A stretch of 64,000 nt of DNA. It comes from an uncultured Chromatiales bacterium (GTDB taxonomy: Bacteria > Pseudomonadota > Gammaproteobacteria > Poriferisulfidales > Poriferisulfidaceae). The stretch lies in contig CAZGIH010000017.1 of NCBI GenBank assembly GCA_964526195.1, positions 131,888 through 195,887 on the forward strand, given 5' to 3'. Below, piece after piece: positions 1 through 64,000 of this stretch; the first letter of the stretch is position 1, and each line of letters begins with the position of its first letter. The position numbers were made by a program, and so were the translations under genes. The notes beneath the pieces were generated by a model. It had not been told where the DNA came from, searched no databases, and worked only from the letters and a program-made list of their open reading frames with translations.

Positions 1-306
1 GCCTGTGCGAGTGACCTGCAGTCCTCAGCCCTTCTGCGCGCCTACCTCCAACGGACCCAAACGGGCTGGCAGGCCGGAGAAACTCCCGGAAGCGGCAGTA
101 CGGACGATTTCGAGGAGGCCGCCATGTCAGCAGAAACAGCCGCTCAGATCTTGGGCGTGTCCCTTCAGGCTCCAGAATCCGAAATTCGCTCAGCGCACCG
201 CGCCCTTGCACAAAAGCTTCATCCTGACCGCGGTGGAAACGATTATTTAACTCGTAAAATCAATCAGGCAAGAGATATTCTTATTAAGAGATACCAGACA
301 CGCTGA
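1..306 (+). CDS. djlA: DjlA-like co-chaperone, C-terminal J-domain (5' partial, open to window start)
   Basis: Frame 1 has no stop from nt 1. The C-terminus carries a J-domain with the HPD motif (KLHPDRGGNDYLTRKINQARDIL). Stop TGA at 304-306. Confidence 0.6.
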   Translation, partial: ACASDLQSSALLRAYLQRTQTGWQAGETPGSGSTDDFEEAAMSAETAAQILGVSLQAPESEIRSAHRALAQKLHPDRGGNDYLTRKINQARDILIKRYQTR

Positions 307-889
307 CGGTGGAGGACTTGCGAATCCTCGCCAGCATGAGAGCGGCAAAGATCGACGCGTAGATGATTGGCTCCAGGTAATCCGCCTTGACCAGCCAGAA
401 ATAGTGCAGGAGCCCAGCAGTCGTCGCAACATAGATCAGACGGTGAAGACGATTCCAAGCGTTTCCGAGGGCCCGTTGGGCGCGCCGGGTCGAGGTCAAC
501 GCCAACGGCACCAGCAGGAGAAAAGCTGTCACGCCTGCCGTGATGAACAGGCGGTCCTGAATGTCCAGCCAGATTTCCTGCCAATCGAAGAATTTGTCGA
601 ACCAAAGATAGGTTCCCAAGTGGATCAAGGCGTAGAAGAAAGCAAATAATCCCAGCATCCGCCGGTAACGCAGTAGCGCGGGTGTCCTCGTGACACGGAT
701 CAAGGGCGTAATCAGCAAGGTCAGCAACAGGAACCGCAAGGTCCATGTTCCCGTAGATCGGGTCAGGGTTTCCAGCGGATTGACTCCCAAAGTGTTCGCC
801 CAGGCACCATGAGCCAAGTCAATCGCCGGCACAAGGCACAGCAGAAAAAGCGCAGGCTTGACCCACCCTGCGGCTGTGGGCGTACGCAT
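284..889 (-). CDS. msrQ: Sulfoxide reductase heme-binding membrane subunit MsrQ (YedZ)
   Basis: 201 aa polytopic membrane protein, collinear with E. coli YedZ. Lies immediately downstream of msrP. Confidence 0.85.
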   Translation of the reverse strand: MRTPTAAGWVKPALFLLCLVPAIDLAHGAWANTLGVNPLETLTRSTGTWTLRFLLLTLLITPLIRVTRTPALLRYRRMLGLFAFFYALIHLGTYLWFDKFFDWQEIWLDIQDRLFITAGVTAFLLLVPLALTSTRRAQRALGNAWNRLHRLIYVATTAGLLHYFWLVKADYLEPIIYASIFAALMLARIRKSSTVSVSGIS

Positions 890-891
890 AT

Positions 892-1842
892 CTAGAAGTA
901 CTTGTGCAGATCCATCCCGCTGTAGAGATGCGCAACTTCCTCGGCATAGCCGTTGAACATCAGCGTTTGCCGCTTCCGGAACTCCCCGATTCGCCGTTCA
1001 CGCCGTTGACTCCAGCGTGGATGGTTGACTTCAGGATTCACATTGGAGTAGAAGCCGTATTCGTGCGGGGTGGCCCGATTCCATGCCGTCGGAGGCTGGC
1101 CTTCGACAAACCGGATCCGCACGATGGACTTGATGCTCTTGAAACCGTATTTCCAAGGCACGATGATTCGGATCGGGGCACCATTCTGATTGGGCAGCAC
1201 CTGTCCGTACATGCCGACGGTCAGCAGCGTCAACGGATGCATCGCCTCGTCGATCCGCAAGCCTTCGACGTAGGGCCAGTCCAGTACGTCGCGGCGCTGT
1301 CCCGGCAGGTTCTCCGGATCCAGAATTGTCTGGAAAGCCACGTAGCGAGCCTGCGACGTCGGCCTCAACTTTTTCAACGCAGTCGCCAGCGGCACGCCCA
1401 CCCATGGAATCACCATCGACCAGGCCTCCACGCAGCGGAGCCGGTAGATTCGCTCCTCCAGTTGATCCATTGGCACCAGGTCTTCGACTGCATAGGTTCC
1501 CGGGTTCTCGCAGTATCCTTCTACCTCGACAGTCCAGGGCTCGGTGATCAAGGCCGCCGCGTTGCGCGAGGGGTCTTCCTTCTTGTAGCCCAGCTCGTAA
1601 AAGTTGTTGTAGTGGGTCGCCGCGTGCATCGGCGTCAGCTCTTCGTCGGTCGAATAAGGGCTGGACCGGGGCGTGCCGAGGGTCAGCCCGGCCTGAGCCT
1701 GCCCACCGACCAACAGACCACCTGCCAAGCCTGCCATTCCAGCCGCGCACTGCTGCATGAAGACGCGGCGCTGCCGATAGATCTCCGGATCCGTTACCGC
1801 GGATTCTTTCTCGTCCGAGCGCTTGGGAATTCGAATCAGCAT
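892..1842 (-). CDS. msrP: Periplasmic sulfoxide reductase catalytic subunit MsrP (YedY; Mo-molybdopterin, sulfite-oxidase fold)
   Basis: Sulfite-oxidase family similarity with a twin-arginine signal ([11 protein letters not shown]). The start is placed at MLIRIPKR (ATG 1842), which clears the moeB stop at 1853. The ORF-track start at 1896 is less likely. Confidence 0.85.
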
Positions 1843-1852
1843 GCCACTTCTC

Positions 1853-2617
1853 TCATCTGCGAATGGAACTACAAATCGGACACTTTTCATCCGCAATCAG
1901 TTCCACTACGCGCCATTGTGCCTCCCTCGCGTCATAAAGCAACAACCGGTTATACAAAGGTTTTCCTATGGACAACAGGCACTTGACCGCCTCGACTGCC
2001 TGCACACTAGCCACCGCTCCGGCAACCGGACCCAGCACGCCGGTTTCCGAACAGCCCTCCTCCGGCACGGGTTCGTCGCCAAACAGGCACTGGTAGCAAG
2101 CATCCCCTTCTTCTCGATTGCGAAACACCGCCACCTGGCCTTCCATCCGGATCACCGCGCCGGAGACCAAAGGCGTCGCAGATTCGACACAAGCCTGGTT
2201 AATCGCCAAGCGGGTCTCGAAATCATCCGTGGCATCCACGACCAAGTCTGCTGCCTGAACTTGCTCCCGCAGCAAATCGCCCTTCAGGTATTCGGCGACA
2301 GTATCGATGCGAATTTCAGGGTTCAGTTCCTCCACGACCCGCCGAGCTTCCTCGGCCTTGGCGCGGCCCAAGCTGGATGTCCCGTACAGGATCTGGCGCT
2401 GGAGGTTCGCCAACTCAACATGATCCGGGTCGGCCAGAGTCAGCCGGCCCACGCCACAAGTCGCCAGATACATGGCAAGCGGGGAGCCCAAGCCCCCCAG
2501 GCCGATCAACAGGACATGGGACTCGAGCAGGCGTTGCTGCCCCTCGATGCCAATCTCCGGCAAGACGATTTGCCGGTTGTAGCGTAAGAGTTGCGGGTCG
2601 CCCAGTTCCGCGCCCAT
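1853..2617 (-). CDS. moeB: Molybdopterin-synthase adenylyltransferase MoeB (ThiF/MoeB family)
   Basis: 254 aa, near-collinear with E. coli MoeB ([15 protein letters not shown]-terminal CxxC...CxxC). Confidence 0.85.
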
Positions 2618-2623
2618 GATGGA

Positions 2624-2938
2624 TCAAGACGCCTGTTTGGCCTTTTCCCTGGCTTCGAACGCCGCCATTTGCTCTGGAGTGGCCTCTTTCTGATACCGGG
2701 ACTTCCATTCGGCATATGGCATGCCGTAGACGATTTCCCGGGCTGCGTCATAATCCAGGGTCACGCCTCGCTCTTCTGCTGCGGCCACGTACCACTTGGA
2801 GAGACAGTTCCGGCAGAAGTCCGCCAAGTTCATCAAGTCGATATTCTGGACTTCGGGCTTGCTCCTCAGGTGCTCAACAAGACGCCGATAGACGGCCGCC
2901 TCGATCTCCTCGCGCTGATTCTCGGTTATTTCCGACAT
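2624..2938 (-). CDS. DUF1244 family protein
   Basis: 104 aa with the conserved DUF1244 pattern (NIDLMNLADFCRNCLSKWY...IVYGMPYAEWK). Confidence 0.6.
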   Translation of the reverse strand: MSEITENQREEIEAAVYRRLVEHLRSKPEVQNIDLMNLADFCRNCLSKWYVAAAEERGVTLDYDAAREIVYGMPYAEWKSRYQKEATPEQMAAFEAREKAKQAS

Positions 2939-3248
2939 TGCATTTGGATCCTTGAAAATTTCTTTGGGACTGTTTCAGTATACCCGCATACCAGTACCAC
3001 CCTATAAATTCGATATCCAATCAAATAAAGAAGTCAAGAATAGCCCCAATGGCATTGACTTATAGCGGCAAACCTTGCCGCAAGTAGGTTTCCGTCGCTA
3101 TTCAGGCATCGGCCCAACCCGTCGGAGATGCACTCTGTACCTCATTCGGCACCTTCCTTTACCAATAGGTTTATGCGGGGCTCGCGCACAGATGTGCCCG
3201 GATCGCCCCGAGTGCCAGAATGACAGTCAAGTACGAAGTTTAGATGAT

Positions 3249-3872
3249 GTTGCGGCACTCAATCTATGTGACTAAAATAGAATGAGCGGGTTATACTGGA
3301 ATCCCGTCGTTGCGGCTGGCCCTCAATCTCTAAGCGGCTAAAATTGCTCGCCATACACATGACGCCAAGGCACCGTTGCGGCTGGCCCTCAATCTCTAAG
3401 CGGCTAAAATTCGATTGTCCAGTTGATCGACCGCCAGGTGGTTGCGGCTGGCCCTCAATCTCTAAGCGGCTAAAATGATAAGGCTAATAAGCAACTAAAG
3501 CGGTTCGTTGCGGCTGGCCCTCAATCTCTAAGCGGCTAAAATGTGTGGAAGTTTGACATGACGCCCAAGCAAGTTGCGGCTGGCCCTCAATCTCTAAGCG
3601 GCTAAAATCCATGGGGATAATTACCATCCTCAATAATTGTTGCGGCTGGCCCTCAATCTCTAAGCGGCTAAAATAGGTTGACAAATAGACAGAAAGGTAT
3701 TTCAGTTGCGGCTGGCCCTCAATCTCTAAGCGGCTAAAATAAACGAAGGAGGAAGCAGTAATGGATCACCGTTGCGGCTGGCCCTCAATCTCTAAGCGGC
3801 TAAAATATTAGAAACCATGTTCCGTCAGTAGTCAATGTTGCGGCTGGCCCTCAATCTCTAAGCGGCTAAAAT
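3249..3872 (+). CRISPR. CRISPR array: 9 identical 36-bp repeats (GTTGCGGCTGGCCCTCAATCTCTAAGCGGCTAAAAT), 30-bp spacers, plus a degenerate 30-bp terminal repeat at 3249-3278
   Basis: Full repeats start at 3309, 3375, 3441, 3507, 3573, 3639, 3705, 3771 and 3837 (exact 66-bp period). A degenerate copy (gttgcggcactcaatctatgtgactaaaat) is followed by one more 30-bp spacer. The 36/30 geometry is typical of type II-C. Confidence 0.97.
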
Positions 3873-3881
3873 GCAACCACT

Positions 3882-3919
3882 GAAAGCCCTTGTTTTACAA
3901 GGGCTTTCCTTTTATCTTT
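3882..3919 (+). terminator. Rho-independent terminator between array and cas2 (10-bp stem gaaagccctt/aagggctttc, then T-rich tract)
   Basis: Perfect 10-bp inverted repeat with a 7-nt loop, followed on the + strand by cttttatcttt. It would stop array read-through into the convergent cas2. Confidence 0.6.
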
Positions 3920-3944
3920 ATCAGAATTATTCATACTGAAAGTC

Positions 3945-4289
3945 TCAAAAGAGGACTAGTTGGTCCAATTTTTTTTCACCACTTTCGCTTTTTCCGCCCA
4001 CGAAAGTGCGGGCATTAGCGTATTGTTTATCAGTAATTGTCATCATATGTACCTTGCCACGATTTGGCAAGGCTGAACACACCCTCTTCACTTGAGTTTC
4101 AACTGCCTCTTTGCTTTCGGCAAAACGTAAATAGACTGAAAATTGTGCCATCTCAAAGCCGTGGTCAAGCAAAAAATTTCGAAACTTCGTCGCTGCCTTA
4201 CGTTCAGCCTTTGTCCCTACGGGCAGATCAAACATGACATAAAGCCACATCATTCGATACCCGCTTAAAACTGGCCAATGTGTATTCAT
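3945..4289 (-). CDS. cas2: CRISPR-associated endoribonuclease Cas2 (type II)
   Basis: Motif MMWLYVMFDLP...ERKAATKFRNFLLDHGFEMAQFSVY matches type II Cas2. The start at MNTHW (4289) gives an ATGA overlap with the cas1 stop. The ORF-track upstream extension is rejected. Confidence 0.85.
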   Translation of the reverse strand: MNTHWPVLSGYRMMWLYVMFDLPVGTKAERKAATKFRNFLLDHGFEMAQFSVYLRFAESKEAVETQVKRVCSALPNRGKVHMMTITDKQYANARTFVGGKSESGEKKLDQLVLF

Positions 4290-5191
4290 TGTATTGTGCC
4301 TAACGGTCGCGTCCACCGGGGGAATTCTAATTTTTTGGCCTCTCCCGCATAGCAACGGGCAGCAGAAAGAGTCAAGTGGTGGAGGCATGTAGATATTGGG
4401 CTTGCACCAGTATCTGTATCCATGTCGTAAAAAAGAATCCGCGCAAGTTCTGGTTTTGTGTTTTTGTTTACACCAGTAGAACCCTCTTTCGCGAGATTGT
4501 AGACAAGCATATCTGCGGTTGGCCTGAATGGTTCCATTAGATCGTCGGCGAGGGCAAAGGAATTCCCACGTTGTCGGTGAGCTAAGCCCAAACTGGGGTG
4601 AAGTCCAGCACCCATAATTGCCCTAGCTACGCCCGCACGTAATACCGTATACGTGTAATTCAGCATTGCATTGACGCCCTCTGCATAGCGATCACGGCGA
4701 AAATCTTTGCCAAACAAAAGCGGCCAGTATCTACGTGCCGCTTGAGCCTCTATATTCTCTGGATCCCCGGAGCGTACGGAGCGAGCAAGACGATTGAATC
4801 CTTTATGCGTTGTTCCAACTGTTGCGAGAGTTATACCTTGTGCCTGGATTTTTGCAGAAACAATTTGAGCCCAAAGACGCTTACGCAGGGGCTTGGATGC
4901 TGACGCCTGGTCCGATATCCGCCCACCCTGTTCATAATGCCCGGACGCAGTCCAGAGAAAACCAGCCGGTCGATGATTCACACCACATACTACGAGAGGG
5001 ACACAGCGTTCGGTTAATGCAACTAAAAGACTGTTCGTATACGTAATGCCATGTGCACTTGCAATCACTGCTGCCACATCATCCAGTGGAACCCTCCCGA
5101 TCTCCTCGCCTTGTGATTCAATTGTAAGAAAGCCGCGAAACTTACTGATATGGTGGCCATCCTCGGCAATCTCTACAATTCGCCCGGTCAT
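4286..5191 (-). CDS. cas1: CRISPR-associated endonuclease Cas1 (type II)
   Basis: 301 aa Cas1-like protein. Its start overlaps the cas9 stop (TAATG). Confidence 0.9.
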   Translation of the reverse strand: MTGRIVEIAEDGHHISKFRGFLTIESQGEEIGRVPLDDVAAVIASAHGITYTNSLLVALTERCVPLVVCGVNHRPAGFLWTASGHYEQGGRISDQASASKPLRKRLWAQIVSAKIQAQGITLATVGTTHKGFNRLARSVRSGDPENIEAQAARRYWPLLFGKDFRRDRYAEGVNAMLNYTYTVLRAGVARAIMGAGLHPSLGLAHRQRGNSFALADDLMEPFRPTADMLVYNLAKEGSTGVNKNTKPELARILFYDMDTDTGASPISTCLHHLTLSAARCYAGEAKKLEFPRWTRPLGTIQ

Positions 5192-8100
5192 TAGCAGTGC
5201 TTTATCGGGAAAACTCGACCTATAGAATCAACACGTACAAGGCACGCACTTGCTGTCTTTAAGGTGGAATAACTTTTAATTTCGTAACGGAATAGATCGT
5301 CTGGGTCATTATGACGTTCGCCCAACGAACCTGCCTCGTAGTGAGGTGCGAGTTTCAGACGATTAGCCGAAGCATCCAAACTGCAAACTCTATAGATGGT
5401 TCGACCATTCCCAAAATCTGCCTCCACGAGATCGCCATTGTGTACCTTCATAACCAACTCGGCATTGGGATGTTTGTTGCGCCAGTTAGGTGTGAAGTTG
5501 GGTTGGTTGGCATCGAAGACAGTTACGCCTTCACCCAGCCATTTATCCTGCAATGAATAAATCTCAATGCGGTGATTGTCGCCAGCGGAATAGAGCTTAT
5601 AAAATCCATCGCCATGCTCAACTTTGTACACCGATTTTTCCGTTTTCAGTATTCGAATTCTGCGAATGCCGGAGCTTTCTCCAAATTCAGCTAATGCCTC
5701 CTTCAATTTATGACCAGCTCTTTTTGCGGCATCACGGATTTGTTGAAGATCCCGACGCAAAGAAGCATCATGTACGCGATCTATCTCACTATCTGTCAAC
5801 TCACTGATAGGTTTCCGGACAACAAGATTGTATTCTTTTCCTTCGATTGTCGCTTTAACCTCCCCGTAAGCTGTGCCTTCAAGTAGGGCTCCAGAAGTAA
5901 CGTGGATGTTGCTTTGTGCGTTAGGTGGAATTCCATGATCAGGCTTATGGCTAACAACCAATTTCTTCATTGAATTATCCAGTGCCTCCCAGTACCCCGA
6001 AAAAGGAATTGGGAAACTATTGTTGGGGAAAAGTCTCTCAAGATTCAATTCTTCGGAGCGACCTGATGCTTTTGATATCTGATCCAGCAACCCTATGTCA
6101 GTGCAGGCCAGAACAAACGCATCGACAGCGTGGTGTCTATGGTCTTTCCGATTTTTAATCTTTGTGCCACCTCCGGTTTGGATTGAAGGAATGGCACCAA
6201 GTCGCCACCGAGCTCGTAGCATCGCGGTAAGTCGTCCGGGAGAAGCATCGACACGTTTGCAGATATGCTCAAGATAAGTCTTTGCAAGGCGCGATACGTA
6301 CTGTGTGTCTGTTAGGTGTCGAGCTGCAAGGCCACCTTTCTCCTCAAAATCCTCCATGGCATCAGGAAAGAAGCGCCAAGCTTTTCTGGGAATAACCCGC
6401 TCAGCACGCTCAGCGATTTCAAGAAGTTTTTGGCCGTGCCATGCTTCAGCAGGTGCCTGGTTTAGTTTTTCCCGATTACTTTCACGTGTACACAACACCT
6501 TATTCATGAAACCGTCGTCAAGTGTGCGGGAATAAGGCAAAATATGATCTATTTCTATTTGATCACTGAACAGCGCGCACTTTGATATTTGTTCTCCCGT
6601 GTAGATGCACACTCGTTCATCTGGGGGGAGTTCGTGATACAGTCGCAGGCGAAGCCTGTTTGCATATGTGTCTTCTTCATTCAATGCATTGAGCTGGTCG
6701 CGGTTCCTGTCGTTCGCTTCTCTATTATCTTTGTTTTTCTTGTTTTCTTTTTGCTTACGCTCCTTACTCCACTTCAGTTCACGAGCTAGTTCAACCACAA
6801 TCCCATCTGGTGGGCCGTATGTCGCTATTAGCGCATTGATGATCTTGCGCAGTTGATTGAGTCCAATATGGACAGTCGGATTGGGCACTCTCCCTATCCG
6901 GTCCTGGCTCCCTTCTGGGGCAGATGGTCGAGAGATGACATGACGCGCAAGCACTTCACCATAGTATGGAAGTTTGGTCTGTTGATCGGGCCTCAGATCT
7001 GAGTGGTGTTCATCAATACGCTGGACAGCTTCGTCATAGGTTAAAGGTCGCTGATATATTTCTCCAGTCTCCGTATTCGTACATTCTTCCGATTCAGTTT
7101 CCATAACCCGGACAATATCACGCAACACTGAGCGGCCAAAGTTGCCGTGACCTTGAGGCAAACGCACATCAGAGATTTTCTCGGCCGCCTCCTGCTTCAG
7201 GTTAAATTTGTCTTGAAGCCACTGGTGAAGGCGTTCTTCATCCTCGTCAGACAAAAGACATTCTATAATCTCGTCTTTAGCCGTGCTGGTAAGTGAATCC
7301 CAAGCCTTTCCAAAAGAATTTTTTGCTCTTAGCTTGCTTGCAGTCTGATCCGATTGGAAGCCGTCGCGGCCTAAGCCCTCGTAGTTAAAACGTATGCCAT
7401 CCGGCAGTTGAAGTGCTTTCCTAAGAGCCTCGAATGCGACGACTCTTGATTGCCGCCGCTCCAGTACGGCCACAAGAGCATCGCGCTGGGGAAGAGTCAG
7501 GAAACGCTCCGGGGACCCGGGTCGAACAAGTCGTAGTTGGCACACGTCCTGAAGGATCCGGAATTTCTGAAAGAGCGGATGTGCCTTTGGCGTTCGCTCA
7601 CCCATATCAATTTCAATTCCCTGATACACAAAGACTTTGTTTTCGTCTGGACGCAATGTGCAACGTCCGACAATCTGTGGTTTAAGTGGCCTTTGCTCAA
7701 GGATCGTTTCCCTAATTTTTTCAAGCAATTGTTCAGTGAGAATATCTGGATAGTGAACTTTCTGCTCCGTCCAAATGCAATCAATCTCTTGCTCGACAAG
7801 TTCGCGTGTTGGATAAAAGTCATAGAGATTTTTGCTACCCTTAGATGTCGGCCGGAAGCGCACTGGCGATGGTGAGCCTCCGCCATTGTCATCCTTGCTT
7901 TTCTTGATTCGGTTTCCTTCTCTGTCGATGCGATACCCTTCCTTGTCTCTTCGGTGGCGATTAGCGAGAAATTCGCCAAGCGTCCGAAACTCTTGTTCCT
8001 CTACGATTTTCTCTTTGAGTGCTTGTGCTCCCTGCTTCATCGCACTTTTTTCATTATTATCTGCATCAGAGATCCGATTCGATTTAAATCCTCTTCGTTG

Positions 8101-8487
8101 ATTTATGTGGAACAAGGCACGACCGAGTTCAAACAAATCAAGCCGATGATCCAAAGCCCTGCAACGTAGCCAATAAGGATCAATTTTCTCAAGCTTTTTC
8201 CGCTCATCTTTATCACGAGGCATCAAGCCTGACTCGATCAAAATGGACATTAGACGATCTCGGCGGCGCAAAAAACGGTCCCGACGGCGGCGTGCACTGC
8301 GTGCGTCTCGACGATTTGCAGCCAAGGATGTCTTGGATTTCGGATCTTTTCCCGCTTCATCATTGGGGGTCAAAATGCGCACTCCCGCATCCAACACCCC
8401 CGAGGGGCGCTTATCCGCATCAAGCGTAACGGCACACCAACCAATAGAGTTGGTGCCCATATCCAAACCTAGTCGGTAAGGAGTCAT
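5191..8487 (-). CDS. cas9: Cas9 (type II-C, 1098 aa)
   Basis: RuvC-I at the N-terminus (GLDMGTNSIGWC), arginine-rich bridge helix (RRRRDRFLRRRDR), HNH (IDHILPYS...NKVLC), RuvC-III (HHAVDAFVLA). No csn2 or cas4 is adjacent. Lower GC than the flanking genes. Confidence 0.95.
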   Translation of the reverse strand: MTPYRLGLDMGTNSIGWCAVTLDADKRPSGVLDAGVRILTPNDEAGKDPKSKTSLAANRRDARSARRRRDRFLRRRDRLMSILIESGLMPRDKDERKKLEKIDPYWLRCRALDHRLDLFELGRALFHINQRRGFKSNRISDADNNEKSAMKQGAQALKEKIVEEQEFRTLGEFLANRHRRDKEGYRIDREGNRIKKSKDDNGGGSPSPVRFRPTSKGSKNLYDFYPTRELVEQEIDCIWTEQKVHYPDILTEQLLEKIRETILEQRPLKPQIVGRCTLRPDENKVFVYQGIEIDMGERTPKAHPLFQKFRILQDVCQLRLVRPGSPERFLTLPQRDALVAVLERRQSRVVAFEALRKALQLPDGIRFNYEGLGRDGFQSDQTASKLRAKNSFGKAWDSLTSTAKDEIIECLLSDEDEERLHQWLQDKFNLKQEAAEKISDVRLPQGHGNFGRSVLRDIVRVMETESEECTNTETGEIYQRPLTYDEAVQRIDEHHSDLRPDQQTKLPYYGEVLARHVISRPSAPEGSQDRIGRVPNPTVHIGLNQLRKIINALIATYGPPDGIVVELARELKWSKERKQKENKKNKDNREANDRNRDQLNALNEEDTYANRLRLRLYHELPPDERVCIYTGEQISKCALFSDQIEIDHILPYSRTLDDGFMNKVLCTRESNREKLNQAPAEAWHGQKLLEIAERAERVIPRKAWRFFPDAMEDFEEKGGLAARHLTDTQYVSRLAKTYLEHICKRVDASPGRLTAMLRARWRLGAIPSIQTGGGTKIKNRKDHRHHAVDAFVLACTDIGLLDQISKASGRSEELNLERLFPNNSFPIPFSGYWEALDNSMKKLVVSHKPDHGIPPNAQSNIHVTSGALLEGTAYGEVKATIEGKEYNLVVRKPISELTDSEIDRVHDASLRRDLQQIRDAAKRAGHKLKEALAEFGESSGIRRIRILKTEKSVYKVEHGDGFYKLYSAGDNHRIEIYSLQDKWLGEGVTVFDANQPNFTPNWRNKHPNAELVMKVHNGDLVEADFGNGRTIYRVCSLDASANRLKLAPHYEAGSLGERHNDPDDLFRYEIKSYSTLKTASACLVRVDSIGRVFPIKHC

Positions 8488-8537
8488 TGCGGAATTGGTC
8501 GCACAGCTATAGCGGAACCGGTTAGTGTAATATACAT

Positions 8538-8640
8538 AACTAAGGGTAGCCGCTTAGAGATTGAGGGTCACCCGTTAACAAGCCCTTCGGGGCATAAAAT
8601 TTGAGCCGGGTCGGGCAACTGATCCGGCTCACTTAATTTG
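8538..8640 (+). ncRNA. Predicted tracrRNA (anti-repeat plus two hairpins and a U-tract), divergent from cas9
   Basis: 8548-8567 AGCCGCTTAGAGATTGAGGG is a 20/20 complement of repeat positions 11-30. It is followed by a GCCC-UUCG-GGGC hairpin (8582-8593), a gagccgg...ccggctc hairpin (8603-8630) and uuaauuu. A possible extended -10 (tgTAATAT, about 8526-8533) lies upstream. Confidence 0.65.
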
Positions 8641-8759
8641 GGTAGGTGTTAGATGCGAACGGTGAAAGGTTTAACTTCGGTCATTGAAATCTCAAGCCTC
8701 GTACTCCGAACAGAGCCATAATGCGCCAAAATGAGCAGATTAGCTACTGCCGCGATCTC

Positions 8760-9344
8760 ATGCCCACGTCTCTCGTTCGACCTCCTCCGCTGACCGGCAT
8801 GATCCTTGCCGGCGGCATGGCACGCCGCATGGGCGGACAGGACAAGGGGCTGATCCCCTACCAAGGGCGCCCATTGATCGCCCATGTCCTTGAGCGCCTC
8901 GAACCGCAAGTTCAGGCCATTCTGATCAACGCCAACCGCAGTCACGACCAGTACGCGCAGTTCGGTCACCCCGTGATCGCGGATGCGGAAGACGGTTTTC
9001 TAGGGCCGCTTGCCGGCATTCTCGCCGGATTGCGCGCCGCTCGAACGGAACTGCTGCTCTGCGTCCCCTGCGACAGCCCGGAGGTCGGCCCGAACCTAGC
9101 GGCCAAGCTTGCCTCTCCTTTTGCGCAGGCAGGAACCCGGATCGCCGTTGCAAGTTGCGCCGGACGCCTGCAGCCGGTCTTTGCAGTGCTGCACACTGAT
9201 CTTTCGGATGCCCTGGACGATTTTCTTCGTCACGGCGGGCGTAAAATTGACGAATTCTATGGCGCGCAGGGCTTCGAGGAAGTCCCTTTCGAAAACCCCG
9301 ATGAATTTCGAAACATCAACACCCACGAGGAATTGACGCTCTGA
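8760..9344 (+). CDS. mobA: Molybdenum cofactor guanylyltransferase MobA
   Basis: LAGGMARRMGG...DKGL motif. The length from M14 matches E. coli MobA (194 aa). Confidence 0.85.
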   Translation: MPTSLVRPPPLTGMILAGGMARRMGGQDKGLIPYQGRPLIAHVLERLEPQVQAILINANRSHDQYAQFGHPVIADAEDGFLGPLAGILAGLRAARTELLLCVPCDSPEVGPNLAAKLASPFAQAGTRIAVASCAGRLQPVFAVLHTDLSDALDDFLRHGGRKIDEFYGAQGFEEVPFENPDEFRNINTHEELTL

Positions 9345-9859
9345 TGGACTCCCAATCTCCCACCCTTTTGGGTTTCGCAGCATTCAGTGGAACCGGGAAA
9401 ACCGAGTTACTGACCCGATTGGTGCCAATCCTGGTGGAACAGGGGCTGCGAATCGGCATGGTCAAACATGCCCACCACGCGTTCGACGTGGATCAACCGG
9501 GAAAGGACAGCTACCGGCTGCGCAAGGCGGGAGCCAAGGAAATGTTGATTTCTTCGGGCCGTCGCTGGGCTTTGATGCATGAACTGGGCGAGGATGAAGA
9601 GGAAATGACCCTAGCCGAACTTCTGCCGAAGCTGGATGCCGAATCACTTGATCTGATCCTGGTGGAAGGCTTCAAACGCGAAGCTTTCCCCAAAATCGAG
9701 CTGTGCCGACCGGATTTGGGGCATCCGTACCTGTATCCGGATGATTCCAACATCATCGCCTTGGCGACCGATGCACCCCCGCCATCCGGATTGACACTGC
9801 CGCATCTCGACCTGAACGATCCCCCTGCCATCGCGGCTTTTATCCGGACGCTGCTCTAA
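9344..9859 (+). CDS. mobB: Molybdopterin-guanine dinucleotide biosynthesis adapter protein MobB
   Basis: P-loop GTGKTEL, 171 aa. ATGA-type overlap with the mobA stop. Confidence 0.85.
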   Translation: MDSQSPTLLGFAAFSGTGKTELLTRLVPILVEQGLRIGMVKHAHHAFDVDQPGKDSYRLRKAGAKEMLISSGRRWALMHELGEDEEEMTLAELLPKLDAESLDLILVEGFKREAFPKIELCRPDLGHPYLYPDDSNIIALATDAPPPSGLTLPHLDLNDPPAIAAFIRTLL

Positions 9860-10025
9860 CAAAACGACCTGTCCCGACACCCCATTTCGTCCGGTTGAAC
9901 CCCCTCACGCAACCGGCATGCAACAAAACGGCCATTTCTTGCGTGTAAAATGTGTTATCCAAAAATCTGGTCCAGAAGTTCGCGCAACTTGAGGGGGCGC
10001 GAAAGGTGTTGGATTTGGAATATTT

Positions 10026-11312
10026 ATGCCCGAGCGAAAAATCAAATTGACCAACGGCGGGAAGGAAGTCGAATTATCGATCGCTGAGTCGACCGAAGGG
10101 CCGGCGGCGGTCAACATCAGCAATCTGTACAAGAAACGGGGCTATTTTTCGCTGGATCCCGGATTCGTCTCCACAGCCAGCTGCCGGAGCGAGATCACCT
10201 ACATCGACGGAGACCTCGGCCTTCTGCGCTACCGGGGCTATCCGATCGAACAACTCGCGGAATCCGGCAACCATATCGAAACGGCCTACCTGCTGCTCAA
10301 CGGTGAACTTCCGACACAGAATCAACTGGACACATTTGCTCAAGAAATCAAGTCAGAAACAAAGATTCCCAATGGTTCGTGGGAACTCATGCAGGCTTTC
10401 GAGAAAGATGCCCATCCAATGGCCATGCTGATGGCCGGGCTGGCTCATCTCGCTTCGATCTATCATTCTGAATTGGACGTGTTCGACGAGGCGTATCGCC
10501 AGCGCATGGCGCGGCGATTGATTGCACAGGTCCCGGTTCTGGCGGCGCTCGGGTACCGCTATCGAACCGGTCAAGATCCCGTCGACCCCGACCCGGAGCT
10601 CGACTTTACGTCCAATTTCCTCCACATGATGTTCGGCTCAGAGCCTGAGCCCCTCTTCTCGCACGCCATGGACATCCTGTTCCTCCTGCACGCCGACCAC
10701 GAGCAGAATGCCTCTACGTCCACGGTCCGGCTGTCCGGCAGTTCCGAGACCAGCCCGGTCGCGGCCGTCGCTGCAGGCGTAGCAACGCTTTGGGGACCGT
10801 CGCACGGCGGCGCCAACGAGGCCGTAATCCAGATGCTCGAAGAAATTCATGCTTCGGATGTCTCAGTTGAGGAATACGTCGAGCAGACCAAGAACAAGGA
10901 AAGCCATACCCGCTTGATGGGCTTTGGGCACCGGGTCTACAAGAATTACGATCCGCGCGCGAAGCTAATCCAAAAAATCTGCTACGACCTGCTGGAGAAA
11001 CACGGGGAAGGCAATCCGAACTGCCCGCTCCTGGAAACCGCCATGGCCCTGGAGCAGGCAGCCCTGAACGACGAATACTTCGTGGTTCGCAAGCTATATC
11101 CGAACGTTGATTTCTACTCCGGCATCATTCTCAGGACCATGGGGATTCCCTTGGACATGTTCACGGTAATCTTCGCTACCGCCCGAACATCGGGCTGGGT
11201 CGCACACTGGCTTGAGATGATGGCGGACAAGCAGTTCCGAATCGGCCGTCCTCGCCAACTGTATACCGGACATACCCAGCGAGACTACGTCGCGCTCGAC
11301 CAGCGCGGCTGA
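10026..11312 (+). CDS. gltA: Citrate synthase (type II)
   Basis: 428 aa carrying citrate synthase signature motifs (GFGHRVYKNYDPRA). Confidence 0.95.
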   Translation: MPERKIKLTNGGKEVELSIAESTEGPAAVNISNLYKKRGYFSLDPGFVSTASCRSEITYIDGDLGLLRYRGYPIEQLAESGNHIETAYLLLNGELPTQNQLDTFAQEIKSETKIPNGSWELMQAFEKDAHPMAMLMAGLAHLASIYHSELDVFDEAYRQRMARRLIAQVPVLAALGYRYRTGQDPVDPDPELDFTSNFLHMMFGSEPEPLFSHAMDILFLLHADHEQNASTSTVRLSGSSETSPVAAVAAGVATLWGPSHGGANEAVIQMLEEIHASDVSVEEYVEQTKNKESHTRLMGFGHRVYKNYDPRAKLIQKICYDLLEKHGEGNPNCPLLETAMALEQAALNDEYFVVRKLYPNVDFYSGIILRTMGIPLDMFTVIFATARTSGWVAHWLEMMADKQFRIGRPRQLYTGHTQRDYVALDQRG

Positions 11313-11319
11313 TCCCGGC

Positions 11320-12471
11320 TCAAATCCCGGCAAAAAATTCCTGCACGACGGGCGAGAAGCGTTCCGCGTCGACCAAGAACGAGTCGTGGCCCTGGATAGA
11401 CGGGAGCACGACCAGTTCGGCTTCGCGTCCAGCCTTTTGCAGGCCGGCTACGATTTCTTTCTGCTGCTCAAGCGGAAAGAGAATGTCGCTCTCCACGCCG
11501 ATCACCAGAGTCTTGCGCACATGGACCCGGGCCAGCCCGGCATTAACCGTGCCGCCATGCTCGGCGACATCGAACAGATCCATAGCCCGGGACAGGTATA
11601 AATAACTGTTGGCGTCGAACGTGCCGATAAATTTCTGCGCGTTGTATTCGAGGTAGGACTCCACTTCGAACTCGACACCGAACATGTCGTCCGAGGCACG
11701 GTGCTCCGGTACCCGAGCCCGGTTGAAGCGCTGCCGCCATTCCTGAGCCGCCCGATAGGACATCAGTCCAAGTTTGCGTGCCAGGCGCATGCCGCAGAGC
11801 GGTTCAGCATCCAGTTCATAGTTGCCGCCCTTCCATTCCGGGTCGCAGCGAATGATCTCCCGTTGCAGCGACCGCACCGCGATCGTGAATGGCAAGGCCC
11901 GGCAGGCCGCTGAAATCACCAGGAGATAGTCCAACTCATCCGGGTACTGCAGCGCATAGGCCAACGCAGACATGCCACCCATGGAGGGGCCGACGACGGT
12001 GTGGACATGGTCCACGCCCAGTTCGCACATGGCATGGTGCCCAGCCTTCGCAATGTCTTCGATCGATAGTTCCGGGAAGCTCCCGCCATAAGGCTGGCCA
12101 GTCACCGGATCGCAGGAAGAAGGTCCCGTCGAGCCAAAGCAGCTACCCAGAGAGTTGACGCAGACCACGAAAAAGCGATCCGTGTCGATCGCCTTGCCAG
12201 GCCCAACCATATACTCCCACCAGCCAGCCGTGTCGTCTTCTTCATTGGATGCGGCATGGGCGGTCGGAGACAGCCCGGTGAAGATCAGGACGGCGTTATC
12301 CTGATTTCGCGACAAAGTGCCCCAAGTCTCATAGCCGACCTGAACCTGGGCCAGACGGCCACCACGGCGCATTACGAAATCGGTTTGTCCGTAGTCCCCC
12401 GGCAGGTCGAGAATGCGGGTAGCCGGCGGCGTACGATTATGCGCGCAGGGCTGGAAATCGGGGTGAGTCAT
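11320..12471 (-). CDS. metX: Homoserine O-acetyltransferase MetX
   Basis: Alpha/beta-hydrolase MetX family (GPSMGGMSALA, catalytic D and H). The start at MTHPDF (12471) gives an ATGA overlap with the upstream gene. Confidence 0.85.
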   Translation of the reverse strand: MTHPDFQPCAHNRTPPATRILDLPGDYGQTDFVMRRGGRLAQVQVGYETWGTLSRNQDNAVLIFTGLSPTAHAASNEEDDTAGWWEYMVGPGKAIDTDRFFVVCVNSLGSCFGSTGPSSCDPVTGQPYGGSFPELSIEDIAKAGHHAMCELGVDHVHTVVGPSMGGMSALAYALQYPDELDYLLVISAACRALPFTIAVRSLQREIIRCDPEWKGGNYELDAEPLCGMRLARKLGLMSYRAAQEWRQRFNRARVPEHRASDDMFGVEFEVESYLEYNAQKFIGTFDANSYLYLSRAMDLFDVAEHGGTVNAGLARVHVRKTLVIGVESDILFPLEQQKEIVAGLQKAGREAELVVLPSIQGHDSFLVDAERFSPVVQEFFAGI

Positions 12472-12935
12472 GCAAGGCGTCCGGAATTCGGCGCTAAATG
12501 ATAGCCCCGTCGAAGGCAATCCCGCAACCAGTCGAACAGGAATCGGTTACCGGAATAGCGGTGAGACAACCATTCCGTCCGAGAACTCCCTTCCGGAATC
12601 CGACCCGGGAGTAGCGAAATCCCGTGATGAGCAAGTAGTTCGACCTGCCGGGAATCCCGGTACAGGCGCAACTGTACATCCGGTGGGAACTCCGTCCCCT
12701 CTCCGTCTCGACAACAGGCCAAACCAAGCGTGGCCGTATGCCGAGTATGCTCATAGAACACCAGTTGCAGCGGTGGTTGATCTGGCAGGGAGTCATCGAG
12801 ATACGAATCAGGTTGCATGGCAGGGTTGCGCAGCGATGGGCACAGGGCGAGCAGGCACTGGTAGTTGACGTCGTAGAGCGCCATCAACGTGGCAGGCTGC
12901 GGGGTGGTGGCCAGGGATGTGGAGAATTCAGTCAT
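12468..12935 (-). CDS. DUF1249 (YqiB-like) family protein
   Basis: Alignable to E. coli YqiB (LCPSLRNP / VRLYHD~LRLYRD / FLADWLRYCL~FLFDWLRDCL). Start is uncertain (12935 or 12887). Confidence 0.5.
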   Translation of the reverse strand: MTEFSTSLATTPQPATLMALYDVNYQCLLALCPSLRNPAMQPDSYLDDSLPDQPPLQLVFYEHTRHTATLGLACCRDGEGTEFPPDVQLRLYRDSRQVELLAHHGISLLPGRIPEGSSRTEWLSHRYSGNRFLFDWLRDCLRRGYHLAPNSGRLA

Positions 12936-13176
12936 GATCCGGCGTGCCTGTGCGTATCTTCCGGGCGACCGACTCCATCTCCGGGTCCGGGGCGGCTTGT
13001 GCCCCCAAGAACATTTCCTGGAGTTCGGGGTCCGGGCATTCCAGTAGCCGCGCGAATGCCGCACGCTCGGCGGTGGAAGCCTGAGGATATTCTTGTTCCA
13101 GATACCGCATCAGCATGAGATCCAACTCCCGAGTGCCACGCCGGCAGTGCCAGCGCAACCGGTCCTGCTCCGACAT
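12928..13176 (-). CDS. sdhE: Succinate dehydrogenase flavinylation factor SdhE (YgfY/DUF339)
   Basis: 82 aa with the RGTRELDLMLMRY...ECPDPELQEMF signature. Confidence 0.8.
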   Translation of the reverse strand: MSEQDRLRWHCRRGTRELDLMLMRYLEQEYPQASTAERAAFARLLECPDPELQEMFLGAQAAPDPEMESVARKIRTGTPDHD

Positions 13177-13177
13177 G

Positions 13178-13960
13178 TCAGGACTTGCGCAAGGCCACCA
13201 TTTTCTTGATTTCGGCGATGGCCCGCGCAGGATTCAGCCCTTTGGGACAGGTCTGGGTGCAATTCATGATCGTGTGGCAACGGTACAATTTGAAGGCATC
13301 CTCCAAAGATTCCAGCCGCTCGTCCGTCGCCTGGTCACGGCTGTCCGCGAGCCAGCGCCATGCCTGCAGCAAGGCCGCCGGCCCCAGGTACTTGTCCGGA
13401 TTCCACCAGTAGCTCGGGCAACTGGTGGAACAGCAGGCGCACAAGATGCACTCTTCCAGGCCGTCCAACCGGGCACGGTCCTCCTTCTGCTGCAAGCGTT
13501 CGCGTTCCGGTTCGTCCGCGCCATTCTTCAGCCATGGTTCCACGGCGGCATACTGCCGGTAGAACCCCGACAGATCCGTCACCAGGTCCCGAACCACCGG
13601 CATGTGAGGCAGCGGATAGATCCGGATGTCCCCCTTGAACTGGTCCACTCCGCAGGTGCACGCCAAGGTATTGCGTCCATTGATGTTCATGGAGCAGGAA
13701 CCGCAGATTCCCTCGCGGCAGGAACGGCGGAACGACAGGGTCGGGTCGACCTCGTTCTTGATTTTGATGAGTACGTCCAGGATCATCGGGCCGCACTGGT
13801 CCAGATCCACTTCGTAGTGGTCCAGTCTTGGATTCTCCCTTTCGTCCGGTTCGTAGCGGTAGACCTGGAACGACCGTACGTTTTCGGCATCCGTCGGCGC
13901 GGGATACCGGCGCCCGTCCTTGCGAACGACCGCATTGGCAGGAAGGGTGAATTGAGCCAT
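13178..13960 (-). CDS. sdhB: Succinate dehydrogenase iron-sulfur subunit
   Basis: 2Fe-2S, 4Fe-4S and 3Fe-4S cysteine clusters ([39 protein letters not shown]). Confidence 0.95.
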
Positions 13961-13979
13961 GGTCCGGTTCTTTCTCGTG

Positions 13980-15770
13980 TCAGTATACGCGGGCTTTCGG
14001 CGGAATCACTTCCACCTCATCATCCAAGGTATGCATGTGAACATCCCGGTATTCGATGCGGCATGATCCCTGTTCGCCGAACCAGCAAACCGTGTGCTTC
14101 ATCCATTCGTCGTCATTGCGTTCCGGGTAGTCTTCCCGGGCATGAGCGCCGCGGCTCTCCAGGCGATTCAACGCGGACTCCAGCGTCATCAGCCCCTGCG
14201 GCAGCAGGTTCTGCAGTTCCAAGGTCTCAACAAGGTCGGTATTCCATATCATGGATCGGTCGCTGACCTGAATGTCGCTGAAAGCCTGATTTGCGGCCCG
14301 GACCTGCTCCAAGCCGTCTTTCAGTGTTTCGCCGGTGCGGAACACTGCCGCGTGCTTCTGCATGACGCGTTGAAGCTGCAGACGGAGTTGCGCGGTCGGG
14401 GTGGCGCCATTGGCATGACGAACCTTGTCGAACTGATCCAGGATCCGTTCCACTGCCGAGGGCGGCGCTTCCGGATGAGCACCACCCGGCGTAATGAGTT
14501 CCGTTGCTCGCATGGCCGCTGCGCGACCGAAGACAACCAAGTCCAGCAAAGAGTTGGAGCCCAAGCGGTTCGCCCCGTGCACCGAAACGCAAGCCGCCTC
14601 CCCAATGGCCATCAATCCCGGCACCACTGCATCCGGGTCCCCATCTCGCACCGTCACCACTTCGCCCTTGTAGTTGGTCGGAATGCCGCCCATGGTGTAG
14701 TGCACCGTCGGCAAGACCGGGATCGGCTCACGAGTCACGTCGACCCCGGCGAAGATGCGTGCCGATTCCGCGATGCCGGGCAGACGCTCCTTGATGACGT
14801 CGGCACCGAGGTGTTCCAGGTGCAGGTGAATGTGATCCGCTTCAGGGCCGCAGCCCCGTCCTTCGTTGATCTCGATGGTCATCGAGCGGCTCACCACGTC
14901 GCGCGATGCCAAGTCTTTGGCATTCGGCGCGTACCGTTCCATGAAACGTTCACCCTTGCTGTTGGTCAAGTAGCCTCCTTCTCCCCGCACTCCCTCCGTG
15001 ATCAGGCAGCCGGCGCCGTAAATGCCGGTCGGATGGAACTGCACGAATTCCATGTCTTGCAGGGGCAACCCGGCACGTTGCACCATGCCGTTGCCGTCCC
15101 CGGTGCAGGTATGTGCCGAGGTGCAGGAGAAATAGGTGCGCCCGTATCCCCCCGTCGCCAACAACACCGTGTGGGCGTGAAAATGGTGCAATTCCCCGGT
15201 TGCGAGATCCCAAGCGACTACGCCACAGCACCGGCCGTCGTCGTCCATGACCAGATCCATGGCGAAGTATTCGATGAAAAATTGAGCCTGATGCTTGAGA
15301 GACTGCTGATACAGCGTATGCAGGATGGCGTGGCCGGTTCGGTCTGCGGCAGCGCAGGTACGTTGCGCGATCCCTTCGCCAAAATGCGTCGTCATGCCGC
15401 CGAAAGGACGCTGGTAGATCTTGCCTTCGTCCGTCCGTGAAAACGGAACCCCGTAATGCTCGAGTTCAATGATGGCCGGAATCGCCTCACGGCACATGTA
15501 CTGGATGGCGTCCTGATCGCCCAGCCAGTCGGAACCCTTGACCGTGTCATACATGTGCCAGCGCCAATCGTCCGGCCCCATGTTGCCGAGTGCCGCACTG
15601 ACTCCGCCTTGCGCGGCGACCGTGTGGCTGCGAGTCGGAAACACCTTTGTGATGCAGGCGGTCGACAAACCCTTCACGGCCATGCCTAAAGTCGCGCGAA
15701 GCCCGGCTCCACCGGCACCGACAACCACAACATCGTAATGATGCTCGATCAGTTTGTAGGCGTCAGTCAT
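13980..15770 (-). CDS. sdhA: Succinate dehydrogenase flavoprotein subunit
   Basis: FAD-binding [24 protein letters not shown]. Start at MTDAYKL (15770), ATGA overlap with the sdhD stop. The ORF-track 5' extension is rejected. Confidence 0.95.
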
Positions 15771-16105
15771 GTCAGGAAGTGCAGGAGCCCCGCAAAGGCA
15801 GCAACGAGGGCAAGGAGGAGGATCAGTTGGGCGATGCGGTGCATGATCCGGTTCCATCCCGGATTGCTGACATAGTCGTCGATGATGACTTCAAGGCCGA
15901 GTTTGGCGTGGTAGAGCGACGCCAGGAAGAACAGGCCCAGCCAAAGAGCTGTGTCGCCCTGCCCGACCCATTGCCCAAAATGGGCCAGATCCGCCAGGTT
16001 TCCGCTACCCAAGGAATAGATCAGCCAAACCGACAGGGGAATTAACGCGACCGAGGTGATCCGCTCCAACCACCAGTGCCGCCGTGCCGTGCCGGATCCG
16101 CTCAT
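15767..16105 (-). CDS. sdhD: Succinate dehydrogenase membrane anchor subunit SdhD
   Basis: About 112 aa, 3 TM helices. Start at [16 protein letters not shown] overlap with sdhC. Confidence 0.8.
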
Positions 16106-16479
16106 GTCCAGATCCAGGCCCAGACGGCGACCGTCAGCGTAGTGGACCCTGCCAAGACCAGCCAATTGCTTGCCTGCACGGCCGGCATGCTGAGTCCGAC
16201 GCAAGCATCCCAGATCAAGTGCCGGATTCCGGTGCACAAGTGAAATGCCAGCGCGAACGTCCAGGCGATCAACACGACCTGTCCCAGCGGATGCTGCAAC
16301 CCTGTCATGGCAATTTGCCAGAGGGCCGGCGCATAGGCCGCTGCCGCAATCAGGAAAGCCAACGCGACCGCAGCAGCCGTCAGCAACACGCCCGTAATGC
16401 GATGGCTGATCGATAAAACCGCTGCCAGCGGCAGGCGATAGATCTGCAGATGAGGCGATACAGGGTGCTCAGGCAACAT
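16102..16479 (-). CDS. sdhC: Succinate dehydrogenase cytochrome b556 subunit SdhC
   Basis: 125 aa, 3 TM helices, heme-ligand histidines. First gene of sdhCDAB. Confidence 0.85.
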   Translation of the reverse strand: MLPEHPVSPHLQIYRLPLAAVLSISHRITGVLLTAAAVALAFLIAAAAYAPALWQIAMTGLQHPLGQVVLIAWTFALAFHLCTGIRHLIWDACVGLSMPAVQASNWLVLAGSTTLTVAVWAWIWT

Positions 16480-16601
16480 CGTGCACGAGAAAACTTGGAG
16501 TGGTAGGCAGGGAAAAATTCAAGTTTATTATGCCAAAACCGGCCACAAGTGGAGTCAGTCCCGCGCTTTGGGGCGGCGGATCTGATTTATCCGGAGGGGG
16601 T

Positions 16602-16677
<76 letters not shown>

Positions 16678-16750
16678 GCCACTGTGGCGAGTTATTTTCC
16701 CTGTTCGGCAGGCGAGTGTCAATTCGCAATAAGGTAAAATCCCTGCAACC

Positions 16751-17296
16751 ATGCAGACACTTCCACGCAGGCAGCAAGGTGCATGGATCGCCATCGGGCT
16801 GATCCTCCTGATCGTCTTCTCCCGGCTTATTCCGCACCCTCCGAATTTCACCCCCGTGCTGGCGGCGGCGCTCTTCTGCGGCACTCTATACATGCGCCCT
16901 TCTCACGCCCTTGTGGTTCCGCTGCTCGGCATGGCCGCCGGAGACCTGGTGCTGGGATTCCATGACCAAGTCTGGGCCGTCTACCTGGCCGTCGCCCTGT
17001 GCGTAGGACTCGGTCGCTGGATGCTTAACCCTCCGGGCGTGCTGACCACTTTGGGGGCTGGCGTTTCCGGCTCTGCGCTGTTCTTCCTGCTGACCAACTT
17101 CGCAGTTTGGCTGCAGGGCGATTTTTATCCAATGACCACGGCTGGGTTGCTTGCTTGCTATGTGGCCGCAATTCCATTCTTTCACCACACGTTGATCGCC
17201 ACTCTGCTGTTCGGGCTTGCCTTGTTCGGCCTTTCACGGCTACTCCAAAGCGACCAACCTTCCGGCGGCCTGCTTCCCACTCAACATTACGGATGA
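16751..17296 (+). CDS. Uncharacterised polytopic membrane protein (HPPNFTP motif)
   Basis: 181 aa, about 5-6 TM helices. Its TGA overlaps the next gene's ATG. Confidence 0.5.
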   Translation: MQTLPRRQQGAWIAIGLILLIVFSRLIPHPPNFTPVLAAALFCGTLYMRPSHALVVPLLGMAAGDLVLGFHDQVWAVYLAVALCVGLGRWMLNPPGVLTTLGAGVSGSALFFLLTNFAVWLQGDFYPMTTAGLLACYVAAIPFFHHTLIATLLFGLALFGLSRLLQSDQPSGGLLPTQHYG

Positions 17297-18021
17297 CTAG
17301 AAAACCGATTGCCTGGCTCGGCGCCCTGCTGCTGGCCGCAAGTTTCTCCTCCCTTGCCACGGATGATTCCCCACCACAGGTCCTGGACGGGCTGTGGAGT
17401 GGTGAATTCGACATCAAAGGCCGGGGACCCTACGACTTTACCGCACTGTACGTGGGCGGAATTGTCTCGGCCTATAGTGTGAGTTCCAACGTGGTCTATC
17501 GTGGCACCGTGGTCGGCGATGAACAGACATACCAGTCCAACATGTCGATGTACATCCGCGACGGTTCCTTGTTCGGAACCGTGCAGCTAAACGGAGCGGT
17601 AAGTGAGCAGGCCTCCGTGATTACCGCTCAGTACTTGACCACGGGCGAGGACACCGGCACGCTGACCTTGAACTACGACCCGCTGTTCGAGCGCACGGTC
17701 GATGTCGCTGAACTTGCGGGGCTGTGGGAGTATATCTCGGATCAACTCAGCATCAGCATCAACGTGATGCCGACGGGCGAAATCAAGGGGACGGACAGTA
17801 CCGGGTGCAATTACTATGGGACTCTCAAGAAGATTCGCCCCAGCATCAATGCCCTGAACGCGAACTTGGAGCTTGCCTCCTGCAGTACCGCGGACGGTCA
17901 CTACGCCGGGATGGCTCATGTCGGGGACACCCAGGCCCAGAATGACACCCTGCATCTGCACATCACTGGCGATCACTTCGGCCTTTACTATCCCCTGCGG
18001 AAGATCGTCTCAGCGCAATAG
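17293..18021 (+). CDS. Secreted hypothetical protein (signal peptide MTRKPIAWLGALLLAASFSSLA)
   Basis: ATG at 17293 overlaps the upstream stop (ATGA). The N-terminal signal peptide supports this internal start rather than the ORF-track start at 17107. Confidence 0.5.
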   Translation: MTRKPIAWLGALLLAASFSSLATDDSPPQVLDGLWSGEFDIKGRGPYDFTALYVGGIVSAYSVSSNVVYRGTVVGDEQTYQSNMSMYIRDGSLFGTVQLNGAVSEQASVITAQYLTTGEDTGTLTLNYDPLFERTVDVAELAGLWEYISDQLSISINVMPTGEIKGTDSTGCNYYGTLKKIRPSINALNANLELASCSTADGHYAGMAHVGDTQAQNDTLHLHITGDHFGLYYPLRKIVSAQ

Positions 18022-18822
18022 TTCTCCCCGGCGCAGATGCGCCCCCACCCGCTCCCTGAGAAACTCCCGCGCTTGATTCATCGCGTCTTGGGTGACCTGG
18101 GCATCGTAGGCCACCCGTTGTCCTAAGTAAATGCTGTCGACACCTGGTGCGTCGAAGCTGTGATAAGCATCTTCATAGATCACCAGTTCGACCCGTTCAG
18201 GGCGAACCGAGATCATCACCTTGCAACGTTGCGCCGGCGTCCACTGATCCTGCCCGCCGATCAGGATCAGCAGGTCCGTGTGCGAGTTTCCGAACTGATC
18301 CAGGCACCAGGGTGCAACTGCGATCGCTCCCACAAACGGCTGTTTTGAATTCAGATCATCGTGCAAAGCGAGTAGGACCGTCGTCGCGCCATGTGAGAAC
18401 CCGGTCAGGTAGACTTCCTGAGCGGCCACCCAAGACTGCTCCATCAGCCAGCGCTTCGCCGCATGCGCATCCCGAGCCCGCTGCCAGGTTGGAATGGCGA
18501 ACAAACTGCCACAGATGTTGTCTTGTCCGCGAGGCCCGAAGCTGTCGACCTGCAGGACTGCGAAGCCCCAGTCAAGATAGCTTTCGAACCAGGGTTTCGA
18601 ACGCACCGGCCAGATCCCGTTGCAACCATGCAAATCCACGATAGCCGGATGCGGACCCTGCCCCTCCGGCCGATACAGGTAGGCGGTCAGTTCGATTGTG
18701 TCCTCGGATTGATAGACCGGTGCGGTAAAGATGATTTCCTGCGGCGGGGGCAAGGTCTCGGCCGAAGCTGCAGAAAGCCACAAGATCGCAACAAGAGCGT
18801 ATTTGGATTTACACATTGACAT
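18010..18822 (-). CDS. Dienelactone hydrolase family protein (secreted)
   Basis: Alpha/beta hydrolase with DLHGCNG and GFSHG nucleophile elbow. Signal peptide after M30/M32. Confidence 0.65.
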   Translation of the reverse strand: MSMCKSKYALVAILWLSAASAETLPPPQEIIFTAPVYQSEDTIELTAYLYRPEGQGPHPAIVDLHGCNGIWPVRSKPWFESYLDWGFAVLQVDSFGPRGQDNICGSLFAIPTWQRARDAHAAKRWLMEQSWVAAQEVYLTGFSHGATTVLLALHDDLNSKQPFVGAIAVAPWCLDQFGNSHTDLLILIGGQDQWTPAQRCKVMISVRPERVELVIYEDAYHSFDAPGVDSIYLGQRVAYDAQVTQDAMNQAREFLRERVGAHLRRGELLR

Positions 18823-19354
18823 GGCTTGCCAAGCGGCGATAGCGACGTCGGAGGTCGGCCAGCGAATAAGCGGCATTGGCCGGACTTGGATTGGGTGTGA
18901 CATATACACGCGCCTCTCCGATTATTCGCGACTGCAACCCCCAGCGGATTTCCCTCGGAGACAGGTCAAGAGCGTGTTTCAAGAAATGGCGATACGCCTG
19001 CTTGCCGTGAAACCAAGCCCAGACTGGTCGGATTTCTTCGATCAACTGTAACAGGCGCGGCGCATCGCGCCGGAAATCTCCGGCCCGTAATTCATGCCCC
19101 TGCCGGCTGGGTCGCTTGACCACATCGGTAAACCCGATCCGATCCTGCTCCAACAGCACTTGATGGCGCAACCGCGAGGGTTCGCCTTGGGATTCGGCCA
19201 AGCCTGATTCATCGAAGGCTCGCCAGAAACGATTCCGAGGATTGGCGAAATAGAAGCCTTCGCGGATCGAGATGAGAGAAGGATTAAGCCCTACCGACAG
19301 GACGCGTAAACCGGAATCGACATAATCCGGAAGCATCGCGCGCGACGGAGTCAT
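18809..19354 (-). CDS. mug: G/U mismatch-specific DNA glycosylase (Mug/TDG, UDG family 2)
   Basis: GLNPS, NPRNRFW, TDVVKRPS and VTPNPSPAN motifs of Mug. Confidence 0.75.
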   Translation of the reverse strand: MTPSRAMLPDYVDSGLRVLSVGLNPSLISIREGFYFANPRNRFWRAFDESGLAESQGEPSRLRHQVLLEQDRIGFTDVVKRPSRQGHELRAGDFRRDAPRLLQLIEEIRPVWAWFHGKQAYRHFLKHALDLSPREIRWGLQSRIIGEARVYVTPNPSPANAAYSLADLRRRYRRLASHVNV

Positions 19355-19368
19355 AATTGAGATCCCCT

Positions 19369-20469
19369 CTATTCGAACAGGTTCGCCTGGTCGGACGGCA
19401 CACGAAACCGATCCGTCCGCAGCGAGCGGCGCTGCCCGTTCAATCCATGCTGTTTACAGGCCAGCGTGAAACGCTGACGAAGCAGACGAGCAAATTCTCC
19501 CTGCCCGCTCAAGCGGCGTCCGAATTCGGGATTGTAGTCAACCCCTCCATGGAGACTCCGAACTGTATTCATGATTCTTTCGGCCCGCTCCGGAACGTGT
19601 TGCTGAAGCCATTCCCGAAACAGTTGCTTCAATTCATGTGGTAGACGCAGGACTACGTACCCGGCACAGTAAGCGCCCTCTTCTGCCACGACCTTGACGA
19701 TGTCCTCCAGTTCGCCGTCGTTCAGGAATGGAATCATTGGAGCCGCCAAGACGCCAACCGGGATCCCCGCCTGCGACAACGCCCCCACCAGCGCAATCCG
19801 CGAATGAGGCGCCCCGGCGCGAGGTTCGAGAGTTCGGCTGAGTTTTGCATCCAGCGTCGTGACGGAGACAACCACTTCTGCGAGACCATCCTGGGCCATG
19901 TCCTGCAGGATGTCCATATCCCGCTCAAGCAGGGGGGACTTGGTAATAACCGAGACTGGATGGCGAAATTCCCGCAGAACTTCGAGGATGGATCGGGTGA
20001 TCTTGAGTTGACGTTCGACCGGCTGGTAGGCATCCGTGTTGTAGCCGAGACCAATCGTCCCACATCGATAGTGGGGAGCCCGAAGTTCACGTTCCAGGAT
20101 TTCCGCTGCATTCGTCTTACAGAAAATCTGGGTTTCGAAGTCCAAACCAGGCGACAGCCCTAAGTAAGCGTGATTGGGCCGCGCGAAGCAGTATGCACAG
20201 CCATGCTCACAGCCGCGGTAGGGATTGATAGAGCGGTCCAGCGCAATGTCAGGTGATTTGTTGTAATTGATCAGGCTTTTTGCCGGAGCGTCGAAGTAGC
20301 GTGTCGCAAGGGTTCCTTCCTCGTATTCGCGGCCATCATGCTGGAATTCGATTTGTTCCAGCTCATAGCGTCCCGGCGGGTTGCTGATCGCACCACGGCC
20401 TTTTCGGTAGGTCCACTGGACAGGGCTTTCGGTTGGATCCACGGTTAAGCCATTCCCTATTTCTGACAC
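19369..20469 (-). CDS. Radical SAM protein, PA0069 / spore-photoproduct-lyase-like DNA repair family
   Basis: CEHGCAYCF radical-SAM cysteine triad; 366 aa. Confidence 0.7.
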   Translation of the reverse strand: MSEIGNGLTVDPTESPVQWTYRKGRGAISNPPGRYELEQIEFQHDGREYEEGTLATRYFDAPAKSLINYNKSPDIALDRSINPYRGCEHGCAYCFARPNHAYLGLSPGLDFETQIFCKTNAAEILERELRAPHYRCGTIGLGYNTDAYQPVERQLKITRSILEVLREFRHPVSVITKSPLLERDMDILQDMAQDGLAEVVVSVTTLDAKLSRTLEPRAGAPHSRIALVGALSQAGIPVGVLAAPMIPFLNDGELEDIVKVVAEEGAYCAGYVVLRLPHELKQLFREWLQQHVPERAERIMNTVRSLHGGVDYNPEFGRRLSGQGEFARLLRQRFTLACKQHGLNGQRRSLRTDRFRVPSDQANLFE

Positions 20470-20674
20470 ATTTCAATCGTAATCAATCTCTATCCCGACA
20501 GGGATTAATATACGATCTTACCCAAGGAGAGATATGAGTATTTGTTCTGGTTTGCTTTTTTCTCTAACTCCATTGCCAGCAGCTATGTTTAGAATTTTCC
20601 TCTATATGGTTAGAACCCTTTCTCTCTCCCAGAAAAAACCATACATTCCTACGAAAACCACGTGGCGAATTATG

Positions 20675-21076
20675 TTAACCCCACCATTTGGCTAAATGTC
20701 CTATGCCCCAGACAAGAAGGCTTATGAACAAGACAATTGGGAGCATCCGAACCACAATGTAAAAGGTAAAGTCGAAAGGCTCCCATGCGTCCTCTAAAAT
20801 TTCTTTTAAAGGCTCCGGCAGTCGATCCCACCAAGCCTTTATTCTGCCTATGACGGAAGCAAGCGTCGGCAGTGGCTTCTTGAGCTTCGGGTATATAGCC
20901 CACAATAAAATCAGGGCACCAATACTGACACCGAGGTAATTCCACCAGTGCCACTCCGGTCCTATCATGCCAAGATTGCCCAGCGTGTTTTGCAGAGAGT
21001 TCACCACCTCTGGCCAACTTAAAGTAATCCATAAGGCTCCGAAGAGGATAGAGCCAAGCGTTGCTCGCGGGCGCAT
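20675..21076 (-). CDS. Small hypothetical membrane protein (low-GC island)
   Basis: 133 aa with TM helices and Trp-rich loops. Preferred over the overlapping 20670..21080 frame because of its hydrophobicity pattern. Confidence 0.45.
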   Translation of the reverse strand: MRPRATLGSILFGALWITLSWPEVVNSLQNTLGNLGMIGPEWHWWNYLGVSIGALILLWAIYPKLKKPLPTLASVIGRIKAWWDRLPEPLKEILEDAWEPFDFTFYIVVRMLPIVLFISLLVWGIGHLAKWWG

Positions 21077-21146
21077 ACAATTATTTTACTTCCCTACAAT
21101 AATTAAAGAAAAATTTTGGGAATTATGTAGCAAAATCTGCAAGGGC

Positions 21147-21175
21147 TTGACTTTTCCCAGAAAATAAGATATAAT
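21147..21175 (+). promoter_or_regulatory. Consensus sigma70 promoter for the transposase (TTGACT-17-TATAAT), followed by a 9-bp perfect palindrome at 21178-21204
   Basis: TTGACT 21147-21152 and TATAAT 21170-21175 with a 17-bp spacer. tctgcaaat-N9-atttgcaga lies between the -10 and the ATG and repeats the inner IR sequence (atctgcaa). Confidence 0.6.
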
Positions 21176-21213
21176 AATCTGCAAATAAGGAAATCATTTG
21201 CAGAGAATAAGAA

Positions 21214-22137
21214 ATGAGCAAGAGAAAAGCAGAAACCATCAGCGTCACCCAGTTGCTGAAAATGTTTTCAACCGAGCGCAAGGCCGTGGAATGGCTGGAA
21301 CAGGCTCGATGGGGTGGCACTCCGGTTTGCCCGCATTGCGGTGGCATCGAGAACATTAGCAAGCCGAAGAGCAAGCCGTTCACCTACTGGTGCAAGCCTT
21401 GCCGTAAGAACTTCACGGTCAAGACCGGCACCATCATGCACGCATCCAAGACTTCCACGCAGAACTGGGTGGTTGCCATCTATTCGGTGCTGACTGCCCG
21501 CAAGAGCGTGAGCAGTCTCCAGTTGAGCAAGGAACTGGGCGTACAGCAACGCACTGCTTGGTACATGCTTCACCGGATCCGCGAAGCTTGCCAGCAGGGA
21601 GACTTCAAACTGTTCGGTTCGGTTGAAGTGGATGAGACTTACATCGGCGGCCTGGAAGACAATAAGCATGAGAGCAAGAAACTTCATGTCGGCGGCGGCG
21701 GGGGCGGCAAGCAGGCCGTCTTGGGTATGCGTGAACGCGGTGGCAAGGTGAAGGCCATGCCGATTGCCGACACCACCAAGTCCACCTTGCAGGGCAAGGT
21801 GCATGAGAATGTCCGACCGGGTTCCACGATATACACGGACGAGAATTCGTCTTACACGGGTATCGCGCACCGGCATTACACCGTCAATCATTCAGCGAAG
21901 GAATACGTGAACGACATGGCGCACACCAATGGCGTGGAATCAGTTTGGGCAGTCCTCAAGCGCGGCGTGAATGGAACCTTCCACCATGTCAGCAAGAAGC
22001 ACCTGCATCGTTACCTGAACGAGTTCACCTTCCGTCTCAATGAGGGGAATTGCGAGATTGATACAATCGACCGCATGGATTCCCTGGTCAAGGGAATGGG
22101 CGGTAGGCGCATTCCCTACAAGGAACTGACAGCGTAA
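21214..22137 (+). CDS. IS1595-family transposase (N-terminal zinc ribbon + DDE domain)
   Basis: 307 aa: CPHCGG...CKPCRK zinc ribbon followed by a DDE-type core. Confidence 0.85.
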   Translation: MSKRKAETISVTQLLKMFSTERKAVEWLEQARWGGTPVCPHCGGIENISKPKSKPFTYWCKPCRKNFTVKTGTIMHASKTSTQNWVVAIYSVLTARKSVSSLQLSKELGVQQRTAWYMLHRIREACQQGDFKLFGSVEVDETYIGGLEDNKHESKKLHVGGGGGGKQAVLGMRERGGKVKAMPIADTTKSTLQGKVHENVRPGSTIYTDENSSYTGIAHRHYTVNHSAKEYVNDMAHTNGVESVWAVLKRGVNGTFHHVSKKHLHRYLNEFTFRLNEGNCEIDTIDRMDSLVKGMGGRRIPYKELTA

Positions 22138-22176
22138 GGGTGAATCATGCAAATTGTATAACTATGGGGATTGCCT

Positions 22177-22497
22177 ATGAAAACACTAATAACTACAACA
22201 ATTTCAGTCATGGCCTTGGCCACTCTCTTAATTTCTGGGCATGCCATGTCATATGATGAATTTGAGGGGAATATTCTTCATGAACGTTGCAAGAAAGGAG
22301 ACACGATAGGTCACAGGCGGATGGATATTTTGTTAGGGAAAGAAGATGAAATGTATCAGGCGCTAAAAATGGAGAGTGACCCGAAACAGATAAAAGCCTA
22401 TCTGGAAGCGATCATTGCACTTGACAAAAAAGGTATAGTTCTCGCTGAGGGGACGGATCGGTTTTGTGCATTAACTAATCCCCCGGCGAATAAGTGA
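22177..22497 (+). CDS. Small secreted hypothetical protein (IS passenger)
   Basis: Signal peptide MKTLITTTISVMALATLLISGHA. AT-rich. Confidence 0.4.
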   Translation: MKTLITTTISVMALATLLISGHAMSYDEFEGNILHERCKKGDTIGHRRMDILLGKEDEMYQALKMESDPKQIKAYLEAIIALDKKGIVLAEGTDRFCALTNPPANK

Positions 22498-22604
22498 AAG
22501 ACCGGTCACAATGACTGGCCTTTCTTTAGGGAATTATACGGAAGAATCCGAAAAACCCACCTGTTTCTAGGGATTTATGTAGGTAACTTGACAGGAGAAG
22601 CTTC

Positions 22605-23015
22605 ATGAACAACAAAGCTCAACGCATACTCGAAAATGTTCGACAAATCTTTGCGGTAACGTTGGGGTGGATTGCTTGGCTCCTTATTTTGGTTTGGATA
22701 GGAGCGATAACCATAACTGCCGAACAACACGGCATTTCTTTATTCGGGCCACTCCTTTTAACTACAGTTATTTTGGGCGGGATTTTGGGTGGAATATTAT
22801 TTGTCGGTCTGGCATATTATGCTTTCCCAAAAACAAAAAGAAAATTTCCATTCATTACTGCTTCTATCTGGGCCACGCTCGCTATGATTGTAGGCATAAA
22901 TAATATGGTGATTGATAATAGTAGCGGGCCTGATTACTTTACCTATGGGGCAAGCACGATAATTACATTATTAATTTTTTATGTCTTAAATAGATACCAC
23001 ACCGCCCGGTCCTAA
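22605..23015 (+). CDS. Hypothetical 4-TM membrane protein (IS passenger)
   Basis: 136 aa hydrophobic protein with GGILGGILF repeats. AT-rich. Confidence 0.4.
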   Translation: MNNKAQRILENVRQIFAVTLGWIAWLLILVWIGAITITAEQHGISLFGPLLLTTVILGGILGGILFVGLAYYAFPKTKRKFPFITASIWATLAMIVGINNMVIDNSSGPDYFTYGASTIITLLIFYVLNRYHTARS

Positions 23016-23151
23016 ATCGAACGTCTTTATCTGTCAGCCACGCCTGTCAAATTATCTATATAGTTCCCGGCCTTTCTCTATTGACAAAGGTACAAGATGG
23101 TGTTTAGCATATTGCAATAGGCTGTGCCAGCATAAACAGGTCTAGGGTGAT

Positions 23152-23388
23152 ATGCCAAGAGACATGGAATTAATTAGGATGATTCTGATCTATGTTCGGA
23201 ATCATGCAAAATCTGGTTCACTTGTTTTCCCTTCATTCGCTGGTTATGAAAAGGGGATGGTTGATTATCACGTCATGCTGTGCGAACAAGCCGGGTATCT
23301 CCAGTTGAATGAGGAAACGCTGGACGAAGAACGTCTAATCCTGAACTTGACTTGGGCTGGACACGAATTTCTATCGAAGGGGAAATAA
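23152..23388 (+). CDS. DUF2513 family protein (IS passenger)
   Basis: The N-terminus MPRDMELIRMILIYV matches the DUF2513 consensus (MKRDMDLIRKILL). Confidence 0.5.
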   Translation: MPRDMELIRMILIYVRNHAKSGSLVFPSFAGYEKGMVDYHVMLCEQAGYLQLNEETLDEERLILNLTWAGHEFLSKGK

Positions 23389-23776
23389 TCCCCCTCTTCA
23401 ATGTAATTCCCCTTCCATGGTCAAGAAACTAGACCCCGCCAACCATGAGCCGGTTTCACTGAAAGACTTTCAGGATGCGCTGAAGAGCATCCTGCTGAAA
23501 CCGATAGAGAAAAAGACCCGTTGGGAGAACCGGGAGCCGACCATGAAGGAGTTGTCTGTGAGATTCAAGTTGAAGCGGCGGAAATGACTTTTGCAGATTT
23601 TGCTACATAATTCCCAAAATTTTTAAATTCCATCAAGAAATAATATAGAAGAAAGTGCATGAAATCTACGCTTTTATCTAGTTAAAAGTGTATCATTAAT
23701 ACAGTAATATCTAGGATAAATTGCCGTAAATAAAAATTTATGATAAAATATTTTTGGTAATTCAACATTTTCATTC

Positions 23777-25084
23777 ATGGAAAGACTCGCATACAAAGAG
23801 CTTGTTAAATGGAAAAATCAAGCTCAGCGCAAGCCCGTTTTGATTGACGGGGCGCGCCAAACTGGAAAAACTTATCTTGTCGAAGATCTTTTTGGTGCTC
23901 AAGAATTTCGTCGCGTCCATAAACTTGATTTTCGTGCCAATCCAGAACTAGCCCGCATTTTCGAAGATGGCCTCTCCCCTGCCCAAATTATTGCTAATGC
24001 GGAAATAATGTTAGGCGAACGTATCGCTCCAGAACATGATTTACTGTTCTTCGACGAAGTTGGAGACTGCCAACAGGCAGTAGACTCACTTAAATATTTT
24101 GCTGAGGATATGCCGACCGGCTATATCTGTGCTACTGGATCAAATATCGGGTTGTTAGATTCTTTTCCTGTCGGAAAGGTTGAAAGTCTCGAGTTGTTTC
24201 CGTTATGTTTCGAGGAATTTTTACGAGAATTGGCATCCGAACCAGTACTAGACGCATTCATCCAGAACCGTAGAGGAGCCGCAATTCACCAAAAACTTTG
24301 GCAATACCTATGCGATTATTACTTTGTTGGGGGTATGCCAGAGGCAGTGAGTGCTTGGTCTCATGAAGTTCTCAGCATCCATGATCGAATTGGAATGGTC
24401 GAGGCAACCCACAAAAATATCGTTAGAGGATTTTGCCGTGATTTCGGGAAATATTCCGGTGGCGTACAGGCAATGCACATCGAAGCTGTGTTCCGAAACA
24501 TCCCAATGCAATTGTCTAAAACTATGGATGAATCCGTCAAACGCTATCGCTTTGGTGATGTGATTTCTCGGAAAAAACGTTATCAGGACCTGCGTGGGCC
24601 TATAGACTGGCTCGAAAAAACGCGCCTAGCGTGGAAATCACATCCCATTAGGTCAAGCCCAACGATTCCTCTAGCTCCTTTATGCAAAGAGAATGACTTC
24701 AAACTTTATTTATTCGATGTTGGAATTCTCGGCCATCTCCTAGGACTCAGATATGCCGACCACAAAGGTCAGATGATAGATTACAAGGGATTCATCGCCG
24801 AGAACTTTTTTTTGGTTGAATATCGCTCGCGCATCGGGTATCCGGTCTACAGTTGGGCGCAGAGAGACGCTGAAATCGAATTTCTGCACCGGGATAAGAA
24901 AGGTGTCATTATTCCCGTGGAAGTAAAGAGCGGTAAGCGCACACGGGCGCGAAGCCTTGGATCATATATCGGACGATACCAACCACAGCATGCGGTCAAA
25001 TTCGCCAATATTCAAAGATCGACACAAAGTGGGATTATTTCTACCTGGCCTTTGTACGATGTGCAGTTTTTGCGAAATCTTTAG
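23777..25084 (+). CDS. AAA+ ATPase, COG1373 (AAA_14 + DUF4143)
   Basis: Walker A GARQTGKT and Walker B LLFFDEV; 435 aa. Low-GC gene with an AT-rich upstream region. Confidence 0.75.
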   Translation: MERLAYKELVKWKNQAQRKPVLIDGARQTGKTYLVEDLFGAQEFRRVHKLDFRANPELARIFEDGLSPAQIIANAEIMLGERIAPEHDLLFFDEVGDCQQAVDSLKYFAEDMPTGYICATGSNIGLLDSFPVGKVESLELFPLCFEEFLRELASEPVLDAFIQNRRGAAIHQKLWQYLCDYYFVGGMPEAVSAWSHEVLSIHDRIGMVEATHKNIVRGFCRDFGKYSGGVQAMHIEAVFRNIPMQLSKTMDESVKRYRFGDVISRKKRYQDLRGPIDWLEKTRLAWKSHPIRSSPTIPLAPLCKENDFKLYLFDVGILGHLLGLRYADHKGQMIDYKGFIAENFFLVEYRSRIGYPVYSWAQRDAEIEFLHRDKKGVIIPVEVKSGKRTRARSLGSYIGRYQPQHAVKFANIQRSTQSGIISTWPLYDVQFLRNL

Positions 25085-25099
25085 AACGCGCCCTACAGA

Positions 25100-25570
25100 T
25101 CAGATAAATCCCAGCGTCCACTCGGCCACACCGAGCACAAGCAACGTCAGGATTCCCGCGAATAGGTCGTCCAGCATGATGCCGACCCCTCCACTGAACC
25201 GACGGTCTGCCCAACCTATGGGCCCCGGCTTGACAATGTCGAATATGCGGAAAAGCACGAACCCTGCAACCGCCCAAGCCAAGCTACGCGGTGCCGCCGC
25301 CATGGCGACTAGATAACCGGTCATCTCATCCCACACGACTTCTTTGGGATCAGGGTCTCCGAAAGTCTCCACCGCCTGCTCGCACAACCAGACCCCGATT
25401 ACCAGCATGATTCCCAGTACCAGCACGTAGAGAGACCAAGGATGTGCAGACAATCCGAAGTAGAGCACCGCCCCCAAGAGGGTTCCGACGGTGCCCGGAA
25501 TTTTCGGGCAATAGCCCACCCCGAAGCCAGTTGCCAGAAAAACGGTCAAGCCCTGCCAAGTGATACGCAT
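25100..25570 (-). CDS. pgpA: Phosphatidylglycerophosphatase A
   Basis: 156 aa membrane protein with the PGTVGTL and MLDDLFAG motifs. Confidence 0.85.
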   Translation of the reverse strand: MRITWQGLTVFLATGFGVGYCPKIPGTVGTLLGAVLYFGLSAHPWSLYVLVLGIMLVIGVWLCEQAVETFGDPDPKEVVWDEMTGYLVAMAAAPRSLAWAVAGFVLFRIFDIVKPGPIGWADRRFSGGVGIMLDDLFAGILTLLVLGVAEWTLGFI

Positions 25571-25576
25571 GCTTCG

Positions 25577-26524
25577 TCAGGCACCGCCGAAATGGTCGTA
25601 GCCGAGCTGCGATGGTAGTGGAACCGATTCACCCTTCTCGGTCAATCTCAATCCGTCATCGCCATCCACTATCCCGATACTGCTAATTGGCACACCGAGC
25701 CGGTGCCCGATTTCCTGGATGTTTTCCCACTCGGACTCCAGTGCCGTAAATACCAATTCGTAATCTTCGCCTCCCCCCAGAATCGAGAACCAGTCCCCGC
25801 TCTTTGCCCGTTCCTCGGTGACCGGCTTGGATAGCGGAATCCCCGTCAATTCCACCGAAGCACCCTTTTCGCTCACCTTGAGCAATCTCCCCAAGTCTTT
25901 CAAGACACCGTCCGAGATGTCTATCGCCGCATGCGCATGCCCACGGATGGTGCAACCGAATTCCACCCTCGGCTGCGGGCGATACAGTCGCTCGCGGCAA
26001 CTCTCCAGCCCAGACCGGTCTGGATATAGACGGGCCAAGGCAGCATCTCCGACGGTTCCGGTCACTCCGATCTTGTCTCCGACCATCGCTGCATCGCGCC
26101 GTAGGGCCGGCGCATCTCCTTCCAGCGTCCCGATGACCGTGATGCAAACCCCAAGTTCTCCTCGCGACAGATCGCCTCCGGCCAACGCAACCCCATATTC
26201 CCGCGCAAGGCCTTTGATTCCTTCACTGAAGCCGGCGATCCAGTCTTCGTCGATGCGCGGCATGACGAGACCGAGCGTGAAGCACACCGGAGTGGCACCC
26301 ATCGCTGCTAGATCGCTGAGATTGACTGCTAGCGCCTTATGTCCGAGATCGGCGGGATCATCTCCCGGGTCGAAATGCGCTCCCTGCAGGAACAAGTCAG
26401 TACTGATCGCGCAAGCTTCCGGTGGCAACGTCAACAACGCCGCATCATCTCCAGGCCCTTGGATCAAACCCGGAGAATCCGCATCAAAGCTGAAATACCG
26501 CTGGATCAGCGTATCTTCGTCCAT
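25577..26524 (-). CDS. thiL: Thiamine-monophosphate kinase
   Basis: AIR-synthase-related fold, GDDAALL motif, 315 aa. Confidence 0.85.
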   Translation of the reverse strand: MDEDTLIQRYFSFDADSPGLIQGPGDDAALLTLPPEACAISTDLFLQGAHFDPGDDPADLGHKALAVNLSDLAAMGATPVCFTLGLVMPRIDEDWIAGFSEGIKGLAREYGVALAGGDLSRGELGVCITVIGTLEGDAPALRRDAAMVGDKIGVTGTVGDAALARLYPDRSGLESCRERLYRPQPRVEFGCTIRGHAHAAIDISDGVLKDLGRLLKVSEKGASVELTGIPLSKPVTEERAKSGDWFSILGGGEDYELVFTALESEWENIQEIGHRLGVPISSIGIVDGDDGLRLTEKGESVPLPSQLGYDHFGGA

Positions 26525-26579
26525 GCCAAAATCCCATCTGGCGTAGCGGAGAGCCGATTAGGCCGAACCGGACCTGAAT

Positions 26580-27041
26580 TCAGGCGGCACAGGCTTTGCG
26601 CAGGTCGACCGCCACCCGATCCAGTACCGCATTGACATACTTGCTCCCCTTGTCCGTTCCGAACTTCCCGGCCAGCCGGGTCGCCTCGGACAGGATTACG
26701 GCAGTCGGTACTTCCCGGCAGTGTGCCAGTTCGTAGCAAGCGAAACGAAGGACTGTCCGTTCCACTGGGTCAAGGCGCTTGATTGGCCGGTCTAGAATCG
26801 GAGTCAACTGCTTGCACAGGTCCGCTTCATGCGCCACGACCCCTCGCACCAACTGCTCGAAATACTGGGTGTTGGCCCTCAGGATGTCATCCTTCCGGGA
26901 GAACTGGTCAAGCAACCCGGAGATCTCTTCTCCCGACATGTCCCACTGGTAGAGGGCCTGCAGCGCCAAACGGCGGGCCCAATGTCGGCCGCGATATTCG
27001 GCCCGGTCAGTTTCCGACGATGAGGGAGACTCAGTCATCAT
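26580..27041 (-). CDS. nusB: Transcription antitermination factor NusB
   Basis: ARRLALQALYQWDMSG motif. The start is placed at MM (27041/27038), overlapping the ribH stop. Confidence 0.85.
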   Translation of the reverse strand: MMTESPSSSETDRAEYRGRHWARRLALQALYQWDMSGEEISGLLDQFSRKDDILRANTQYFEQLVRGVVAHEADLCKQLTPILDRPIKRLDPVERTVLRFACYELAHCREVPTAVILSEATRLAGKFGTDKGSKYVNAVLDRVAVDLRKACAA

Positions 27042-27609
27042 CGTCGTCATCGTCGTCGATATCCTCCATGATCTCGGCAAACACTTCAATCATTTCCAGT
27101 GCCGCCACCGCCGCCTCGGCTCCCTTGTTGCTGACTTTCCGCCCGCCTTCCATCCTGGGCGACGGATCCTGCCAATCGTCGAACAGGGCCGAGCGCTGAT
27201 CGGCCTGTTCCCGGGTGTCGGTCGTCAGCACGCCGAACAGGATCGGCACGTCTTCCTGTCGAGCAAGGTGCGCGAGGTTCCGCGCGCATTCGGAGGCCAC
27301 GTAGTCGAAGTGAGGGGTCTCCCCCCGGATAACACAGCCCAGCGCAATGATGGCGTCATACAGTCCCGTATCCGCGCACAGCCGTGCCGTGCCTGGCAAT
27401 TCGAACGAACCAGAGACTCGAATCAGGTCGACATTCTTGATGTCAGCCCCACGCGCCACCAGCGTGGCAGCCGCACCTTCGATCAGCCGGTTGACGGTCG
27501 GCTCGTTGAAGCGAGAAGCAACCAGCGCGAAATCCATCCCCGGGTCGGCCAGCGCCCGCTTCTCGTCCGGGTCGCGAATCTGATCGTAATGCGGCAAGGA
27601 ATCTGTCAT
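27031..27609 (-). CDS. ribH: 6,7-dimethyl-8-ribityllumazine synthase with C-terminal poly-Asp extension
   Basis: Lumazine synthase core (VASRFNEPTVNRL...GCVIRGETPHFDYV...NKGAEAA). The C-terminus ends EDIDDDDDDDD. ATGA overlap with ribBA. Confidence 0.85.
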   Translation of the reverse strand: MTDSLPHYDQIRDPDEKRALADPGMDFALVASRFNEPTVNRLIEGAAATLVARGADIKNVDLIRVSGSFELPGTARLCADTGLYDAIIALGCVIRGETPHFDYVASECARNLAHLARQEDVPILFGVLTTDTREQADQRSALFDDWQDPSPRMEGGRKVSNKGAEAAVAALEMIEVFAEIMEDIDDDDDDDD

Positions 27610-28709
27610 CGCTCAATATGTTCCACAACTTCAAGTCCGAACCCGCCCAGGCCGTGGAACACCTGAGGCGCGCTCATCAAGCGCATCTGGCGGACTCCAA
27701 GGTCAGCCAGAATCTGCGAACCAGCCCCCAGCACTCGTCGATCCGTTGGGACGACTCGGGTGCGAGCCGGCTCAGGACTATTGTGCAACATCCGGACGCG
27801 TTCCAGCAAACGCGGGGGAGATTCGGGCCAGCGCAGAATCACCGCCACCCCTTGACCCTCGGAAGCAATCCGCTGCAGTGCGTCACGAAGCGGCCAGCCC
27901 AGGTCCGGCACTGAAGCCAGAGTCACGTCACTGAGCGTGTTCTGCACATGTACGCGCACCAGCGTTGCTTTCTGCGGGTCCAGCGGCCCGGCAACCAATG
28001 CCAGGTGCACCGTGTCAACCGTAAGGTCCTCGTAGGCGATCAATTCGAATTCTCCGTAATCGGTCGGCAAGTGGCAACTGGCACCGCGCCGCACGGTCGG
28101 TTCGCGCTCGACCCGGTAGCGAATCAGGTTCTCGATCGTGCCGATCTTGAGGCCGTGTTCCTCGGCCAACGCTTCCAGTTGCGGACGTCGTGCCATCGTG
28201 CCATCCTCATTCAGGATTTCCACGATGACGGCGGCCGGCTCCAGACCGGCCAACCGCGCCAGATCGCACCCGCCTTCCGTATGTCCGGCACGAGTCAGAA
28301 CACCCCCAGGCTGTTGCATCAGGCATTGCAAATGTCCAGGCTGCAGGATGTCGCCCGGTCGGGCATCTGCCGTGACGGCGGCCTGGATCGTGGTGGCCCG
28401 GTCATGCGCCGATACACCCGTGGTAATGCCCTCGTGCGCGTCGATGGTGAACGTGAAATTAGTTCGGTGCGCCTCGTCCGTGGTCGGATCCATCAGCGGC
28501 AAATTCAGTTGCTGGCAGCGTTCCCGAGTCATCGCGAGGCACAGCAGGCCGCGTCCATGCCGGGTCATAAAATTGATGTGCTCCGGCGTCACCAGCGAAG
28601 CCGCCACGACCAAGTCTCCTTCATTCTCTCGTGCCTCGTCGTCGGCCAGCACGATCATCCGCCCGGCTCTCAGTTCCTGGATTAGTTCCTCGATCGTATT
28701 GAAGTTCAT
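27606..28709 (-). CDS. ribBA: Bifunctional-type RibBA (DHBP synthase + GTP cyclohydrolase II-like domain lacking zinc cysteines, RibBX-like)
   Basis: N-terminal DHBP synthase domain (DDEARENEGDLV). The C-terminal domain aligns to RibA, but the Cys ligands are replaced (RVHVQNTLSD...VPDLG versus RVHSECLTGD...RCDCG). Confidence 0.8.
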   Translation of the reverse strand: MNFNTIEELIQELRAGRMIVLADDEARENEGDLVVAASLVTPEHINFMTRHGRGLLCLAMTRERCQQLNLPLMDPTTDEAHRTNFTFTIDAHEGITTGVSAHDRATTIQAAVTADARPGDILQPGHLQCLMQQPGGVLTRAGHTEGGCDLARLAGLEPAAVIVEILNEDGTMARRPQLEALAEEHGLKIGTIENLIRYRVEREPTVRRGASCHLPTDYGEFELIAYEDLTVDTVHLALVAGPLDPQKATLVRVHVQNTLSDVTLASVPDLGWPLRDALQRIASEGQGVAVILRWPESPPRLLERVRMLHNSPEPARTRVVPTDRRVLGAGSQILADLGVRQMRLMSAPQVFHGLGGFGLEVVEHIER

Positions 28710-29311
28710 GACCTGCCGCGCTCCTCAAGAAGGCGTTCCAGATATCTCGCCAGCATATCAACTTCCAGGTTGACCCGCATGCTGGCGCGGTAATCGCCCG
28801 CCAAACTGACGACACGAGTGTGCGGAACCAGCGTGACGCTGAATGCATTCGCCCCAACATCGGTGACGGTCAGGCTGACGCCATCCACACAGATCGAACC
28901 GCGCGGGACCAGATAACGGTGGACTTCCGCCGGGGCCTCCACCTCTACCCGACTGCAATCACCCTCTGCCTCGATCGCCGTAATCGTACCCACCGCATCG
29001 ACATGCCCACTCACAAGATGCCCGCCCATCGGCTCGCCGACGCGCAAGGCCGGCTCCAGGTTGACTTCATCCCCAACTTTCAGAGTGCCCAGCGTTGTAC
29101 GCGCAAGCGTCGTCTCACTCAAATCCGCTTCAAAGATCTCCGTTTCCACCACGCAAGCGGTCAGGCAGACTCCGCTGACGGCAATGCTATCGCCCGTTCG
29201 GATTCCCTGCAGACGGCCCTGCCCCGGATGCCGGATGCGTATGGAACTCCCTGACTCCGTGTCTCCCACAGTTTCTACCCGGCCCCGCGCCTCGACGATG
29301 CCCGTGAACAC
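28706..29311 (-). CDS. ribE: Riboflavin synthase alpha subunit
   Basis: A GTG start at 29311 gives the conserved N-terminus (M)FTGIVEARG, with GGAG 8 nt upstream and 1 nt after the ribD stop. The alternative ATG at 29344 would overlap ribD by 32 nt. Confidence 0.8.
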   Translation of the reverse strand: MFTGIVEARGRVETVGDTESGSSIRIRHPGQGRLQGIRTGDSIAVSGVCLTACVVETEIFEADLSETTLARTTLGTLKVGDEVNLEPALRVGEPMGGHLVSGHVDAVGTITAIEAEGDCSRVEVEAPAEVHRYLVPRGSICVDGVSLTVTDVGANAFSVTLVPHTRVVSLAGDYRASMRVNLEVDMLARYLERLLEERGRS

Positions 29312-29312
29312 T

Positions 29313-30428
29313 TCAGTGGCTCCGATGGTAGGTAATGCGGACATCGGGGCCCAGCGCACGGACGTCCTGCAGCGTCCAACCCAAGCGTTCCGGAAGGCCT
29401 TCGGCCGGTGGCAATTCCGCCAGGGGCGCGGCATCCGCACCCAGCAAGCGGGGCGCAATGTAGACCACCATCTCATCGACCAGGTCTTCCTGAATCAGTG
29501 CGCCGACGAACTTCGCGCCCGCCTCGACCAGAATGTCATTAATTTCGTAATCCATGGCCAACCCCGAGAGCACCGCTGCCAAGTCCAGCCCTTTCCCGCC
29601 AGCCTGCACTGTTTGGATTTCCGCTTCGGACGGAATGACCGTCCGGAGTTTTTCGGCATGCTCATCCAAGGTGTAGACCACGCAGGGCCCCGGCACCGAC
29701 CACAGGGAAAGATCGCTCGACAGTTCCCCTTTCCGATCCATGATCACCCGCAATGGTTGGCGAACCTGGCTGACGCCCAATACCTGTGCTTTCAGGCGAA
29801 CGTTGAGCCGGGCATCGTCCCGGCCTACGGTCGCAGCCGTCGACAGCACCGCTCCGCTTCGAGCCCGTTGCCACTGCACATCGGCGCGTGCCTCCAGACT
29901 TGTAATCCACTGGCTGTGTCCGTCGGCCAGCGCCGTCCCGCCATCCAGGCTCATCGCCTGCTTGACGCAGACCCAAGGCCGCCCGGTCGTCATACGTTTC
30001 CAGAACCCCCGGTTCAATGCATGCGTTCGTTCGGCCCCAATTCCTACCTCGCATTCAATGCCCGCTTCCTTCAGCATCCCGTGGCCGCGTCCAGCCACTT
30101 GGGGATTGGGATCTTCGCAGGCGGATACAACTCGCACGATGCCAGCGGCAATGATCTCCGACACGCACGGAGCTGTGCGCCCTTGGTGCGCACAAGGTTC
30201 GAGCGTCACGTACATCGTGGCTCCGCGCGCCCGGTCTCCTGCCTCCATCAAGGCTTGCGGTTCGGCGTGAAGTTCCCCGGTACGGCGATGAAATCCCCGC
30301 CCGACCACGGTACCATCGGCCACCACCAGGCACCCGACGCAGGGATTGGGGGATGCGGTATAGCGGCCTTGCTCCGCCAGTTCCAGCGCTTCTTCCATGA
30401 AGCGTGCGTCCGTCTCCTGCACCGTCAT
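29313..30428 (-). CDS. ribD: Bifunctional diaminohydroxyphosphoribosylaminopyrimidine deaminase / 5-amino-6-(5-phosphoribosylamino)uracil reductase
   Basis: Deaminase motifs HAE...PCxxC. Start at MTVQETDARFMEEAL (30428), ATGA overlap with the nrdR stop. The 585-aa ORF-track extension through nrdR is an antisense artefact. Confidence 0.9.
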   Translation of the reverse strand: MTVQETDARFMEEALELAEQGRYTASPNPCVGCLVVADGTVVGRGFHRRTGELHAEPQALMEAGDRARGATMYVTLEPCAHQGRTAPCVSEIIAAGIVRVVSACEDPNPQVAGRGHGMLKEAGIECEVGIGAERTHALNRGFWKRMTTGRPWVCVKQAMSLDGGTALADGHSQWITSLEARADVQWQRARSGAVLSTAATVGRDDARLNVRLKAQVLGVSQVRQPLRVIMDRKGELSSDLSLWSVPGPCVVYTLDEHAEKLRTVIPSEAEIQTVQAGGKGLDLAAVLSGLAMDYEINDILVEAGAKFVGALIQEDLVDEMVVYIAPRLLGADAAPLAELPPAEGLPERLGWTLQDVRALGPDVRITYHRSH

Positions 30429-30964
30429 GGCGGTGGAAGGTCGCCCGGAGTCTCTTCCCTGCTCAACAAGTCCAACTGTTTGCGCCTGGCCGATTCCGGC
30501 AGCGCATTGGCCTCGCGTTCCAGCAACTGCCGCCACTGTTCGATCGTGGTGATTTCCTCGAACACCGAGGCATACAGGATGCAGGCGATCTGATCCCGTT
30601 CGCGCAACTCGTCGATCACCCATAGCCCGATCGTCCGGCTCGAGATGCTCCTGCTCGGATAAGAGCGCGCCCGGTCGCAGACGTTCTGGACCATCTCTTC
30701 GATCACGTCCAAACTGACGGGCCGGTTGCGCGATGCCATCTCGATGCTCCATGTCAATTTTTCGGTATCGAAAGCCTGTGGGACCGATTGCCCTTTCTTC
30801 ACGACATCCGGGAGCTTCAGCTTCGCCCGCTCGTAAGTCGTGAAACGTTTCTGCTCGCAGTTCGGATTCAGGCATTGCCGGCGGCGGCGCACTTGATCGC
30901 CCCCACCCACCGGTCGGGAATCCAGGACCTGGGTATCGCCGTGTTTGCAGAACGGGCAGCGCAC
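30425..30964 (-). CDS. nrdR: Transcriptional repressor NrdR
   Basis: MRCPFCKHGDTQVLDSR zinc ribbon plus an ATP-cone domain. Confidence 0.9.
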   Translation of the reverse strand: MRCPFCKHGDTQVLDSRPVGGGDQVRRRRQCLNPNCEQKRFTTYERAKLKLPDVVKKGQSVPQAFDTEKLTWSIEMASRNRPVSLDVIEEMVQNVCDRARSYPSRSISSRTIGLWVIDELRERDQIACILYASVFEEITTIEQWRQLLEREANALPESARRKQLDLLSREETPGDLPPP

Positions 30965-31005
30965 GATCTCCTCGGCAGTGCTCCCGCTCCCTGGCCCGAG
31001 GCCGG

Positions 31006-32265
31006 TTAGTCGGCCTCGTACACCGGATAGCGCGCGCAGATTTCCTGCACCTGCCCACGCACGCGGTCAATTACGGATTCGTCGCCCAAGTTGTCGATGA
31101 TGTCGCACATCCAGCCGGCCAGCGTACGGCATTCATCTTCCTGGAAGCCTCGAGTCGTGACCGCGGGTGTGCCGACCCGGATGCCGCTGGTGACGAACGG
31201 AGACTTCGGGTCGTTGGGAACGGTGTTCTTGTTCACCGTGATGTGGGCCTGTCCCAGCGCAGCATCAACTTCCTTGCCGGTCAGTTCCTGGGCGATAAAG
31301 TCGACCAAGAACAGGTGGTCATCAGTCCCGCCGGAGACGACCTTGTAGTTGCGCTCGATGAATACTTCGGCCATAGCCTTGGCGTTGGCCAATACCTGGC
31401 ACTGGTATTCCTTGAACTCGGGCTGGGCAGCCTCGCGGAACGCCACCGCCTTCGCCGCGATGACATGCATCAGCGGGCCACCCTGCATCCCGGGGAACAC
31501 CATGGAGTTGATCTTCTTGGTGATCTCCTCGTTCTCGCGGGCAATAATGAAACCACTGCGGGGTCCGCGCAGTGTCTTGTGGGTGGTGGAAGTCACCACG
31601 TCGGCAACCGGAACCGGGCTCGGGTAGAGATCTGTGGCAATCAGCCCCGAGACGTGTGCCATGTCGACCATCAGCAAAGCTCCAACGGAATCGGAGATGT
31701 CGCGGAAGCGCTGCCAGTCCATGACCCGCGAATAAGCGGAAAATCCGGCCACGATCATCTTGGGACGGTGCTCGGCAGCCAATTGCTCTACCTGCTCGTA
31801 GTCCACTTCCCCTGTCTCCGGGTTCAACCCGTACTGAACCGCGTTGTAGTTCTGCCCGGAAAAGTTGACATGGGAGCCATGCGTCAGGTGTCCGCCGTGA
31901 GCCAAGGCCATGCCAAGCAGAGTGTCGCCCGGTTGCAGCAGCGCGGTGTACACCGCCGCATTCGCCTGGGACCCGGCGTGTGGCTGCACATTGGCGTAAT
32001 CCGCCTTGTACAACTCGCAGGCACGGTCGATCGCCAGTTGCTCGACCACGTCCACATGCTCACATCCCCCATAGTAACGCTTGGAGGGATAACCTTCCGC
32101 ATACTTGTTGGTCAGCACCGACCCCTGGGCTTCCAGGATTCGCGGACTGGTGTAGTTCTCGGAGGCGATCAGTTCGATATGTTCTTCCTGGCGGCGACGT
32201 TCCGCCTCCATCGCAGCAGCGACTTCCGGGTCGAATCCGGCAATGGTCAGATCTTTTTTAAACAT
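31006..32265 (-). CDS. glyA: Serine hydroxymethyltransferase
   Basis: 419 aa; PLP-lysine region [12 protein letters not shown]. Confidence 0.95.
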
Positions 32266-32318
32266 GGCAATCCTTGCAAAGGGTCGGACGCGGCATTATA
32301 CGGGGTCGCATGCCATTT

Positions 32319-32702
32319 TCAGGCGGAACGACCCCCGGCCAGTTGCAACAGCAGCTCGGGCAGACTGGCCTCCGCGCCCAGATGCGTGCACAGGTTTATG
32401 AGTACGTCGGGATGCCGCTCACGCGCCTGATCCAGCAAGGCCGGAACGTCGTCGCGGACATGACGGCCCGCGGCCAGGAAATACGGCAGAACCCACAACT
32501 GTGCCGCACCCTGTGCGACACAGACGTCAATTCCCGTCGGAATATCCGGTTCGGCAATTTCGAGGAAAGCATGCGCCACGATCTCATACCGGTCACCGGA
32601 TGCCTCGCGCAGCCGGTCGGTGAGCTCGGCCACCTCGGTATTGGCCTCCGGCAGGCGCGAACCGTGCGCGACCAGCAGTAATGCACGTTTGCCGGCATTC
32701 AT
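32319..32702 (-). CDS. cbiX: Sirohydrochlorin chelatase, short CbiX(S)/SirB type
   Basis: 127 aa; LLLVAHGSR...H motif. Confidence 0.7.
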   Translation of the reverse strand: MNAGKRALLLVAHGSRLPEANTEVAELTDRLREASGDRYEIVAHAFLEIAEPDIPTGIDVCVAQGAAQLWVLPYFLAAGRHVRDDVPALLDQARERHPDVLINLCTHLGAEASLPELLLQLAGGRSA

Positions 32703-33433
32703 GCCAAAGCCTCCATCGCGGCGCGCACCCGCGCCAGATCCTCGGGCGTATCCACGCCCGGCGCTGTCGCTTCGACGCCCGGCTCAACATGGACGCGAAG
32801 GCCATGGTGAAGCATTCGGCATTGTTCCAGCGATTCCTCCAGTTCTTGCGGCGCCGGGGGCAACTTGACATACCGGGCAAGCCCGCCCGCGCGATAGGCG
32901 TAGATCCCCAAGTGGCGCTGGCAGCGTGCCTCTTCGATTTGCCGGGGCGCCCGGCTGAATCCTTCGGCGTATCCTTCCTCGTCCCGCCAGACTTTGACGA
33001 CCTGGGCGCGATCCCAATCCCCTTCACCGAGGGGTTCGCATAAAGTCGCCGCGAAAGCTTCGTCCCGCGCGGCCAAATTCCCGCCCACCTGAGCGATCAG
33101 GGCGGGCGGGAGCATCGGCTCGTCTGCCTGCACATTGACCACGATCGCATCCGCGTCCCAGTCCAGATATTCCAGCAATTCGCCCAAGCGGGCTGTCCCG
33201 TTCGGATGATCCGGGCGTGTCATCCAGACCGGCGCACCAATCGAACGGGCGCAGTCAGCCACCGCTTCGTCGCCCGCCGCAATCACGACCGAAGCGGCTC
33301 CGCTCTGCTGGGCGTGCTCAAAAACCCATTGCAGCATCGGCTTTCCGGCAATCTCGAGTAGTGGCTTGTTCGGCAGTCGCGTCGACGCGCTTCGCGCCGG
33401 AATCGCCACATGGAAGGGTCGGTCATGAATCAT
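32699..33433 (-). CDS. kdsB: 3-deoxy-manno-octulosonate cytidylyltransferase
   Basis: [19 protein letters not shown]-terminus; 244 aa. Confidence 0.9.
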
Positions 33434-33641
33434 GCCGGTAGCGCTGGTATTCCTCTTCCGACAGTCCGCGCGCCTCTTCTTCCAGCAAGACCGGAATGTC
33501 GTCGCGCACCGGGTAAGCCAGGCGCGCCGACAATGAAATCAATTCCTGCTGCTCACGGTCGTACAGCAGCGGGCCCTTGGTGACCGGGCAGACAAGGATA
33601 TCCAATAGTCTTTTGTCCATCTGTTCCTGACTCCTGCTCAT
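33423..33641 (-). CDS. ycaR: Trm112/YcaR family protein
   Basis: [14 protein letters not shown]...L...DIPVLL motif. The start ATG at 33641 overlaps the lpxK stop (ATGA). Confidence 0.7.
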
Positions 33642-36490
33642 GTCCTCGCTTCGGCATCCAAGGAATCCAGTGCCTTCGCCTTTCGATTCTCCTCGACGAC
33701 ACGTTGCGCGCTGCCGATGATTTCCTCGGCAACAACCGGTTCCAGCGCTACGTCGACCTCCAAAGAATACCACCGTTCACGGGCAAAACGCTCGCACTTG
33801 ACCGCATCCTTGGGCGTCATGATTACCGCGTGACCATCCGCAAAGTCGAGTTGTCCGGCCCGGAAAGCGTGGTGATCCTCGTAGAGGTGCGGAATCGCGT
33901 CGATCCCGGCGCTGGCCAAGGATTCCAGGAACCGGTGTGGATTCCCGATCCCGCAGACCGCATGCACGGTCTGCCCCGCAAAGCTGGACAGCGGGGTCGT
34001 GCTGCCGTCAAGCAAAGAGCGCAGGTGTTTCACCTGCAAGTCAAACCGGTGTTCTCCTGGCTCCGGATCTCCTCCGTGCACCAAGATCCAATCGGCCAAA
34101 CGTGCACGCCCGAGCGGCTCTCTCAACGGCCCGGCAGGCAGGCACAAGCCGTTGCCGTGCCGGCGTTTGCCGTCCACCACCAGGATCTCGATCTCCCGCG
34201 ACAAGCCCAAATGCTGCAACCCGTCATCCGACAAGATGATGCTGACGGTATGCCGCTCGCAAAGCGCCTGCGCGGCAGCAACCCGGTCCGGGCCTGCAAA
34301 CACGGGACAGCCCGTCTGTGCCGCAATCAGAACCGCTTCCTCCCCGACCTCATCGGGGCTGGTCGCGGCATCAACCTCTCGGGGCCAGGTTGGACTGTCG
34401 CCCCGGTAGCCCCGGCACACGATTCCGACCGACACCCCCAAGCTTCGAAGCCGGAGCGCAAGCCAGACCACCAGAGGGGTTTTCCCGGTGCCTCCGACGC
34501 TCAGGTTGCCGATGACTGCCACAGGCACGGGCAAGGCGGCCGGCCGATTCAGCCAACGACGCCAGAGCCGTCGCAGGAACACGCCGGTGCGATACAGCCA
34601 ACTCAGCGGTCGCAAGGCCCACACCCAGCGGCTATCCTCGTACCAGACAGTCTCAGCAAAACGCGTCACCCAGGACTGATGCCGGGTGCTCTCTTCCTCC
34701 AGCAGTTCCCCGCGGCGGGGCGGGCGTTCTTCGACATCTCCCGTATCCTGGAATTGATGCTGATAGAGCTTTCTGTAGACCTGATTCCTCTGAATCAACT
34801 CTTCATGCGTGCCCTGTTCGACGACCTCGCCTTGATCCAGGACGACGATCCGGTCTGCACGTTCCACCGTCGACAATCGATGCGCGATGATCAGGGTGGT
34901 GGAAACTTCCATGATCTTGTCTAAGGCCTCCTGCACATACCGCTCGGACTCGCTGTCCAGCGATGAGGTCGCTTCGTCCAGGATCAGGATCGGTGCTCGC
35001 TTGTACAGGGCTCGGGCCAAGGCCAGGCGCTGTCGCTGACCCCCAGAGAGCTGTACACCCCCTTCCCCGATGATGGTCTCCAGGCCTTGTGGCAGGTGAG
35101 CCACAAATTCGTCGACGTGCGCACTGCGCAGCGCCAACTCCAGGTCATGCTGCTGATCCGGATCCACTCCATAGGTGATGTTGTTGCGCACCGTGTCGTT
35201 GAACAGCACCACGTTCTGTCCCACATAGCTGATCAGCCCCCGCAGATTGGACAACTGCAGGTCGTTGATCGGAATGTCGTCGATCCGGATTTCTCCACTC
35301 TGCGGGGCGTAAAAACGCGGCAACAGGTTGGCGAGGGAAGACTTGCCGGAACCGGAACGCCCGACCAAGGCCACGGTCTCGCCACGTCGGATCGTCAGCG
35401 AGACATTGCGAAGCGCTTCGCGATCCGTGTTGCGGTAACGCAAACTGATCCGGTCATAGACGATCGAATGCTGCAGATCCTGCTTGGAATGTTCGCCCTG
35501 ATCCTGTTCCACCGGGGTATCCAGCATCTGGAAAACCTGTTGTCCGGCGGCGATGCTCTGTTGCAGCCGGGTGTTGACCTGCACCAGATTGCGTGCCGGA
35601 GCCAGCAGCATCAGCATGGCGAACATGAACGATACGAACCCACCGACCGTAATGGTGCTGAGCACTCCTTCCAGCGTCACCAGGTAGACGATGCCGGCCC
35701 AGGCCAGCCCGACCAGCAGCATGATGATCGAAGAGACCAAGGCCGCCATCTGTTGCGTGCGAACCTGTCGCTTCCGGAAATGCTCGGTCGTCTCATCGAA
35801 ACGTGTTTTTTCCATCGTCTCGGCCTGGAACACCTTCACGACCCGGTAACCTTGAATTACCTCCTGGGCGTTCTGCACGGTCGCAGTAAGCGCCTCCATC
35901 ATGCGGTGGCTAAGCTTCCGGACTCTTCGGTTGCTGCTTGGAATCAGCCAGGCAAACACCGGCACGGCCGCCAGGAAGGCAACCGTCAGGATCCAACTCA
36001 CGTACAGCATCCAGCCGACCAGGCCGATCACCATCAGGCTGTCCCGGATCAGGATAGTGAGGCTTTTCGACGCCGCCGTTGTCACGCCCTCGACGTGGCT
36101 GGTGATGCGCGCCAGGAAATCGCTGGAAGCCGTATGGTCGTGGGTTTCCGCTGGAAATTCGAGCAGGCGTGCAAACATTTTCCGCCGCAGGTCCCGGACC
36201 AGGCGCGCACCAATCTGCGCCATGCAGGAGGCGCTGAGGTACGAGCCGACCGCTCGCAGCACGAAAATCCCGATCAACGCCAGCGGTACCCAGCGGATGA
36301 CGTCCGGCTGCTGCTCGACGATCGCGCCATCCAGGATCGGTTTCATCAGCGCCGACAATGCGGGGCCTGTTGCAGCCTCCATCGCCATGCCGAGCACCGC
36401 CAATGTCAGGATGCCGCTCTGACCTTGCAGGGCAAGCCGCAGCAACTGCCGATAAATGTCCATGCCGGAACGGCGCGTAATCTCGTTCAT
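33638..36490 (-). CDS. msbA-lpxK: Fused lipid A ABC exporter MsbA (N-terminal, about 590 aa) + tetraacyldisaccharide 4'-kinase LpxK (C-terminal, about 330 aa), single 950-aa ORF
   Basis: ABC transmembrane and ATPase motifs ([23 protein letters not shown]). These run through a roughly 30-aa linker with no stop and no Met into the LpxK N-terminus (LRPLSWLY...[13 protein letters not shown]). Confidence 0.85.
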
Positions 36491-36900
36491 GGCAAGCGCT
36501 CGCCCAATGTTGCAACCCGGATTTGCTGCACACCCTGCCCCCGGGCTTGCGCCATCAGGTACACGACCGACTGGTGCGGCGTCAACGCATGGGCGTAAAC
36601 GTAGACCACCGCGTCTGGTTGATCCGCGAGCGCGAGGTGCAACTGTGCCGCCAAGGCCTCGGGTTCGTCTGGAAGAAGCTGCCCGTTCAGGTAATAGTCC
36701 CCCATTGCATCAATGGCCAGGTTGATGCGCACCTCGGTGCCGGCCGTTTCCGCTTCACCACGCGGCAGTTGGATTTTCAGAAAATCGAGTTGGCTGAACG
36801 TCGTGGTCAGCATGAAAAACAACAGCAACAAGAACACGACATCGATCAGCGGCGTCAGCGGGATCGAAAAAGCATCTCCTTGGCGAACCTGAAATTTCAC
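36487..36900 (-). CDS. exbD: ExbD/TolR family biopolymer transport protein
   Basis: 137 aa, single TM helix, ExbD fold. ATGA overlaps on both sides. Confidence 0.8.
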   Translation of the reverse strand: MKFQVRQGDAFSIPLTPLIDVVFLLLLFFMLTTTFSQLDFLKIQLPRGEAETAGTEVRINLAIDAMGDYYLNGQLLPDEPEALAAQLHLALADQPDAVVYVYAHALTPHQSVVYLMAQARGQGVQQIRVATLGERLP

Positions 36901-37514
36901 GGTGTCCCCTGCTCGCGTTGCTGCAATACATCCATCAGCTGGTGCGCCACTGACTCCATTTGAGAAATCAGTACGGAAACCTTGCGTTGAAAAAAGCGGT
37001 GAAAGATTACGGCCGGAATCGCCACAGCCAAGCCAGCCGCGGTAGTAATCAGCGCCTGTGCAATACCCCCAGCCAGATCCGATGGCTGCCCCAGCCCCGT
37101 CGTCATAATCTGATCGAACACGACGATGAGCCCCCAGACCGTCCCCAGAAGGCCCAGCAAGGGAGAAATCATCGCAATGGTGCCGAGTGCCGCCAAGAAG
37201 CGTTCCAGCTCGACCGCACCCCGACGGCCCGCATCCTCGATCGCCGTCTTGCGTTCCTCCAGCGTCTGCTGGTGGAGATTCAAGCCGGCCGCCAATACGC
37301 GCCCTAATTGCGAACTGTTGCGCAGCGCGTCAAGGCGATCCCCATCCAGCGCATCCTGCTGCAACCAAGCTCGTACCTGTGCCAGCAGGCCATCCGGCAT
37401 GACTTGGCCCTGCCGCAGAGCCCAACTACGCTCCAAAATGATGGCCAACGCCAGGATGGAGCACAGCAGAATCGGCACCATTACCCAGCCTCCGGCCTGT
37501 ACTAAATCCAGCAT
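36897..37514 (-). CDS. exbB: MotA/TolQ/ExbB proton channel family protein
   Basis: 205 aa, 3 TM helices, TolQ/ExbB signature. Confidence 0.8.
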   Translation of the reverse strand: MLDLVQAGGWVMVPILLCSILALAIILERSWALRQGQVMPDGLLAQVRAWLQQDALDGDRLDALRNSSQLGRVLAAGLNLHQQTLEERKTAIEDAGRRGAVELERFLAALGTIAMISPLLGLLGTVWGLIVVFDQIMTTGLGQPSDLAGGIAQALITTAAGLAVAIPAVIFHRFFQRKVSVLISQMESVAHQLMDVLQQREQGTP

Positions 37515-37591
37515 CAGCAGGCGGTAAAACAGCGAAAGTAAACAATTTATTGTAGAGTATTAGGTGTTCCTCAATTACCCTGTAACCACCG

Positions 37592-38137
37592 ATGGCACGC
37601 AAGGTTCTACAGAAATATCTTCCGCACTTCCATCGGGTCAGGGAGCATCAGACGCTTCGCCTGTTCGGCTCAGTGGCATTGAAGGACAACTTGTGGCACC
37701 TCAACCGCCGTTCGGTAGCCCGGGCATTCGCGATCGGAGTGTTCTGCGCATTCCTTCCCATCCCGGGACAGATGGTCGCGGCGGCCGCATTGGCCATCGT
37801 GTTTGCCTCGAATCTGCCTCTTGCCGTGCTGTTGGTCTGGATCACCAACCCCGTCACCATCCCTCCGATCTTTCTCACCGGCTATTTGGTCGGCAGTTGG
37901 GTGCTCAACATTCCTCCTCAGCATTTCGCGTTCGAGTGGTCCTGGGCCTGGTTTACCGAGGAGTTATATGTCATTGGTTTGCCTTTGCTCGTCGGATCCC
38001 TGATCTGCGGTGCCATCGGTGCAGCTATTAGCTACTGGACTATCCTTTTGTACTGGCGGTGGTACGTGGTCCGCATCTGGCAGACCCGGCACAAGCGCAG
38101 GGTCGAAAAAGTCCTGCACGACATCCTGGAGAAATAG
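37592..38137 (+). CDS. DUF2062 family membrane protein
   Basis: 181 aa membrane protein with the FAIGVFCAFLPIPGQM motif. Confidence 0.55.
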   Translation: MARKVLQKYLPHFHRVREHQTLRLFGSVALKDNLWHLNRRSVARAFAIGVFCAFLPIPGQMVAAAALAIVFASNLPLAVLLVWITNPVTIPPIFLTGYLVGSWVLNIPPQHFAFEWSWAWFTEELYVIGLPLLVGSLICGAIGAAISYWTILLYWRWYVVRIWQTRHKRRVEKVLHDILEK

Positions 38138-38142
38138 GCGAA

Positions 38143-38793
38143 ATGACTTCCACGTGCCCCACCGGGGTGCATGTGGCCCCTGGAACAGCCTCGGCGCCGC
38201 GTAACCGCCTGCTGCGCCTCGCCCGGTCGCTTCGCCAGTGTTCAACGTGCGCAGAAGACTTCAAACTGCATGGACATTCGCCGAGACCGGTAGCAAGGCT
38301 GTCTACCACGGCACGGGTCTGCGTGTGCGGCCAGGCGCCCGGCACGCATGTTCACCGGAGCGGGCTGCCATTCGACGACCCTTCCGGAAAGCGCCTGCGC
38401 GAGTGGATGGGCGTGGATCGGGACCAGTTCTATGATGCCAAGCGCATCGTCACCATGCCGATGGCGTTCTGCTTTCCCGGGCAGGACCGCCGCGGGGCGG
38501 ATTTGCCGCCTCCGAGGATTTGCAGCGAGCAATGGCACGAGCGCCTGTTCTCCGCCATGCCGCAATTGAAGCTTTTCCTGCTTATCGGCTACCACGCGCA
38601 ACGCTGGCACTTGGGCACGCAGTGCCGCAATTCCCTGACCGCCAACGTGGCCGCTTGGGAAGAATTCCTGCCCTCGGGGAAGATTCCCCTGCCGCATCCG
38701 TCCTGGCGAAACAACGGCTGGTTAAAGAAAAATCCTTGGTTTGAGAAAGAATTACTTCCAGTTCTTAAGAAACAAATCCGAGTTTACCTTTGA
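38143..38793 (+). CDS. Uracil-DNA glycosylase superfamily protein (family 4/5-like; GQAPG and HPSWRN motifs)
   Basis: CVCGQAPG resembles UDG motif A (GEAPG). A C-terminal HPS motif is also present. Start at MTSTC, 5 nt after the upstream stop. Confidence 0.6.
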   Translation: MTSTCPTGVHVAPGTASAPRNRLLRLARSLRQCSTCAEDFKLHGHSPRPVARLSTTARVCVCGQAPGTHVHRSGLPFDDPSGKRLREWMGVDRDQFYDAKRIVTMPMAFCFPGQDRRGADLPPPRICSEQWHERLFSAMPQLKLFLLIGYHAQRWHLGTQCRNSLTANVAAWEEFLPSGKIPLPHPSWRNNGWLKKNPWFEKELLPVLKKQIRVYL

Positions 38794-38846
38794 ATGTTCG
38801 AACGCAGAGTGAAAAACAGATCACACCTTATTCCTAAGGCAAGCCG

Positions 38847-39551
38847 TTACCACTCCCTGACCACCTGCCCCTCCGACAAGCGGTAACCTGTCTGCATCGT
38901 TTTCGCCAAGGTTTCGTCGTGTGTCACTAGAACCAGCGCAATTCCTCGCTCGGCATTCAACTGCTTCATCAGGTCGAAGACCTCGTGCGCCGTGTGAGGG
39001 TCAAGATTCCCGGTCGGCTCATCGGCCAGAACAACATCCGGGTCCATGACCAGCGCGCGGCAGACCGCCACCCGTTGCCTCTCCCCTCCCGACAATTCTC
39101 CTGGGCGATGCTGCAGGCGATCACTCATATCCACCCGTTTCAGCAGTTCCACGGCTTTCTCGCAGGCTTGTTCGACCGACATCCCCCCGATCAACGGCGG
39201 CATGGTGACATTCTCCAATGCCGAAAATTCCGGCAGAAGGTGATGCATCTGATATACGAAGCCTAGGCTACGGTTGCGCAATCTCGCCTGTTCCGAGTCA
39301 GCCAGCGTATCAATTCGACGGCCGCCAACCTCGACAATGCCCGCGTCAGGCCGGTCTAGGCCCGCGAGCAGGTGCAACAGAGTGCTTTTCCCGCACCCGG
39401 AAGCACCAACAATCGCCATACTCTCACCCCGAGCGACCTCCAATTCCAGGTCACGCAGGACATCAACCTGCACCTCTCCAGAACCAAACGACTTGGTCAG
39501 TCCAGAGCAACGCAGCACAGAATCACTCCAACGCAGTTCGGAATCACTCAT
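38847..39551 (-). CDS. lolD: Lipoprotein-releasing system ATP-binding protein LolD
   Basis: ABC ATPase motifs (GASGCGKST, LSGGERQR). Confidence 0.85.
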   Translation of the reverse strand: MSDSELRWSDSVLRCSGLTKSFGSGEVQVDVLRDLELEVARGESMAIVGASGCGKSTLLHLLAGLDRPDAGIVEVGGRRIDTLADSEQARLRNRSLGFVYQMHHLLPEFSALENVTMPPLIGGMSVEQACEKAVELLKRVDMSDRLQHRPGELSGGERQRVAVCRALVMDPDVVLADEPTGNLDPHTAHEVFDLMKQLNAERGIALVLVTHDETLAKTMQTGYRLSEGQVVREW

Positions 39552-40794
39552 AGCGCAACACCTCGGCCGGCATGACCTGCAACGCCTTACGCGCCGGGTA
39601 AACGGCAGCGATCACAGACAGGAGAATCGAAGCTACCGATGCAATCACCACGTCTCCCCAAAGCAATTGTGACGGAATCTCACTAATGTAATAAACTTCC
39701 GGCGAAAAGACCTTGAAACTAAAGGCTTTTTCTATCATTCCAACGACCACCTGAAGGTTGTAGGACAAGGCCACCCCCCCGCCGACTCCCAGCGCCGTCC
39801 CCCCAAGACCGATCGTCAAGCCTTGCAACAGGAAGACTTGGAGTGTCCCGCGCTGGGTCATGCCTAAAGTGCGCAGTACGGCGATATCGGAGCGCTTTTC
39901 CAGCACCGTCATCAATAGCGCAGAAATAATGTTGAACGCCGCCACCAGCACGATCAGCATCAGAAGGAGAAACAGCATGGTTTTTTCCATCTGGATCGCT
40001 TTGAAGAAGCCGTTGTCCAGATCCGACCAGTCCAGCACCCAGTAACGCCCGTCCAACTCTTCGCGGAACCGGTCAGCCAACCACGGTGCCTTGAACAAGT
40101 CCTGGAGACGGACTTTCAGGCCGCCGACCTCCCCTTCGCCCAGCGCCAGCGCCTGGCGGGCATCCTCCAGGTGCACCAAGGCTAGGTGCCGGTCGTAGCT
40201 CCGCATGTCGAGATCAAAGATCCCGACTACCTCGAAACGGCGGAATTTGGGGAGAAGTCCGGCGATCGTACTGGCTGCCCGCGGCACGATCAGGGTCACC
40301 TGATCACCCACCCGGACATTCAAATGTCGAGCCAGTTCATCGCCCAGCACGATCCGGTATGCGCCTGGTTCCAGCCGATCCAGAGTGCCTCGGGTCATAT
40401 GCTGTGCAATTCGGGAAGCTTCCGCCTCCAGCGTCGGCAGCATGCCTCGCAGCCCGACTCCGCTGACACGATCCTGGTAAAGCAGCATTCCCTGGCCTTC
40501 GATGAACGGCGCGCTCGCGACCACTTCCGGGTACTGCGTTAATTGCTCCGCCAGCCCGCGCCAGTCCTGCAACTTCCGGTCCGGCTCGCTGATGCTGATG
40601 TGGGACACCATGCCCAGCAATCGATCCCGAATCTCGGTGTGAAACCCGTTCATGACCGACATCACGGCGATCACCGCGGTCAATCCCAGCGCAATGCCCA
40701 GCGTTGAAACCAACGAGATGAAAGAGATAAAACGATGCCGGTGGCGTGCCCGAAGGTAACGCAAGCCGATGTACAGAGGGACTGGGAGATTCAC
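39544..40794 (-). CDS. lolE: Lipoprotein-releasing system permease LolC/LolE
   Basis: 416 aa FtsX-like permease paired with lolD. Confidence 0.8.
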   Translation of the reverse strand: MNLPVPLYIGLRYLRARHRHRFISFISLVSTLGIALGLTAVIAVMSVMNGFHTEIRDRLLGMVSHISISEPDRKLQDWRGLAEQLTQYPEVVASAPFIEGQGMLLYQDRVSGVGLRGMLPTLEAEASRIAQHMTRGTLDRLEPGAYRIVLGDELARHLNVRVGDQVTLIVPRAASTIAGLLPKFRRFEVVGIFDLDMRSYDRHLALVHLEDARQALALGEGEVGGLKVRLQDLFKAPWLADRFREELDGRYWVLDWSDLDNGFFKAIQMEKTMLFLLLMLIVLVAAFNIISALLMTVLEKRSDIAVLRTLGMTQRGTLQVFLLQGLTIGLGGTALGVGGGVALSYNLQVVVGMIEKAFSFKVFSPEVYYISEIPSQLLWGDVVIASVASILLSVIAAVYPARKALQVMPAEVLRYE

Positions 40795-41978
40795 GGGATG
40801 CGCTGGTCGATTGTCACTTGGGTCGTCGCGTTGGGGGTAACAGCCACCGGCCCGACTTCCCCGATCAGGTCGCCGCTTTGCCGCTCTGCCTGTCCGCTTT
40901 CGCTAATGCGTGCCACCACCATGACTTCGCGGGCCTTGGACAAGTTCATCTCCGGCATCATTGCCAAGGTGTCGTCCAGCACCACCTGTACCGGGAACTC
41001 ACCGGCCGCGCCGCGCCAGATCGCGAGCGGCATGGGCGGGCCGTCAATGCGGCGCGCGTATACGAACAGGGTCGCGTCCGGATTGTAGGCTTCCACAAAT
41101 GCCGGGTCCAGCGTCACTTCCACCTGCAGGGATGGGCCGATCTCGGGTTCGCCAGCTTCACGCCTAGCTTCGTCCAGCCAATTCTCGACCATCGCGCGGA
41201 CGCCATCCTCTTCTACCGGCAGGACCATGAGCAGCCGCTCCCAAGACTGAACCGCCGCATCTGCATTCCCTCTCTGCCAGGACGCCCAGCCGAACAGCCA
41301 CAAGGCTTTCTGGTGAGCCGGGTCCAGGTCCAGCGCCCGCGACAGGTATTCCATGGCCTCGTCCGAGAACCAGTCTCCGCCCGCCATCGCCATGGCGTCC
41401 GCCAGCGCCACCAGTGCCGAGGGGTCCGAATATTCCAGCAAGGCGTTGGCATGCATCCATGCGCTCACTGCCTCCGGCCCGCGCCCCTGCTCCCGGTAAA
41501 AATCTCCAAGTTCCGCCCAGGCATTCGCTTCCTGAGGGTTCTCGTCGACCTGCTGCAGCAGGCGTTCATGCAGTGTCTCTACCTGTTCAGTCTCGTCCGG
41601 CGCACCACCGAATATTGCGAAACGCGTCAGTTCGCTGGACGCCAGCATGAGGCCAACGCTGACGATCACCACGCCGAGCGCAAGCCAGATCGCGGTTCGC
41701 CCTTCCTGTCTCGCAGGTTCGGCGGCACCCTCACCGACTTCTTCTACATCTTCGAGGAGGCTGCGGTCCAGTTCCGCCTCGGCCTCGCCGAACAACTCCG
41801 GCGAAAGCCAGCCGATCTCGACGTCCTGCTGCAATTCGTCCCGACGGAGGTTGTAAGCGTGAGTCAGGATGTCGCGCATGGACTCGGAGCGCGGCCGCCG
41901 CTTCGCCCACCAGGGATAGAGCACGAAGATCAGCGCCAGCACCAGCAGCGCAAGGCAACCTGCGAAAAAGCCCCACAT
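40791..41978 (-). CDS. ccmI: c-type cytochrome biogenesis protein CcmI (CycH), TPR
   Basis: N-terminal TM helices plus TPR repeats. Last gene of the ccm operon. Confidence 0.75.
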   Translation of the reverse strand: MWGFFAGCLALLVLALIFVLYPWWAKRRPRSESMRDILTHAYNLRRDELQQDVEIGWLSPELFGEAEAELDRSLLEDVEEVGEGAAEPARQEGRTAIWLALGVVIVSVGLMLASSELTRFAIFGGAPDETEQVETLHERLLQQVDENPQEANAWAELGDFYREQGRGPEAVSAWMHANALLEYSDPSALVALADAMAMAGGDWFSDEAMEYLSRALDLDPAHQKALWLFGWASWQRGNADAAVQSWERLLMVLPVEEDGVRAMVENWLDEARREAGEPEIGPSLQVEVTLDPAFVEAYNPDATLFVYARRIDGPPMPLAIWRGAAGEFPVQVVLDDTLAMMPEMNLSKAREVMVVARISESGQAERQSGDLIGEVGPVAVTPNATTQVTIDQRIP

Positions 41979-42418
41979 CAGTCGTCACCCCGCTTCAGGA
42001 CTTTCGCGAGCCGTTCACGTTCTACATCCGACAAACCGCCGGATGCCCGTGCGTGCCTGCGGCGGATGCGGCGCAGCAATAACCAGGCAGTAAGAGCCAG
42101 CAATACGAATGGGCCTGTCCACAGGGCCACCGTGCGCCAAGCAAACGGGGGTCGGTACAGGATAAAGTCGCCATAGCGCGCCTGCAGATGTTCAATGATC
42201 TGCTTATCAGTCATACCCTGGTCGATCAGGTCCCGGACGCGCTTGCGCAGGTCGCCCGCCAGCTCCGCATCGGAGTCGGCCAGCGACTGGTTCTGGCAGA
42301 CCAGGCAACGCAGTTCGTACAAGAGCGCCTGGTATCGCTCGTCGCTCGTTTCGTCGGCAGCCAGGCATGCGCTGCCCATGAAGAGCAGGCAGAACCCCCA
42401 AGTCGTTATCCGCTTCAT
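41978..42418 (-). CDS. ccmH: Cytochrome c-type biogenesis protein CcmH
   Basis: LRCLVCQNQSL (LRCxxC) motif. Confidence 0.85.
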   Translation of the reverse strand: MKRITTWGFCLLFMGSACLAADETSDERYQALLYELRCLVCQNQSLADSDAELAGDLRKRVRDLIDQGMTDKQIIEHLQARYGDFILYRPPFAWRTVALWTGPFVLLALTAWLLLRRIRRRHARASGGLSDVERERLAKVLKRGDD

Positions 42419-42933
42419 GACCTCTCTCCGCGGATGCGCGCCAGGATCTCTTCCCGGTAGGCTTTCTCGTCCAGTGCGCCGATGTGCTTGTAGCGGATTA
42501 CGCCATCCGGGTCCAGCAGGAATGTTTCCGGGACCTTGTACACGCCCAGTTCGATTCCCACCTCGCCATACTCGTCGAAGGCGCTGGAACGATACGGATT
42601 GCCATAGACCTGCAGCCAGTTCCGGGCTTCATCACGCGTGTCCCGGTGATTAATCCCGTACAGTGCCAACTGCTGCGACAAGCGCATTAGCAGTTCGTGC
42701 TCTTCCAGGCAAGTGGTGCACCAACTGGCCCAGACATTGAGCAGGCTCCATTCGCCACGAAGCACTGCGGAATCGAATTTCTCTTCGGCCGAGCTCAGAC
42801 GTTCCGCCTGAAAGGCTGGAACCGGCAAGCCAACCAGTGGAGAACTAACCCGCGACGGGTCGCGGGTCAGGCCGATCGCCAGCATGACGACCAGTCCCGC
42901 AAACACGACTACCACCAGCCAACCACGCATCAT
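42415..42933 (-). CDS. ccmG: Thiol:disulfide interchange protein CcmG/DsbE
   Basis: WASWCTTC thioredoxin motif. The start at MMRGW (42933) gives an ATGA overlap with ccmF. Confidence 0.85.
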   Translation of the reverse strand: MMRGWLVVVVFAGLVVMLAIGLTRDPSRVSSPLVGLPVPAFQAERLSSAEEKFDSAVLRGEWSLLNVWASWCTTCLEEHELLMRLSQQLALYGINHRDTRDEARNWLQVYGNPYRSSAFDEYGEVGIELGVYKVPETFLLDPDGVIRYKHIGALDEKAYREEILARIRGERS

Positions 42934-44885
42934 GCCCGTACCCTCCCGCGCCGATAACGGTAACGACGATCCGACAGCGCCAGCAATCCGCCGAACGCCA
43001 TCAGCAACGCGCCGCCCCACAACCATTGGATAAACGGTTTGACATACAGCCGGACACCCCAGCCTCCGCCGGGCTGGGCCACCCCGAGCGCCGCATACAC
43101 GTCGCGCCAGACTGTCGAGTGGATGGCAGCCTCGGTCATCGGCGAGGACTGCACCAGATAGGTACGTTTCTCCGGCCGCAATTCCGCCACCAACCCTCCC
43201 TCCCGATAGACGGAAAGGTGTCCCTGCTGGGCCTGGTAGTTCGGCCCGTCCACTTCGCGCACGCCGTGGAACACGAATTCATGTTCCGCGAACACAACCC
43301 TGTCGCCTTCGTTCATCACCAGTTCCCGCTCCACCGAAAACGCCGTCGTGAACGCGATGCCAAGCGCAATCACGCCAAGTCCGGCATGCGCACAGGTCAT
43401 GCCGATCATGTGCCGGGGCAAGCGCCGCAGGCTATAGCCAGTGCTGGTGCCGCGCCGCATGCGGGAGAACTGCCGCCACAACGCCGTTAGCGTCCCGGAA
43501 ATGCACCAGACCCCGAGCATGGTCCCCACCAGTACCAAGGGCGACGTGGAGCCGAAAACCGCCCACGGGACGGCGGTGCCTAGCGCAAGCGCCAGTATCA
43601 GCGGCACCTGAAGCCGGCGCAGCAGTTCGCGGGCCCGGGTCTTTTTCCAACGTGAGATCGGTCCGATCGCGGCGAGGAACAACAGCGGCAGCATCAACGG
43701 CAGGAACACGAGGTTGAAGTACGGCGGCCCGACCGACATGGACGGCAGCCCGAGAACGTCCACGATCAACGGGTACAGGGTTCCAAGCAGGATGGCAAAC
43801 GTGGCGATCAACAGGAACACGTTGTTGAACAAAAGCAGGGTTTCCCGGGAAAGCAATTCGAAGTGGCCCGGGCTCTCGATGTGGTGGGCGCGCGTCGCGT
43901 ACAGGGTCAGCCCTCCTCCAACGACCACCGCCAGGAATCCCAGAATGTAAACCCCGCGGGCGGGATCGTTCGCAAACGCATGCACCGACACCAGCACTCC
44001 GGAACGCACCAGGAAGGTCCCGAGCAGGCTCAGGGAAAACGCCAGCAGTGCCAACAGCACGGTCCAGCGCTTGAAGGTATTGCGCTTTTCGGTGACCGCC
44101 AGGGAATGAATCAATGCGGTCCCGACCAACCATGGCATGAACGAGGCGTTCTCTACTGGATCCCAGAACCACCAACCGCCCCAGCCGAGTTCATGGTAGG
44201 CCCACCAACTACCAAGGCCGATGCCGAGAGTCAAAAACATCCAGGCGGCCGTTACCCAAGGCCGCGTCCAACGCGCCCAGGCCGCATGTAGGTGGCCGCC
44301 CCACAATGCTGCGATGGCAAAAGCGAAGGCCACCGCGAATCCGACATAGCCCATGTACAACATCGGCGGATGGATCACCAAGCCCGGATCCTGCAGTAAC
44401 GGATTGAGGTCGCGCCCCTGCATGGCCGGGGGAATCAAGCGGTCAAATGGATTGGAAGTCGCCAGCATGAAAGCGAGGAATCCGAGACTGACAAACCCCA
44501 GCACGGCCAGCACGCGCGCCCGGAACAGCATGGGGAGCCGACGACTCAGCGCAACCACCGCAACGGTCCAAGCCGACAGGACCAGGGACCACAGCAACAG
44601 GGAGCCTTCATGCCCGCCCCAAACGCCAGAAATCCGGTAGGCCAGCGGCAGCTCCGTGTTGGAGTTGTTGGCAACGTAGCGAACAGAGAAATCGTGTTCG
44701 ATGAACGCCCAGGTCAACGCAAGGTAGGCGAGCAACACCAGGAACCCTTGTCCCAGCGCCAGCGAAGAGGCGCTGCGCATCCAGGTCGGGTTGCCCCGTT
44801 GGGTTCCCAGGCCCGGCAGAAACGCCTGCAGTGCCGCCAGCACACAGGCCAGGACCAGGGCGAAATGGCCGAGTTCGGGAATCAC
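42930..44885 (-). CDS. ccmF: Cytochrome c heme lyase subunit CcmF
   Basis: 651 aa polytopic protein with a WWxD-like region (GWGGWWFWD). GTG start. Confidence 0.9.
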   Translation of the reverse strand: MIPELGHFALVLACVLAALQAFLPGLGTQRGNPTWMRSASSLALGQGFLVLLAYLALTWAFIEHDFSVRYVANNSNTELPLAYRISGVWGGHEGSLLLWSLVLSAWTVAVVALSRRLPMLFRARVLAVLGFVSLGFLAFMLATSNPFDRLIPPAMQGRDLNPLLQDPGLVIHPPMLYMGYVGFAVAFAFAIAALWGGHLHAAWARWTRPWVTAAWMFLTLGIGLGSWWAYHELGWGGWWFWDPVENASFMPWLVGTALIHSLAVTEKRNTFKRWTVLLALLAFSLSLLGTFLVRSGVLVSVHAFANDPARGVYILGFLAVVVGGGLTLYATRAHHIESPGHFELLSRETLLLFNNVFLLIATFAILLGTLYPLIVDVLGLPSMSVGPPYFNLVFLPLMLPLLFLAAIGPISRWKKTRARELLRRLQVPLILALALGTAVPWAVFGSTSPLVLVGTMLGVWCISGTLTALWRQFSRMRRGTSTGYSLRRLPRHMIGMTCAHAGLGVIALGIAFTTAFSVERELVMNEGDRVVFAEHEFVFHGVREVDGPNYQAQQGHLSVYREGGLVAELRPEKRTYLVQSSPMTEAAIHSTVWRDVYAALGVAQPGGGWGVRLYVKPFIQWLWGGALLMAFGGLLALSDRRYRYRRGRVRA

Positions 44886-45331
44886 CAGGAGATCCCGACC
44901 GGGGCCTGCCCCGCTTCGGTCAAAGCCTCCGCCACTTCCGGCGGCATATAGTTCTCATCGTGCTTGGCCAACACCTCTTGGGCCACGAACACGCCGGCTT
45001 CGTTCAACTTGCCCAAGGTGACGATGCCCTGCCCTTCGCGGAACAGGTCCGGCAGCAGGCCACGGTAGTGCACCGGCAGGCTATGTGCCCCGTCGGTCAA
45101 CGCAAAGCGAACTTCCATCGAGCCGGTCTCCTGCTGCACACTGTCCCGAGCCACCAAGCCTCCGAGGCGGAAGGTTGTCTGTGGCTCTACCAGACCGGCG
45201 GCGACCTGCGAAGGGCTGTAGAAATACAACAGGTTCTGCTGGAAGGCGTACAGCATCAGCGCCACTCCGGCGGCAACCCCGACGGAAACGGCCACGGCCA
45301 AGCCAAGACGGCGTTTCTGGCGGGCATTCAT
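44882..45331 (-). CDS. ccmE: Heme chaperone CcmE
   Basis: 149 aa, N-terminal TM helix, OB-fold core. Confidence 0.9.
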   Translation of the reverse strand: MNARQKRRLGLAVAVSVGVAAGVALMLYAFQQNLLYFYSPSQVAAGLVEPQTTFRLGGLVARDSVQQETGSMEVRFALTDGAHSLPVHYRGLLPDLFREGQGIVTLGKLNEAGVFVAQEVLAKHDENYMPPEVAEALTEAGQAPVGISW

Positions 45332-45380
45332 GACGCCATTTTAACGAAGGTTGTAGTTCCGGGGGGCCGGATGCCGTCGC

Positions 45381-45533
45381 TCAGTGGGCTTTCCCCTGCC
45401 CGCTGCCCTTGCCCCTGAGCCGCCGGTGCCGCCACCACGGCACAGCGGCGTTGCCGACCAGCACAACCGCCACCAGTCCGTAGGCGCTCCATACGAAGAA
45501 CGCATAGCCTCCCATCGCCAGGAATTCAACCAC
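45381..45533 (-). CDS. ccmD: Heme exporter protein CcmD (50 aa; absent from the ORF track)
   Basis: The frame reads (GTG)VEFLAMGGYAFFVWSAYGLVAVVLVGNAAVPWWRHRRLRGKGSGQGKAH. MGGYAFFVW is identical to the E. coli CcmD core. AGGAGG lies 6 nt upstream of the GTG, and the 5' end overlaps the ccmC stop. Confidence 0.75.
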   Translation of the reverse strand: MVEFLAMGGYAFFVWSAYGLVAVVLVGNAAVPWWRHRRLRGKGSGQGKAH

Positions 45534-46284
45534 GCCGCACCTCCTCAACCCACTGCCGGTCCGCTTCCTGTTCCAGGATGCGCACCCGGATACGCGCCAG
45601 CAGGACCGTCGAGAAATAAAGGATGAACATCGTGCCCATGAACAACAGCGGCCAAAGCATGCTGGGATGTGCCGCCGGCTTGTCGAAGCGGGTCACTGTG
45701 GCCCCTTGGTGCAAGGTGTTCCACCACTCCACGGAGTAATGGATGATCGGGATGTTGACGATTCCGGCCAAGGCAAGCACGGCTGCCACCCGCGCGCCCT
45801 TGCGGGAGTCCGCGAAAGCGTTGTGCAGTCCCAGTACGCCGATGTAGAGGAACAGCAGGATCAACTCCGACAGCATGCGGGCATCCCCCCACTGCCACCA
45901 AGTGCCCCACATCGGCTTGCCCCACAGCATGCCGGTACCGAGTGCCAGTGCCGTGAACCAGGCGCCAAGCACCGCGCACTCGTAGACCGCAATCTCGGCC
46001 AGTTTCACGTGCCAGACCAAGGCCACCAGACCGGCTCCCGCCATCACCGTGTAAACCATCAGTGACAACCAGGCCGACGGGACATGGACGTAGATGATGC
46101 GGTACGCCTCGCCTTGCTGGTAGTCGGGCGGCGCGACGACCAACCCCCAATACAGACCCACGGCGAAACCGAGCACGGTCAGCACGGAAAGCCATGGCAA
46201 CCAGGCACTGGCAACCGCATAGAAGTGCCGGGGTGAAGAAAGTACTGTAAATCTATGAAACATAATGTTATTCCTGGCTGACAC
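45526..46284 (-). CDS. ccmC: Heme exporter protein CcmC
   Basis: 252 aa, WGxxWxWD tryptophan-rich motif (WGKPMWGTWWQWGD). Confidence 0.9.
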   Translation of the reverse strand: MSARNNIMFHRFTVLSSPRHFYAVASAWLPWLSVLTVLGFAVGLYWGLVVAPPDYQQGEAYRIIYVHVPSAWLSLMVYTVMAGAGLVALVWHVKLAEIAVYECAVLGAWFTALALGTGMLWGKPMWGTWWQWGDARMLSELILLFLYIGVLGLHNAFADSRKGARVAAVLALAGIVNIPIIHYSVEWWNTLHQGATVTRFDKPAAHPSMLWPLLFMGTMFILYFSTVLLARIRVRILEQEADRQWVEEVRRG

Positions 46285-46939
46285 GCAATGCGGCCGCGGT
46301 TGCGAGCGGAGCCAGGCTCACGCCCAGGAACAGCAAACCCGCCAGCAGCAGCAAGGCTCCGTCGGCAGGCCGCCCTTCCACCGCCGCATGCACGGCCCCG
46401 GCGCCGAACATCAGCACCGGGATGTAAAGCGGCAGCACGATCAACGCCAGCAGAATCCCACCGCGCGGCAGGCCCAAGGTCAGCGCCGCGCCCAGCGCGC
46501 CGATCCAGCACAGCACGGGCATGCCCAAGGCCATCGAGGCGGCCAGCACCCAAAGCGCCTCGCCGCGGAGGCCCAGCCATCCAGCCAACACCGGACCGAC
46601 CAGGATGAGCGGCAACGAAACGATCATCGCATGCGCGATGAGTTTCGCCAGCGCCAGCCAGCCCAATGATACCCCACTGGTTACCCACAACTCGATGCCG
46701 CCCTCCTCGAGGTCGGCCGAAAAAAGCGTTCCCTGGGCCAGCAGAACCGCCAGCAGGGCGGCGACCCAAAGCAAGGACGGCGCAGCCTGCCCCAACAATG
46801 CCAGATCCGCTCCCGCCCCAAGCGGAAACAGCAACATCACCAGGGCATAAAACACAAGCGGCTGCAACAACTGGCCACGTCGCCGCCATGCCAGCCGGAG
46901 CTCGCGCCGGAAAACGGCAGCAAACGCCCGGCCCATCAT
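46268..46939 (-). CDS. ccmB: Heme exporter permease CcmB
   Basis: The start at MMGRAFAAVFRRELRLAWRR aligns with the E. coli CcmB N-terminus. ATGA overlap with ccmA. Confidence 0.85.
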   Translation of the reverse strand: MMGRAFAAVFRRELRLAWRRRGQLLQPLVFYALVMLLFPLGAGADLALLGQAAPSLLWVAALLAVLLAQGTLFSADLEEGGIELWVTSGVSLGWLALAKLIAHAMIVSLPLILVGPVLAGWLGLRGEALWVLAASMALGMPVLCWIGALGAALTLGLPRGGILLALIVLPLYIPVLMFGAGAVHAAVEGRPADGALLLLAGLLFLGVSLAPLATAAALRVSQE

Positions 46940-47517
46940 GCACCGAGCTGCAGGGTCCAGCCCTGCAGGGAGTCCGAAATTTCCCGATGCGTCGCCATCA
47001 CGACCGCCCCGCCCCGGTCCAGTTGCCGGTGCACTTGGGTTTCGAACCATTTCACCGAGGTCTCGTCCAATGAGGTCAGGGGTTCATCCAGCAACCAAAG
47101 CCGACGGGTACTGAACGCCAGCCGGGCCAGCGCAACGCGCCGGGCCTGTCCCTCTGACAGGCGTCCCGCGCGCGTTTCGAAGAAGGCACCAAGCCCCACC
47201 GCTTCGAGCGCTGCAGCCGAGGCTCCGGCCTCGTCTCCCTCCAGAGCCGCCATGAACTCCAGGTTCTCGCGGGCCGTCAGGCCAGCACTGACCGCCACCC
47301 GGTGGCCGACCCACAGCACCGGCTCACGCTCCCCTTGCCAGACCAGTTCCCCTTGTTCAGCCGGCGACAAGTCCGCCAGGATCCTCAGCAGCGAAGTCTT
47401 GCCGCTGCCGTTGGCACCGCGCACCAGCCACAGTTGCCCGGCATCGACCTTGAACGAGAGGTTCTCGAACAGGGATCGTCCGTCGCGACGACAGCCGAGT
47501 CCGCGCGCCTCAAGCAT
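46936..47517 (-). CDS. ccmA: Heme exporter ATP-binding protein CcmA
   Basis: The start at MLEARGLGCRR aligns with E. coli CcmA. Walker A GANGSGKTS. Confidence 0.85.
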   Translation of the reverse strand: MLEARGLGCRRDGRSLFENLSFKVDAGQLWLVRGANGSGKTSLLRILADLSPAEQGELVWQGEREPVLWVGHRVAVSAGLTARENLEFMAALEGDEAGASAAALEAVGLGAFFETRAGRLSEGQARRVALARLAFSTRRLWLLDEPLTSLDETSVKWFETQVHRQLDRGGAVVMATHREISDSLQGWTLQLGA

Positions 47518-47567
47518 GTGCTCTCCCGGTTTTGACAGGCAAAGCGGTTGCCAGTAAAGTGAGTCGT

Positions 47568-48104
47568 ATGTGGAAAACGGTCTCAGCGGCAGCGGCAATC
47601 ATACTGGTCGCGGTCGGGTTCGCAGGTTCCATGGGTGCCTCTATGGTACTGGATGCGACCAACACCACGGAATTCTGCACCTCCTGCCACTCCATGCAGT
47701 GGAACGAGGCCGAGTGGATGGACTCCATCCATTTCAAAAATGTATCGGGAGTCCGCGCCAGTTGCGCCGACTGCCATGTTCCGCAATCGCTTATACCCAA
47801 GCTCGGCGCCAAGCTGATCGCAGCGCATGATGTCTGGGGCGAATTGATGGGAACCATCGACACGGCCGAGAAATTCGAGGCACACCGCTGGCACATGGCC
47901 AGCCGGGTCTGGGACCGGATGAAGGCCAACGACTCCCGAGAATGCCAAAGCTGCCATACCTACGAGGCCATGGATCTTGACGAGCAGGACCGCAGCGCAC
48001 GCAAGAAGCATCACAGGGCCCCGATGCGCGGCAAGACCTGCATCGAGTGCCACAAAGGCGTCGCACACAAGATGCCGAGACGCCCGGTCGCGGCGAAGGA
48101 CTGA
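47568..48104 (+). CDS. NapC/NirT/CymA-family membrane-anchored tetraheme cytochrome c
   Basis: N-terminal TM helix plus four CxxCH motifs (CTSCH, CADCH, CQSCH, CIECH). Confidence 0.85.
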   Translation: MWKTVSAAAAIILVAVGFAGSMGASMVLDATNTTEFCTSCHSMQWNEAEWMDSIHFKNVSGVRASCADCHVPQSLIPKLGAKLIAAHDVWGELMGTIDTAEKFEAHRWHMASRVWDRMKANDSRECQSCHTYEAMDLDEQDRSARKKHHRAPMRGKTCIECHKGVAHKMPRRPVAAKD

Positions 48105-48301
48105 TTTTTAAGGCGATCGCCTGCGAAAAACCAGCAAAAAATTTGCAGATACGAGTCCTTTTCCAGGCAGAAAATCTCCAGACCCCAACCTTATCCGGTC
48201 GGGATTCATCCTGTATCTTCGACTGCCTTTCTCTTGTGTTACGATACCGCCCCGATAATGCATCATTGGGGTGTTCCCGGACCTTTGCAGGAGGAGATTC
48301 A

Positions 48302-48979
48302 ATGCATTCGCAATTCCTTTCTCGATCTATTCTTGCCAGCGCCCTTATGCTGCCGCTTGCGTTGCACGCGGATCAGCCCGGAGATGGGGCGTCAATGGCA
48401 TCGGTTGAGATGCTGACCGGCGCATGCGTGGCCTGCCATGGCCCGGCCGGAGCCAGCGTCGGCCCGGCGATACCTTCCCTGGCGGGACTTCCGGCGGTTT
48501 ACTTCATCGGCGCCATGCTTTCCTACAAGCACGGCCAGGACTTGGACGCGGCCGAAGCAGAAGCCGCATCCGACCCCGAACTTGAAGACGTGGAGATCTT
48601 CGCCCGTCACGGCACGATCATGGACCGGCTCGCCTCCGGCTACACCTTGGCTGAAATCAAGGTCATGGCCCACTATTTCGCCGACAAGTCCATCGCCTTG
48701 GCAACTCAGGAATTCGACGCGGAACTTGCGAGCAAGGGTGAGGCCCTGCATTCGGACAATTGCGAGAAATGTCACGAAGAAGGCGGACGATCCACTGTCG
48801 ACGACATGGTCCCGCTCGCAGGGCAATGGAAGCATTACCTGCACTACAGCCTCGCCGACTTCCACGGCGGTGCACGGGGAATGCCGAAGAAGATGAAATC
48901 CCGACTTGAAGAAGTCATGGAGACCGAGGGCGAAGACGGCCTTGCGGCCCTCATCAACTACTACGCCAGCCAGCAGTAA
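48302..48979 (+). CDS. fccA: Flavocytochrome c sulfide dehydrogenase, diheme cytochrome c subunit
   Basis: Signal peptide, two CxxCH motifs (CVACH, CEKCH), strong SD (GGAGGAGattcaATG). Lies immediately upstream of fccB. Confidence 0.8.
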
Positions 48980-48998
48980 TCGCGGAGGAGTAAAGATC

Positions 48999-50285
48999 AT
49001 GACAACCCTGACAAGACGCGGCTTCCTGAAAGCGACCGGCGGCATTGCGGCCGTAGGCACGATCGGGATGAGTTTCCCCCAGCTTGCCCTCGGCGGCAAC
49101 AAGAATGTGGTGGTGATTGGCGGTGGCGCTGCTGGCGCGGTTGCAGCCAAGCACATCAAACTGGCGGATTCCGGAATTAACGTCACCCTAATCGAAGCCA
49201 ACAATCACTATTACACCTGCTTCATGAGCAACGAGGTCATCGGAGGCGACCGGGACATCTCGACCATCCGTCACGGATACGAGGGCTTGGCAAACCACGG
49301 CATCCAGGTGGTGCACTCCAAGGCCACGGGAGTGGACACCGATGCGCGCACCGTCACGACCGAGGGCGGAGACAGCTTTCCGTACGACCGGCTCGTCGTC
49401 AGCCCCGGCATCGACCTAAAGTGGAATGCGATCGAAGGTTACGACATGGCGGCAGCCAAAGCCATGCCCCACGCCTGGAAGGCCGGTCCCCAGACTGCAC
49501 TGCTACGCAGCCAACTCGAAGCCATGGACGACGGCGGCACGTTCATCATCTGCCCGCCCGGCAACCCATTCCGCTGCCCGCCCGGGCCCTACGAACGAGT
49601 CTGCCAGGTTGCCCATTACTTCAAGGAGAACAAACCAAATTCAAAAATCCTGGTGCTTGACGCCAAGGACAAGTTCTCGAAGATGGGCCTGTTCACGCAG
49701 GGATGGGAGCGTCGCTACGACGGCATGATCGAATGGATCTCCGGCACTGACACTGCCGGGGGCATCGCCGAGGTTAATACCGCCGACATGACGGTAACCA
49801 CCGAATTCGGCGACACTCACAAGGGTGCGGTAATCAACGTCATCCCACCGCAAAGCGCCGGACAGATCGCGCTGGCGGCCGGATTGGCCGACGACTCCGG
49901 CTGGTGCCCGGTCCATCTTGATACCTTCGAGTCGAAACTGGTGCCGGGCGTGCACGTCATCGGCGATGCCAGCATCGCCACTGGACTGCCGAAATCCGGA
50001 TATGCGGCCAATTCCGAAGGGAAGGTCTGCGCGGCGGCGGTCGTCGCCATGCTGGCCGATGAGGAACCCGGCACGCCATCCTATGTCAATACCTGCTACA
50101 GCCTGATTGCACCGGATTACGGCATTTCGGTTGCGGCGGTCTACCGCCTGGCGGAAGACAAGAGCAAGGTCGCCAAGGTGGCCGGAGGCCTGACGCCCTC
50201 GGACGCCTCGGACGAGATGCTGGCCCGCGAGGTTCAGTATGCGTACAGTTGGTACAACAACATCGTGGCGGACATGTTCGCCTGA
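48999..50285 (+). CDS. fccB: Flavocytochrome c sulfide dehydrogenase, FAD-binding subunit (Tat-exported)
   Basis: Tat signal [13 protein letters not shown]-binding [16 protein letters not shown]-fold flavoprotein. SD GGAGGAG upstream. Confidence 0.85.
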
Positions 50286-50317
50286 CACCGTCAGGGCGGA
50301 ACCCGCCAAACCCCAAA

Positions 50318-50348
50318 ACGCGGGGGCCTTAGTGGCCCCCGTTTTTGT
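50318..50348 (+). terminator. Rho-independent terminator after fccB (cgggggcc-ttagt-ggcccccg + TTTTTG)
   Basis: 8-bp GC stem and 5-nt loop followed by a T tract. An A-tract upstream suggests bidirectionality. Confidence 0.7.
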
Positions 50349-53300
50349 CTTTCCCCTTTCTCGTGCTTGAATTCCCTCCGCTTCCCTCCGCCGGCTCTCG
50401 CCTAGGCTGCGGACAACTGTATGGCGCGGCCCATGCCTTGGCCATTTCCGAGCTCGCCTGCCGGAACTCTGGCCTCACTCTAGTTGTTGCCCCCGACATC
50501 GCCGCCCAAGTCGCGCTGGAAGTCGAATGCCGATTTTTCCTCGGCCCGCAGACAGACCTCCTGTTGTCGTTCCCTGACTGGGAGACCCTGCCCTATGACC
50601 TGACCTCGCCGCATAGCGAGATCATCTCTCAACGCCTGCGGACACTCCATTGTCTCCAAACCCGAAAGGCAAACAGCCTGCTGATCACATCCGCCCCCAC
50701 CTTGCTGCAACGCCTGTGTCCGCCTGATCATGTCCACCGCCAAACGACCATCCTTTCCACCGGCGGCAAAATCGAAATCGAACAACTGCGCCAGCGACTG
50801 GACCTGGCTGGTTACCAGAACTGCTCCCAGGTCGTGGCTCCGGGAGAATTCGCCGTGCGCGGGTCGTTGCTTGATCTCTTTCCAATGGGATCCGAGTCTC
50901 CATGCCGACTCGACTTCCTCGACGACTGCATCGACTCCATCCGCATGTTCGATCCCGAACGCCAAATCTCGACCGAACGAATCGAACGCCTGGACATCCT
51001 GCCGGCACGAGAATTTCCGCTCGATCCGGAAACCATCGAGCGGTTTCGGAAGAATTTCCGCAGGGCGTTTGACATTGACCCGTCGCAAAGTCCCATCTAC
51101 CGGGATATCAGCGACGCGATCGTCCCTGTCGGCATCGAATACTACCTGCCCCTGTTCTTCGAGGGAACAGCCAGCCTTTTCGATTACCTGCCCGCTGAAA
51201 CCACCATCGTGTGCTGGAAAGACGTGGACGATGCCGCAGCCCAAACCCTGAGCGAGATCGAGACCCGTTGCGAAAGTCGGCTCCACGACGTTGAGCACCC
51301 GCCTTTGCCGGTTCCGATGTTGTATCTGAGCGAATCCAAATTGCAGGAAGCCCTAGCAGACTATCCGCGACTGGATCTCAACCGTTTTGAACACGAGAAG
51401 CAGTCGGAGGAAACTGCCTTCAACTACGCCTCACGCGCGCTCCCGGAACTCAAGGTGCGGCCACAGGACAAAGCCCCCGCCCGTGCCCTGCGCCAATTTT
51501 TGTCCTCTTCTTCACGGAGAATCCTGTTCACGACCCACTCTCCGGGACGGCGCGAGCAGTTGAAGGAGCGCCTGGGAGCCCTGAATATCCAAGTCAAGCC
51601 CGTGGAAAGTTGGGAAGACTTCCTTCGGCAGGGGCCGGACCTGGCGCTGGCGGTCGCGGACATTGAAGAGGGTTTCGAGCTTCCCAAGGCCGGGATTGCG
51701 ATCATCCCCGAGTCTCATCTGTTCCCGGACCGCACCCCCCAGCAACACCGTCAGCGGAGCCGAAGGGATCCCAAGGCCATCCTGTCCGAGCTTGCCAACC
51801 TCAAGCACAACAGTCCAGTGGTTCATGAAGACTATGGCGTCGGCCGCTACCAGGGGTTGCGCAAGTTGGAAATCGACGGGATCGAGCAGGAGTTTCTGCT
51901 CATTCAGTACGCCGACACGGACCGGCTGTATGTGCCGATCATGGAGTTGCATCGGATTACCCGTTACAGCGGCGCGGACCCGGAAGACGCGCCCCTGCAT
52001 TCTCTGGGCGGGGATCAATGGCAGAAAATCAAGCACCGGGCTGCGAAACGCGCCTACGATGCGGCGGCCAAGCTTCTGGAGGTCCAAGCCCGTCGCAATG
52101 CGCAGGGTGGGTGCACACTCAAAATCCCGTCGGATTATCCGAAATTCGAGGCGGCCTTCCCTTTCGATGAAACCCCGGACCAAGCGCAAGCCATCCGCGA
52201 AGTCTTGGAAGGTCTGGAAAGCGATTCACCCATGGACCGGATTGTCTGCGGCGATGTCGGCTTCGGAAAAACCGAAGTCGGGATGCGGGCCGCTTTCGTC
52301 GCTGCCTTCAACGGCTTCCAAGTCGCCATTCTGACTCCGACCACCCTGCTTGCCCAACAGCACGGCAAGACTTTTCGTGATCGGTTTGCCGATTGGCCTG
52401 TTCGGATCGAGGCAATCTCCCGCTTCCGGACTGCCCGAGAACAAGCCGGCATTCTGGCTGATCTCGCCGAGGGGAAACTGGACATCATCATCGGCACACA
52501 CCGGCTGCTACAGGATGACGTGAAATTCCACAATCTCGGACTGGTCATCATTGACGAAGAGCAGCGCTTCGGCGTGCGCCACAAGGAGAAATTGAAGGCG
52601 CTGCGGGCCCGGACCAACCTGCTGACCCTGACCGCCACCCCGATTCCCCGCACCTTGAACATGTCGCTGTCCGGTCTTCGAGACCTCTCGATCATCGCTA
52701 CCGCGCCTGCCCATCGACATGCGATCAAGACTTACGTCACCCAGTGGAACCAGCAGCAGATCCGAGAGGCCTGCCTGCGCGAGCTGAAACGGGGCGGGCA
52801 GATCTATATCCTGCACAACCGAACTGCTTCGATCGATCAAGCCGCCGAAACCATGCAGCAAATCGTTCCGGAGGCCGAAGTGCGGGTTGCGCACGGGCAG
52901 ATGCGGGAACGTGAACTGGAAGCCGTCATGCGTGACTTCTATCGTCAGCGGTTCAATATCCTGGTTTGCACCACGATTATCGAGAACGGCATTGACATCC
53001 CGACTGCCAATACCATCATCATCAATCGCGCGGACCATTTCGGACTGGCCCAGTTGCACCAACTGCGCGGCCGGGTCGGGCGTTCGCACCACCTCGCCTA
53101 CGCCTACCTGACTTGCCCGCCCCTGCAAACCATGACGCCCGATGCGAAGAAGCGGATCGAAGCCATCGAAGCCATGGAGGAACTTGGCTCCGGCTTCATG
53201 CTGGCGACCCAAGATCTTGAAATTCGCGGCGCTGGCGAACTGCTGGGCGAAGAACAGAGCGGCCAGATCCAGCAAATCGGGTTCGCGTTATATCACCGCC

Positions 53301-53815
53301 TGCTGCAGCGCGCGGTGGACACCCTGAAGAAAGGGGTGCTGCCGGAACTCGACAAGCCGCTCGAGCACGGGCCTGAGATCGACCTAGGCCTGCAGGCGTT
53401 GATCCCGGATGACTACCTCCCCGACGTCTACCTTCGGCTCACGCTGTACAAGCGGATTGCCGGTGCGACTTCCGACGCGGAACTCGACGACCTGCAAGTC
53501 GAGATGGTCGACCGTTTCGGGGCGCTGCCGCAGGCGGTCGCCAACCTGTTCGCCATCACCCGCCTGAAGCTGGAGATTACGACATTTGAATTTCTCCGTA
53601 AAATACAGTTGACCCGGCACGAAGGCCGAATCACGTTCGGCGATCCCGGCCCGGAGCCGGAATCCGTCGTCCGGATCATCGAGGACTCGTCCCACCGCTA
53701 CCGCCTAGACAACAAGATGCGCCTTCACTTCGAACTGGACATGCCGACTCTAGAGGACCGGATCCATGCCATCCGCGGCCTGACGCACCGCATCGGGACC
53801 CGGGAGGCTGCATGA
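50345..53815 (+). CDS. mfd: Transcription-repair coupling factor Mfd
   Basis: 1156 aa, collinear with E. coli Mfd (UvrB-homology, CarD/TRCF domain, superfamily-2 helicase motifs GDVGFGKTEV, DEEQRFGV). The start is uncertain (TTG 50345 or GTG 50363). Confidence 0.9.
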   Translation: MSFPFLVLEFPPLPSAGSRLGCGQLYGAAHALAISELACRNSGLTLVVAPDIAAQVALEVECRFFLGPQTDLLLSFPDWETLPYDLTSPHSEIISQRLRTLHCLQTRKANSLLITSAPTLLQRLCPPDHVHRQTTILSTGGKIEIEQLRQRLDLAGYQNCSQVVAPGEFAVRGSLLDLFPMGSESPCRLDFLDDCIDSIRMFDPERQISTERIERLDILPAREFPLDPETIERFRKNFRRAFDIDPSQSPIYRDISDAIVPVGIEYYLPLFFEGTASLFDYLPAETTIVCWKDVDDAAAQTLSEIETRCESRLHDVEHPPLPVPMLYLSESKLQEALADYPRLDLNRFEHEKQSEETAFNYASRALPELKVRPQDKAPARALRQFLSSSSRRILFTTHSPGRREQLKERLGALNIQVKPVESWEDFLRQGPDLALAVADIEEGFELPKAGIAIIPESHLFPDRTPQQHRQRSRRDPKAILSELANLKHNSPVVHEDYGVGRYQGLRKLEIDGIEQEFLLIQYADTDRLYVPIMELHRITRYSGADPEDAPLHSLGGDQWQKIKHRAAKRAYDAAAKLLEVQARRNAQGGCTLKIPSDYPKFEAAFPFDETPDQAQAIREVLEGLESDSPMDRIVCGDVGFGKTEVGMRAAFVAAFNGFQVAILTPTTLLAQQHGKTFRDRFADWPVRIEAISRFRTAREQAGILADLAEGKLDIIIGTHRLLQDDVKFHNLGLVIIDEEQRFGVRHKEKLKALRARTNLLTLTATPIPRTLNMSLSGLRDLSIIATAPAHRHAIKTYVTQWNQQQIREACLRELKRGGQIYILHNRTASIDQAAETMQQIVPEAEVRVAHGQMRERELEAVMRDFYRQRFNILVCTTIIENGIDIPTANTIIINRADHFGLAQLHQLRGRVGRSHHLAYAYLTCPPLQTMTPDAKKRIEAIEAMEELGSGFMLATQDLEIRGAGELLGEEQSGQIQQIGFALYHRLLQRAVDTLKKGVLPELDKPLEHGPEIDLGLQALIPDDYLPDVYLRLTLYKRIAGATSDAELDDLQVEMVDRFGALPQAVANLFAITRLKLEITTFEFLRKIQLTRHEGRITFGDPGPEPESVVRIIEDSSHRYRLDNKMRLHFELDMPTLEDRIHAIRGLTHRIGTREAA

Positions 53816-54534
53816 GGAAGGTTTCCGCTTGGCTCCTAGCTTTCGCGCTCCTGCCTGCCGCGGGCTGGGCTGAGGACCTTTATCGCGTGGAAATCCTCAT
53901 ATTTGTGCAACCCACAGAATCTTCGAGCCAGGTTCGGCATTTCGAATCGACTCCCGACCTGGAGCTGGACCAGGCGGTGGATTTCTGCCAGTATTTTTGC
54001 CTCCCTGCACGGTCGGGGGCCGAATTTATACGACGCTTCCTGTCTGAAGAAGAAGTTGCGGAATGCCTGAGCGGATACCTGCGCCTCAATGAACTCCGGC
54101 AGCCCATGGTAGGGGAACGGATCCGGCTGGAAAAATCCGGGCAATACCAGATCCTCCTCCACGCCGCCTGGCAGCAGCCGGCCTCGCTCCCGGATGAAGC
54201 CCACCCGGTCCGCCTGACCAATGGAAAAGCGTTTTCAGAGGCATCCCCGGATGCTCCGGTGCTGGACGGAAGCCTGCGACTGTCCAGGGAACAGTTTTTG
54301 CAAATCGATCTGAATCTGCTGTATCACTACCCTGCTGCAACCTCGGACCCCGACGGAGAACCCACTGGATCAGACGGTCTGCTACTCCAGGTCAACCGCA
54401 AGCTCCGTCCCGGCGACCTCAACTACATGGATCACCCCTTGCTCGGGGTTCTTGCACAGGTCACGCCAGTCGAAGAGGATCCGCTCGATCTCGAGGCGAG
54501 CCGAACTCTCCGCGCCATCAGCTCGGCGCGCTGA
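53812..54534 (+). CDS. csiV: CsiV-like periplasmic peptidoglycan-associated protein (DUF2803)
   Basis: Signal peptide and N-terminal LYRVEILIFVQ motif. Downstream of mfd with an ATGA overlap, the same synteny as Vibrio csiV. Confidence 0.55.
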   Translation: MRKVSAWLLAFALLPAAGWAEDLYRVEILIFVQPTESSSQVRHFESTPDLELDQAVDFCQYFCLPARSGAEFIRRFLSEEEVAECLSGYLRLNELRQPMVGERIRLEKSGQYQILLHAAWQQPASLPDEAHPVRLTNGKAFSEASPDAPVLDGSLRLSREQFLQIDLNLLYHYPAATSDPDGEPTGSDGLLLQVNRKLRPGDLNYMDHPLLGVLAQVTPVEEDPLDLEASRTLRAISSAR

Positions 54535-54545
54535 TTCTTCCGGCC

Positions 54546-55619
54546 TCAGCCGGGCTGCGACTGCACGTGCAGCGTTCTCGTTGGGAACGCAATCTCGGCG
54601 CCGTGCCGTTCCACGATTTCTGCTGCCGCGAGCAGGAGGTTCTGCTTGATCCGGGTGTACTCCGCGCGATGGACCTCGGGGGTGTAGCACTGGATGAAGA
54701 AATCCACCGAGGATTCGTTGAACATGTCGAAACGGACCAACACCGGCATTTCTTGGTCGACGTCCGGCGATCCCTCTAACAACGCCTGCACTTCGTCGAC
54801 GATCGTCTTCATCTTCCCCAAGTCGTCGTAGCGGAGCCCGATGACTTCCTTGATCATCCGGTGGGACATCCGGCTCGGATTTTCGATCACGATGGTCAGG
54901 AACATCCCGTTCGGGATGTACAGGGCATTTCTTGAATGTGTCCGGATCAGGGTCTGGCGCCATCCGATTCTTTCGACAGTCCCCTCGATATCGCGGTCCG
55001 GGGAGCGAATCCAGTCACCGGTCTTGAACGGACGATCCATGTGCAGCATCAAACCGCCGAAGAAATTCCCCAGCATGTCCTTGGCTGCCAACCCTACGAC
55101 CAAGCCTCCGACCCCGCTGAACGTGAGGAGGCCCACGATGCTCACGCCGAAAGTCTGAAGGAGGCCCATGCCGACAAGCACGACGATGGCGGCCTGCAGG
55201 GTCCGGGCGACTGCCAGATGCAGATCCTCGTCCAGTTCTTTGCCTTCGGCTCGGGCTCGCTGGCGCGCTTCGGCGCTGTAGTCACGGATGAGCGAAAACA
55301 GGAACCATCCCAGAATCAGAAAGACTCCTGCTCTCTGGATCTTCGGCAGCCAGGACGCGAAAGAGGACTCTCCCAGCAACAATTGAATGATCAGCGTCAG
55401 CGCGATGAACCAGATCAGAGCCTGCACGGGCTTGGATGCTGAACTCAGCACGGCGTCATCCATGAAGTTGGTCGTGCGTTGCGCGCCACGTTGCAGAATG
55501 CGCAGAAGCCAGCGTCCGATAAAGCTGGCCACCAGCGCCCCGGCCAGCAACAGGAGCACTTGAGACAGCCCTTCTTGTCCCAGGTGTGTCTGGCCAATCT
55601 CAAGCCACTGTTCGATCAT
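54546..55619 (-). CDS. Mechanosensitive ion channel, MscS family
   Basis: 357 aa with N-terminal TM helices and an MscS-like pore/beta domain. Confidence 0.75.
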   Translation of the reverse strand: MIEQWLEIGQTHLGQEGLSQVLLLLAGALVASFIGRWLLRILQRGAQRTTNFMDDAVLSSASKPVQALIWFIALTLIIQLLLGESSFASWLPKIQRAGVFLILGWFLFSLIRDYSAEARQRARAEGKELDEDLHLAVARTLQAAIVVLVGMGLLQTFGVSIVGLLTFSGVGGLVVGLAAKDMLGNFFGGLMLHMDRPFKTGDWIRSPDRDIEGTVERIGWRQTLIRTHSRNALYIPNGMFLTIVIENPSRMSHRMIKEVIGLRYDDLGKMKTIVDEVQALLEGSPDVDQEMPVLVRFDMFNESSVDFFIQCYTPEVHRAEYTRIKQNLLLAAAEIVERHGAEIAFPTRTLHVQSQPG

Positions 55620-56686
55620 AGATTCAACTCCAATTCGTCCTCTTCAGCATAACGAGCCGCCAATTCCACCGCTTCTTTCCACATCGGCAATTGGTGCAAA
55701 CCCTCAAGCGATTCGGCTTCCGGGGCACCGCGCATTCGGAACAGACGCAGGCTGGCCACCGGATTATGGTATTCCTTTAAGTGATCCAGCACCTCGTTGA
55801 CTGCCGGGCGATTATTGCACAGCAGCGCCACATCGCAGCCCGCCTGAAACGCCGCCCGTACCCGGGACTCGATATCTTCGTGCAAGTGGGCCGCATGCAT
55901 GTTCAGGTCGTCGCTGAACACCACCCCGGAAAAACTCATCTGGCCGCGCAAGATGCGCTGCAGCCATTTGTGCGAGAAAGTAACCGGAACCTCGTCCACC
56001 CCCGGGAAGATGATGTGGGCCGTCATCACTCCTTCGCCGTAGGCCGACCCCAAGTGTTCGAATGGAACCAGATCTTCGCCCTGGATTTCCTGAAAACTAC
56101 GCTTGTCAACCGGCATATCCTTATGAGAATCCTCGTGCACGTGCCCATGCCCCGGGAAATGCTTGATTACCGATTTCATCCCGGCCTGATGCATGCCGGC
56201 AATGTAACGGGAAGCCAGTTCGGAGACGGTGTACGGATTCCGATGGAAGGCTCGCCCACCGATGACCTCACTGGTCCCCCAGTTCAGGTCCACCACAGGG
56301 GCAAACGAGATGTCCACGCCGACCGCCCTTAATTCAGCTGCCATCAGCCAGCCCATCAGCGTACAGGCCCGGTAGGCATGCTCCCGGTCCCGGCGGTACA
56401 GCTTGCCGAGTGCCTGGGCAGCCGGCAAGCGCGTAAATCCTTTCCGGAAACGCTGGACTGTCCCGCCTTCCTGATCCACGCAGACCGCCAGACCCGGCGT
56501 CCGGATCTGATGGACCTGCCGGATTAATTCCTCGAGTTGCTCGGGAGACTCGTAGTTCCGCGTGAACAGGATCAGACCCCCCACCAAAGGATGGGCAAGA
56601 ATCTCTCGATCCTCGGGCTCCAACTCCTTCCCTGACACGTCCACGATCAATGAACCCAAGGGAAGTTCCAAAGGACTGGTCCCCAT
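55616..56686 (-). CDS. nagZ: Beta-N-acetylhexosaminidase NagZ (GH3)
   Basis: The KHFPGHGHVHEDSH motif and an N-terminus aligned to NagZ. The start is moved to M7. Confidence 0.85.
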   Translation of the reverse strand: MGTSPLELPLGSLIVDVSGKELEPEDREILAHPLVGGLILFTRNYESPEQLEELIRQVHQIRTPGLAVCVDQEGGTVQRFRKGFTRLPAAQALGKLYRRDREHAYRACTLMGWLMAAELRAVGVDISFAPVVDLNWGTSEVIGGRAFHRNPYTVSELASRYIAGMHQAGMKSVIKHFPGHGHVHEDSHKDMPVDKRSFQEIQGEDLVPFEHLGSAYGEGVMTAHIIFPGVDEVPVTFSHKWLQRILRGQMSFSGVVFSDDLNMHAAHLHEDIESRVRAAFQAGCDVALLCNNRPAVNEVLDHLKEYHNPVASLRLFRMRGAPEAESLEGLHQLPMWKEAVELAARYAEEDELELNL

Positions 56687-56751
56687 CAAACTCTCCTGCC
56701 GCATGATGCGTTACGATAGTTTGCACGACATTTGGCTTGGGAGGACATACC

Positions 56752-57165
56752 ATGCCTGTACAAATCAAGAGAGGATTCAAGGAAATGCTGTCCGAGGCCG
56801 CTGGTCAGGTCGACGAAGTCTCTGTCGCGACTGTCGCTCAGGCCCTGAACGAGCCTGGCGTAGTCGTCGTCGACGTGCGCGACCAGAATGAACTGGTCCA
56901 AAGCGGCACGGTGCCCGGTGCGTACCACGCCTCGCGCGGCATGCTGGAATTCTACGCCGACCCGTCTTCGCCGAAGCATCTGCCGATCTTCGCTCAAGCC
57001 GAGAACCTGATCCTGTATTGCGGGACCAGCGGCCGCTCGGCACTGGCCGCCAACACGCTCAAGCAGATGGGCTTCGAAAACGTCAAACATATGGCTGGGG
57101 GATTCAGAGCCTGGGTTGAAGCCGGCAATCCCGTGGATCCTTTCCCGCCAGAAACCAGCGACTAA
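56752..57165 (+). CDS. Single-domain rhodanese sulfurtransferase
   Basis: Active-site loop YCGTSGRS. Start at MPVQIKRG. Confidence 0.75.
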   Translation: MPVQIKRGFKEMLSEAAGQVDEVSVATVAQALNEPGVVVVDVRDQNELVQSGTVPGAYHASRGMLEFYADPSSPKHLPIFAQAENLILYCGTSGRSALAANTLKQMGFENVKHMAGGFRAWVEAGNPVDPFPPETSD

Positions 57166-57210
57166 TCTCGATTCTACCAAGGCCCGGATGCTTCCGCTTC
57201 CGGGCCGCCC

Positions 57211-58539
57211 TCAATTAGCCGAACGTCTGCGCGCACTTTCCCGGATCTTCTGCAACCACTCCCCGATTGCCTTCTCGTGGCCTCGGTCGACGGGGAAATA
57301 GAACGACGTGCCTTGCAAGGATTCGGGCAGGTAGACTTCATCGGCCACGTACCCGCTCTCGTGGTCATGTGCGTATTGATAGTCTTTCCCGTAGCCCAGA
57401 TCCTTCATCAACTGGGTCGGGGCATTGCGCAAATGCATCGGGACCTCCAAAGTGCCCGATTTCTTGGCCTGCTCCATCGCCGCCTTGTAAGCCATGTACA
57501 CCGCGTTGCTTTTGGGTGAACAAGCCAGATAGGCGACTGCCGATGCGATGGCCAATTCCCCTTCGGGGGAACCCAGTCGCTCATAGGCCTGCCAAGCGGA
57601 CAGGCACAGGTTGAGTGCCTGTGGGGCGGCATTTCCAATGTCCTCGCTTGCCATCCGCACCACGCGCCGGGCAATGTATCGGGGGTCGCAGCCCCCGTCC
57701 AGCATGCGGCATAACCAGTACAAGGCGGCATCCGGGTCGGACCCTCGCACCGATTTGTGAAGCGCGGATATCTGGTCGTAAAAATACTCTCCCCCCTTGT
57801 CGAAACGCCGAGTGCCCTGCCCTGCAACTTGCTGCATGATCGCCGCATCGATGACTTTCTTTCCCTCCTGCTCCGGCGCAAGGTCCAAGCCGATCTCCAG
57901 CAGATTCAGCAAAACACGTGCGTCGCCATCCGCCACCTGAATCATCAAGTCGCGCGCATCGTCTTCCAACGTAGCCGGGCGTGCACCCGCGCCCCGCTCT
58001 TCGTCCGTCAGCGCCCACTCAAGCAATTGCGCCAAATCCTCTTTCTCGAGCATTTTCAGGACATAGACACGGACACGGGACAGCAATGCATTGTTGAGTT
58101 CGAACGAAGGATTCTCCGTTGTCGCGCCGAGCAGGTAAATCGTCCCATCCTCGACATGCGGCAAAAACACGTCTTGTTGCGCCTTGTTGAGGCGATGAAC
58201 CTCATCGATGAACAGAGCAGTGGCCTGCTGGTCGCGATCCTGAGCTAGCCGGGCTTCCGTGATCGCCTCACGGATTTCCTTGACTCCGGCCAGTACGGCC
58301 GAAAGGCTAATGAACCGGGCCTCAGCGTACCGGCTGATCAGTTTCGCCAGCGTGGTCTTGCCCGTGCCCGGAGGCCCCCAAAACACCATGGAGTGGAGTT
58401 TCCCGGCCTCGACTGCCTGCCGCAGAGGCAGCCCTTCTGCAAGCAGGTGCTGCTGCCCAACAAATTCTTCCAGGCTCCGTGGGCGCATCCGATCCGCCAG
58501 TGGACGGAATTCTTTTCTCGAATCGAATAGTTCGCTCAT
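57211..58539 (-). CDS. rarA: Replication-associated recombination protein A
   Basis: AAA+ GPPGTGKTT motif; 442 aa. Confidence 0.9.
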   Translation of the reverse strand: MSELFDSRKEFRPLADRMRPRSLEEFVGQQHLLAEGLPLRQAVEAGKLHSMVFWGPPGTGKTTLAKLISRYAEARFISLSAVLAGVKEIREAITEARLAQDRDQQATALFIDEVHRLNKAQQDVFLPHVEDGTIYLLGATTENPSFELNNALLSRVRVYVLKMLEKEDLAQLLEWALTDEERGAGARPATLEDDARDLMIQVADGDARVLLNLLEIGLDLAPEQEGKKVIDAAIMQQVAGQGTRRFDKGGEYFYDQISALHKSVRGSDPDAALYWLCRMLDGGCDPRYIARRVVRMASEDIGNAAPQALNLCLSAWQAYERLGSPEGELAIASAVAYLACSPKSNAVYMAYKAAMEQAKKSGTLEVPMHLRNAPTQLMKDLGYGKDYQYAHDHESGYVADEVYLPESLQGTSFYFPVDRGHEKAIGEWLQKIRESARRRSAN

Positions 58540-59177
58540 TGGGTCGGCGTGCCAAGAATATCCGTGCCTCGTGGCGGTTGGTAGGAAAAGAATTCCGGTT
58601 GCAGGGGAGGATTTACTTGCACCTGCTCGAACCGGATCTGCACTTCCTGCCCGAACTGATCGATGAAATGCAAGCGTTCCAGCGTGCCCGAACGCAAGCC
58701 AATCAAAAGTTCAACCGGTCGTGCAGCACCTGCCCGAGACTGCAACATAATCCAATCGATCCCGTCCTGGTGCTGGGTGCGCTCGACCGCAAACAGATCT
58801 TCCAAGACCCGCGAGCCCAACAAAGCTGAAAGCGGCGTATCGTTTAGAGCGTCTTCCACCCGCGCGACGGTAGCCTGCTCAAGAATCGGATCATAAGACC
58901 AGAAATTGACACCATCGGAAACTAGAATCAGGGGTTCGGGCTCCCGGTAATTCCAGCGCATGAAATTTGGACGCAATAGGCTCATGTCGCCATGTCCGGA
59001 TGACAGGAGTTCCCCGTCTGCCGACCAGACTTCCTGCTGGAAAAACGCCGTCAGGGATTGAGTCTGTTCGAAAAACTGCTCAAGCTCACTTTCCGGAGTC
59101 GCTGGCACATCCTGAATTGCGACCAGTCCGAACAGACCGACAAAAACCAAGGATCGGATCGCCGGAGACGCCATCAC
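58536..59177 (-). CDS. lolA: Outer-membrane lipoprotein carrier protein LolA
   Basis: 213 aa with a signal peptide. Conserved ftsK-lolA-rarA synteny. Confidence 0.85.
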   Translation of the reverse strand: MMASPAIRSLVFVGLFGLVAIQDVPATPESELEQFFEQTQSLTAFFQQEVWSADGELLSSGHGDMSLLRPNFMRWNYREPEPLILVSDGVNFWSYDPILEQATVARVEDALNDTPLSALLGSRVLEDLFAVERTQHQDGIDWIMLQSRAGAARPVELLIGLRSGTLERLHFIDQFGQEVQIRFEQVQVNPPLQPEFFSYQPPRGTDILGTPTQ

Positions 59178-61477
59178 GATTCATCAGGTGGAGGCAGAAG
59201 CACCTCGCGGGCACCCCCTGGCTGCACCGCACCGACAATCTCCGCTTCCTCCATTTCCTCGATCATCCGGGCCGCACGGTTGTAGCCGACCTTGAGACGT
59301 CGCTGCAGGTACGAGACGGAGGCTTTCCGATCTCGGCGCACAATCTCCACTGCCGCTTGATACAGCGGATCTTCTGCGCCCTCTTCATCGTCTCCCTCGG
59401 TCAGCCCGGGAATTGAGACGGTAGCTTCTTTTTGCGTTACTTCTTCCAGATAGTCGGGCTCGCCGCCATGTTCCCGCAGGTGCTTGACGACTTGGCGAAC
59501 CTCGTCATCCGAGATGAATGCGCCATGAATCCGTTTGGGCAACGTCTCGCCCGAATCCAGGAACAGCATGTCCCCATGCCCCAGCAATTGTTCCGCCCCT
59601 CCCTGATCCAGAATCGTGCGCGAGTCGATCTGCGAGGCAACCCGGAAAGAGATACGGGCGGGGATATTCGATTTGATCAGGCCGGTGATTACTTCTCGCG
59701 TCGGGCGCTGTGTGGCGAGAATCAGATGGATGCCGGCAGCACGGGCCTTTTGTGCCAGACGGATGATGTAATCCTCGACCTTTTTCCCGGCAACCATCAT
59801 CATGTCCGCGAATTCATCGATCACGACCACGATATGAGGCAGGTGTTCCAACGGTGGCACCTCGTCCTCCTCGCCAAGGCTTTCGTACGTTGGATCCGGG
59901 ATGGTTTCCTTGTTCTTGGCCGCTTCTTCGATCTTCCGGTTGTAGCCGTTCAAGTTGCGCACGCCCAGCCTCGACATAACCGTATAGCGTCGCTCCATCT
60001 GGCTCACGCACCACAACAGGGCCTGAGCCGCCTGTCCCATGTTGGTGACCACCGGGGTCAGCAAATGGGGAATCCCTTCATAAATGGCGAGTTCCAACAT
60101 CTTCGGATCGATCAAGATCAACTTCAGGTCCTTTGGCAGGGCCTTGTACAGCAGGCTCATGATCATGGCGTTGATCGCCACCGACTTGCCGGAACCGGTC
60201 GTCCCGGCTACCAAGAGATGCGGCATTCTCGCCAGATCGCAGACCACCGGCTCACCACTGATACTCTTGCCAAGCGCCAGCGTCAGCAAGGATGGAGACT
60301 GGCTGAATGCAACCGACCGCAGGATCTCGCTGGCCATCACCATTTCACGATCCTCGTTCGGCACTTCCAGACCGATCACCGATTTCCCCTCGACCACCTC
60401 CTCCACGCGGACGCTGACCACCGACAGCGAGCGTGCCAAATCCTTCGCATAACTGCTGATCTTGCTGCCCCGCACTCCCGGGGCCGGTTCCAAGTCGAAA
60501 CGAGTCACGATCGGGCCGGGTGTCACGGCCACTACCGCGACATCAACTTTGAATTCTTCCATTTTAATTTCAATCTGTTTCGACATATTGCTGAGAGCTT
60601 CCTCAGAATAACCCATGCTCCCTTCCATGGGCTCGTCCAACAGGTCGAGCGGCGGCAATTCCTTGGTGCCGCTAGCGGGTAACAAGGAAATCTGTTTTTC
60701 TTTCGCCTGCCTTTGGGCATCGGCTTGGATCTGGATCTTGGGTTCGATCCGGGTGGGGCTCTTGGACGCCCTTTTCTCCTTTGTCCGCTTCCGTTTTTCT
60801 TCCCGTTGCTGACGATCTCGCCGCCCGGAGAAATATTCCTGAATACGCCGAATCCCTGCAATGATGGCAGACCCCGCGTCCCAAGCGAATTTGCCGGTCA
60901 GATCCACGACTTTCAGCCACGAAAAACTTGTCCACAGGGTGGTGCCAACGAACAGCAGCGCCAGCAGTAACACCGTTGCGCCCACCTCACTAAACGCCGC
61001 AACAAATCCACCCGCAACTCCCTTTCCAACCAATCCGCCACTTCCGGTCGGCAAGGCCGGTGCCAGCAGGTAGATGCCGATTAGGGAACAGGCCGCCATC
61101 AACGTCATGAGAAATCCGCCCCAACGCAACGCGGCCAAACCCCAACCGGGCCTCTTCGCATCCCCTGGGATGGCCCTCTGGCTGTATAGAAGCCAGCCGT
61201 GGTACCCCAGCATGAACGGAACCAGATACGCGATGTAACCCAGCAAATACAGCAATAAGTCGGCCACGGTTGCACCTACCTTTCCGGCCGCGTTCCGGAT
61301 GTCCCCGTCCCCGGTGTCAAACCAGCTCGGGTCATCCGGGTGATAGGTGATCAGTGCGACCAGCAGGTAGACGGCCAAGGCCGTGAAGACGAGCAACGCG
61401 CCCTCGCGGAACACCGGAGACATGCGGGGCGGCTGCGAATCCTGTTGCTTGGGACGCTTGGGGGGTTTTTTCTTCAA
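59174..61477 (-). CDS. ftsK: DNA translocase FtsK
   Basis: N-terminal TM domain, Pro/Gln-rich linker, RecA-like motor (GTTGSGKS), C-terminal gamma winged helix. Confidence 0.95.
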   Translation of the reverse strand: MKKKPPKRPKQQDSQPPRMSPVFREGALLVFTALAVYLLVALITYHPDDPSWFDTGDGDIRNAAGKVGATVADLLLYLLGYIAYLVPFMLGYHGWLLYSQRAIPGDAKRPGWGLAALRWGGFLMTLMAACSLIGIYLLAPALPTGSGGLVGKGVAGGFVAAFSEVGATVLLLALLFVGTTLWTSFSWLKVVDLTGKFAWDAGSAIIAGIRRIQEYFSGRRDRQQREEKRKRTKEKRASKSPTRIEPKIQIQADAQRQAKEKQISLLPASGTKELPPLDLLDEPMEGSMGYSEEALSNMSKQIEIKMEEFKVDVAVVAVTPGPIVTRFDLEPAPGVRGSKISSYAKDLARSLSVVSVRVEEVVEGKSVIGLEVPNEDREMVMASEILRSVAFSQSPSLLTLALGKSISGEPVVCDLARMPHLLVAGTTGSGKSVAINAMIMSLLYKALPKDLKLILIDPKMLELAIYEGIPHLLTPVVTNMGQAAQALLWCVSQMERRYTVMSRLGVRNLNGYNRKIEEAAKNKETIPDPTYESLGEEDEVPPLEHLPHIVVVIDEFADMMMVAGKKVEDYIIRLAQKARAAGIHLILATQRPTREVITGLIKSNIPARISFRVASQIDSRTILDQGGAEQLLGHGDMLFLDSGETLPKRIHGAFISDDEVRQVVKHLREHGGEPDYLEEVTQKEATVSIPGLTEGDDEEGAEDPLYQAAVEIVRRDRKASVSYLQRRLKVGYNRAARMIEEMEEAEIVGAVQPGGAREVLLPPPDES

Positions 61478-61507
61478 AACGGAAGTACGTGTCTGTGTGA
61501 ATTATAG

Positions 61508-62494
<987 letters not shown>

Positions 62495-62522
62495 ATAGCA
62501 GGTATAGCCCCGCCCGAGCTCT

Positions 62523-62723
62523 TCAGCATTGACGGTTAGGGGCGACTCGCGGGAGCTTCTGCATGGGGCATTCCCCGTTTGCGTATTTGTCATGGCAGTC
62601 CTTGCAGAATTTTCCGCGCTCCGGCATACCTGCGTACTCGATGAAGCCACCGATCATCGGCCAGTGCCGGCAATTCGTGCAGAAATGCCAAACAGAATCA
62701 TTTTTCCTTCTTCGGTAGATCAT
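62523..62723 (-). CDS. Small Cys-rich hypothetical protein (possible zinc ribbon: CTNC...CKDC...C...C)
   Basis: 66 aa ORF with 8 Cys and 3 His. Weak SD; uncertain. Confidence 0.3.
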   Translation of the reverse strand: MIYRRRKNDSVWHFCTNCRHWPMIGGFIEYAGMPERGKFCKDCHDKYANGECPMQKLPRVAPNRQC

Positions 62724-63089
62724 TTCCAGCCGAACAGGCGGCAGAGCACGAGGACGAAGGTCGCGGACCCGCCGAGGTGTTTTGCACTAGGAAGACTGGA
62801 GAACTGTTGCCCCGTCACGCCGGCCCAGCACAAACTCACTTTCGGAAGGAAAGTGATTGAGACAAAATTTTTTCAGCGCCACGAATCAGAGAAGCGATTC
62901 GCGATATAGAGTTGTGTTCCCTTGGAAGAAAGCGAAGGGAGGCAGGCCTAAATAAGGTGGCAGGTGGGCCCGTTTGCAGTATGCCCGTCCGTGACATTGT
63001 CCATTCCTCCGAATGGCTCCATCAGGGAACTGGGCACCGAAAAATTTAACACGGGAAACAGTCCGGGCTCCACGGCAACGCCCGCAGTT

Positions 63090-63926
63090 TTATTCCTCCA
63101 GGATGTCAACCCAACGCAGTGCCATGCTGTCATGGGCGAAAGACGGGATTCGGAATGCCCAGCCCTCAAGGTGCCGGGCAAGCATGCCCACCCGGGTACG
63201 GTCTTCGTCGCTCATGTCCTCTCCCAAGTGCACCGTAAAGCGTGCATACCGTTCCACATCCACTGGGAACAAGCGCGCTTCCAAACTGTAGCCCTGATAG
63301 AACTCGTACCGGGCCCGGGCCGCGTCTTCCAGGTAAACCTTGGTTTGGGATGCCGGCATGACATCCTCTAGCGACAGGCTGGTAATGGCGCTGGCCATCC
63401 GACTAAGAGCGTACTCGTTTTTCAGCGTCGCACCTTCGGGGAGATTGAGTACAGTGAATTTCACGTCCGCGGCTTCTTCCGCACGCTGCCCCTCGATCCT
63501 TTCCCCATCCGGATGCACGACTTCCATCCGGCGTATCTGCTCCATTCCGATATCCAGCAGCTCTGGGTCAAGCCAGCGTCGTGGTTCGCTTGGAATCGTG
63601 AATGTCCGATCCACAAGCCAGCCCTGATCGTCGTCGGCATTTCGTACATAGGTGGCGCTACGCCCATCCGGGGTCGCGCCAATGCGAACCGACCGAGCAC
63701 CTTCCGCTGAATGAAGCGTGACCTGCTGCCCTTTTGCCTCGAGCCGTTCGATTCCCCCCAAGCCCAACTGGGCATGTTGCGCCGGATCACGGGTCTTGCG
63801 CTCAAGCAGTTTCGCTTCCGCCAAATCCAGTAACAGGCTGCGGATGGTGCCTACATTCGCAGGATAGTGCTGACGCTGCACCACACCCCACCCTTCCGGG
63901 CGACGCTCCAAGGTGACCTGCGGCAT
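63090..63926 (-). CDS. Hypothetical protein (possibly a DUF4340-like periplasmic protein; may extend past the window end)
   Basis: At least 278 aa with protein-like composition. The reading frame remains open beyond 63926 towards the window end. Confidence 0.4.
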   Translation of the reverse strand: MPQVTLERRPEGWGVVQRQHYPANVGTIRSLLLDLAEAKLLERKTRDPAQHAQLGLGGIERLEAKGQQVTLHSAEGARSVRIGATPDGRSATYVRNADDDQGWLVDRTFTIPSEPRRWLDPELLDIGMEQIRRMEVVHPDGERIEGQRAEEAADVKFTVLNLPEGATLKNEYALSRMASAITSLSLEDVMPASQTKVYLEDAARARYEFYQGYSLEARLFPVDVERYARFTVHLGEDMSDEDRTRVGMLARHLEGWAFRIPSFAHDSMALRWVDILEE

Positions 63927-64000
63927 ATTCCCCGGCCCAGTTACGTCGATACGGGTTACGGAGTTGATATCGAGATTCTCAAGCCACGAGTTCCCGATGT

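Follow-up and report, generated by a model that had tools for sequence, protein, structure and literature searches.

Two fully complementary 34-nt arms, at positions 21109-21142 and 23591-23624 of the window (the whole stretch of 64,000 nucleotides that was analyzed), enclose a transposase gene followed by four further open reading frames on the same strand. This raises the question which kind of mobile element lies between the arms, where exactly it ends, and how it arrived at its site. The sequence-only reading had proposed an IS1595-family element with 34-bp inverted repeats (IRs), four passenger genes, and no clean target-site duplication (TSD). Its coordinates for the repeats, the promoter, the palindrome, and the open reading frames were all reproduced. 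Our analysis indicates that positions 21118-23615 very probably represent an intact transporter insertion sequence (tIS) of the IS1595 family, with a length of 2,498 bp, that was inserted as one unit. It contains the following features:

21110-21117, no strand: left copy of the TSD, AAAATTTT, identical to 23616-23623
21118-21142, + strand: left IR (IRL), GGGAATTATGTAGCAAAATCTGCAA, 25 nt, PWM score 35.5
21147-21175, + strand: sigma-70-type promoter-like site TTGACT-17-TATAAT upstream of tnp, 11 of 12 consensus positions
21176-21184, + strand: box AATCTGCAA directly after the -10 hexamer, direct repeat of the inner end of IRL (21134-21142)
21178-21204, + strand: palindrome TCTGCAAAT-N9-ATTTGCAGA, arms 21178-21186 and 21196-21204, potential 9-bp hairpin in the tnp leader
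21214-22137, + strand: tnp, IS1595-family DDE transposase with N-terminal zinc ribbon, 307 aa
22177-22497, + strand: orfA, cargo, 106 aa, signal-peptide-like N-terminus
22517-22528, no strand: left copy of a 12-nt direct repeat, GGCCTTTCTTTA, 11 of 12 positions identical to 23069-23080
22529-23068, + strand: nested 540-bp unit with IS1595-type IRs and without a transposase (MIC-like), from PWM scores and the match of its arms
22605-23015, + strand: orfB, predicted four-helix (4-TM) membrane protein, 136 aa, passenger of the nested unit
23069-23080, no strand: right copy of the 12-nt direct repeat, GGCCTTTCTCTA, flanking the nested unit
23081-23110, + strand: promoter-like site TTGACA-18-TAGCAT upstream of orfC, 10 of 12 consensus positions
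23152-23388, + strand: orfC, cargo, DUF2513 protein, 78 aa (PF10711, 5e-16; phrog_585, 4e-10)
23417-23587, + strand: orfD, conserved small protein of the IS backbone, 56 aa, ending 3 nt before IRR
23591-23615, - strand: right IR (IRR), 25 nt, PWM score 37.8
23616-23623, no strand: right copy of the TSD, AAAATTTT, identical to 21110-21117

The proposed family membership is well founded, as matches to the catalytic and the zinc-ribbon domain, the IRs, and an 8-bp TSD all agree. The transposase matches DDE_Tnp_IS1595 (PF12762; 8.4e-44, score 149.7 versus a cut-off of 27 bits), Zn_ribbon_IS1595 (PF12760; 9.8e-10), and the NCBIfam model transpos_IS1595 (NF033547; 2.4e-60). The zinc-ribbon cysteines are arranged as C39xxC (CPHC at residue 39) and C60xxC (CKPC at residue 60), all catalytic residues are present, i.e., D140 (DETYIGG), D209 (YTD), E242 (NGVESVW), and K249, and the downstream signature is E270xxxR274 (EFTFRLN). 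The protein fits the pattern D-E-[ST]-Y-x-G ... Y-T-D ... N-G-[IV]-E-x-x-W ... K ... E-F-x-F-R-x-N that has been printed for a transposase of the IS1016 subgroup (PMC12561309). A comparison with PDB sequences gave no match, and relatives encoded on plasmids are at most 44% identical and have no annotation beyond 'IS1595 family transposase'.

Relatives of the transposase are encoded at 37 loci (designated by L numbers), and for 25 elements among them both ends could be defined. All 25 begin with a sequence similar to GGGAATTAT, and their lengths range from 1.38 to 5.5 kb. Perfect, AT-rich TSDs of 8 bp flank 16 of the 25 elements, and the other nine lack a perfect TSD, three of them matching at seven of eight positions. 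A cargo-free IS of 1,382 bp is present in eight copies at different sites. A cargo-bearing element of 2,270 bp is present in three copies with different TSDs, and therefore cargo-bearing units transpose as a whole. The closest relative, L002, shares 88% identity with the window element over promoter and tnp (95% at the protein level, with a dN/dS of 0.05) and 86% over orfD and IRR; between these backbone parts no matching sequence was found in L002, i.e., the cargo is entirely different. Minimal relatives have the layout tnp-orfD-IRR, and the cargo of the window occupies the slot between tnp and orfD in which relatives carry other genes. These comparisons outline a coherent IS1595 clade with the order IR, promoter, tnp, cargo, orfD, IR.

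All four open reading frames downstream of tnp lie between the repeats, as had been noted, but only orfA, orfB, and orfC qualify as passengers. The fourth, orfD, belongs to the backbone and, judged by its distribution, is a conserved core gene of the IS clade and not cargo. Homologues of about 50-60 aa are encoded at the right ends of the relatives, including the cargo-free 1,382-bp copies. The orfD family comprises 105 clusters, all unannotated, and three members that were sampled independently were all situated at right ends of tIS. The dN/dS values of 0.12-0.35 (0.12 versus L002) reveal purifying selection. A Foldseek comparison of an AlphaFold model (pLDDT 79, little beyond one helix) with the PDB found nothing. 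Being conserved, selected, and unannotated, orfD is a concrete candidate for an accessory factor of IS1595 elements.

The complementarity of the two arms is indeed perfect over 34 nt, but the IR itself comprises only the inner 25 nt (GGGAATTATGTAGCAAAATCTGCAA), and position 26 is a mismatch. The length was set to 25 nt because the IRs of all relatives start at GGG and the flanking sequences are unrelated. The arm thus consists of the 25-bp IR, the 8-bp TSD, and one chance complementary base (A21109 / T23624). The IR seems to extend further because the TSD, AAAATTTT, is a palindrome; for the same reason TSD and IR are inseparable at the window locus alone, and the assignment rests on the relatives. 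The same illusion of a palindromic TSD was encountered in L036 (ATTTAAAT). The 25-mer of IRL is identical at the element ends in L002, L003, and L004, and within the 64 kb the 25-nt core occurs only twice, compared to an expectation of zero from shuffled sequences. The clean TSD that had been missed is therefore the perfect 8-bp direct repeat adjoining both IRs. It brackets the full 2,498 bp, in agreement with the earlier view that the repeats delimit a single mobile unit of about 2.5 kb. As this TSD is canonical, the recombination or TSD loss that had been suggested to explain the arrival need not be invoked. The target was most likely an AT-rich intergenic site, of which the 8 bp AAAATTTT were duplicated upon insertion. 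The uninterrupted site would read ...TAATTAAAGA-AAAATTTT-TAAATTCC..., with TAATTAAAGAAAAATTTTTAAATTCC as the predicted empty-site junction, and an empty site with a single AAAATTTT is strongly implied. A palindromic target can conceal a TSD within an apparent IR, and annotations should describe the element as a tIS of 2,498 bp with IRs of 25 bp and a TSD of 8 bp. A direct repeat with 76% identity (20601-20625 / 23055-23079) was also noticed and was judged to be due to chance.

One copy of the element is visible in the 64 kb. Near-identical DNA was not found in plasmids, an exact search of metagenome contigs with the left flank plus TSD gave no match to an empty or occupied site, and other contigs with an identical transposase or identical flanking genes were only short fragments that revealed neither a second copy nor an empty site. 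Given the single copy and the lack of an empty site, the mobility of the window copy is something that we infer. The short fragments break inside the IR, an artefact of the k=31 graph that results from the 34-nt complementarity. None of the CRISPR spacers in the window matched the element.

Genes unrelated to transposition are thus carried within the IRs, as had been proposed, namely, orfA, orfB, and orfC between tnp and orfD. The GC content of the cargo is 39-44% in a genome of about 60% GC, and therefore it is not local host DNA. An exhaustive profile-free search of 1.84 billion representatives with orfA retrieved only orfA itself, and no family match was obtained in Pfam, NCBIfam, PADLOC, or PHROG. 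The predicted product is an orphan secreted-type protein; given its lack of homologues, orfA is possibly not a genuine gene. Downstream of it, at 22502-22518, lies a terminator-like hairpin. For orfC, no close relatives were found in a set of 5.8 billion proteins, PDB sequences gave no match, and comparison of a single-sequence AlphaFold model with PDB folds gave no meaningful match. A literature search retrieved no paper mentioning DUF2513.

The second passenger, orfB, lies within a unit of its own. Besides the termini, the only IR-like sites that the PWM detected in the window are a weak outer site (22529-22554, score 17.4, compared to a maximum of 15.9 in shuffled sequences), a strong site (22570-22595, 34.4), and an inverted site (23043-23068, 28.9). 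The strong arms 22570-22595 and 23043-23068 match at 21 of 26 positions, and the 8 bp next to them differ (TGTTTCTA / GGCCTTTC). The unit 22529-23068 is flanked by the 12-nt repeat (11 of 12 identical) and not by a canonical 8-bp TSD. It has the hallmarks of a mobile insertion cassette (MIC), i.e., IS-type IRs, no transposase, and orfB as the sole gene inside. Homologues of orfB with 60-62% identity directly adjoin IS1595-type IRs in L039-L042, and the one in L042 is located inside a 2.9-kb tIS. Pfam, NCBIfam, PADLOC, and PHROG contained no family match for orfB.

Three other readings of the locus were weighed against that of an intact tIS. The original proposal, i.e., a single IS bounded by 34-bp IRs, with four passengers and without a TSD owing to recombination or loss, is very improbable. 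The 34-nt complementarity and the four open reading frames between the repeats are real, but GGG is the start of the IR in 25 related elements with unrelated flanks, the outer 8 bp of the two arms form a perfect direct repeat with the length canonical for the family, orfD is part of the backbone of cargo-free relatives, and one of the open reading frames lies inside a nested IR pair. The extra internal IR-like sequences (22529, 22570, and 23043-23068) could point to a composite, in which an IS of about 1.1 kb ends at about 22.2 kb, the repeat at 23.6 kb belongs to a second partial copy, and the cargo is trapped host DNA, and these sites do show the presence of at least two IS-derived pieces. 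However, no IR-like site (PWM score above 8) was found between tnp and 22529, so that nothing marks the end at about 22.2 kb that had been named beforehand as the alternative. Moreover, the internal sites are partners of one another on either side of orfB and not of IRL, the right end of L002, which has a transposase with 95% identity, is 86% identical to orfD plus IRR, the minimal relatives have the order tnp-orfD-IRR, the 8-bp TSD brackets the full length, and the low GC content of the cargo differs from that of the genome. A composite of this kind is hardly credible.

An immobile relic, i.e., a single decaying copy with non-functional leftovers as cargo, is unlikely, if somewhat less so than the two former readings. 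It would be in line with the single copy in 64 kb, with the lack of homologues of orfA and of close ones of orfC, and with the missing canonical TSD of the nested unit. It is at odds with the perfect IRs and the intact TSD, with a full-length transposase that has all catalytic and zinc-binding residues, with the low dN/dS values versus L002 (0.05 for tnp and 0.12 for orfD), and with the 100% identity of the element in independent read sets.

The near-consensus promoter before tnp is present as had been described (21147-21175, 11 of 12 positions), the calls for tnp and orfC being consensus matches only. The observation that the inner IR is reiterated after the -10 hexamer also holds: the box AATCTGCAA is a copy of 21134-21142, the inner end of IRL, and sits 42 bp further inside the element, and the 9-mer occurs three times in the 64 kb, always within the element. 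The layout of two hexamers with a 17-nt spacer, followed by the same box, recurs in L002, L003, L004, and L013; the box is conserved in the first three and covaries with the IR at three positions in L013. Its recurrence after the -10 hexamer and its covariation with the IR therefore support a candidate transposase-binding site at the promoter, via which the transposase may autoregulate its synthesis.

The palindrome that had been interpreted as an operator requires a distinction. It is present and its box is conserved or covaries, but the 9+9 palindrome does not extend beyond the closest relative, L002. The left arm and the box are kept in L002, L003, and L004; L003, L004, and L013 lack the right arm, which L002 keeps only as RNA pairing. 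A further reading, which we regard as possible but doubtful, takes the palindrome chiefly for an RNA device instead of an operator for a protein. In transcripts entering from flanking DNA, the 9-bp hairpin would form next to the ribosome-binding region and block translation of tnp. In those from the element's own promoter, which would begin within the left arm, the leader would remain open. The predicted hairpin of the window leader has a free energy of -9.2 kcal/mol (z = -2.4) and is lost in an RNA with its 5' end about 7 nt downstream of the -10 hexamer (-3.6 kcal/mol). The three substitutions in the right arm of L002 (A>G, C>T, A>G) all convert Watson-Crick pairs to G.U pairs, so that the DNA palindrome is down to 6 of 9 positions and the RNA helix is retained, even longer (-9.6 kcal/mol), and overlaps GGAG. 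In the leader of L004, another hairpin covers GGAG and AUG (-8.4 kcal/mol, z = -2.6). On the other hand, the wobble support comes from one relative only and transitions are common, folding of the tnp leaders of L003 and L013 yielded no hairpin, the arm in the window touches only a weak Shine-Dalgarno-like GAGA, and the start of transcription was placed by prediction only. Pairing in the RNA is compatible with protein binding to the left arm.

A model of the intact tIS would combine these elements. Its backbone consists of two 25-bp IRs, a near-consensus promoter, the 307-aa transposase, and orfD just inside the right IR. The transposase would recognize the IRs together with their inner motif AATCTGCAA and move everything between them, probably via an excised circular copy by analogy with other elements of the IS1595 family. 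At the second copy of AATCTGCAA after the -10 hexamer it would occupy its own promoter and limit its own synthesis, and the leader hairpin of the palindrome may additionally mask the ribosome-binding region in transcripts entering from outside. orfB would have arrived in a second, transposase-less unit with related IRs, which became nested within the cargo.

Cargo is common in the relatives (2.1-5.5 kb), and most of those that could be annotated contain restriction-modification genes, i.e., N6_N4_Mtase with or without HNH, N6_Mtase plus Methylase_S, type IIG-like, type III mod plus res, or SmaI-like genes. The clade is abundant in MAGs that, judging from their names, are mostly from sponge symbionts. 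Elements with TnpB in L045 and L046 are likewise MIC-like, with IS-type IRs and without a transposase. As a speculation that is more likely wrong than right, the clade might be an undescribed IS1595-type shuttle lineage with a fixed slot between tnp and orfD, by which mostly defence genes, those for restriction-modification among them, are spread between symbionts, and the IRs of which also mobilize transposase-less cassettes, including those with TnpB; orfA, orfB, and orfC might then constitute a new module for defence or addiction, and orfD might be a new transposition cofactor or regulator. The symbiont genomes with such elements are apparently mostly from marine sponges. Defence genes and transposases are known to be enriched in sponge-type symbionts, and a slot filled mostly with restriction-modification genes would be a simple vehicle for this enrichment.

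Several features of the element resemble known systems. The transposases of IS10 and IS50 are protected from read-in translation by fold-back of the transcript. As in these elements, the leader of tnp contains an inverted repeat that lies beside the ribosome-binding region and could form only in transcripts starting upstream of the element's own promoter; unlike in IS10 and IS50, the hairpin in the window rests on predicted folds and one wobble-compatible relative. MICs, e.g., MIC231 of IS231 from Bacillus cereus (De Palmenaer et al. 2004, as cited in PMC3129680), are matched by the nested unit in that IS-type IRs bracket a passenger gene without a transposase, and MIC-like units are presumably moved in trans. 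In contrast to MIC231, the nested unit lies inside another IS; the repeat flanking it has 12 nt (11 of 12 identical) instead of 8.

The element as a whole is a tIS of the IS1595 family, a category known since 2009, when it was reportedly defined by Siguier, Gagnevin, and Chandler. Within the ISNwi1 subgroup, the ends are ggnnatTAT, the TSD has 8 bp, and the transposase has a DDE-K motif with E-x3-R downstream; its cargo-bearing members have lengths of 1.75-4.75 kb and the cargo-free ones of about 1.1-1.2 kb. With its ends GGGAATTAT, E242, K249, and E270xxxR274, the window element presumably belongs here. The cargo-free relatives found in this study differ from the subgroup in being longer (1.38-1.46 kb), because they contain orfD. 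For the IS1595 family, tIS have been defined by an IS-like structure combined with passenger genes unrelated to transposition (PMC3129680; TnCentral preprint), and the window element accordingly has one transposase, IRs, a TSD, and orfA, orfB, and orfC inside the IRs. As the class of cargo-carrying members is established, the size of the element, which had seemed unusual against a norm of about 1 kb, is not anomalous. The best counterparts in terms of structural features are tISCpe8 of Clostridium perfringens and MTnSag1 of Streptococcus agalactiae, for which IRs of 25 bp, direct repeats of 8 bp, and a circular intermediate have been described (PMC5704250). Unlike these two elements, which reside in Firmicutes and carry lincosamide resistance and mobilization functions, the window element resides in a genome of about 60% GC that most resembles sponge-associated Gammaproteobacteria MAGs, and it carries three uncharacterized open reading frames, orfD, and a nested unit. 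Common to all three are the IS1595-type DDE transposase, the 25-bp IRs, a target duplication of 8 bp, and passenger genes enclosed by the IRs.

The arms at 21109-21142 and 23591-23624 are perfectly complementary over 34 nt and had been taken, from sequence alone, as the terminal inverted repeats of an element without a clean target-site duplication (TSD). The complementarity is exact, but the true inverted repeats (IRL and IRR) comprise only 25 nt, and the remainder is an 8-bp TSD plus one chance base. The boundary was set from 25 related elements with both ends defined, drawn from loci encoding transposase relatives: all start with a GGGAATTAT-like sequence, and their flanks outside the GGG are unrelated. 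Of the 25, 16 have the same 8 bp in direct orientation outside both ends, and three more have repeats that match at seven of eight positions; these TSDs contain about 80% A+T, in contrast to the GC-rich host genomes. In the window, the TSD equals its own reverse complement and thus mimics eight extra IR bases, while the chance pair A21109/T23624 lifts the apparent IR to 34 nt. The palindromic TSD ATTTAAAT of the related element L036 gives the same false extension. Judged from its 25-nt IRs and the adjoining 8-bp repeat, the element is 2,498 bp long and has a canonical TSD. The 25-nt core GGGAATTATGTAGCAAAATCTGCAA occurs at two sites only in the 64-kb window with up to three mismatches tolerated (expectation from shuffles, 0). 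The features are as follows:

21110-21117 and 23616-23623: TSD, AAAATTTT on both sides, 8 bp
21118-21142 and 23591-23615: IRL and IRR, 25 nt, position 26 mismatched
21147-21175: promoter, TTGACT-17-TATAAT
21178-21204: palindrome, TCTGCAAAT-N9-ATTTGCAGA
21214-22137: tnp, 307-aa ORF, IS1595-family transposase
22177-22497: orfA, signal-peptide-like N-terminus (by eye), terminator-like hairpin downstream
22605-23015: orfB, predicted four-helix membrane protein (by eye)
23152-23388: orfC, DUF2513 (5e-16), phrog_585, promoter-like site upstream
23417-23587: orfD, 56 aa, stops 3 nt short of IRR

Only one copy of the element is present, and a search for an empty site found none. Short-read assemblies of the same organism (Logan contigs L001, L051 and L052) break exactly within the IRs, and the element forms a separate 2,508-bp contig. 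Because the 34-nt complementarity exceeds the assembler k-mer of 31, the element is split off, and element-sized contigs were rejected as multiple copies and attributed to this artefact.

The assignment to the IS1595 family was confirmed by the domain matches of tnp (PF12762, 8e-44; PF12760, 1e-9; NCBIfam transpos_IS1595, 2e-60), the intact zinc-ribbon cysteines C39xxC and C60xxC, and the intact catalytic pattern D140, D209, E242, K249 and E270xxxR274. This residue pattern agrees with one printed for another IS1595-family transposase (PMC12561309). A scan of species-representative genomes revealed transposase relatives at 37 loci (36-95% identity), most of them from MAGs whose names suggest marine-sponge origin. 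The related elements fall into a short class of 1,382 bp (found eight times, at different sites, in one Oxydemutatoraceae MAG), 1,451 bp and 1,459 bp, and a long class with many elements of 2.1-5.5 kb. One Dehalococcoidia MAG contains three 2,270-bp copies, each with a different TSD, and therefore cargo-bearing units move as a whole. The transposase of the closest relative, L002, is 95% identical to that of the window. The two elements align over promoter and tnp (88%, element positions 51-1006) and over orfD and IRR (86%, positions 2303-2498), and no alignment was found in between. Thus, they have a common backbone, in which the cargo was swapped. A position-weight matrix built on the IRs of the relatives, with sites counted above a score of 8, found five sites in the window, all within the element and none between tnp and 22529; over 455 kb of related loci it matched almost only at element ends. 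The view that the 2.5 kb form one unit was thus upheld, and an IS ending at about 22.2 kb was rejected, as no IR-like site follows tnp before 22529 and the right end aligns with L002.

The element indeed encloses four ORFs in addition to tnp, but not all of them are passengers: from its distribution, orfD is a backbone gene and not cargo. Nearly every relative, the cargo-free 1,382-bp IS among them, has a homologous ORF of 49-64 aa at a distance of about 30 bp from its right terminus. A profile search gave 105 clusters of proteins with 41-91 aa, and no cluster has a Pfam domain or a name beyond "hypothetical protein". Three family members chosen via protein search, independently of the transposase, are each located at an IS1595-type right end after cargo, although for one of them (L047) the transposase itself lies outside the stretch fetched. 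Pairwise dN/dS values, with synonymous sites unsaturated, are 0.12-0.35 for orfD and 0.05-0.16 for tnp. The AlphaFold model of orfD (pLDDT 79) is essentially one helix, without a fold match in the PDB; the protein may act as a regulator or cofactor. An imperfect inverted repeat at 23373-23418 (ATCGAAGGGGAAATA / TAATTCCCCTTCCAT, 87% complementary) covers the orfC stop and orfD start codons, and no obvious Shine-Dalgarno sequence precedes orfD; the repeat may link or limit orfD translation.

In the relatives, the cargo slot contains genes for N6_N4 methyltransferases, in some cases with an HNH nuclease that is either fused to the enzyme or encoded next to it downstream, N6_Mtase plus Methylase_S, type IIG-like enzymes, a type III mod plus res pair, a SmaI-like nuclease, and TIR-domain proteins. 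By these predicted functions, the cargo of the clade is mainly defence. The cargo of the window element does not match that of the relatives; for orfA, a search of 1.84 billion representatives detected no homologue, and searches with orfC yielded nothing beyond the DUF2513 and phrog_585 matches. The GC content is 39-44% for the cargo, about 57% for tnp and about 60% for the genome. In many related tIS (L003, L014, L025, L026, L029 and L042) the first cargo gene begins in the tnp stop codon (4-nt overlap), which suggests translational coupling of cargo and transposase. The junction in the window has a gap of about 40 nt and no overlap. L003 has a 104-aa ORF (4640-4954, minus strand) within about 370 bp between IRL and the tnp promoter, so that cargo or extra sequence is possible at the left end, too.

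Within the cargo, orfB is enclosed by inverted arms of its own at 22570-22595 (score 34.4) and at 23043-23068 (score 28.9). The arms agree at 21 of 26 positions and represent the "...AACTTGACA" type of IR also found in other relatives. Another IR-like site, at 22529 and weaker, is found 41 bp outward of the left arm, mirroring the outer left end of the element, where the IR is accompanied by a degenerate second copy at 42-bp spacing. A direct repeat, GGCCTTTCTTTA (22517-22528) and GGCCTTTCTCTA (23069-23080), identical at 11 of 12 positions, flanks 22529-23068; it has 12 nt, in contrast to the 8-bp duplication usual in the clade. Only three relatives of orfB were found besides itself. The L042 homologue is located in a 2.9-kb IS1595 tIS, as its last gene and adjoining IRR; in L039-L041 an IR-like site directly follows the homologue, and L043 has retained the IR and the first 40 codons (90% nucleotide identity). 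From this arrangement, we read 22529-23068 as a transposase-less cassette resembling a mobile insertion cassette (MIC), inserted into the tIS cargo. Two further transposase-less elements, L045 (LXNI01000015.1; 1461-2756) and L046 (2962-6810), have IS1595-type IRs and perfect 8-bp TSDs (ATGGTTTG; TTAAAAAT). Each contains a TnpB gene (HTH_OrfB_IS605, OrfB_IS605, Cas12f1-like_TNB) with its 3' end adjoining one IR; that of L046 is split by a tIS insertion, removal of which restores a 356-aa ORF. These TnpBs apparently ride a DDE-type IS1595 system, not IS200/IS605 or IS607.

The promoter predicted earlier was recovered, with 11 of 12 consensus positions. The palindrome behind it had been proposed as a likely transposase autoregulatory or binding site, and the comparison with relatives supports this for its left part only. 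The 9-mer AATCTGCAA has three sites in 64 kb, the inner ends of IRL and IRR and directly after the -10 box. The relatives L002, L003 and L004, with an IR type in common, have a hexamer-17-hexamer promoter followed by AATCTGCA. In L013 the inner IR motif is changed to AATACACGA and the box to AATCCACGA, with the same three positions altered in both, and in "TTGACA-type" relatives the motif AACTTGACAA is repeated about 32 bp inside and also serves as -35. The recurrence and the covariation in L013 support a second site of transposase binding, at the promoter; the box is likely a protein site, with the transposase as candidate, through which it could regulate its own synthesis.

The right arm is missing in L003, L004 and L013, and the palindrome might instead, or in addition, be an RNA guard against read-through. 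Read-through transcripts would fold a leader hairpin (predicted, -9.2 kcal/mol; L002, -9.6 kcal/mol), while a native mRNA started about 7 nt after the -10 box would lack most of the left arm and stay open (predicted, -3.6 kcal/mol). Three substitutions in the right arm of L002 reduce the DNA palindrome to 6/9, yet preserve every RNA pair as G.U.

The gene directly to the right of the element codes for an AAA_14 plus DUF4143 ATPase (23777-25084, plus strand; PADLOC candidate defence family PDC-S01, 3e-105) and shares with the tIS a low-GC island located at about 20.4-25.1 kb. The window also contains a type II CRISPR-Cas locus (3309-8487) in an island of 47-48% GC. Its array (3309-3873) has nine 36-nt repeats (GTTGCGGCTGGCCCTCAATCTCTAAGCGGCTAAAAT) and 30-nt spacers without a match elsewhere in the window, and cas2 (3945-4388), cas1 (4286-5191) and cas9 (5191-8487, 1,098 aa) are all on the minus strand.

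With its GGGAATTAT ends, its DDE-K plus E-x3-R pattern and its size range, the element would fit the ISNwi1 subgroup. The conserved orfD, the prevalence of restriction-modification genes in the cargo of the clade and the nesting may be absent from the literature within reach, although ISfinder curators may have noted them. The term transporter IS (tIS), for IS with passenger genes, a class to which the present element belongs, was brought in with the IS1595 family (Siguier et al., 2009, as cited in PMC3129680). Both MTnSag1 and tISCpe8 have a circular intermediate; their IRs measure 25 bp and their direct repeats 8 bp (PMC5704250).

Follow-up and report, generated by a model that had tools for sequence, protein, structure and literature searches.

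An in-frame msbA::lpxK gene fusion in the Candidatus Porisulfidus clade, predicted to tie a lipid A kinase to the lipid A flippase

The window, by which we mean the whole 64-kb stretch of sponge-symbiont DNA analyzed here, carries on its reverse strand one continuous open reading frame (33638-36490) that opens with an ATG and encodes 950 aa without an internal stop. Along it Pfam places ABC_membrane (aa 30-295), ABC_tran (aa 360-509), and LpxK (aa 623-924, E 3e-94). The initial annotation had proposed that MsbA, the flippase for lipid A, and LpxK, its 4'-kinase, are joined in-frame as a single 950-aa protein, and the ORF listing, Pfam, NCBIfam, and 11 related genomes all bear this out. The fused gene is flanked by exbB and exbD on one side and by trm112 and kdsB on the other (Table 1); besides the msbA-lpxK junction, three other gene junctions of this operon are overlaps of the ATGA/GTGA type. 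No second msbA or lpxK was found within the 64-kb window, where the only other related signals are weak generic ABC ATPase domain matches at 38979-39464 and 46984-47502. A separate fusion candidate in the window, NrdR-RibD at 29313-31070, was examined and dismissed.

Table 1. Features of the operon and of the fused gene, in the order of transcription
Feature	Coordinates	Strand	Basis or remark
exbB/tolQ-family gene, first in operon	36897..37514	(-)	PF01618 E 1e-32; 4-nt overlap with exbD
exbD/tolR-family gene	36487..36900	(-)	PF02472 E 1.5e-25; stop overlaps the ATG of the fusion (ATGA)
Fused msbA::lpxK gene	33638..36490	(-)	950 codons + stop; both domain sets in one polypeptide
MsbA module, aa 1-582 (TMD ~aa 22-330; NBD ~aa 340-582)	34745..36490	(-)	TIGR02203, E. 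coli alignment, Foldseek
Flexible tether, aa ~581-590	34721..34750	(-)	only junction segment with pLDDT <50; lowest conservation within the junction
Clade-specific structured extension, aa 591-607	34670..34720	(-)	conservation, pLDDT, motif search, dN/dS
In-frame GTG, codon 608	34667-34669	(-)	context tggGTGAcg; few residues from the expected stand-alone LpxK start
LpxK N-terminal helices, aa 608-646, including an Arg/Trp-rich amphipathic helix, aa 621-646	34553..34669	(-)	DSSP; aligns with the A. aeolicus LpxK N-terminus
LpxK P-loop, aa 661-672	34475-34510	(-)	
LpxK catalytic core, aa 656-924	33719..34525	(-)	PF02606 E 3e-94; fold match to 4EHY
Poorly conserved C-terminal helical tail, aa 925-950, and stop codon	33638..33718	(-)	24% mean identity within the clade
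trm112/ycaR-family gene	33423..33641	(-)	PF03966 E 3.6e-16; ATG overlaps the TGA stop of the fusion (ATGA)
kdsB (CMP-Kdo synthetase family), last LPS gene of operon	32699..33433	(-)	PF02348 E 2e-42

The N-terminal module scores 644.9 bits against the MsbA equivalog TIGR02203 (NCBIfam cut-off 602) over aa 22-582. The enterobacterial-type model NF008381 gives 527 against a cut-off of 867, and the module is therefore not of the enteric subtype. Pfam finds PF00664 followed by PF00005, and the AlphaFold model likewise shows long transmembrane helices followed by the nucleotide-binding domain; the best Foldseek matches are the MsbA proteins of E. coli, P. aeruginosa, A. baumannii, and Salmonella, with target-normalized TM-scores of 0.66-0.77. 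The ATPase motifs, namely Walker A (G377-K383), the Q-loop (Q425), the LSGGQ signature (L481-Q485), Walker B (D505-E506), and the H-loop (H537), are invariant in the 27 to 58 sequences aligned. E. coli R78, R148, and K299, which we take to be the basic lipid A-contact residues of the LPS-bound structures, align to R79, R149, and R300, of which R79 is invariant and the other two nearly so. By these sequence criteria the MsbA half retains the key residues of the flippase, and it is predicted to flip core-lipid A.

The LpxK module spans aa ~608-950. It scores 220.8 bits against the LpxK equivalog TIGR00682 (NCBIfam cut-off 91.95; aa 630-916) and 316.3 bits against PF02606 (cut-off 27), a match that runs from position 2 to position 323 of the 328-position profile. 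An AlphaFold model of aa 576-950 has a pLDDT of 93.8 and superposes on the A. aeolicus LpxK structure 4EHY with a target-normalized TM-score of 0.83 and an rmsd of 3.0 Å over 323 columns. In the AlphaFold model of the full fusion, DSSP places one helix at 607-617 and another at 621-646, and a further helix is predicted in the tail at 918-949. Both the P-loop and the DDGLQH motif are invariant in the alignment. The catalytic and substrate residues of the A. aeolicus enzyme, whose roles are set out in a 2018 review (PMC6286764), can be mapped one by one: K51, T52, R72, E100, R119, D138, D139, H143, and H261 correspond to K670, T671, R693, E718, R736, D755, D756, H760, and H873, and all those checked are invariant or nearly so.

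One position departs from this pattern. A. aeolicus D99, the hydrogen-bond partner of the catalytic His (PMC6286764), is replaced by Glu (E717) in the window protein and in 21 Porisulfidus-clade proteins. Of 127 unfused LpxKs, 124 carry Asp at this position, and so do 48 other fused proteins. We read E717 as a conservative variant that keeps the carboxylate and not as a loss of function, although it might lower kinase activity. The N-terminal helix is also unusually polar: its best 19-residue hydropathy is 0.38, whereas unfused LpxKs average 1.48 and the E. coli enzyme reaches 1.52. Fused and unfused proteins differ as groups (0.95 versus 1.48, p = 4e-9; 1.0 versus 1.6 at the 60% cluster level, p = 0.03), a gap that is modest after correction for relatedness and is drawn from an unfused set picked by similarity to the query. 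Judging from the alignment, a helix homologous to the one used for membrane association is present at aa 621-646, and it may bind the membrane.

The stretch homologous to neither parent amounts to 25 aa (583-607). The initial annotation had described a linker of roughly 30 aa, and its letters are correct; a linker does exist, but it is better divided into a flexible tether of ~10 residues and a conserved, structured extension of 17. pLDDT falls below 50 at residues 581-589 in the full AlphaFold model and at 576-583 in the model of the LpxK module. By contrast, in the model that omits MsbA the extension still reaches a pLDDT of 86-95 and contains a beta-strand at 602-604. In 15 proteins of the Porisulfidus clade R593, G594, T602, and H604 never vary, and the motif RG.LL.E..T.H is restricted, among the proteins compared, to the Porisulfidus fused clade. 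We considered whether the motif had been inherited from a free LpxK with a long N-terminus; this was ruled out, as the longer N-termini of free LpxKs carry unrelated sequence. Together with the models, these features suggest that only ~10 residues are flexible and that aa 591-607 are a structured extension of the LpxK module. The AlphaFold model of the full fusion has a pTM of only 0.54, and its placement of LpxK against MsbA is tentative.

The identical single-ORF architecture is present in 11 Candidatus Porisulfidus species genomes at 70-99% identity, which come from at least five separate assembly records plus seven chromosome records, the latter of 1.6-2.0 Mb; at the protein level it recurs in more than 20 clusters at 64-99% identity. 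The comparison of orthologues that the initial annotation had called for thus finds the fusion retained in 11 of 11 related species. Estimates of dN/dS are 0.05 for MsbA, 0.12 for linker aa 583-607, 0.125 for the LpxK core, and 0.37 for the C-terminal tail. With a dS of ~0.96 the linker is much diverged, yet its frame is kept, and these values indicate that it is under purifying selection in the fused frame.

These data bear directly on the possibility that msbA and lpxK are truly separate and that a 1-nt sequencing or assembly error erased the stop between them, the outcome that the initial annotation had named as its refutation. The junction sequence tggGTGAcg does resemble overlapping stop and start codons, with a TGA in the +1 frame, and a related contig (L065) calls a separate 709-aa MsbA. 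That contig, though, is labeled 3x and holds three frame changes spread along the gene in place of one at the junction, and for this reason its "MsbA only" protein (P0023) was rejected as an unfused close relative. A second such candidate, the 393-aa "LpxK only" protein P0290, which has no contig on record, begins inside the ATP-binding domain and is a fragment of a fused protein. Since all 11 genomes hold a single frame, the four linker residues are invariant, and the linker evolves under constraint at so high a dS, an indel is effectively refuted, and we give it next to no weight. A subtler alternative accepts the single gene but has it yield two proteins, with LpxK released also, or mainly, as a separate enzyme by initiation at codon 608 or by proteolysis of the tether, such that the covalent link would be transient or partial. 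The initial annotation had noted neither a stop nor an internal Met at the junction; both statements are true, but an in-frame GTG is present at codon 608, only a few residues from the ancestral LpxK start. The tether at 581-590 is disordered and accessible to proteases, and other genes of the operon are coupled in translation and lack strong Shine-Dalgarno sequences. On the other hand, codon 608 is GTG or ATG in the closest relatives only (L001-L004 and L011, with ATG in L003), is no start codon in L005-L010 or in most of the clade, and encodes a Val with only 7% conservation in the clade; on this ground a conserved internal LpxK start was ruled out. There is no purine-rich Shine-Dalgarno sequence in the 18 nt upstream of GTG608, and a search for a promoter or terminator inside the junction gave nothing above shuffled expectation. 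Finally, aa 591-607 show conservation and selection and are predicted to lie packed against LpxK, which would be pointless if LpxK began at 608. Some separate LpxK may be made in the closest subclade, where codon 608 is a start codon, but overall we consider a two-protein outcome improbable.

It could also be supposed that the LpxK module has been repurposed to bind lipid A or to regulate MsbA, as an appendage with little or no kinase activity, while the real kinase is encoded elsewhere. The clade-wide Glu at the D99 position and the polar membrane-binding helix described above would fit such a history. The exchange of Asp for Glu keeps the carboxylate, however, and the review implies that the conservative D99 mutant is the least damaging (PMC6286764); in the other fused lineages the Asp itself is in place. 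The nine remaining catalytic and substrate positions are preserved, the dN/dS of the LpxK core amounts to strong constraint, the gene occupies the canonical lpxK position ahead of trm112-kdsB, and the window offers no other LpxK. Taken together, these observations make repurposing very improbable.

The reading we prefer, and hold to be very probably correct on the sequence evidence, is a genuine, evolutionarily fixed fusion of adjacent operon genes that encodes a bifunctional inner-membrane protein. The fusion probably originated when, in a tightly packed operon, msbA lost its stop codon and its reading frame ran on into lpxK. MsbA is a half-transporter that acts as a homodimer. With LpxK attached to the C-terminus of its ATP-binding domain, through the tether and the clade-specific extension, each transporter would therefore carry two LpxK modules. 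To act on its lipid substrate, the kinase would presumably still approach the cytoplasmic side of the membrane by way of the amphipathic helix at its N-terminus, provided that its membrane face can reach the bilayer from the C-terminus of the ATP-binding domain on a flexible tether of only ~10 residues. The likeliest effects would be obligatory 1:1 coexpression, colocalization, and anchoring of the kinase by the MsbA transmembrane domain; such anchoring would relax selection on the hydrophobicity of the LpxK helix.

The initial annotation had seen in the fusion a channeling arrangement, a reading that finds no support in that form. The product of LpxK is lipid IVA; WaaA, LpxL/LpxM, and the core glycosyltransferases normally act between LpxK and MsbA (PMC4412817, PMC6286764); lipid IVA itself is transported only in special E. 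coli backgrounds (PMC6286764). LpxK and MsbA do not handle consecutive intermediates. Because WaaA and the late acyltransferases work in between, strict substrate channeling is unlikely, as is a direct transfer to the flippase of what LpxK makes; fixed stoichiometry and colocalization are likelier. A bolder proposal is that the fusion makes covalent a MsbA-LpxK complex that forms noncovalently where the genes are separate. LpxK would then dock beside the intracellular and ATP-binding domains of MsbA with its lipid-binding face at the membrane, the tether and aa 591-607 would fix this geometry, late lipid A synthesis would be organized around the flippase, and repeated fusions would reflect a pre-existing interface and not mere adjacency. 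We regard this proposal as rather unlikely.

Fused MsbA-LpxK proteins also occur in SAR86 (P0123), in Ca. Azotimanducaceae (P0034/P0042), in a gammaproteobacterial cluster from Tara Oceans (P0257), and in others. At the 50% level we count at least ~19 junction-spanning representatives, a lower bound, since eukaryotic ABC transporters with two NBDs dominate after about the first 20 matches. These fusions share the domain order of the window protein and are mostly 912-1031 aa long (one has 1146 aa), and the SAR86 locus has trm112-kdsB downstream as well. Their full-length identity to the window protein is just 38-41%; they keep the Asp at the D99 position and are without the RG.LL.E..T.H extension. 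Their linkers of 25-56 aa are unrelated in sequence and often of low complexity, which argues that the fusion is recurrent; in a tree of MsbA, unfused proteins are nested among fused ones. From these comparisons the fusions probably arose independently, more than once, in marine Gammaproteobacteria. The two genes are separate in E. coli and in L063, a metagenomic contig that is the closest unfused relative found, and fused here, in at least 11 species genomes, and in other lineages. The Rosetta-stone link drawn in the initial annotation is valid, but it adds little, as the shared operon and pathway were already known.

In the literature searched we found no description of a natural MsbA-LpxK fusion. 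Naming sources label the fused proteins only "MsbA", and for this reason pathway reconstructions can wrongly report the essential LpxK as missing in sponge symbionts, SAR86, and related marine Gammaproteobacteria. A kinase placed on the cytoplasmic C-terminus of MsbA can work only if the LpxK N-terminus and its "membrane helix" stay cytoplasmic; the attachment would thereby lend independent support to the interfacial, nonspanning model of LpxK drawn from the A. aeolicus structures. For cryo-EM, a naturally tethered 2:2 assembly of transporter and kinase with so short a tether would be a convenient subject, both for the orientation of LpxK on the membrane and for the clustering of lipid A enzymes around MsbA. 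The locus also offers a clean case of how, in compact genomes, genes can fuse repeatedly where a stop overlaps a start. The known pathway is unchanged and its partners were already known to belong together, and we consider the importance of the finding moderate.

Several known systems show how the fusion relates to its parts. L063 has the same gene order as the window (DUF2062, exbB, exbD, msbA, lpxK, trm112, and a truncated gene in the kdsB position), but there msbA ends in a stop, a spacer of 38 nt follows, and lpxK has its own ATG; its MsbA (P0043) has 586 aa and is 51% identical, and its LpxK has 326 aa. In E. coli msbA and lpxK are neighboring but separate, as the initial annotation had held. 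They overlap by 4 nt, and they are co-transcribed (PMC10328246). The E. coli products are two polypeptides, an MsbA of 582 aa, whose residues 22-580 align position for position with the window protein, and an LpxK of 328 aa; in the window there is no stop and 25 extra codons join the two. Judged from the sequence, joining the E. coli genes would take a 1-nt insertion or a 2-nt deletion. The E. coli operon reads ycaI-msbA-lpxK-ycaQ and then ycaR-kdsB, whereas the window has exbB-exbD upstream instead of ycaI and lacks ycaQ; the kdsB synteny is shared by L063, L064, and E. coli. The lpxC/fabZ gene of Bacteroidetes, Chlorobi, and Verrucomicrobia is a like case of adjacent lipid A cluster genes present as a single gene (PMC3087551), although it unites two soluble enzymes that compete for one acyl-ACP pool and not an enzyme with a transporter. 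The same paper reports lpxK in a waaA-lpxK cluster and not as a fusion, and the term MsbA is absent from its main text (PMC3087551). A. aeolicus LpxK (4EHX, 4EHY, 4LKV) has the two-domain P-loop kinase fold, the N-terminal helix, and the aligned catalytic residues in common with the window protein. It differs in being a stand-alone enzyme that starts at its amphipathic helix, whereas the window helix is internal and lies behind the extension and all of MsbA.

The msbA::lpxK gene is one ORF of 950 codons, with an ATG start and zero internal stops in the ORF listing of the window. Pfam assigns ABC_membrane (aa 30-295), ABC_tran (aa 360-509) and LpxK (aa 623-924) to the polypeptide, and both halves exceed the curated cut-offs of their NCBIfam equivalogs (MsbA, TIGR02203, 644.9 bits vs 602, aa 22-582; LpxK, TIGR00682, 220.8 bits vs 91.95, aa 630-916). 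These results bear out the single in-frame MsbA-LpxK protein of 950 aa proposed in the initial annotation, and the junction sequence quoted there matches the window. Homology to E. coli puts the end of MsbA near D582 and the start of LpxK near V608, which leaves 25 residues (583-607) with homology to neither. The junction was correctly said to lack an internal Met, though codon 608 is an in-frame GTG (context tggGTGAcg).

The fusion might have reflected a sequencing indel that creates or removes a stop, and a comparison of orthologues had been proposed. One genome per species was scanned, and 11 genomes labelled Candidatus Porisulfidus, or gammaproteobacterial or Chromatiales sponge MAGs, keep this ORF uninterrupted (941-950 aa, 70-99% identity); seven of the 11 are chromosome records of 1.6-2.0 Mb. 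A contig of MAG COS4_bin_16 matches the window at 99% identity. Porisulfidus has been described as a known sponge symbiont (PMC12988363). More than 20 further clusters in the protein database (64-99% identity) have equal length and domains. Across eight 950-codon fused genes, MsbA has the lowest dN/dS (0.05), the linker and the LpxK N-terminal helices are both at 0.12, the LpxK core is at 0.125 and the C-terminal tail reaches 0.37; the linker dS is about 0.96, so the linker is much diverged yet held in frame, under constraint. The intact genomes, the protein clusters and the linker dN/dS all speak against an indel, and on this comparative evidence we conclude that the fused ORF is not an artefact.

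Two apparent exceptions were rejected. The public protein P0023, a 709-aa MsbA taken as an unfused close relative, derives from a fused gene (L065:3437-6296, ENA contig ctg538362_3x_l, labelled 3x) with three scattered frame changes, near aa 574, near aa 700 and at aa 880; sequencing error is the most likely cause, and a pseudogene is possible. P0290, a candidate free LpxK, is a fragment starting inside the ATP-binding domain.

In the full-length AlphaFold model (pLDDT 80.3, pTM 0.54), the only junction residues with pLDDT below 50 are 581-589, while residues 592-607 have pLDDT 86-95 and a beta-strand at 602-604 even when aa 576-950 are modeled without MsbA. R593, G594, T602 and H604 are invariant within the Porisulfidus clade, and the motif RG.LL.E..T.H is confined to this fused clade, absent from all unfused LpxKs examined. 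The models and the conservation suggest that most of the 25-aa non-homologous stretch, initially described as a linker of roughly 30 aa, belongs to the LpxK module as a structured N-terminal extension specific to the lineage, with a flexible tether of only about 10 residues. A separate LpxK could in principle be made by internal initiation at the codon 608 GTG, or by cleavage in the tether. We consider this quite unlikely, as the codon 608 start is absent in the related fused loci L005-L010, V608 is only 7% conserved, no purine-rich Shine-Dalgarno sequence precedes it, no promoter-like site lies near the junction, and the residues just upstream are conserved and predicted to be structured.

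Could the LpxK half instead have been repurposed as a non-catalytic appendage? Modeled alone (aa 576-950), the module reaches pLDDT 93.8, and its superposition on A. aeolicus LpxK gives a TM-score of 0.83 (rmsd 3.0 Å). Alignment with that enzyme, using residue roles from PMC6286764, maps K51/T52 to K670/T671, R72 to R693, E100 to E718, R119 to R736, D138/D139 to D755/D756, H143 to H760 and H261 to H873, and the mapped catalytic and substrate residues that were checked are invariant or nearly so. The repurposed reading draws only on a polar LpxK helix and on position D99, which in A. aeolicus hydrogen-bonds the catalytic His261 (PMC6286764): its equivalent is Glu (E717) in the window and in 21/21 Porisulfidus-clade proteins with the motif, whereas 124 of 127 unfused LpxKs, like the other fused lineages, have Asp there. 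However, every other catalytic residue is conserved and the fusion occupies the canonical operon position for lpxK, which makes such a repurposing very improbable. Because the carboxylate is kept and a review implies that the conservative D99 mutant is the mildest (PMC6286764), we treat E717 as a probable conservative, clade-specific variant and not as a sign of inactivation. We note two further features of the LpxK region: the poorly conserved aa 925-950 (24% identity, dN/dS 0.37) form a long predicted helix at the end of the fusion that reaches past the length of E. coli LpxK (~328 aa), and the coding region contains a terminator-like hairpin that has a T-rich tail, probably by chance since such matches are fewer than expected from shuffles (2 vs 4.7).

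The MsbA half also keeps its key residues. In alignments its ATPase motifs (Walker A, Q-loop, LSGGQ signature, Walker B, H-loop) do not vary, and the best structural matches of the full-length model are bacterial MsbAs. R79, R149 and R300 align to E. coli R78, R148 and K299, which are the lipid A contacts in LPS-bound MsbA structures. MsbA is a half-transporter that functions as a homodimer, its C-terminus lying in the cytoplasm. LpxK works on the cytoplasmic side of the inner membrane, using an amphipathic helix at its N-terminus together with a basic patch. The fusion would thus put two kinases on each transporter dimer, fix the stoichiometry at 1:1 and force co-localization. This topology would be possible only if the LpxK helix does not cross the membrane, which fits the interfacial model, and the MsbA transmembrane domain may now serve as the anchor of LpxK. 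The best 19-residue Kyte-Doolittle mean of the LpxK helix is 0.95 in fused vs 1.48 in unfused proteins (p = 4e-9), or 1.0 vs 1.6 with one representative per 60% cluster (p = 0.03); the window value is 0.38 and that of E. coli 1.52. This lower hydrophobicity is consistent with anchoring by MsbA, and is suggestive, not decisive. As for the channeling arrangement envisaged initially, strict substrate channeling from LpxK to MsbA is improbable, since the steps of WaaA, LpxL and LpxM normally come between the two (PMC4412817, PMC6286764). In E. coli, however, lipid IVA is the minimum that can be transported and still sustain survival (PMC6286764).

Features of the fusion and its surroundings, in window positions
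Feature	Position	Strand	Basis
msbA::lpxK fusion	33638-36490	-	ORF listing
exbB/exbD overlap, GTGA	36897-36900	-	junction sequence
exbD/fusion overlap, ATGA	36487-36490	-	junction sequence
fusion/trm112 overlap, ATGA	33638-33641	-	junction sequence
trm112/kdsB overlap, 11 nt	33423-33433	-	junction sequence
Codon 717 (E717)	34340-34342		alignment
C-terminal helix, aa 925-950	33638-33718		prediction
Terminator-like hairpin	34020-34038	-	
MacB/FtsX-type permease (LolC/E-like)	39544-40794	-	
ABC ATPase-like stretch	38979-39464		
585-aa 'RibD' ORF	29313-31070	-	
nrdR	30425-30964	-	

The exbB-exbD-msbA::lpxK-trm112-kdsB operon is compact, with stop/start overlaps at all four junctions, a type of junction where small indels fuse genes. 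In the closest unfused relative found (contig L063; MsbA 51% identical), DUF2062, exbB and exbD precede msbA (586 aa), which a 38-nt spacer separates from lpxK (326 aa); trm112 follows, and a truncated gene takes the place of kdsB. The gene order is identical, but msbA and lpxK are merged in the window. In E. coli K-12 the two genes are separate with a 4-nt overlap (ATGA); judging by the sequence, inserting 1 nt or deleting 2 nt would join them. There, ycaR-kdsB come after ycaQ. Given this synteny, the E. coli overlap and the compact operon, the simplest origin would be loss of the msbA stop and in-frame read-through into lpxK. The permease and the adjoining ATPase-like stretch, both on the minus strand, lie near the fusion, and a similar pair (L064:3046-4948) lies directly upstream of the SAR86 fusion. 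The 'RibD' ORF was rejected as another fusion; its 218-aa N-terminal extension overlaps a separate nrdR in another frame, and the local glyA-nrdR-ribD order is ordinary.

Fusions extend beyond the genus. In a junction-centered search of 1.84 billion representatives, at least ~19 representatives at the 50% level cross the junction in one stretch, a lower bound because eukaryotic two-NBD transporters swamp later matches. The named lineages are SAR86, in one locus of which trm112-kdsB-murB follow the fusion, and Ca. Azotimanducaceae (order Pseudomonadales); a Tara Oceans cluster on about 100 contigs is also fused. Linkers of different lineages span 25-56 residues, are without mutual sequence similarity and are often Pro/Ser/Thr/Ala-rich. 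A neighbor-joining tree of MsbA domains makes unfused MsbAs the sister group of the Porisulfidus clade, which itself falls among other fused lineages; on this biased sample, the tree indicates several fusions or some fissions. Wherever a source names the fused proteins (P0001, P0025, P0034, P0036, P0042, P0123 and P0279; 912-1018 aa), the name is just 'MsbA' or 'subfamily B ABC protein MsbA'; LpxK is invisible in such names, and a pathway survey might count it as absent.

The value of the fusion lies in this annotation problem, in the topological argument on LpxK and in a possible handle for structural biology. As a Rosetta-stone link it does join functional partners, but their association was already established. 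A natural MsbA-LpxK fusion is described nowhere in the literature searched, and the architecture is already present, unremarked, in many public sequences. The lpxC/fabZ fusion is the sole lipid A pathway fusion in the literature examined (PMC3087551); msbA::lpxK is a new architecture of two well-known proteins, reached via a familiar type of event.

Follow-up and report, generated by a model that had tools for sequence, protein, structure and literature searches.

The window analysed here, a 64-kb stretch of DNA from an uncultured Chromatiales bacterium, carries a gene that encodes a tetraheme cytochrome c of the NapC/NirT family, followed on the same strand by fccA and fccB, the genes for the two subunits of flavocytochrome c sulfide dehydrogenase (FCSD). 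An intrinsic terminator closes this module and mfd lies beyond it, while the genes for cytochrome c maturation (ccm) run divergently on the opposite strand (Table 1). All of the elements named in a preliminary description of the locus are present, with coordinates that were either exact or off by at most one base.

Table 1. Genes and other features at the cytochrome-fccAB locus, in window coordinates.
Feature	Coordinates	Strand	Basis or detail
ccmI, H, G, F, E, D, C, B, rest of the cytochrome c maturation operon	40791..46943	-	ORFs, context
ccmA, heme exporter ATPase, divergent from the NapC-like gene	46936..47517	-	NCBIfam CcmA equivalogs
32-nt invariant block in the divergent spacer	47531..47562	.	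Invariant in window, L001 and L002
FCSD-associated NapC/NirT-family tetraheme cytochrome c gene	47568..48104 (ATG to stop)	+	PF03264, E 4.9e-65
Non-coding gap, cytochrome gene to fccA	48105..48301	+	197 bp; fccA RBS GGAGGAG at 48290-48296
fccA, diheme cytochrome c subunit of FCSD	48302..48979	+	E 2.8e-39 to 1FCD_C
fccB, Tat-exported FAD subunit of FCSD	48999..50285	+	PF21706, PF09242, TIGR01409
Intrinsic terminator closing the module	50320..50352	+	Hairpin 50320-50342, then T tract
mfd, transcription-repair coupling factor (downstream context)	50345..53815	+	ORF

The product of the cytochrome gene, 178 amino acids in length, matches PF03264 from position 9 to position 173 of the 174 in the profile (218.9 bits against a cutoff of 24.1) and contains four CxxCH motifs, starting at residues 37, 66, 126 and 158. 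A single hydrophobic helix was seen at residues 10-28 (19-residue Kyte-Doolittle mean of 2.12, with none above 0.8 elsewhere), so that the four heme motifs and N-terminal anchor described earlier were both recovered, and the predicted topology is one N-terminal membrane helix with a periplasmic heme domain. On alignment, residues M49, K82 and D89 of NrfH correspond to M43, K82 and D88 of the window cytochrome, which are invariant or nearly so among 33 homologues, and the CxxCHxM motif of heme 1 is also kept. K82 of NrfH, equivalent to K91 of CymA, is required for quinol binding (PMC2762525). The lysine and aspartate of a quinol/quinone site of the NrfH/CymA type are retained in the alignment. 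While NrfH (PDB 2J7A/2VR0) and CymA both have this heme-1 motif and site, NrfH is only distantly similar to the window cytochrome (E 5e-6); it is fixed in a complex with NrfA, the nitrite reductase, CymA serves many reductases, and both oxidise menaquinol.

Membership of this family would also fit a true NapC (or NrfH or TorC) stranded when rearrangement split a nap, nrf or tor operon. The best NCBIfam matches of the cytochrome are indeed the TorC and NapC/NirT models, and NapC proteins encoded in nap operons (L077, L079) are 48-50% identical to it. However, both matches fall below cutoff (TorC TIGR02162, 215.6 against 478.2; NapC/NirT subfamily TIGR02161, 207.6 against 310.6), as do those to the NapC equivalog NF007906 (184.7 against 349) and the NrfH equivalog TIGR03153 (53.3 against 134.2). 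Only the N-terminal half of the TorC model was matched, and a TorC/DorC pentaheme identity was rejected on this score together with the length of the protein, its four hemes and its lack of a C-terminal fifth-heme domain; NrfH identity was likewise rejected on its score, with no nrfA found in the 64-kb window. Furthermore, no nap, nrf, nir or tor genes were found among the annotated ORFs of the window or as recurrent neighbours of the orthologues. In a neighbour-joining tree, cytochromes linked to fcc or ankyrin genes lie apart from the nap-operon NapC proteins, and the window protein sits in the fcc-linked clade. It therefore resembles the NapC of nitrate reductase in Pfam family, size, four CxxCH motifs and N-terminal anchor, but differs in its sub-cutoff scores, its separate clade and the absence of a nap operon, as well as in having a sulfide dehydrogenase as proposed partner and a reversed proposed direction of electron flow. 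The sub-cutoff scores, the missing nap, nrf and tor genes and the position in the tree effectively refute an operon remnant, an origin that the preliminary description had named as fatal to its own reading and to which we assign a negligible probability.

FccA aligns with the cytochrome subunit of the Allochromatium vinosum FCSD over both heme domains, has two CxxCH motifs (residues 42 and 154) and a Sec-type signal peptide, and differs by an acidic insertion of 22-24 amino acids at residues 80-103 (nt 48539-48610) that is specific to its clade in the alignment. Its best NCBIfam match, the periplasmic diheme shuttle PdsA, was rejected as an identity (NF049874, 112.8 against a cutoff of 330) and reflects general similarity of the diheme fold only. 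FccB has the FCSD_central (PF21706, E 1.6e-51) and FCSD flavin-binding (PF09242, E 1.5e-28) domains and a Tat signal (TIGR01409, 20 bits against 16.7), which agrees with the diheme FccA and Tat-exported FccB of the preliminary description. It matches 3VRD_B at E 1.4e-160 (about 1e-160 for 3VRD_B/1FCD_A). A 14-residue motif and the motif NTCYS are identical in the alignment with 3VRD_B, by which window FccB has the covalent-FAD cysteine and the active-site cysteine pair, which we take to be Cys42, Cys161 and Cys337 in the A. vinosum enzyme.

The cytochrome gene had been placed directly upstream of fccAB, and it does lie on the same strand with no gene between, but a gap of 197 bp of non-coding DNA lies between it and fccA, so the two are not immediate neighbours. 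A terminator of its own, which would have told against a common module, was not found: no terminator-like site was detected on the plus strand of the gap, nor did the gap contain significant RNA structure (folding z-scores of -0.36 and -1.31). Two conserved stretches of about 20 nt and the ribosome-binding site of fccA are common to the window and L001-L003. The strong terminator reported behind fccB is, in turn, a hairpin with a 9-bp stem containing eight G-C pairs (dG -23.8 kcal/mol; z -3.99; equalled by 0 of 200 shuffles).

The arrangement of cytochrome and fccAB occurs far beyond chance and across classes of Proteobacteria. Among genomes with a homologue of the cytochrome, about 59 of 80 loci have an fccA or fccB homologue beside it. 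Gene order was counted in the 57 genome loci that had 4.5 kb or more of sequence downstream: the cytochrome gene, an ankyrin gene in some cases, fccA and fccB follow one another on one strand in 35, fccA/B lies within 5 kb of the cytochrome gene in eight more, and no fccAB is nearby in the remaining 14. Sampling in the reverse direction, a PF03264 gene lies directly upstream of fccA in seven of eight FccB homologues (65-71% identity). Loci with fccA/B span Chromatiaceae, Thiodiazotropha, Sedimenticola, Thiotrichales and several Alphaproteobacteria, and the clade of the window lies near Ca. Porisulfidus, a sponge-associated MAG lineage. The co-occurrence that had been suggested as a check is thus borne out. 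The idea that such a neighbour is normally lacking is wrong where this lineage of FCSD is concerned, since a PF03264 neighbour is the rule in it.

The comparison also places the 197-bp gap where most other clusters have a gene for a periplasmic ankyrin-repeat protein. This gene was found in the cluster at 38 of the 80 loci (Pfam Ank matches), and tblastn detected no trace of it in the gap or in the whole 64-kb window. The usual module has four genes, including that for the ankyrin-repeat protein, and the clade of the window lacks the fourth.

Linkage of this kind could arise between genes that are not partners, if the cytochrome were a general membrane hub (CymA-like) or served another periplasmic enzyme, and travelled with fccAB only because of a common condition, e.g., low sulfide or low oxygen. 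The 14 of 57 loci without fccAB near the cytochrome favour such an explanation, and they suggest that the cytochrome may have several partners, with FccA just one of them; six of these 14 retain the ankyrin gene, often together with a c4-like diheme cytochrome. In three loci (L007, L045, L087) the cytochrome gene and fccAB have been split by rearrangement or insertion, and a wider comparison of fccAB loci in sulfur oxidisers reported no conserved neighbours (PMC6382920). On the other hand, order and strand are kept over Proteobacteria classes and 45-97% sequence divergence, no alternative catalytic partner recurs beside the cytochrome among the orthologue neighbours, and the clade of the cytochrome is distinct from that of nap-linked NapC. 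We consider mere co-travel to be unlikely and a functional coupling of the cytochrome to FccAB to be probable, bearing in mind that synteny is linkage and not physical contact.

The pairing is a variant of a cluster already known from A. vinosum and recurrent in dozens of sulfur bacteria. Alvin_1095-1092 (NapC/NirT cytochrome, ankyrin, FccA, FccB) has the gene families, order and strand of the window; the first three listed heme motifs of Alvin_1095 have the same spacing as in the window protein (29 and 60 residues), and FccB and FccA match those of the window at E about 1e-160 and 3e-39. The window differs in having the gap in place of the ankyrin gene, in the acidic insertion of its FccA and in that its module abuts the ccm operon and mfd. 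Dolata et al. 1993 (J Biol Chem 268:14426) reportedly sequenced a 2.6-kb fragment from C. vinosum (Chromatium, now Allochromatium) on which the cytochrome neighbour was already present. On pyrite, all four A. vinosum genes are upregulated, Alvin_1092 (FccB) 72-fold, 1093 (FccA) 175-fold, 1094 (ankyrin) 28-fold and 1095 (NapC/NirT cytochrome) 42-fold, with no such induction of the flanking Alvin_1091 and 1096 (PMC11267869 and supplement). The same 2024 paper terms the function of the Alvin_1095 cytochrome unresolved (PMC11267869). Since induction differs within the cluster (42-fold for the cytochrome, 175-fold for FccA), a second promoter before fccA is possible, and the conserved blocks in the gap of the window would fit one.

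We propose that the module is read as one transcript, from the promoter-like block upstream of the cytochrome gene to the terminator, and that it would carry electrons from sulfide to quinone. FccB, with its FAD, would oxidise sulfide in the periplasm and reduce the two hemes of FccA, as is established for close homologues, the A. vinosum and T. tepidum enzymes. In a step that we infer, FccA would then dock on the four-heme domain that the cytochrome, itself anchored in the membrane, has in the periplasm. The cytochrome would pass the electrons on to heme 1, the heme nearest the membrane, and would reduce (ubi)quinone at the Lys/Asp site. The cytochrome would thereby run as a quinone reductase, as proposed for cM552 and originally for ImoA, and together with FCSD would form a heme-based sulfide:quinone oxidoreductase system, to which the periplasmic ankyrin-repeat protein, lost in the clade of the window, may contribute a fourth component in most other bacteria. 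With entry at the level of quinone, the bc1 coupling site would be gained, and NAD+ could be supplied by reverse electron flow in support of CO2 fixation. The proposed net reaction is that of SQR; SQR, however, is a single membrane-associated flavoprotein without hemes, whereas the route in the window would need three proteins and six hemes, and the literature describes FCSD as delivering its electrons to the pool of cytochrome c and not to ubiquinone (PMC6382920). Of the three-component, membrane-coupled module put forward in the preliminary description, the part that stands is a set of genes keeping its order as one conserved unit, while the direction of the electrons and any coupling to quinone are proposed.

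For the sulfide-to-quinone direction as a whole we judge the chances to be about even. With the hemes of A. vinosum FCSD at around +15 mV and ubiquinone at around +100 mV, electrons would run downhill from FccA to ubiquinone but uphill from ubiquinol to FccA. Nitrosomonas cytochrome cM552 (CycB) has been proposed as a quinone reductase that takes electrons from a periplasmic oxidation. It has in common with ImoA and the window cytochrome a proposed logic in which a periplasmic donor of a chemolithoautotroph supplies the quinone pool by way of a tetraheme cytochrome in the membrane; the donors differ, being hydroxylamine oxidoreductase with c554 for cM552 and Mto iron oxidation for ImoA. Several points count against this direction. 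Purified FCSD is a soluble heterodimer with soluble cytochromes as its electron acceptors, and to our knowledge every member of the NapC/NirT family characterised so far has been shown to oxidise quinol and not to reduce quinone. ImoA, a NapC/NirT protein from the iron oxidiser Sideroxydans, was originally proposed as a quinone reductase, but in the only test, its expression in Shewanella, it behaved as a quinol oxidase (PMC9600427). A. vinosum fccAB knockouts still oxidise sulfide at wild-type rates (PMC3368242).

The same module might instead work in reverse, with the cytochrome as a quinol dehydrogenase of the NapC/CymA type that passes electrons from (mena)quinol to FccA. From there they would go either to FccB, which would then work as a sulfur/polysulfide reductase, or on to further c-type cytochromes and to oxidases, in a non-energy-conserving bypass of bc1. 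Quinol oxidation by all the experimentally studied members of the family, including ImoA in Shewanella and CymA, is in keeping with this direction, and the c4-like diheme cytochrome beside the cytochrome in loci without fccAB fits a general quinol:cytochrome c route. Yet the step from ubiquinol to the low-potential hemes of FccA would be uphill and sulfur reduction driven by quinol is strongly unfavourable; moreover, the cluster occurs in sulfide-oxidising autotrophs and, in A. vinosum, is upregulated under conditions in which the electron donor, reduced sulfur, is scarce. We hold reverse operation to be improbable.

Upstream of the module, the start codons of ccmA and the cytochrome gene are separated by exactly 50 bp (47518-47567), close to the estimate given earlier. 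CcmA passed both of its equivalog cutoffs (NF010061, 203 bits against 195; TIGR01189, 187.7 against 131.6), and the assignment of the ccm block draws on a CcmI domain match in the window, CcmC and CcmB homologues in related loci (tblastn) and Pfam labels for the syntenic block in L081-L086. Within the spacer, the bases flanking the 32-nt invariant block differ among the window, L001 and L002, and third-codon-position identity of the flanking genes in these three genomes is only 67-88%. The block contains a sigma-70-like TTGACA (47532-47537) and TAAAGT (47555-47560) 17 nt apart, between which the inverted repeat GGCAA (47538-47542) and TTGCC (47548-47552) forms a perfect palindrome, GGCAA-N5-TTGCC. 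A promoter scan of the region returned one site against 0.9 expected by chance. The block probably serves the NapC-like gene as promoter/operator; with only 7 nt from the end of the -10 box to the ATG, it would give an mRNA with hardly any leader. A sigma-54-like reading of the palindrome is not statistically unusual (six window matches against 3.7 expected).

It had been argued from the 50-bp spacing that this spacer is a shared bidirectional control region, through which the ccm operon is co-regulated with the heme-rich module. Three genomes keep the block unchanged even though 12-33% of third codon positions differ in the coding DNA on its flanks, the palindrome is identical when read from either strand, and the junction of ccmA and cytochrome gene is kept in L007 and L045, where fccAB has moved off. 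Adjacency to ccmA is, however, confined to the clade of the window and is seen neither in any of the ankyrin-type clusters nor in L005, L008, L011-13, L084 and L088; spacer length (50-150 bp) and sequence vary beyond the closest relatives, and ccm genes are as a rule housekeeping. Co-regulation does not follow from the spacing and strikes us as rather doubtful. As to the shared promoter region, the invariant block marks a regulatory element, but does not establish that it serves both genes.

At the opposite end of the module, an Mfd homologue occupies the matching position in L001-L004, L010 and L014, and Pfam labels place one in L081-L083, L085 and L086. The first possible start codon of mfd in the window falls within the T tract of the terminator.

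The preliminary description had placed a membrane tetraheme cytochrome gene beside a divergent ccmA and ahead of fccA, fccB and a terminator, and this layout is borne out by open reading frames, profile matches and a predicted hairpin (see the table below). The cytochrome has CxxCH motifs starting at residues 37, 66, 126 and 158 and a single N-terminal hydrophobic helix (residues 10-28), and the FAD-binding and active-site cysteine motifs of FccB align with those of 3VRD_B. The start codons of ccmA and the cytochrome gene diverge from 50 bp apart. The cytochrome gene does lie upstream of fccAB in the same orientation, as had been described, but it is not contiguous with fccA since 197 bp intervene. 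No terminator-like site was found in this gap, where the preliminary description had left room for one belonging to the cytochrome gene itself; its folding z-scores were -0.36 and -1.31 and it matched no Rfam family, the sole weak Rfam match (E 0.62) being the terminator further downstream. Within the gap, two stretches of about 20 nt (around CCGGTCGGGATTCA and CTTCTCTTGTGTTA.GATA) do not vary between the window and the homologous genome loci L001-L003, and might represent an internal promoter or a processing site; a promoter scan called no sigma-70-like site in 48105-48301. At the other end of the module, the terminator behind fccB (50320-50352) has in its T tract the first possible start codon of mfd, a TTG at 50345. 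Unless its true start lies slightly downstream, mfd must therefore rely on read-through or on a promoter within the 3' end of fccB. The terminator and mfd are spaced just as tightly in L001-L003.

Features of the window, with an example of the c4-like cytochrome from other genomes
Feature	Position	Strand	Remarks
CRISPR array	3307-3873		period 66 nt, about 8.6 copies; interpreted as a 36-nt repeat with its spacer
cas1	4286-5191	minus	
cas9	5191-8487	minus	1098 aa
ccmA	46936-47517	minus	first gene of a complete ccmABCDEFGHI operon, extending to about 40791
NapC/NirT-family cytochrome	47568-48104	plus	178 aa; Pfam PF03264, E 4.9e-65
Non-coding gap	48105-48301	plus	197 bp, between cytochrome gene and fccA
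fccA	48302-48979	plus	two CxxCH; E 2.8e-39 to 1FCD_C, the cytochrome subunit of A. vinosum FCSD
fccB	48999-50285	plus	FCSD central and flavin-binding domains, Tat signal; 3VRD_B/1FCD_A, E about 1e-160
Terminator hairpin	50320-50342	plus	T run after it; dG -23.8 kcal/mol, z -4.0
mfd	directly after terminator	plus	downstream context
c4-like diheme cytochrome c (other genomes)	L021 13818-14597		also in L028, L052, L058, L066 and others

The cytochrome scores below every relevant NCBIfam cutoff, i.e., those for NapC (184.7 vs 349), NapC/NirT (207.6 vs 310.6), TorC (215.6 vs 478.2) and NrfH (53.3 vs 134.2). Homologues that do sit in nap operons with napA upstream (Hahella L077 and Ruegeria L079; 48-50% identity) fall outside the clade linked to fcc and ankyrin genes. 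Given these scores and this tree position, the cytochrome belongs to the NapC/NirT family as Pfam broadly defines it and, by sequence criteria, is assigned to a separate subfamily associated with flavocytochrome c sulfide dehydrogenase (FCSD) rather than to NapC, NirT, TorC or NrfH. A split nap or nrf operon had been named at the outset as a competing origin for the gene; the 64-kb window yielded no reductase genes of the nap, nir, nrf, tor or dms type, and the remnant of a split nap, nrf or tor operon was rejected on the cutoffs, neighbourhood and tree position together. It is extremely improbable that the gene is a stray NapC. The only PDB relative of the cytochrome is NrfH (2J7A, E 5e-6), so there is no close structural template. 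M43, K82 and D88 of the window protein align with NrfH M49 (a heme 1 ligand), K82 and D89, and these positions are invariant or nearly so in an alignment of 33 homologues. Mutation of CymA K91, the equivalent of NrfH K82, abolishes interaction with quinol (PMC2762525). From this mutant effect and the conservation of the three residues, a quinone site is plausibly retained.

To describe the linkage in other genomes, the GTDB collection, at one genome per species, was scanned using the cytochrome aligned with its homologues as query, and the best 80 loci (46-97% identity) were retained. By tblastn, a homologue of fccA and/or fccB was present in the fetched stretch at about 59 of these 80 best loci. 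Where at least 4.5 kb was available downstream of the cytochrome gene (57 loci), 35 had the order cytochrome-fccA-fccB on one strand, 8 had fccA or fccB no more than 5 kb away in another arrangement and 14 had neither. The hosts include purple sulfur bacteria (Thiohalocapsa, Thiorhodovibrio), lucinid and Solemya symbionts, Sedimenticola, Thiomargarita and Acidiferrobacteraceae, as well as alphaproteobacteria (Thermopetrobacter, Hyphomicrobiaceae, Rhodospirillales). For the converse, we inspected the contigs of eight FccB homologues (65-71% identity) sampled by an independent protein search. A PF03264 gene stood directly upstream of fccA in seven, five of which had the entire block seen in the window, with ccmFEDCBA divergent from cytochrome-fccA-fccB-mfd-csiV; the eighth (L087) had fccAB-mfd with neither cytochrome nor ccm adjoining. 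The co-occurrence of napC-like genes with fccAB, which the preliminary description had proposed as a check, was seen at most loci of both samples.

The closest public sequences are metagenome-assembled genomes, namely an uncultured Chromatiales (L001; 97% protein identity in the cytochrome) and the 1.57-Mb chromosome of 'Candidatus Porisulfidus' (L002; 96%). The one paper found to give the latter name a context is a note on a sponge genome and associated metagenomes. In a second 'Ca. Porisulfidus' genome (L045, 10574-14031) three unrelated genes, encoding an SxtJ-like protein, a carbamoyltransferase and a GDSL-like lipase, stand between the NapC-like gene and fccAB, and the junction with ccmA is intact.

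The arrangement itself is not new, as a cluster of this type has been known since 1993, when it was first sequenced, according to the title of Dolata et al. (1993). In a 2024 transcriptome of A. vinosum, the genes for the NapC/NirT cytochrome (Alvin_1095), an ankyrin protein (1094), FccA (1093) and FccB (1092) were induced 42-, 28-, 175- and 72-fold on pyrite compared with sulfide, the genes on either side, 1091 and 1096, did not respond, and its authors called the function of the four-heme cytochrome and the pathway not resolved (PMC11267869 and supplement). A Thioalkalivibrio study described fccAB as lacking conserved neighbours across A. vinosum, Chlorobium, Paracoccus and Thiobacillus, and restated the usual view that FCSD delivers electrons to the cytochrome c pool and SQR to ubiquinone (PMC6382920). 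Beyond the 2024 transcriptome, we found no open-access paper analysing the linkage of the cytochrome with fccAB. By sequence comparison the cytochrome forms its own FCSD-associated clade, found alongside fccAB in most genomes that have it, and this clade appears to have been under-appreciated.

Compared with the A. vinosum cluster, the window holds a streamlined three-gene variant without the ankyrin gene. Clustering of neighbouring open reading frames identified a protein of 310-325 aa with a signal peptide, whose gene immediately follows that of the cytochrome, in the same orientation, at 38 of the 80 loci. This protein is made up of ankyrin repeats (Pfam Ank, E 9e-58; e.g., L021 10604-11536 and L052 10588-11520, within the range L015-L069), and six of the 38 loci have no fccAB nearby. 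The common architecture is cytochrome, ankyrin protein, FccA and FccB. In L001-L014 (relatives with at least 60% identity), as in the window, the ankyrin position is taken by no more than a gap of 110-270 bp, and no ankyrin-like sequence was detected by tblastn in the window's gap or in the whole window, even at E = 10, so that an ankyrin-gene remnant in the 197 bp was rejected. In a neighbour-joining tree the ankyrin-less group is nested inside the ankyrin-containing radiation, and loss of the gene is thus derived. FccA of the window, L001-L006 and L008-L014 carries an acidic insertion of some 22-24 aa (residues 80-103 in the window, 48539-48610; nine Asp/Glu, one Lys/Arg), which was seen in none of the 25 ankyrin-containing clusters and in none of five other ankyrin-less loci. 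The insertion coincides with ankyrin loss, and both may be traceable to a single ancestor. Cytochromes of ankyrin-type clusters have a strongly acidic, proline-rich C-terminal tail (e.g., EEPDEPDEEE; net charge -4 to -11), and that of the window has the basic tail KMPRRPVAAKD (+3). Complementary charge of this basic tail and the acidic FccA insertion was considered as evidence of contact and rejected, because tail charge ranges from +6 to -7 within the insertion-bearing clade. At 14 loci a c4-like diheme cytochrome c of ~260 aa is encoded a few kb from the NapC-like/ankyrin pair, in several cases instead of fccAB; it has no counterpart in the window, where the single tblastn match (E 1.6e-4) falls within fccA.

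FCSD is abundant and structurally well characterised, textbooks place its electrons at the level of cytochrome c, and its physiological role has been debated for decades. What has been established is which three proteins are encoded, that their genes stay linked across genomes, that no internal terminator separates them, that residues of the quinone site are kept and that the A. vinosum genes are induced together. On this basis the cytochrome is probably coupled to FccAB in function; that the genes are co-located and serve independent functions is unlikely. FccB, as established for homologues, oxidises sulfide and reduces the hemes of FccA. The membrane cytochrome would then accept electrons from FccA at its periplasmic heme domain and exchange them with the quinone pool. 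Flow from sulfide to quinone is favoured by the hosts being sulfide-oxidising autotrophs, by induction of the cluster under limiting reduced sulfur and by the potentials of the FccA hemes (about +15 mV in A. vinosum), which lie below that of ubiquinone (about +100 mV). By analogy, it is also favoured by the quinone-reductase role proposed for NapC/NirT proteins of other lithotrophs, such as cM552. ImoA, another NapC/NirT protein, is a further proposed quinone reductase (PMC9600427). However, all family members tested, including ImoA in a heterologous host, act as quinol oxidases (PMC9600427, PMC2762525), which would argue for the reverse flow from quinol to FccA. We regard this reverse flow as improbable, and judge the chances of the full model with its sulfide-to-quinone direction to be evenly balanced. 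Against that model, FCSD is classically a soluble enzyme. Loss of fccAB likewise gives no phenotype (PMC3368242). The three-component membrane-coupled module first proposed for this DNA is thus partly supported: the linkage stands on its conservation, and the direction of electron flow and the quinone coupling are what we infer.

More broadly, we tentatively suggest, short of favouring it outright, that Chromatiales-type FCSD, rather than being a free periplasmic enzyme feeding soluble cytochromes only, serves as the peripheral arm of a sulfide:quinone oxidoreductase wired by hemes and coupled to the membrane, with a dedicated NapC/NirT-clade cytochrome as a 'backwards' quinone reductase and the periplasmic ankyrin protein helping in most species. 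If true, a membrane-coupled FCSD would account for the long-unclear in vivo role of the enzyme and for fccAB mutants showing no phenotype where the strain possesses SQR as well. It would further change how much energy sulfur bacteria, symbiotic or free-living, are estimated to gain from sulfide oxidation, and add a clear case of a NapC-family protein acting as a quinone reductase. A phylogenetically distinct cytochrome, found with fccAB in dozens of sulfur oxidisers and co-induced with it, offers a concrete and testable route from FCSD to quinone, and the clade makes the in vivo role of FCSD directly testable.

The short spacer had also been read as a sign that cytochrome maturation and the module are co-regulated; its length was confirmed, but co-regulation was not supported. 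Only the window's own clade (the window, L001-L004, L006, L007, L009, L010, L014, L045, L081-L083, L085 and L086) has ccmA next to the cytochrome gene; the adjacency is absent from all ankyrin-type clusters and several ankyrin-less ones. No spacer element, length or sequence was found to be conserved outside the closest relatives. Among those relatives a 32-nt block (47531-47562) is invariant, with spacer bases varying on both sides and third codon positions of the flanking genes merely 67-88% identical. The block contains the single promoter-like site of the scan, TTGACA-17-TAAAGT, and a palindrome, GGCAA-N5-TTGCC. These features are good evidence for a promoter/operator serving the module, but they do not show its use by ccmA. 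The -10 box ends 7 nt upstream of the cytochrome ATG, which would give a nearly leaderless mRNA. In two more distant relatives among the contigs sampled through FccB (L083 3534-3610 and L085 3344-3424) an extended -10-like TGCTATAAT ends 11-12 nt before the NapC-like start codon, and very short leaders may be a recurrent trait of this gene. A sigma-54 reading of the palindrome was given no weight, as the window has 6 matches to GGCA-N6-TTGC where 3.7 would be expected.

The remainder of the window is housekeeping DNA together with a type II CRISPR-Cas locus (3307-8487). A single 950-aa open reading frame (33638-36490, minus strand) joins MsbA (residues 22-582) to the lipid A 4'-kinase LpxK (residues 630-916); by its sequence this would be an apparent fusion of two consecutive lipid A pathway functions, either a true fusion or an artefact of ORF calling. 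The 13-25 kb region, which may be variable or horizontally acquired, holds several open reading frames of 180-435 aa without an NCBIfam match (13115-14266, 16751-18909 and 23777-25084), and an IS1595-family transposase is encoded at 21214-22137.
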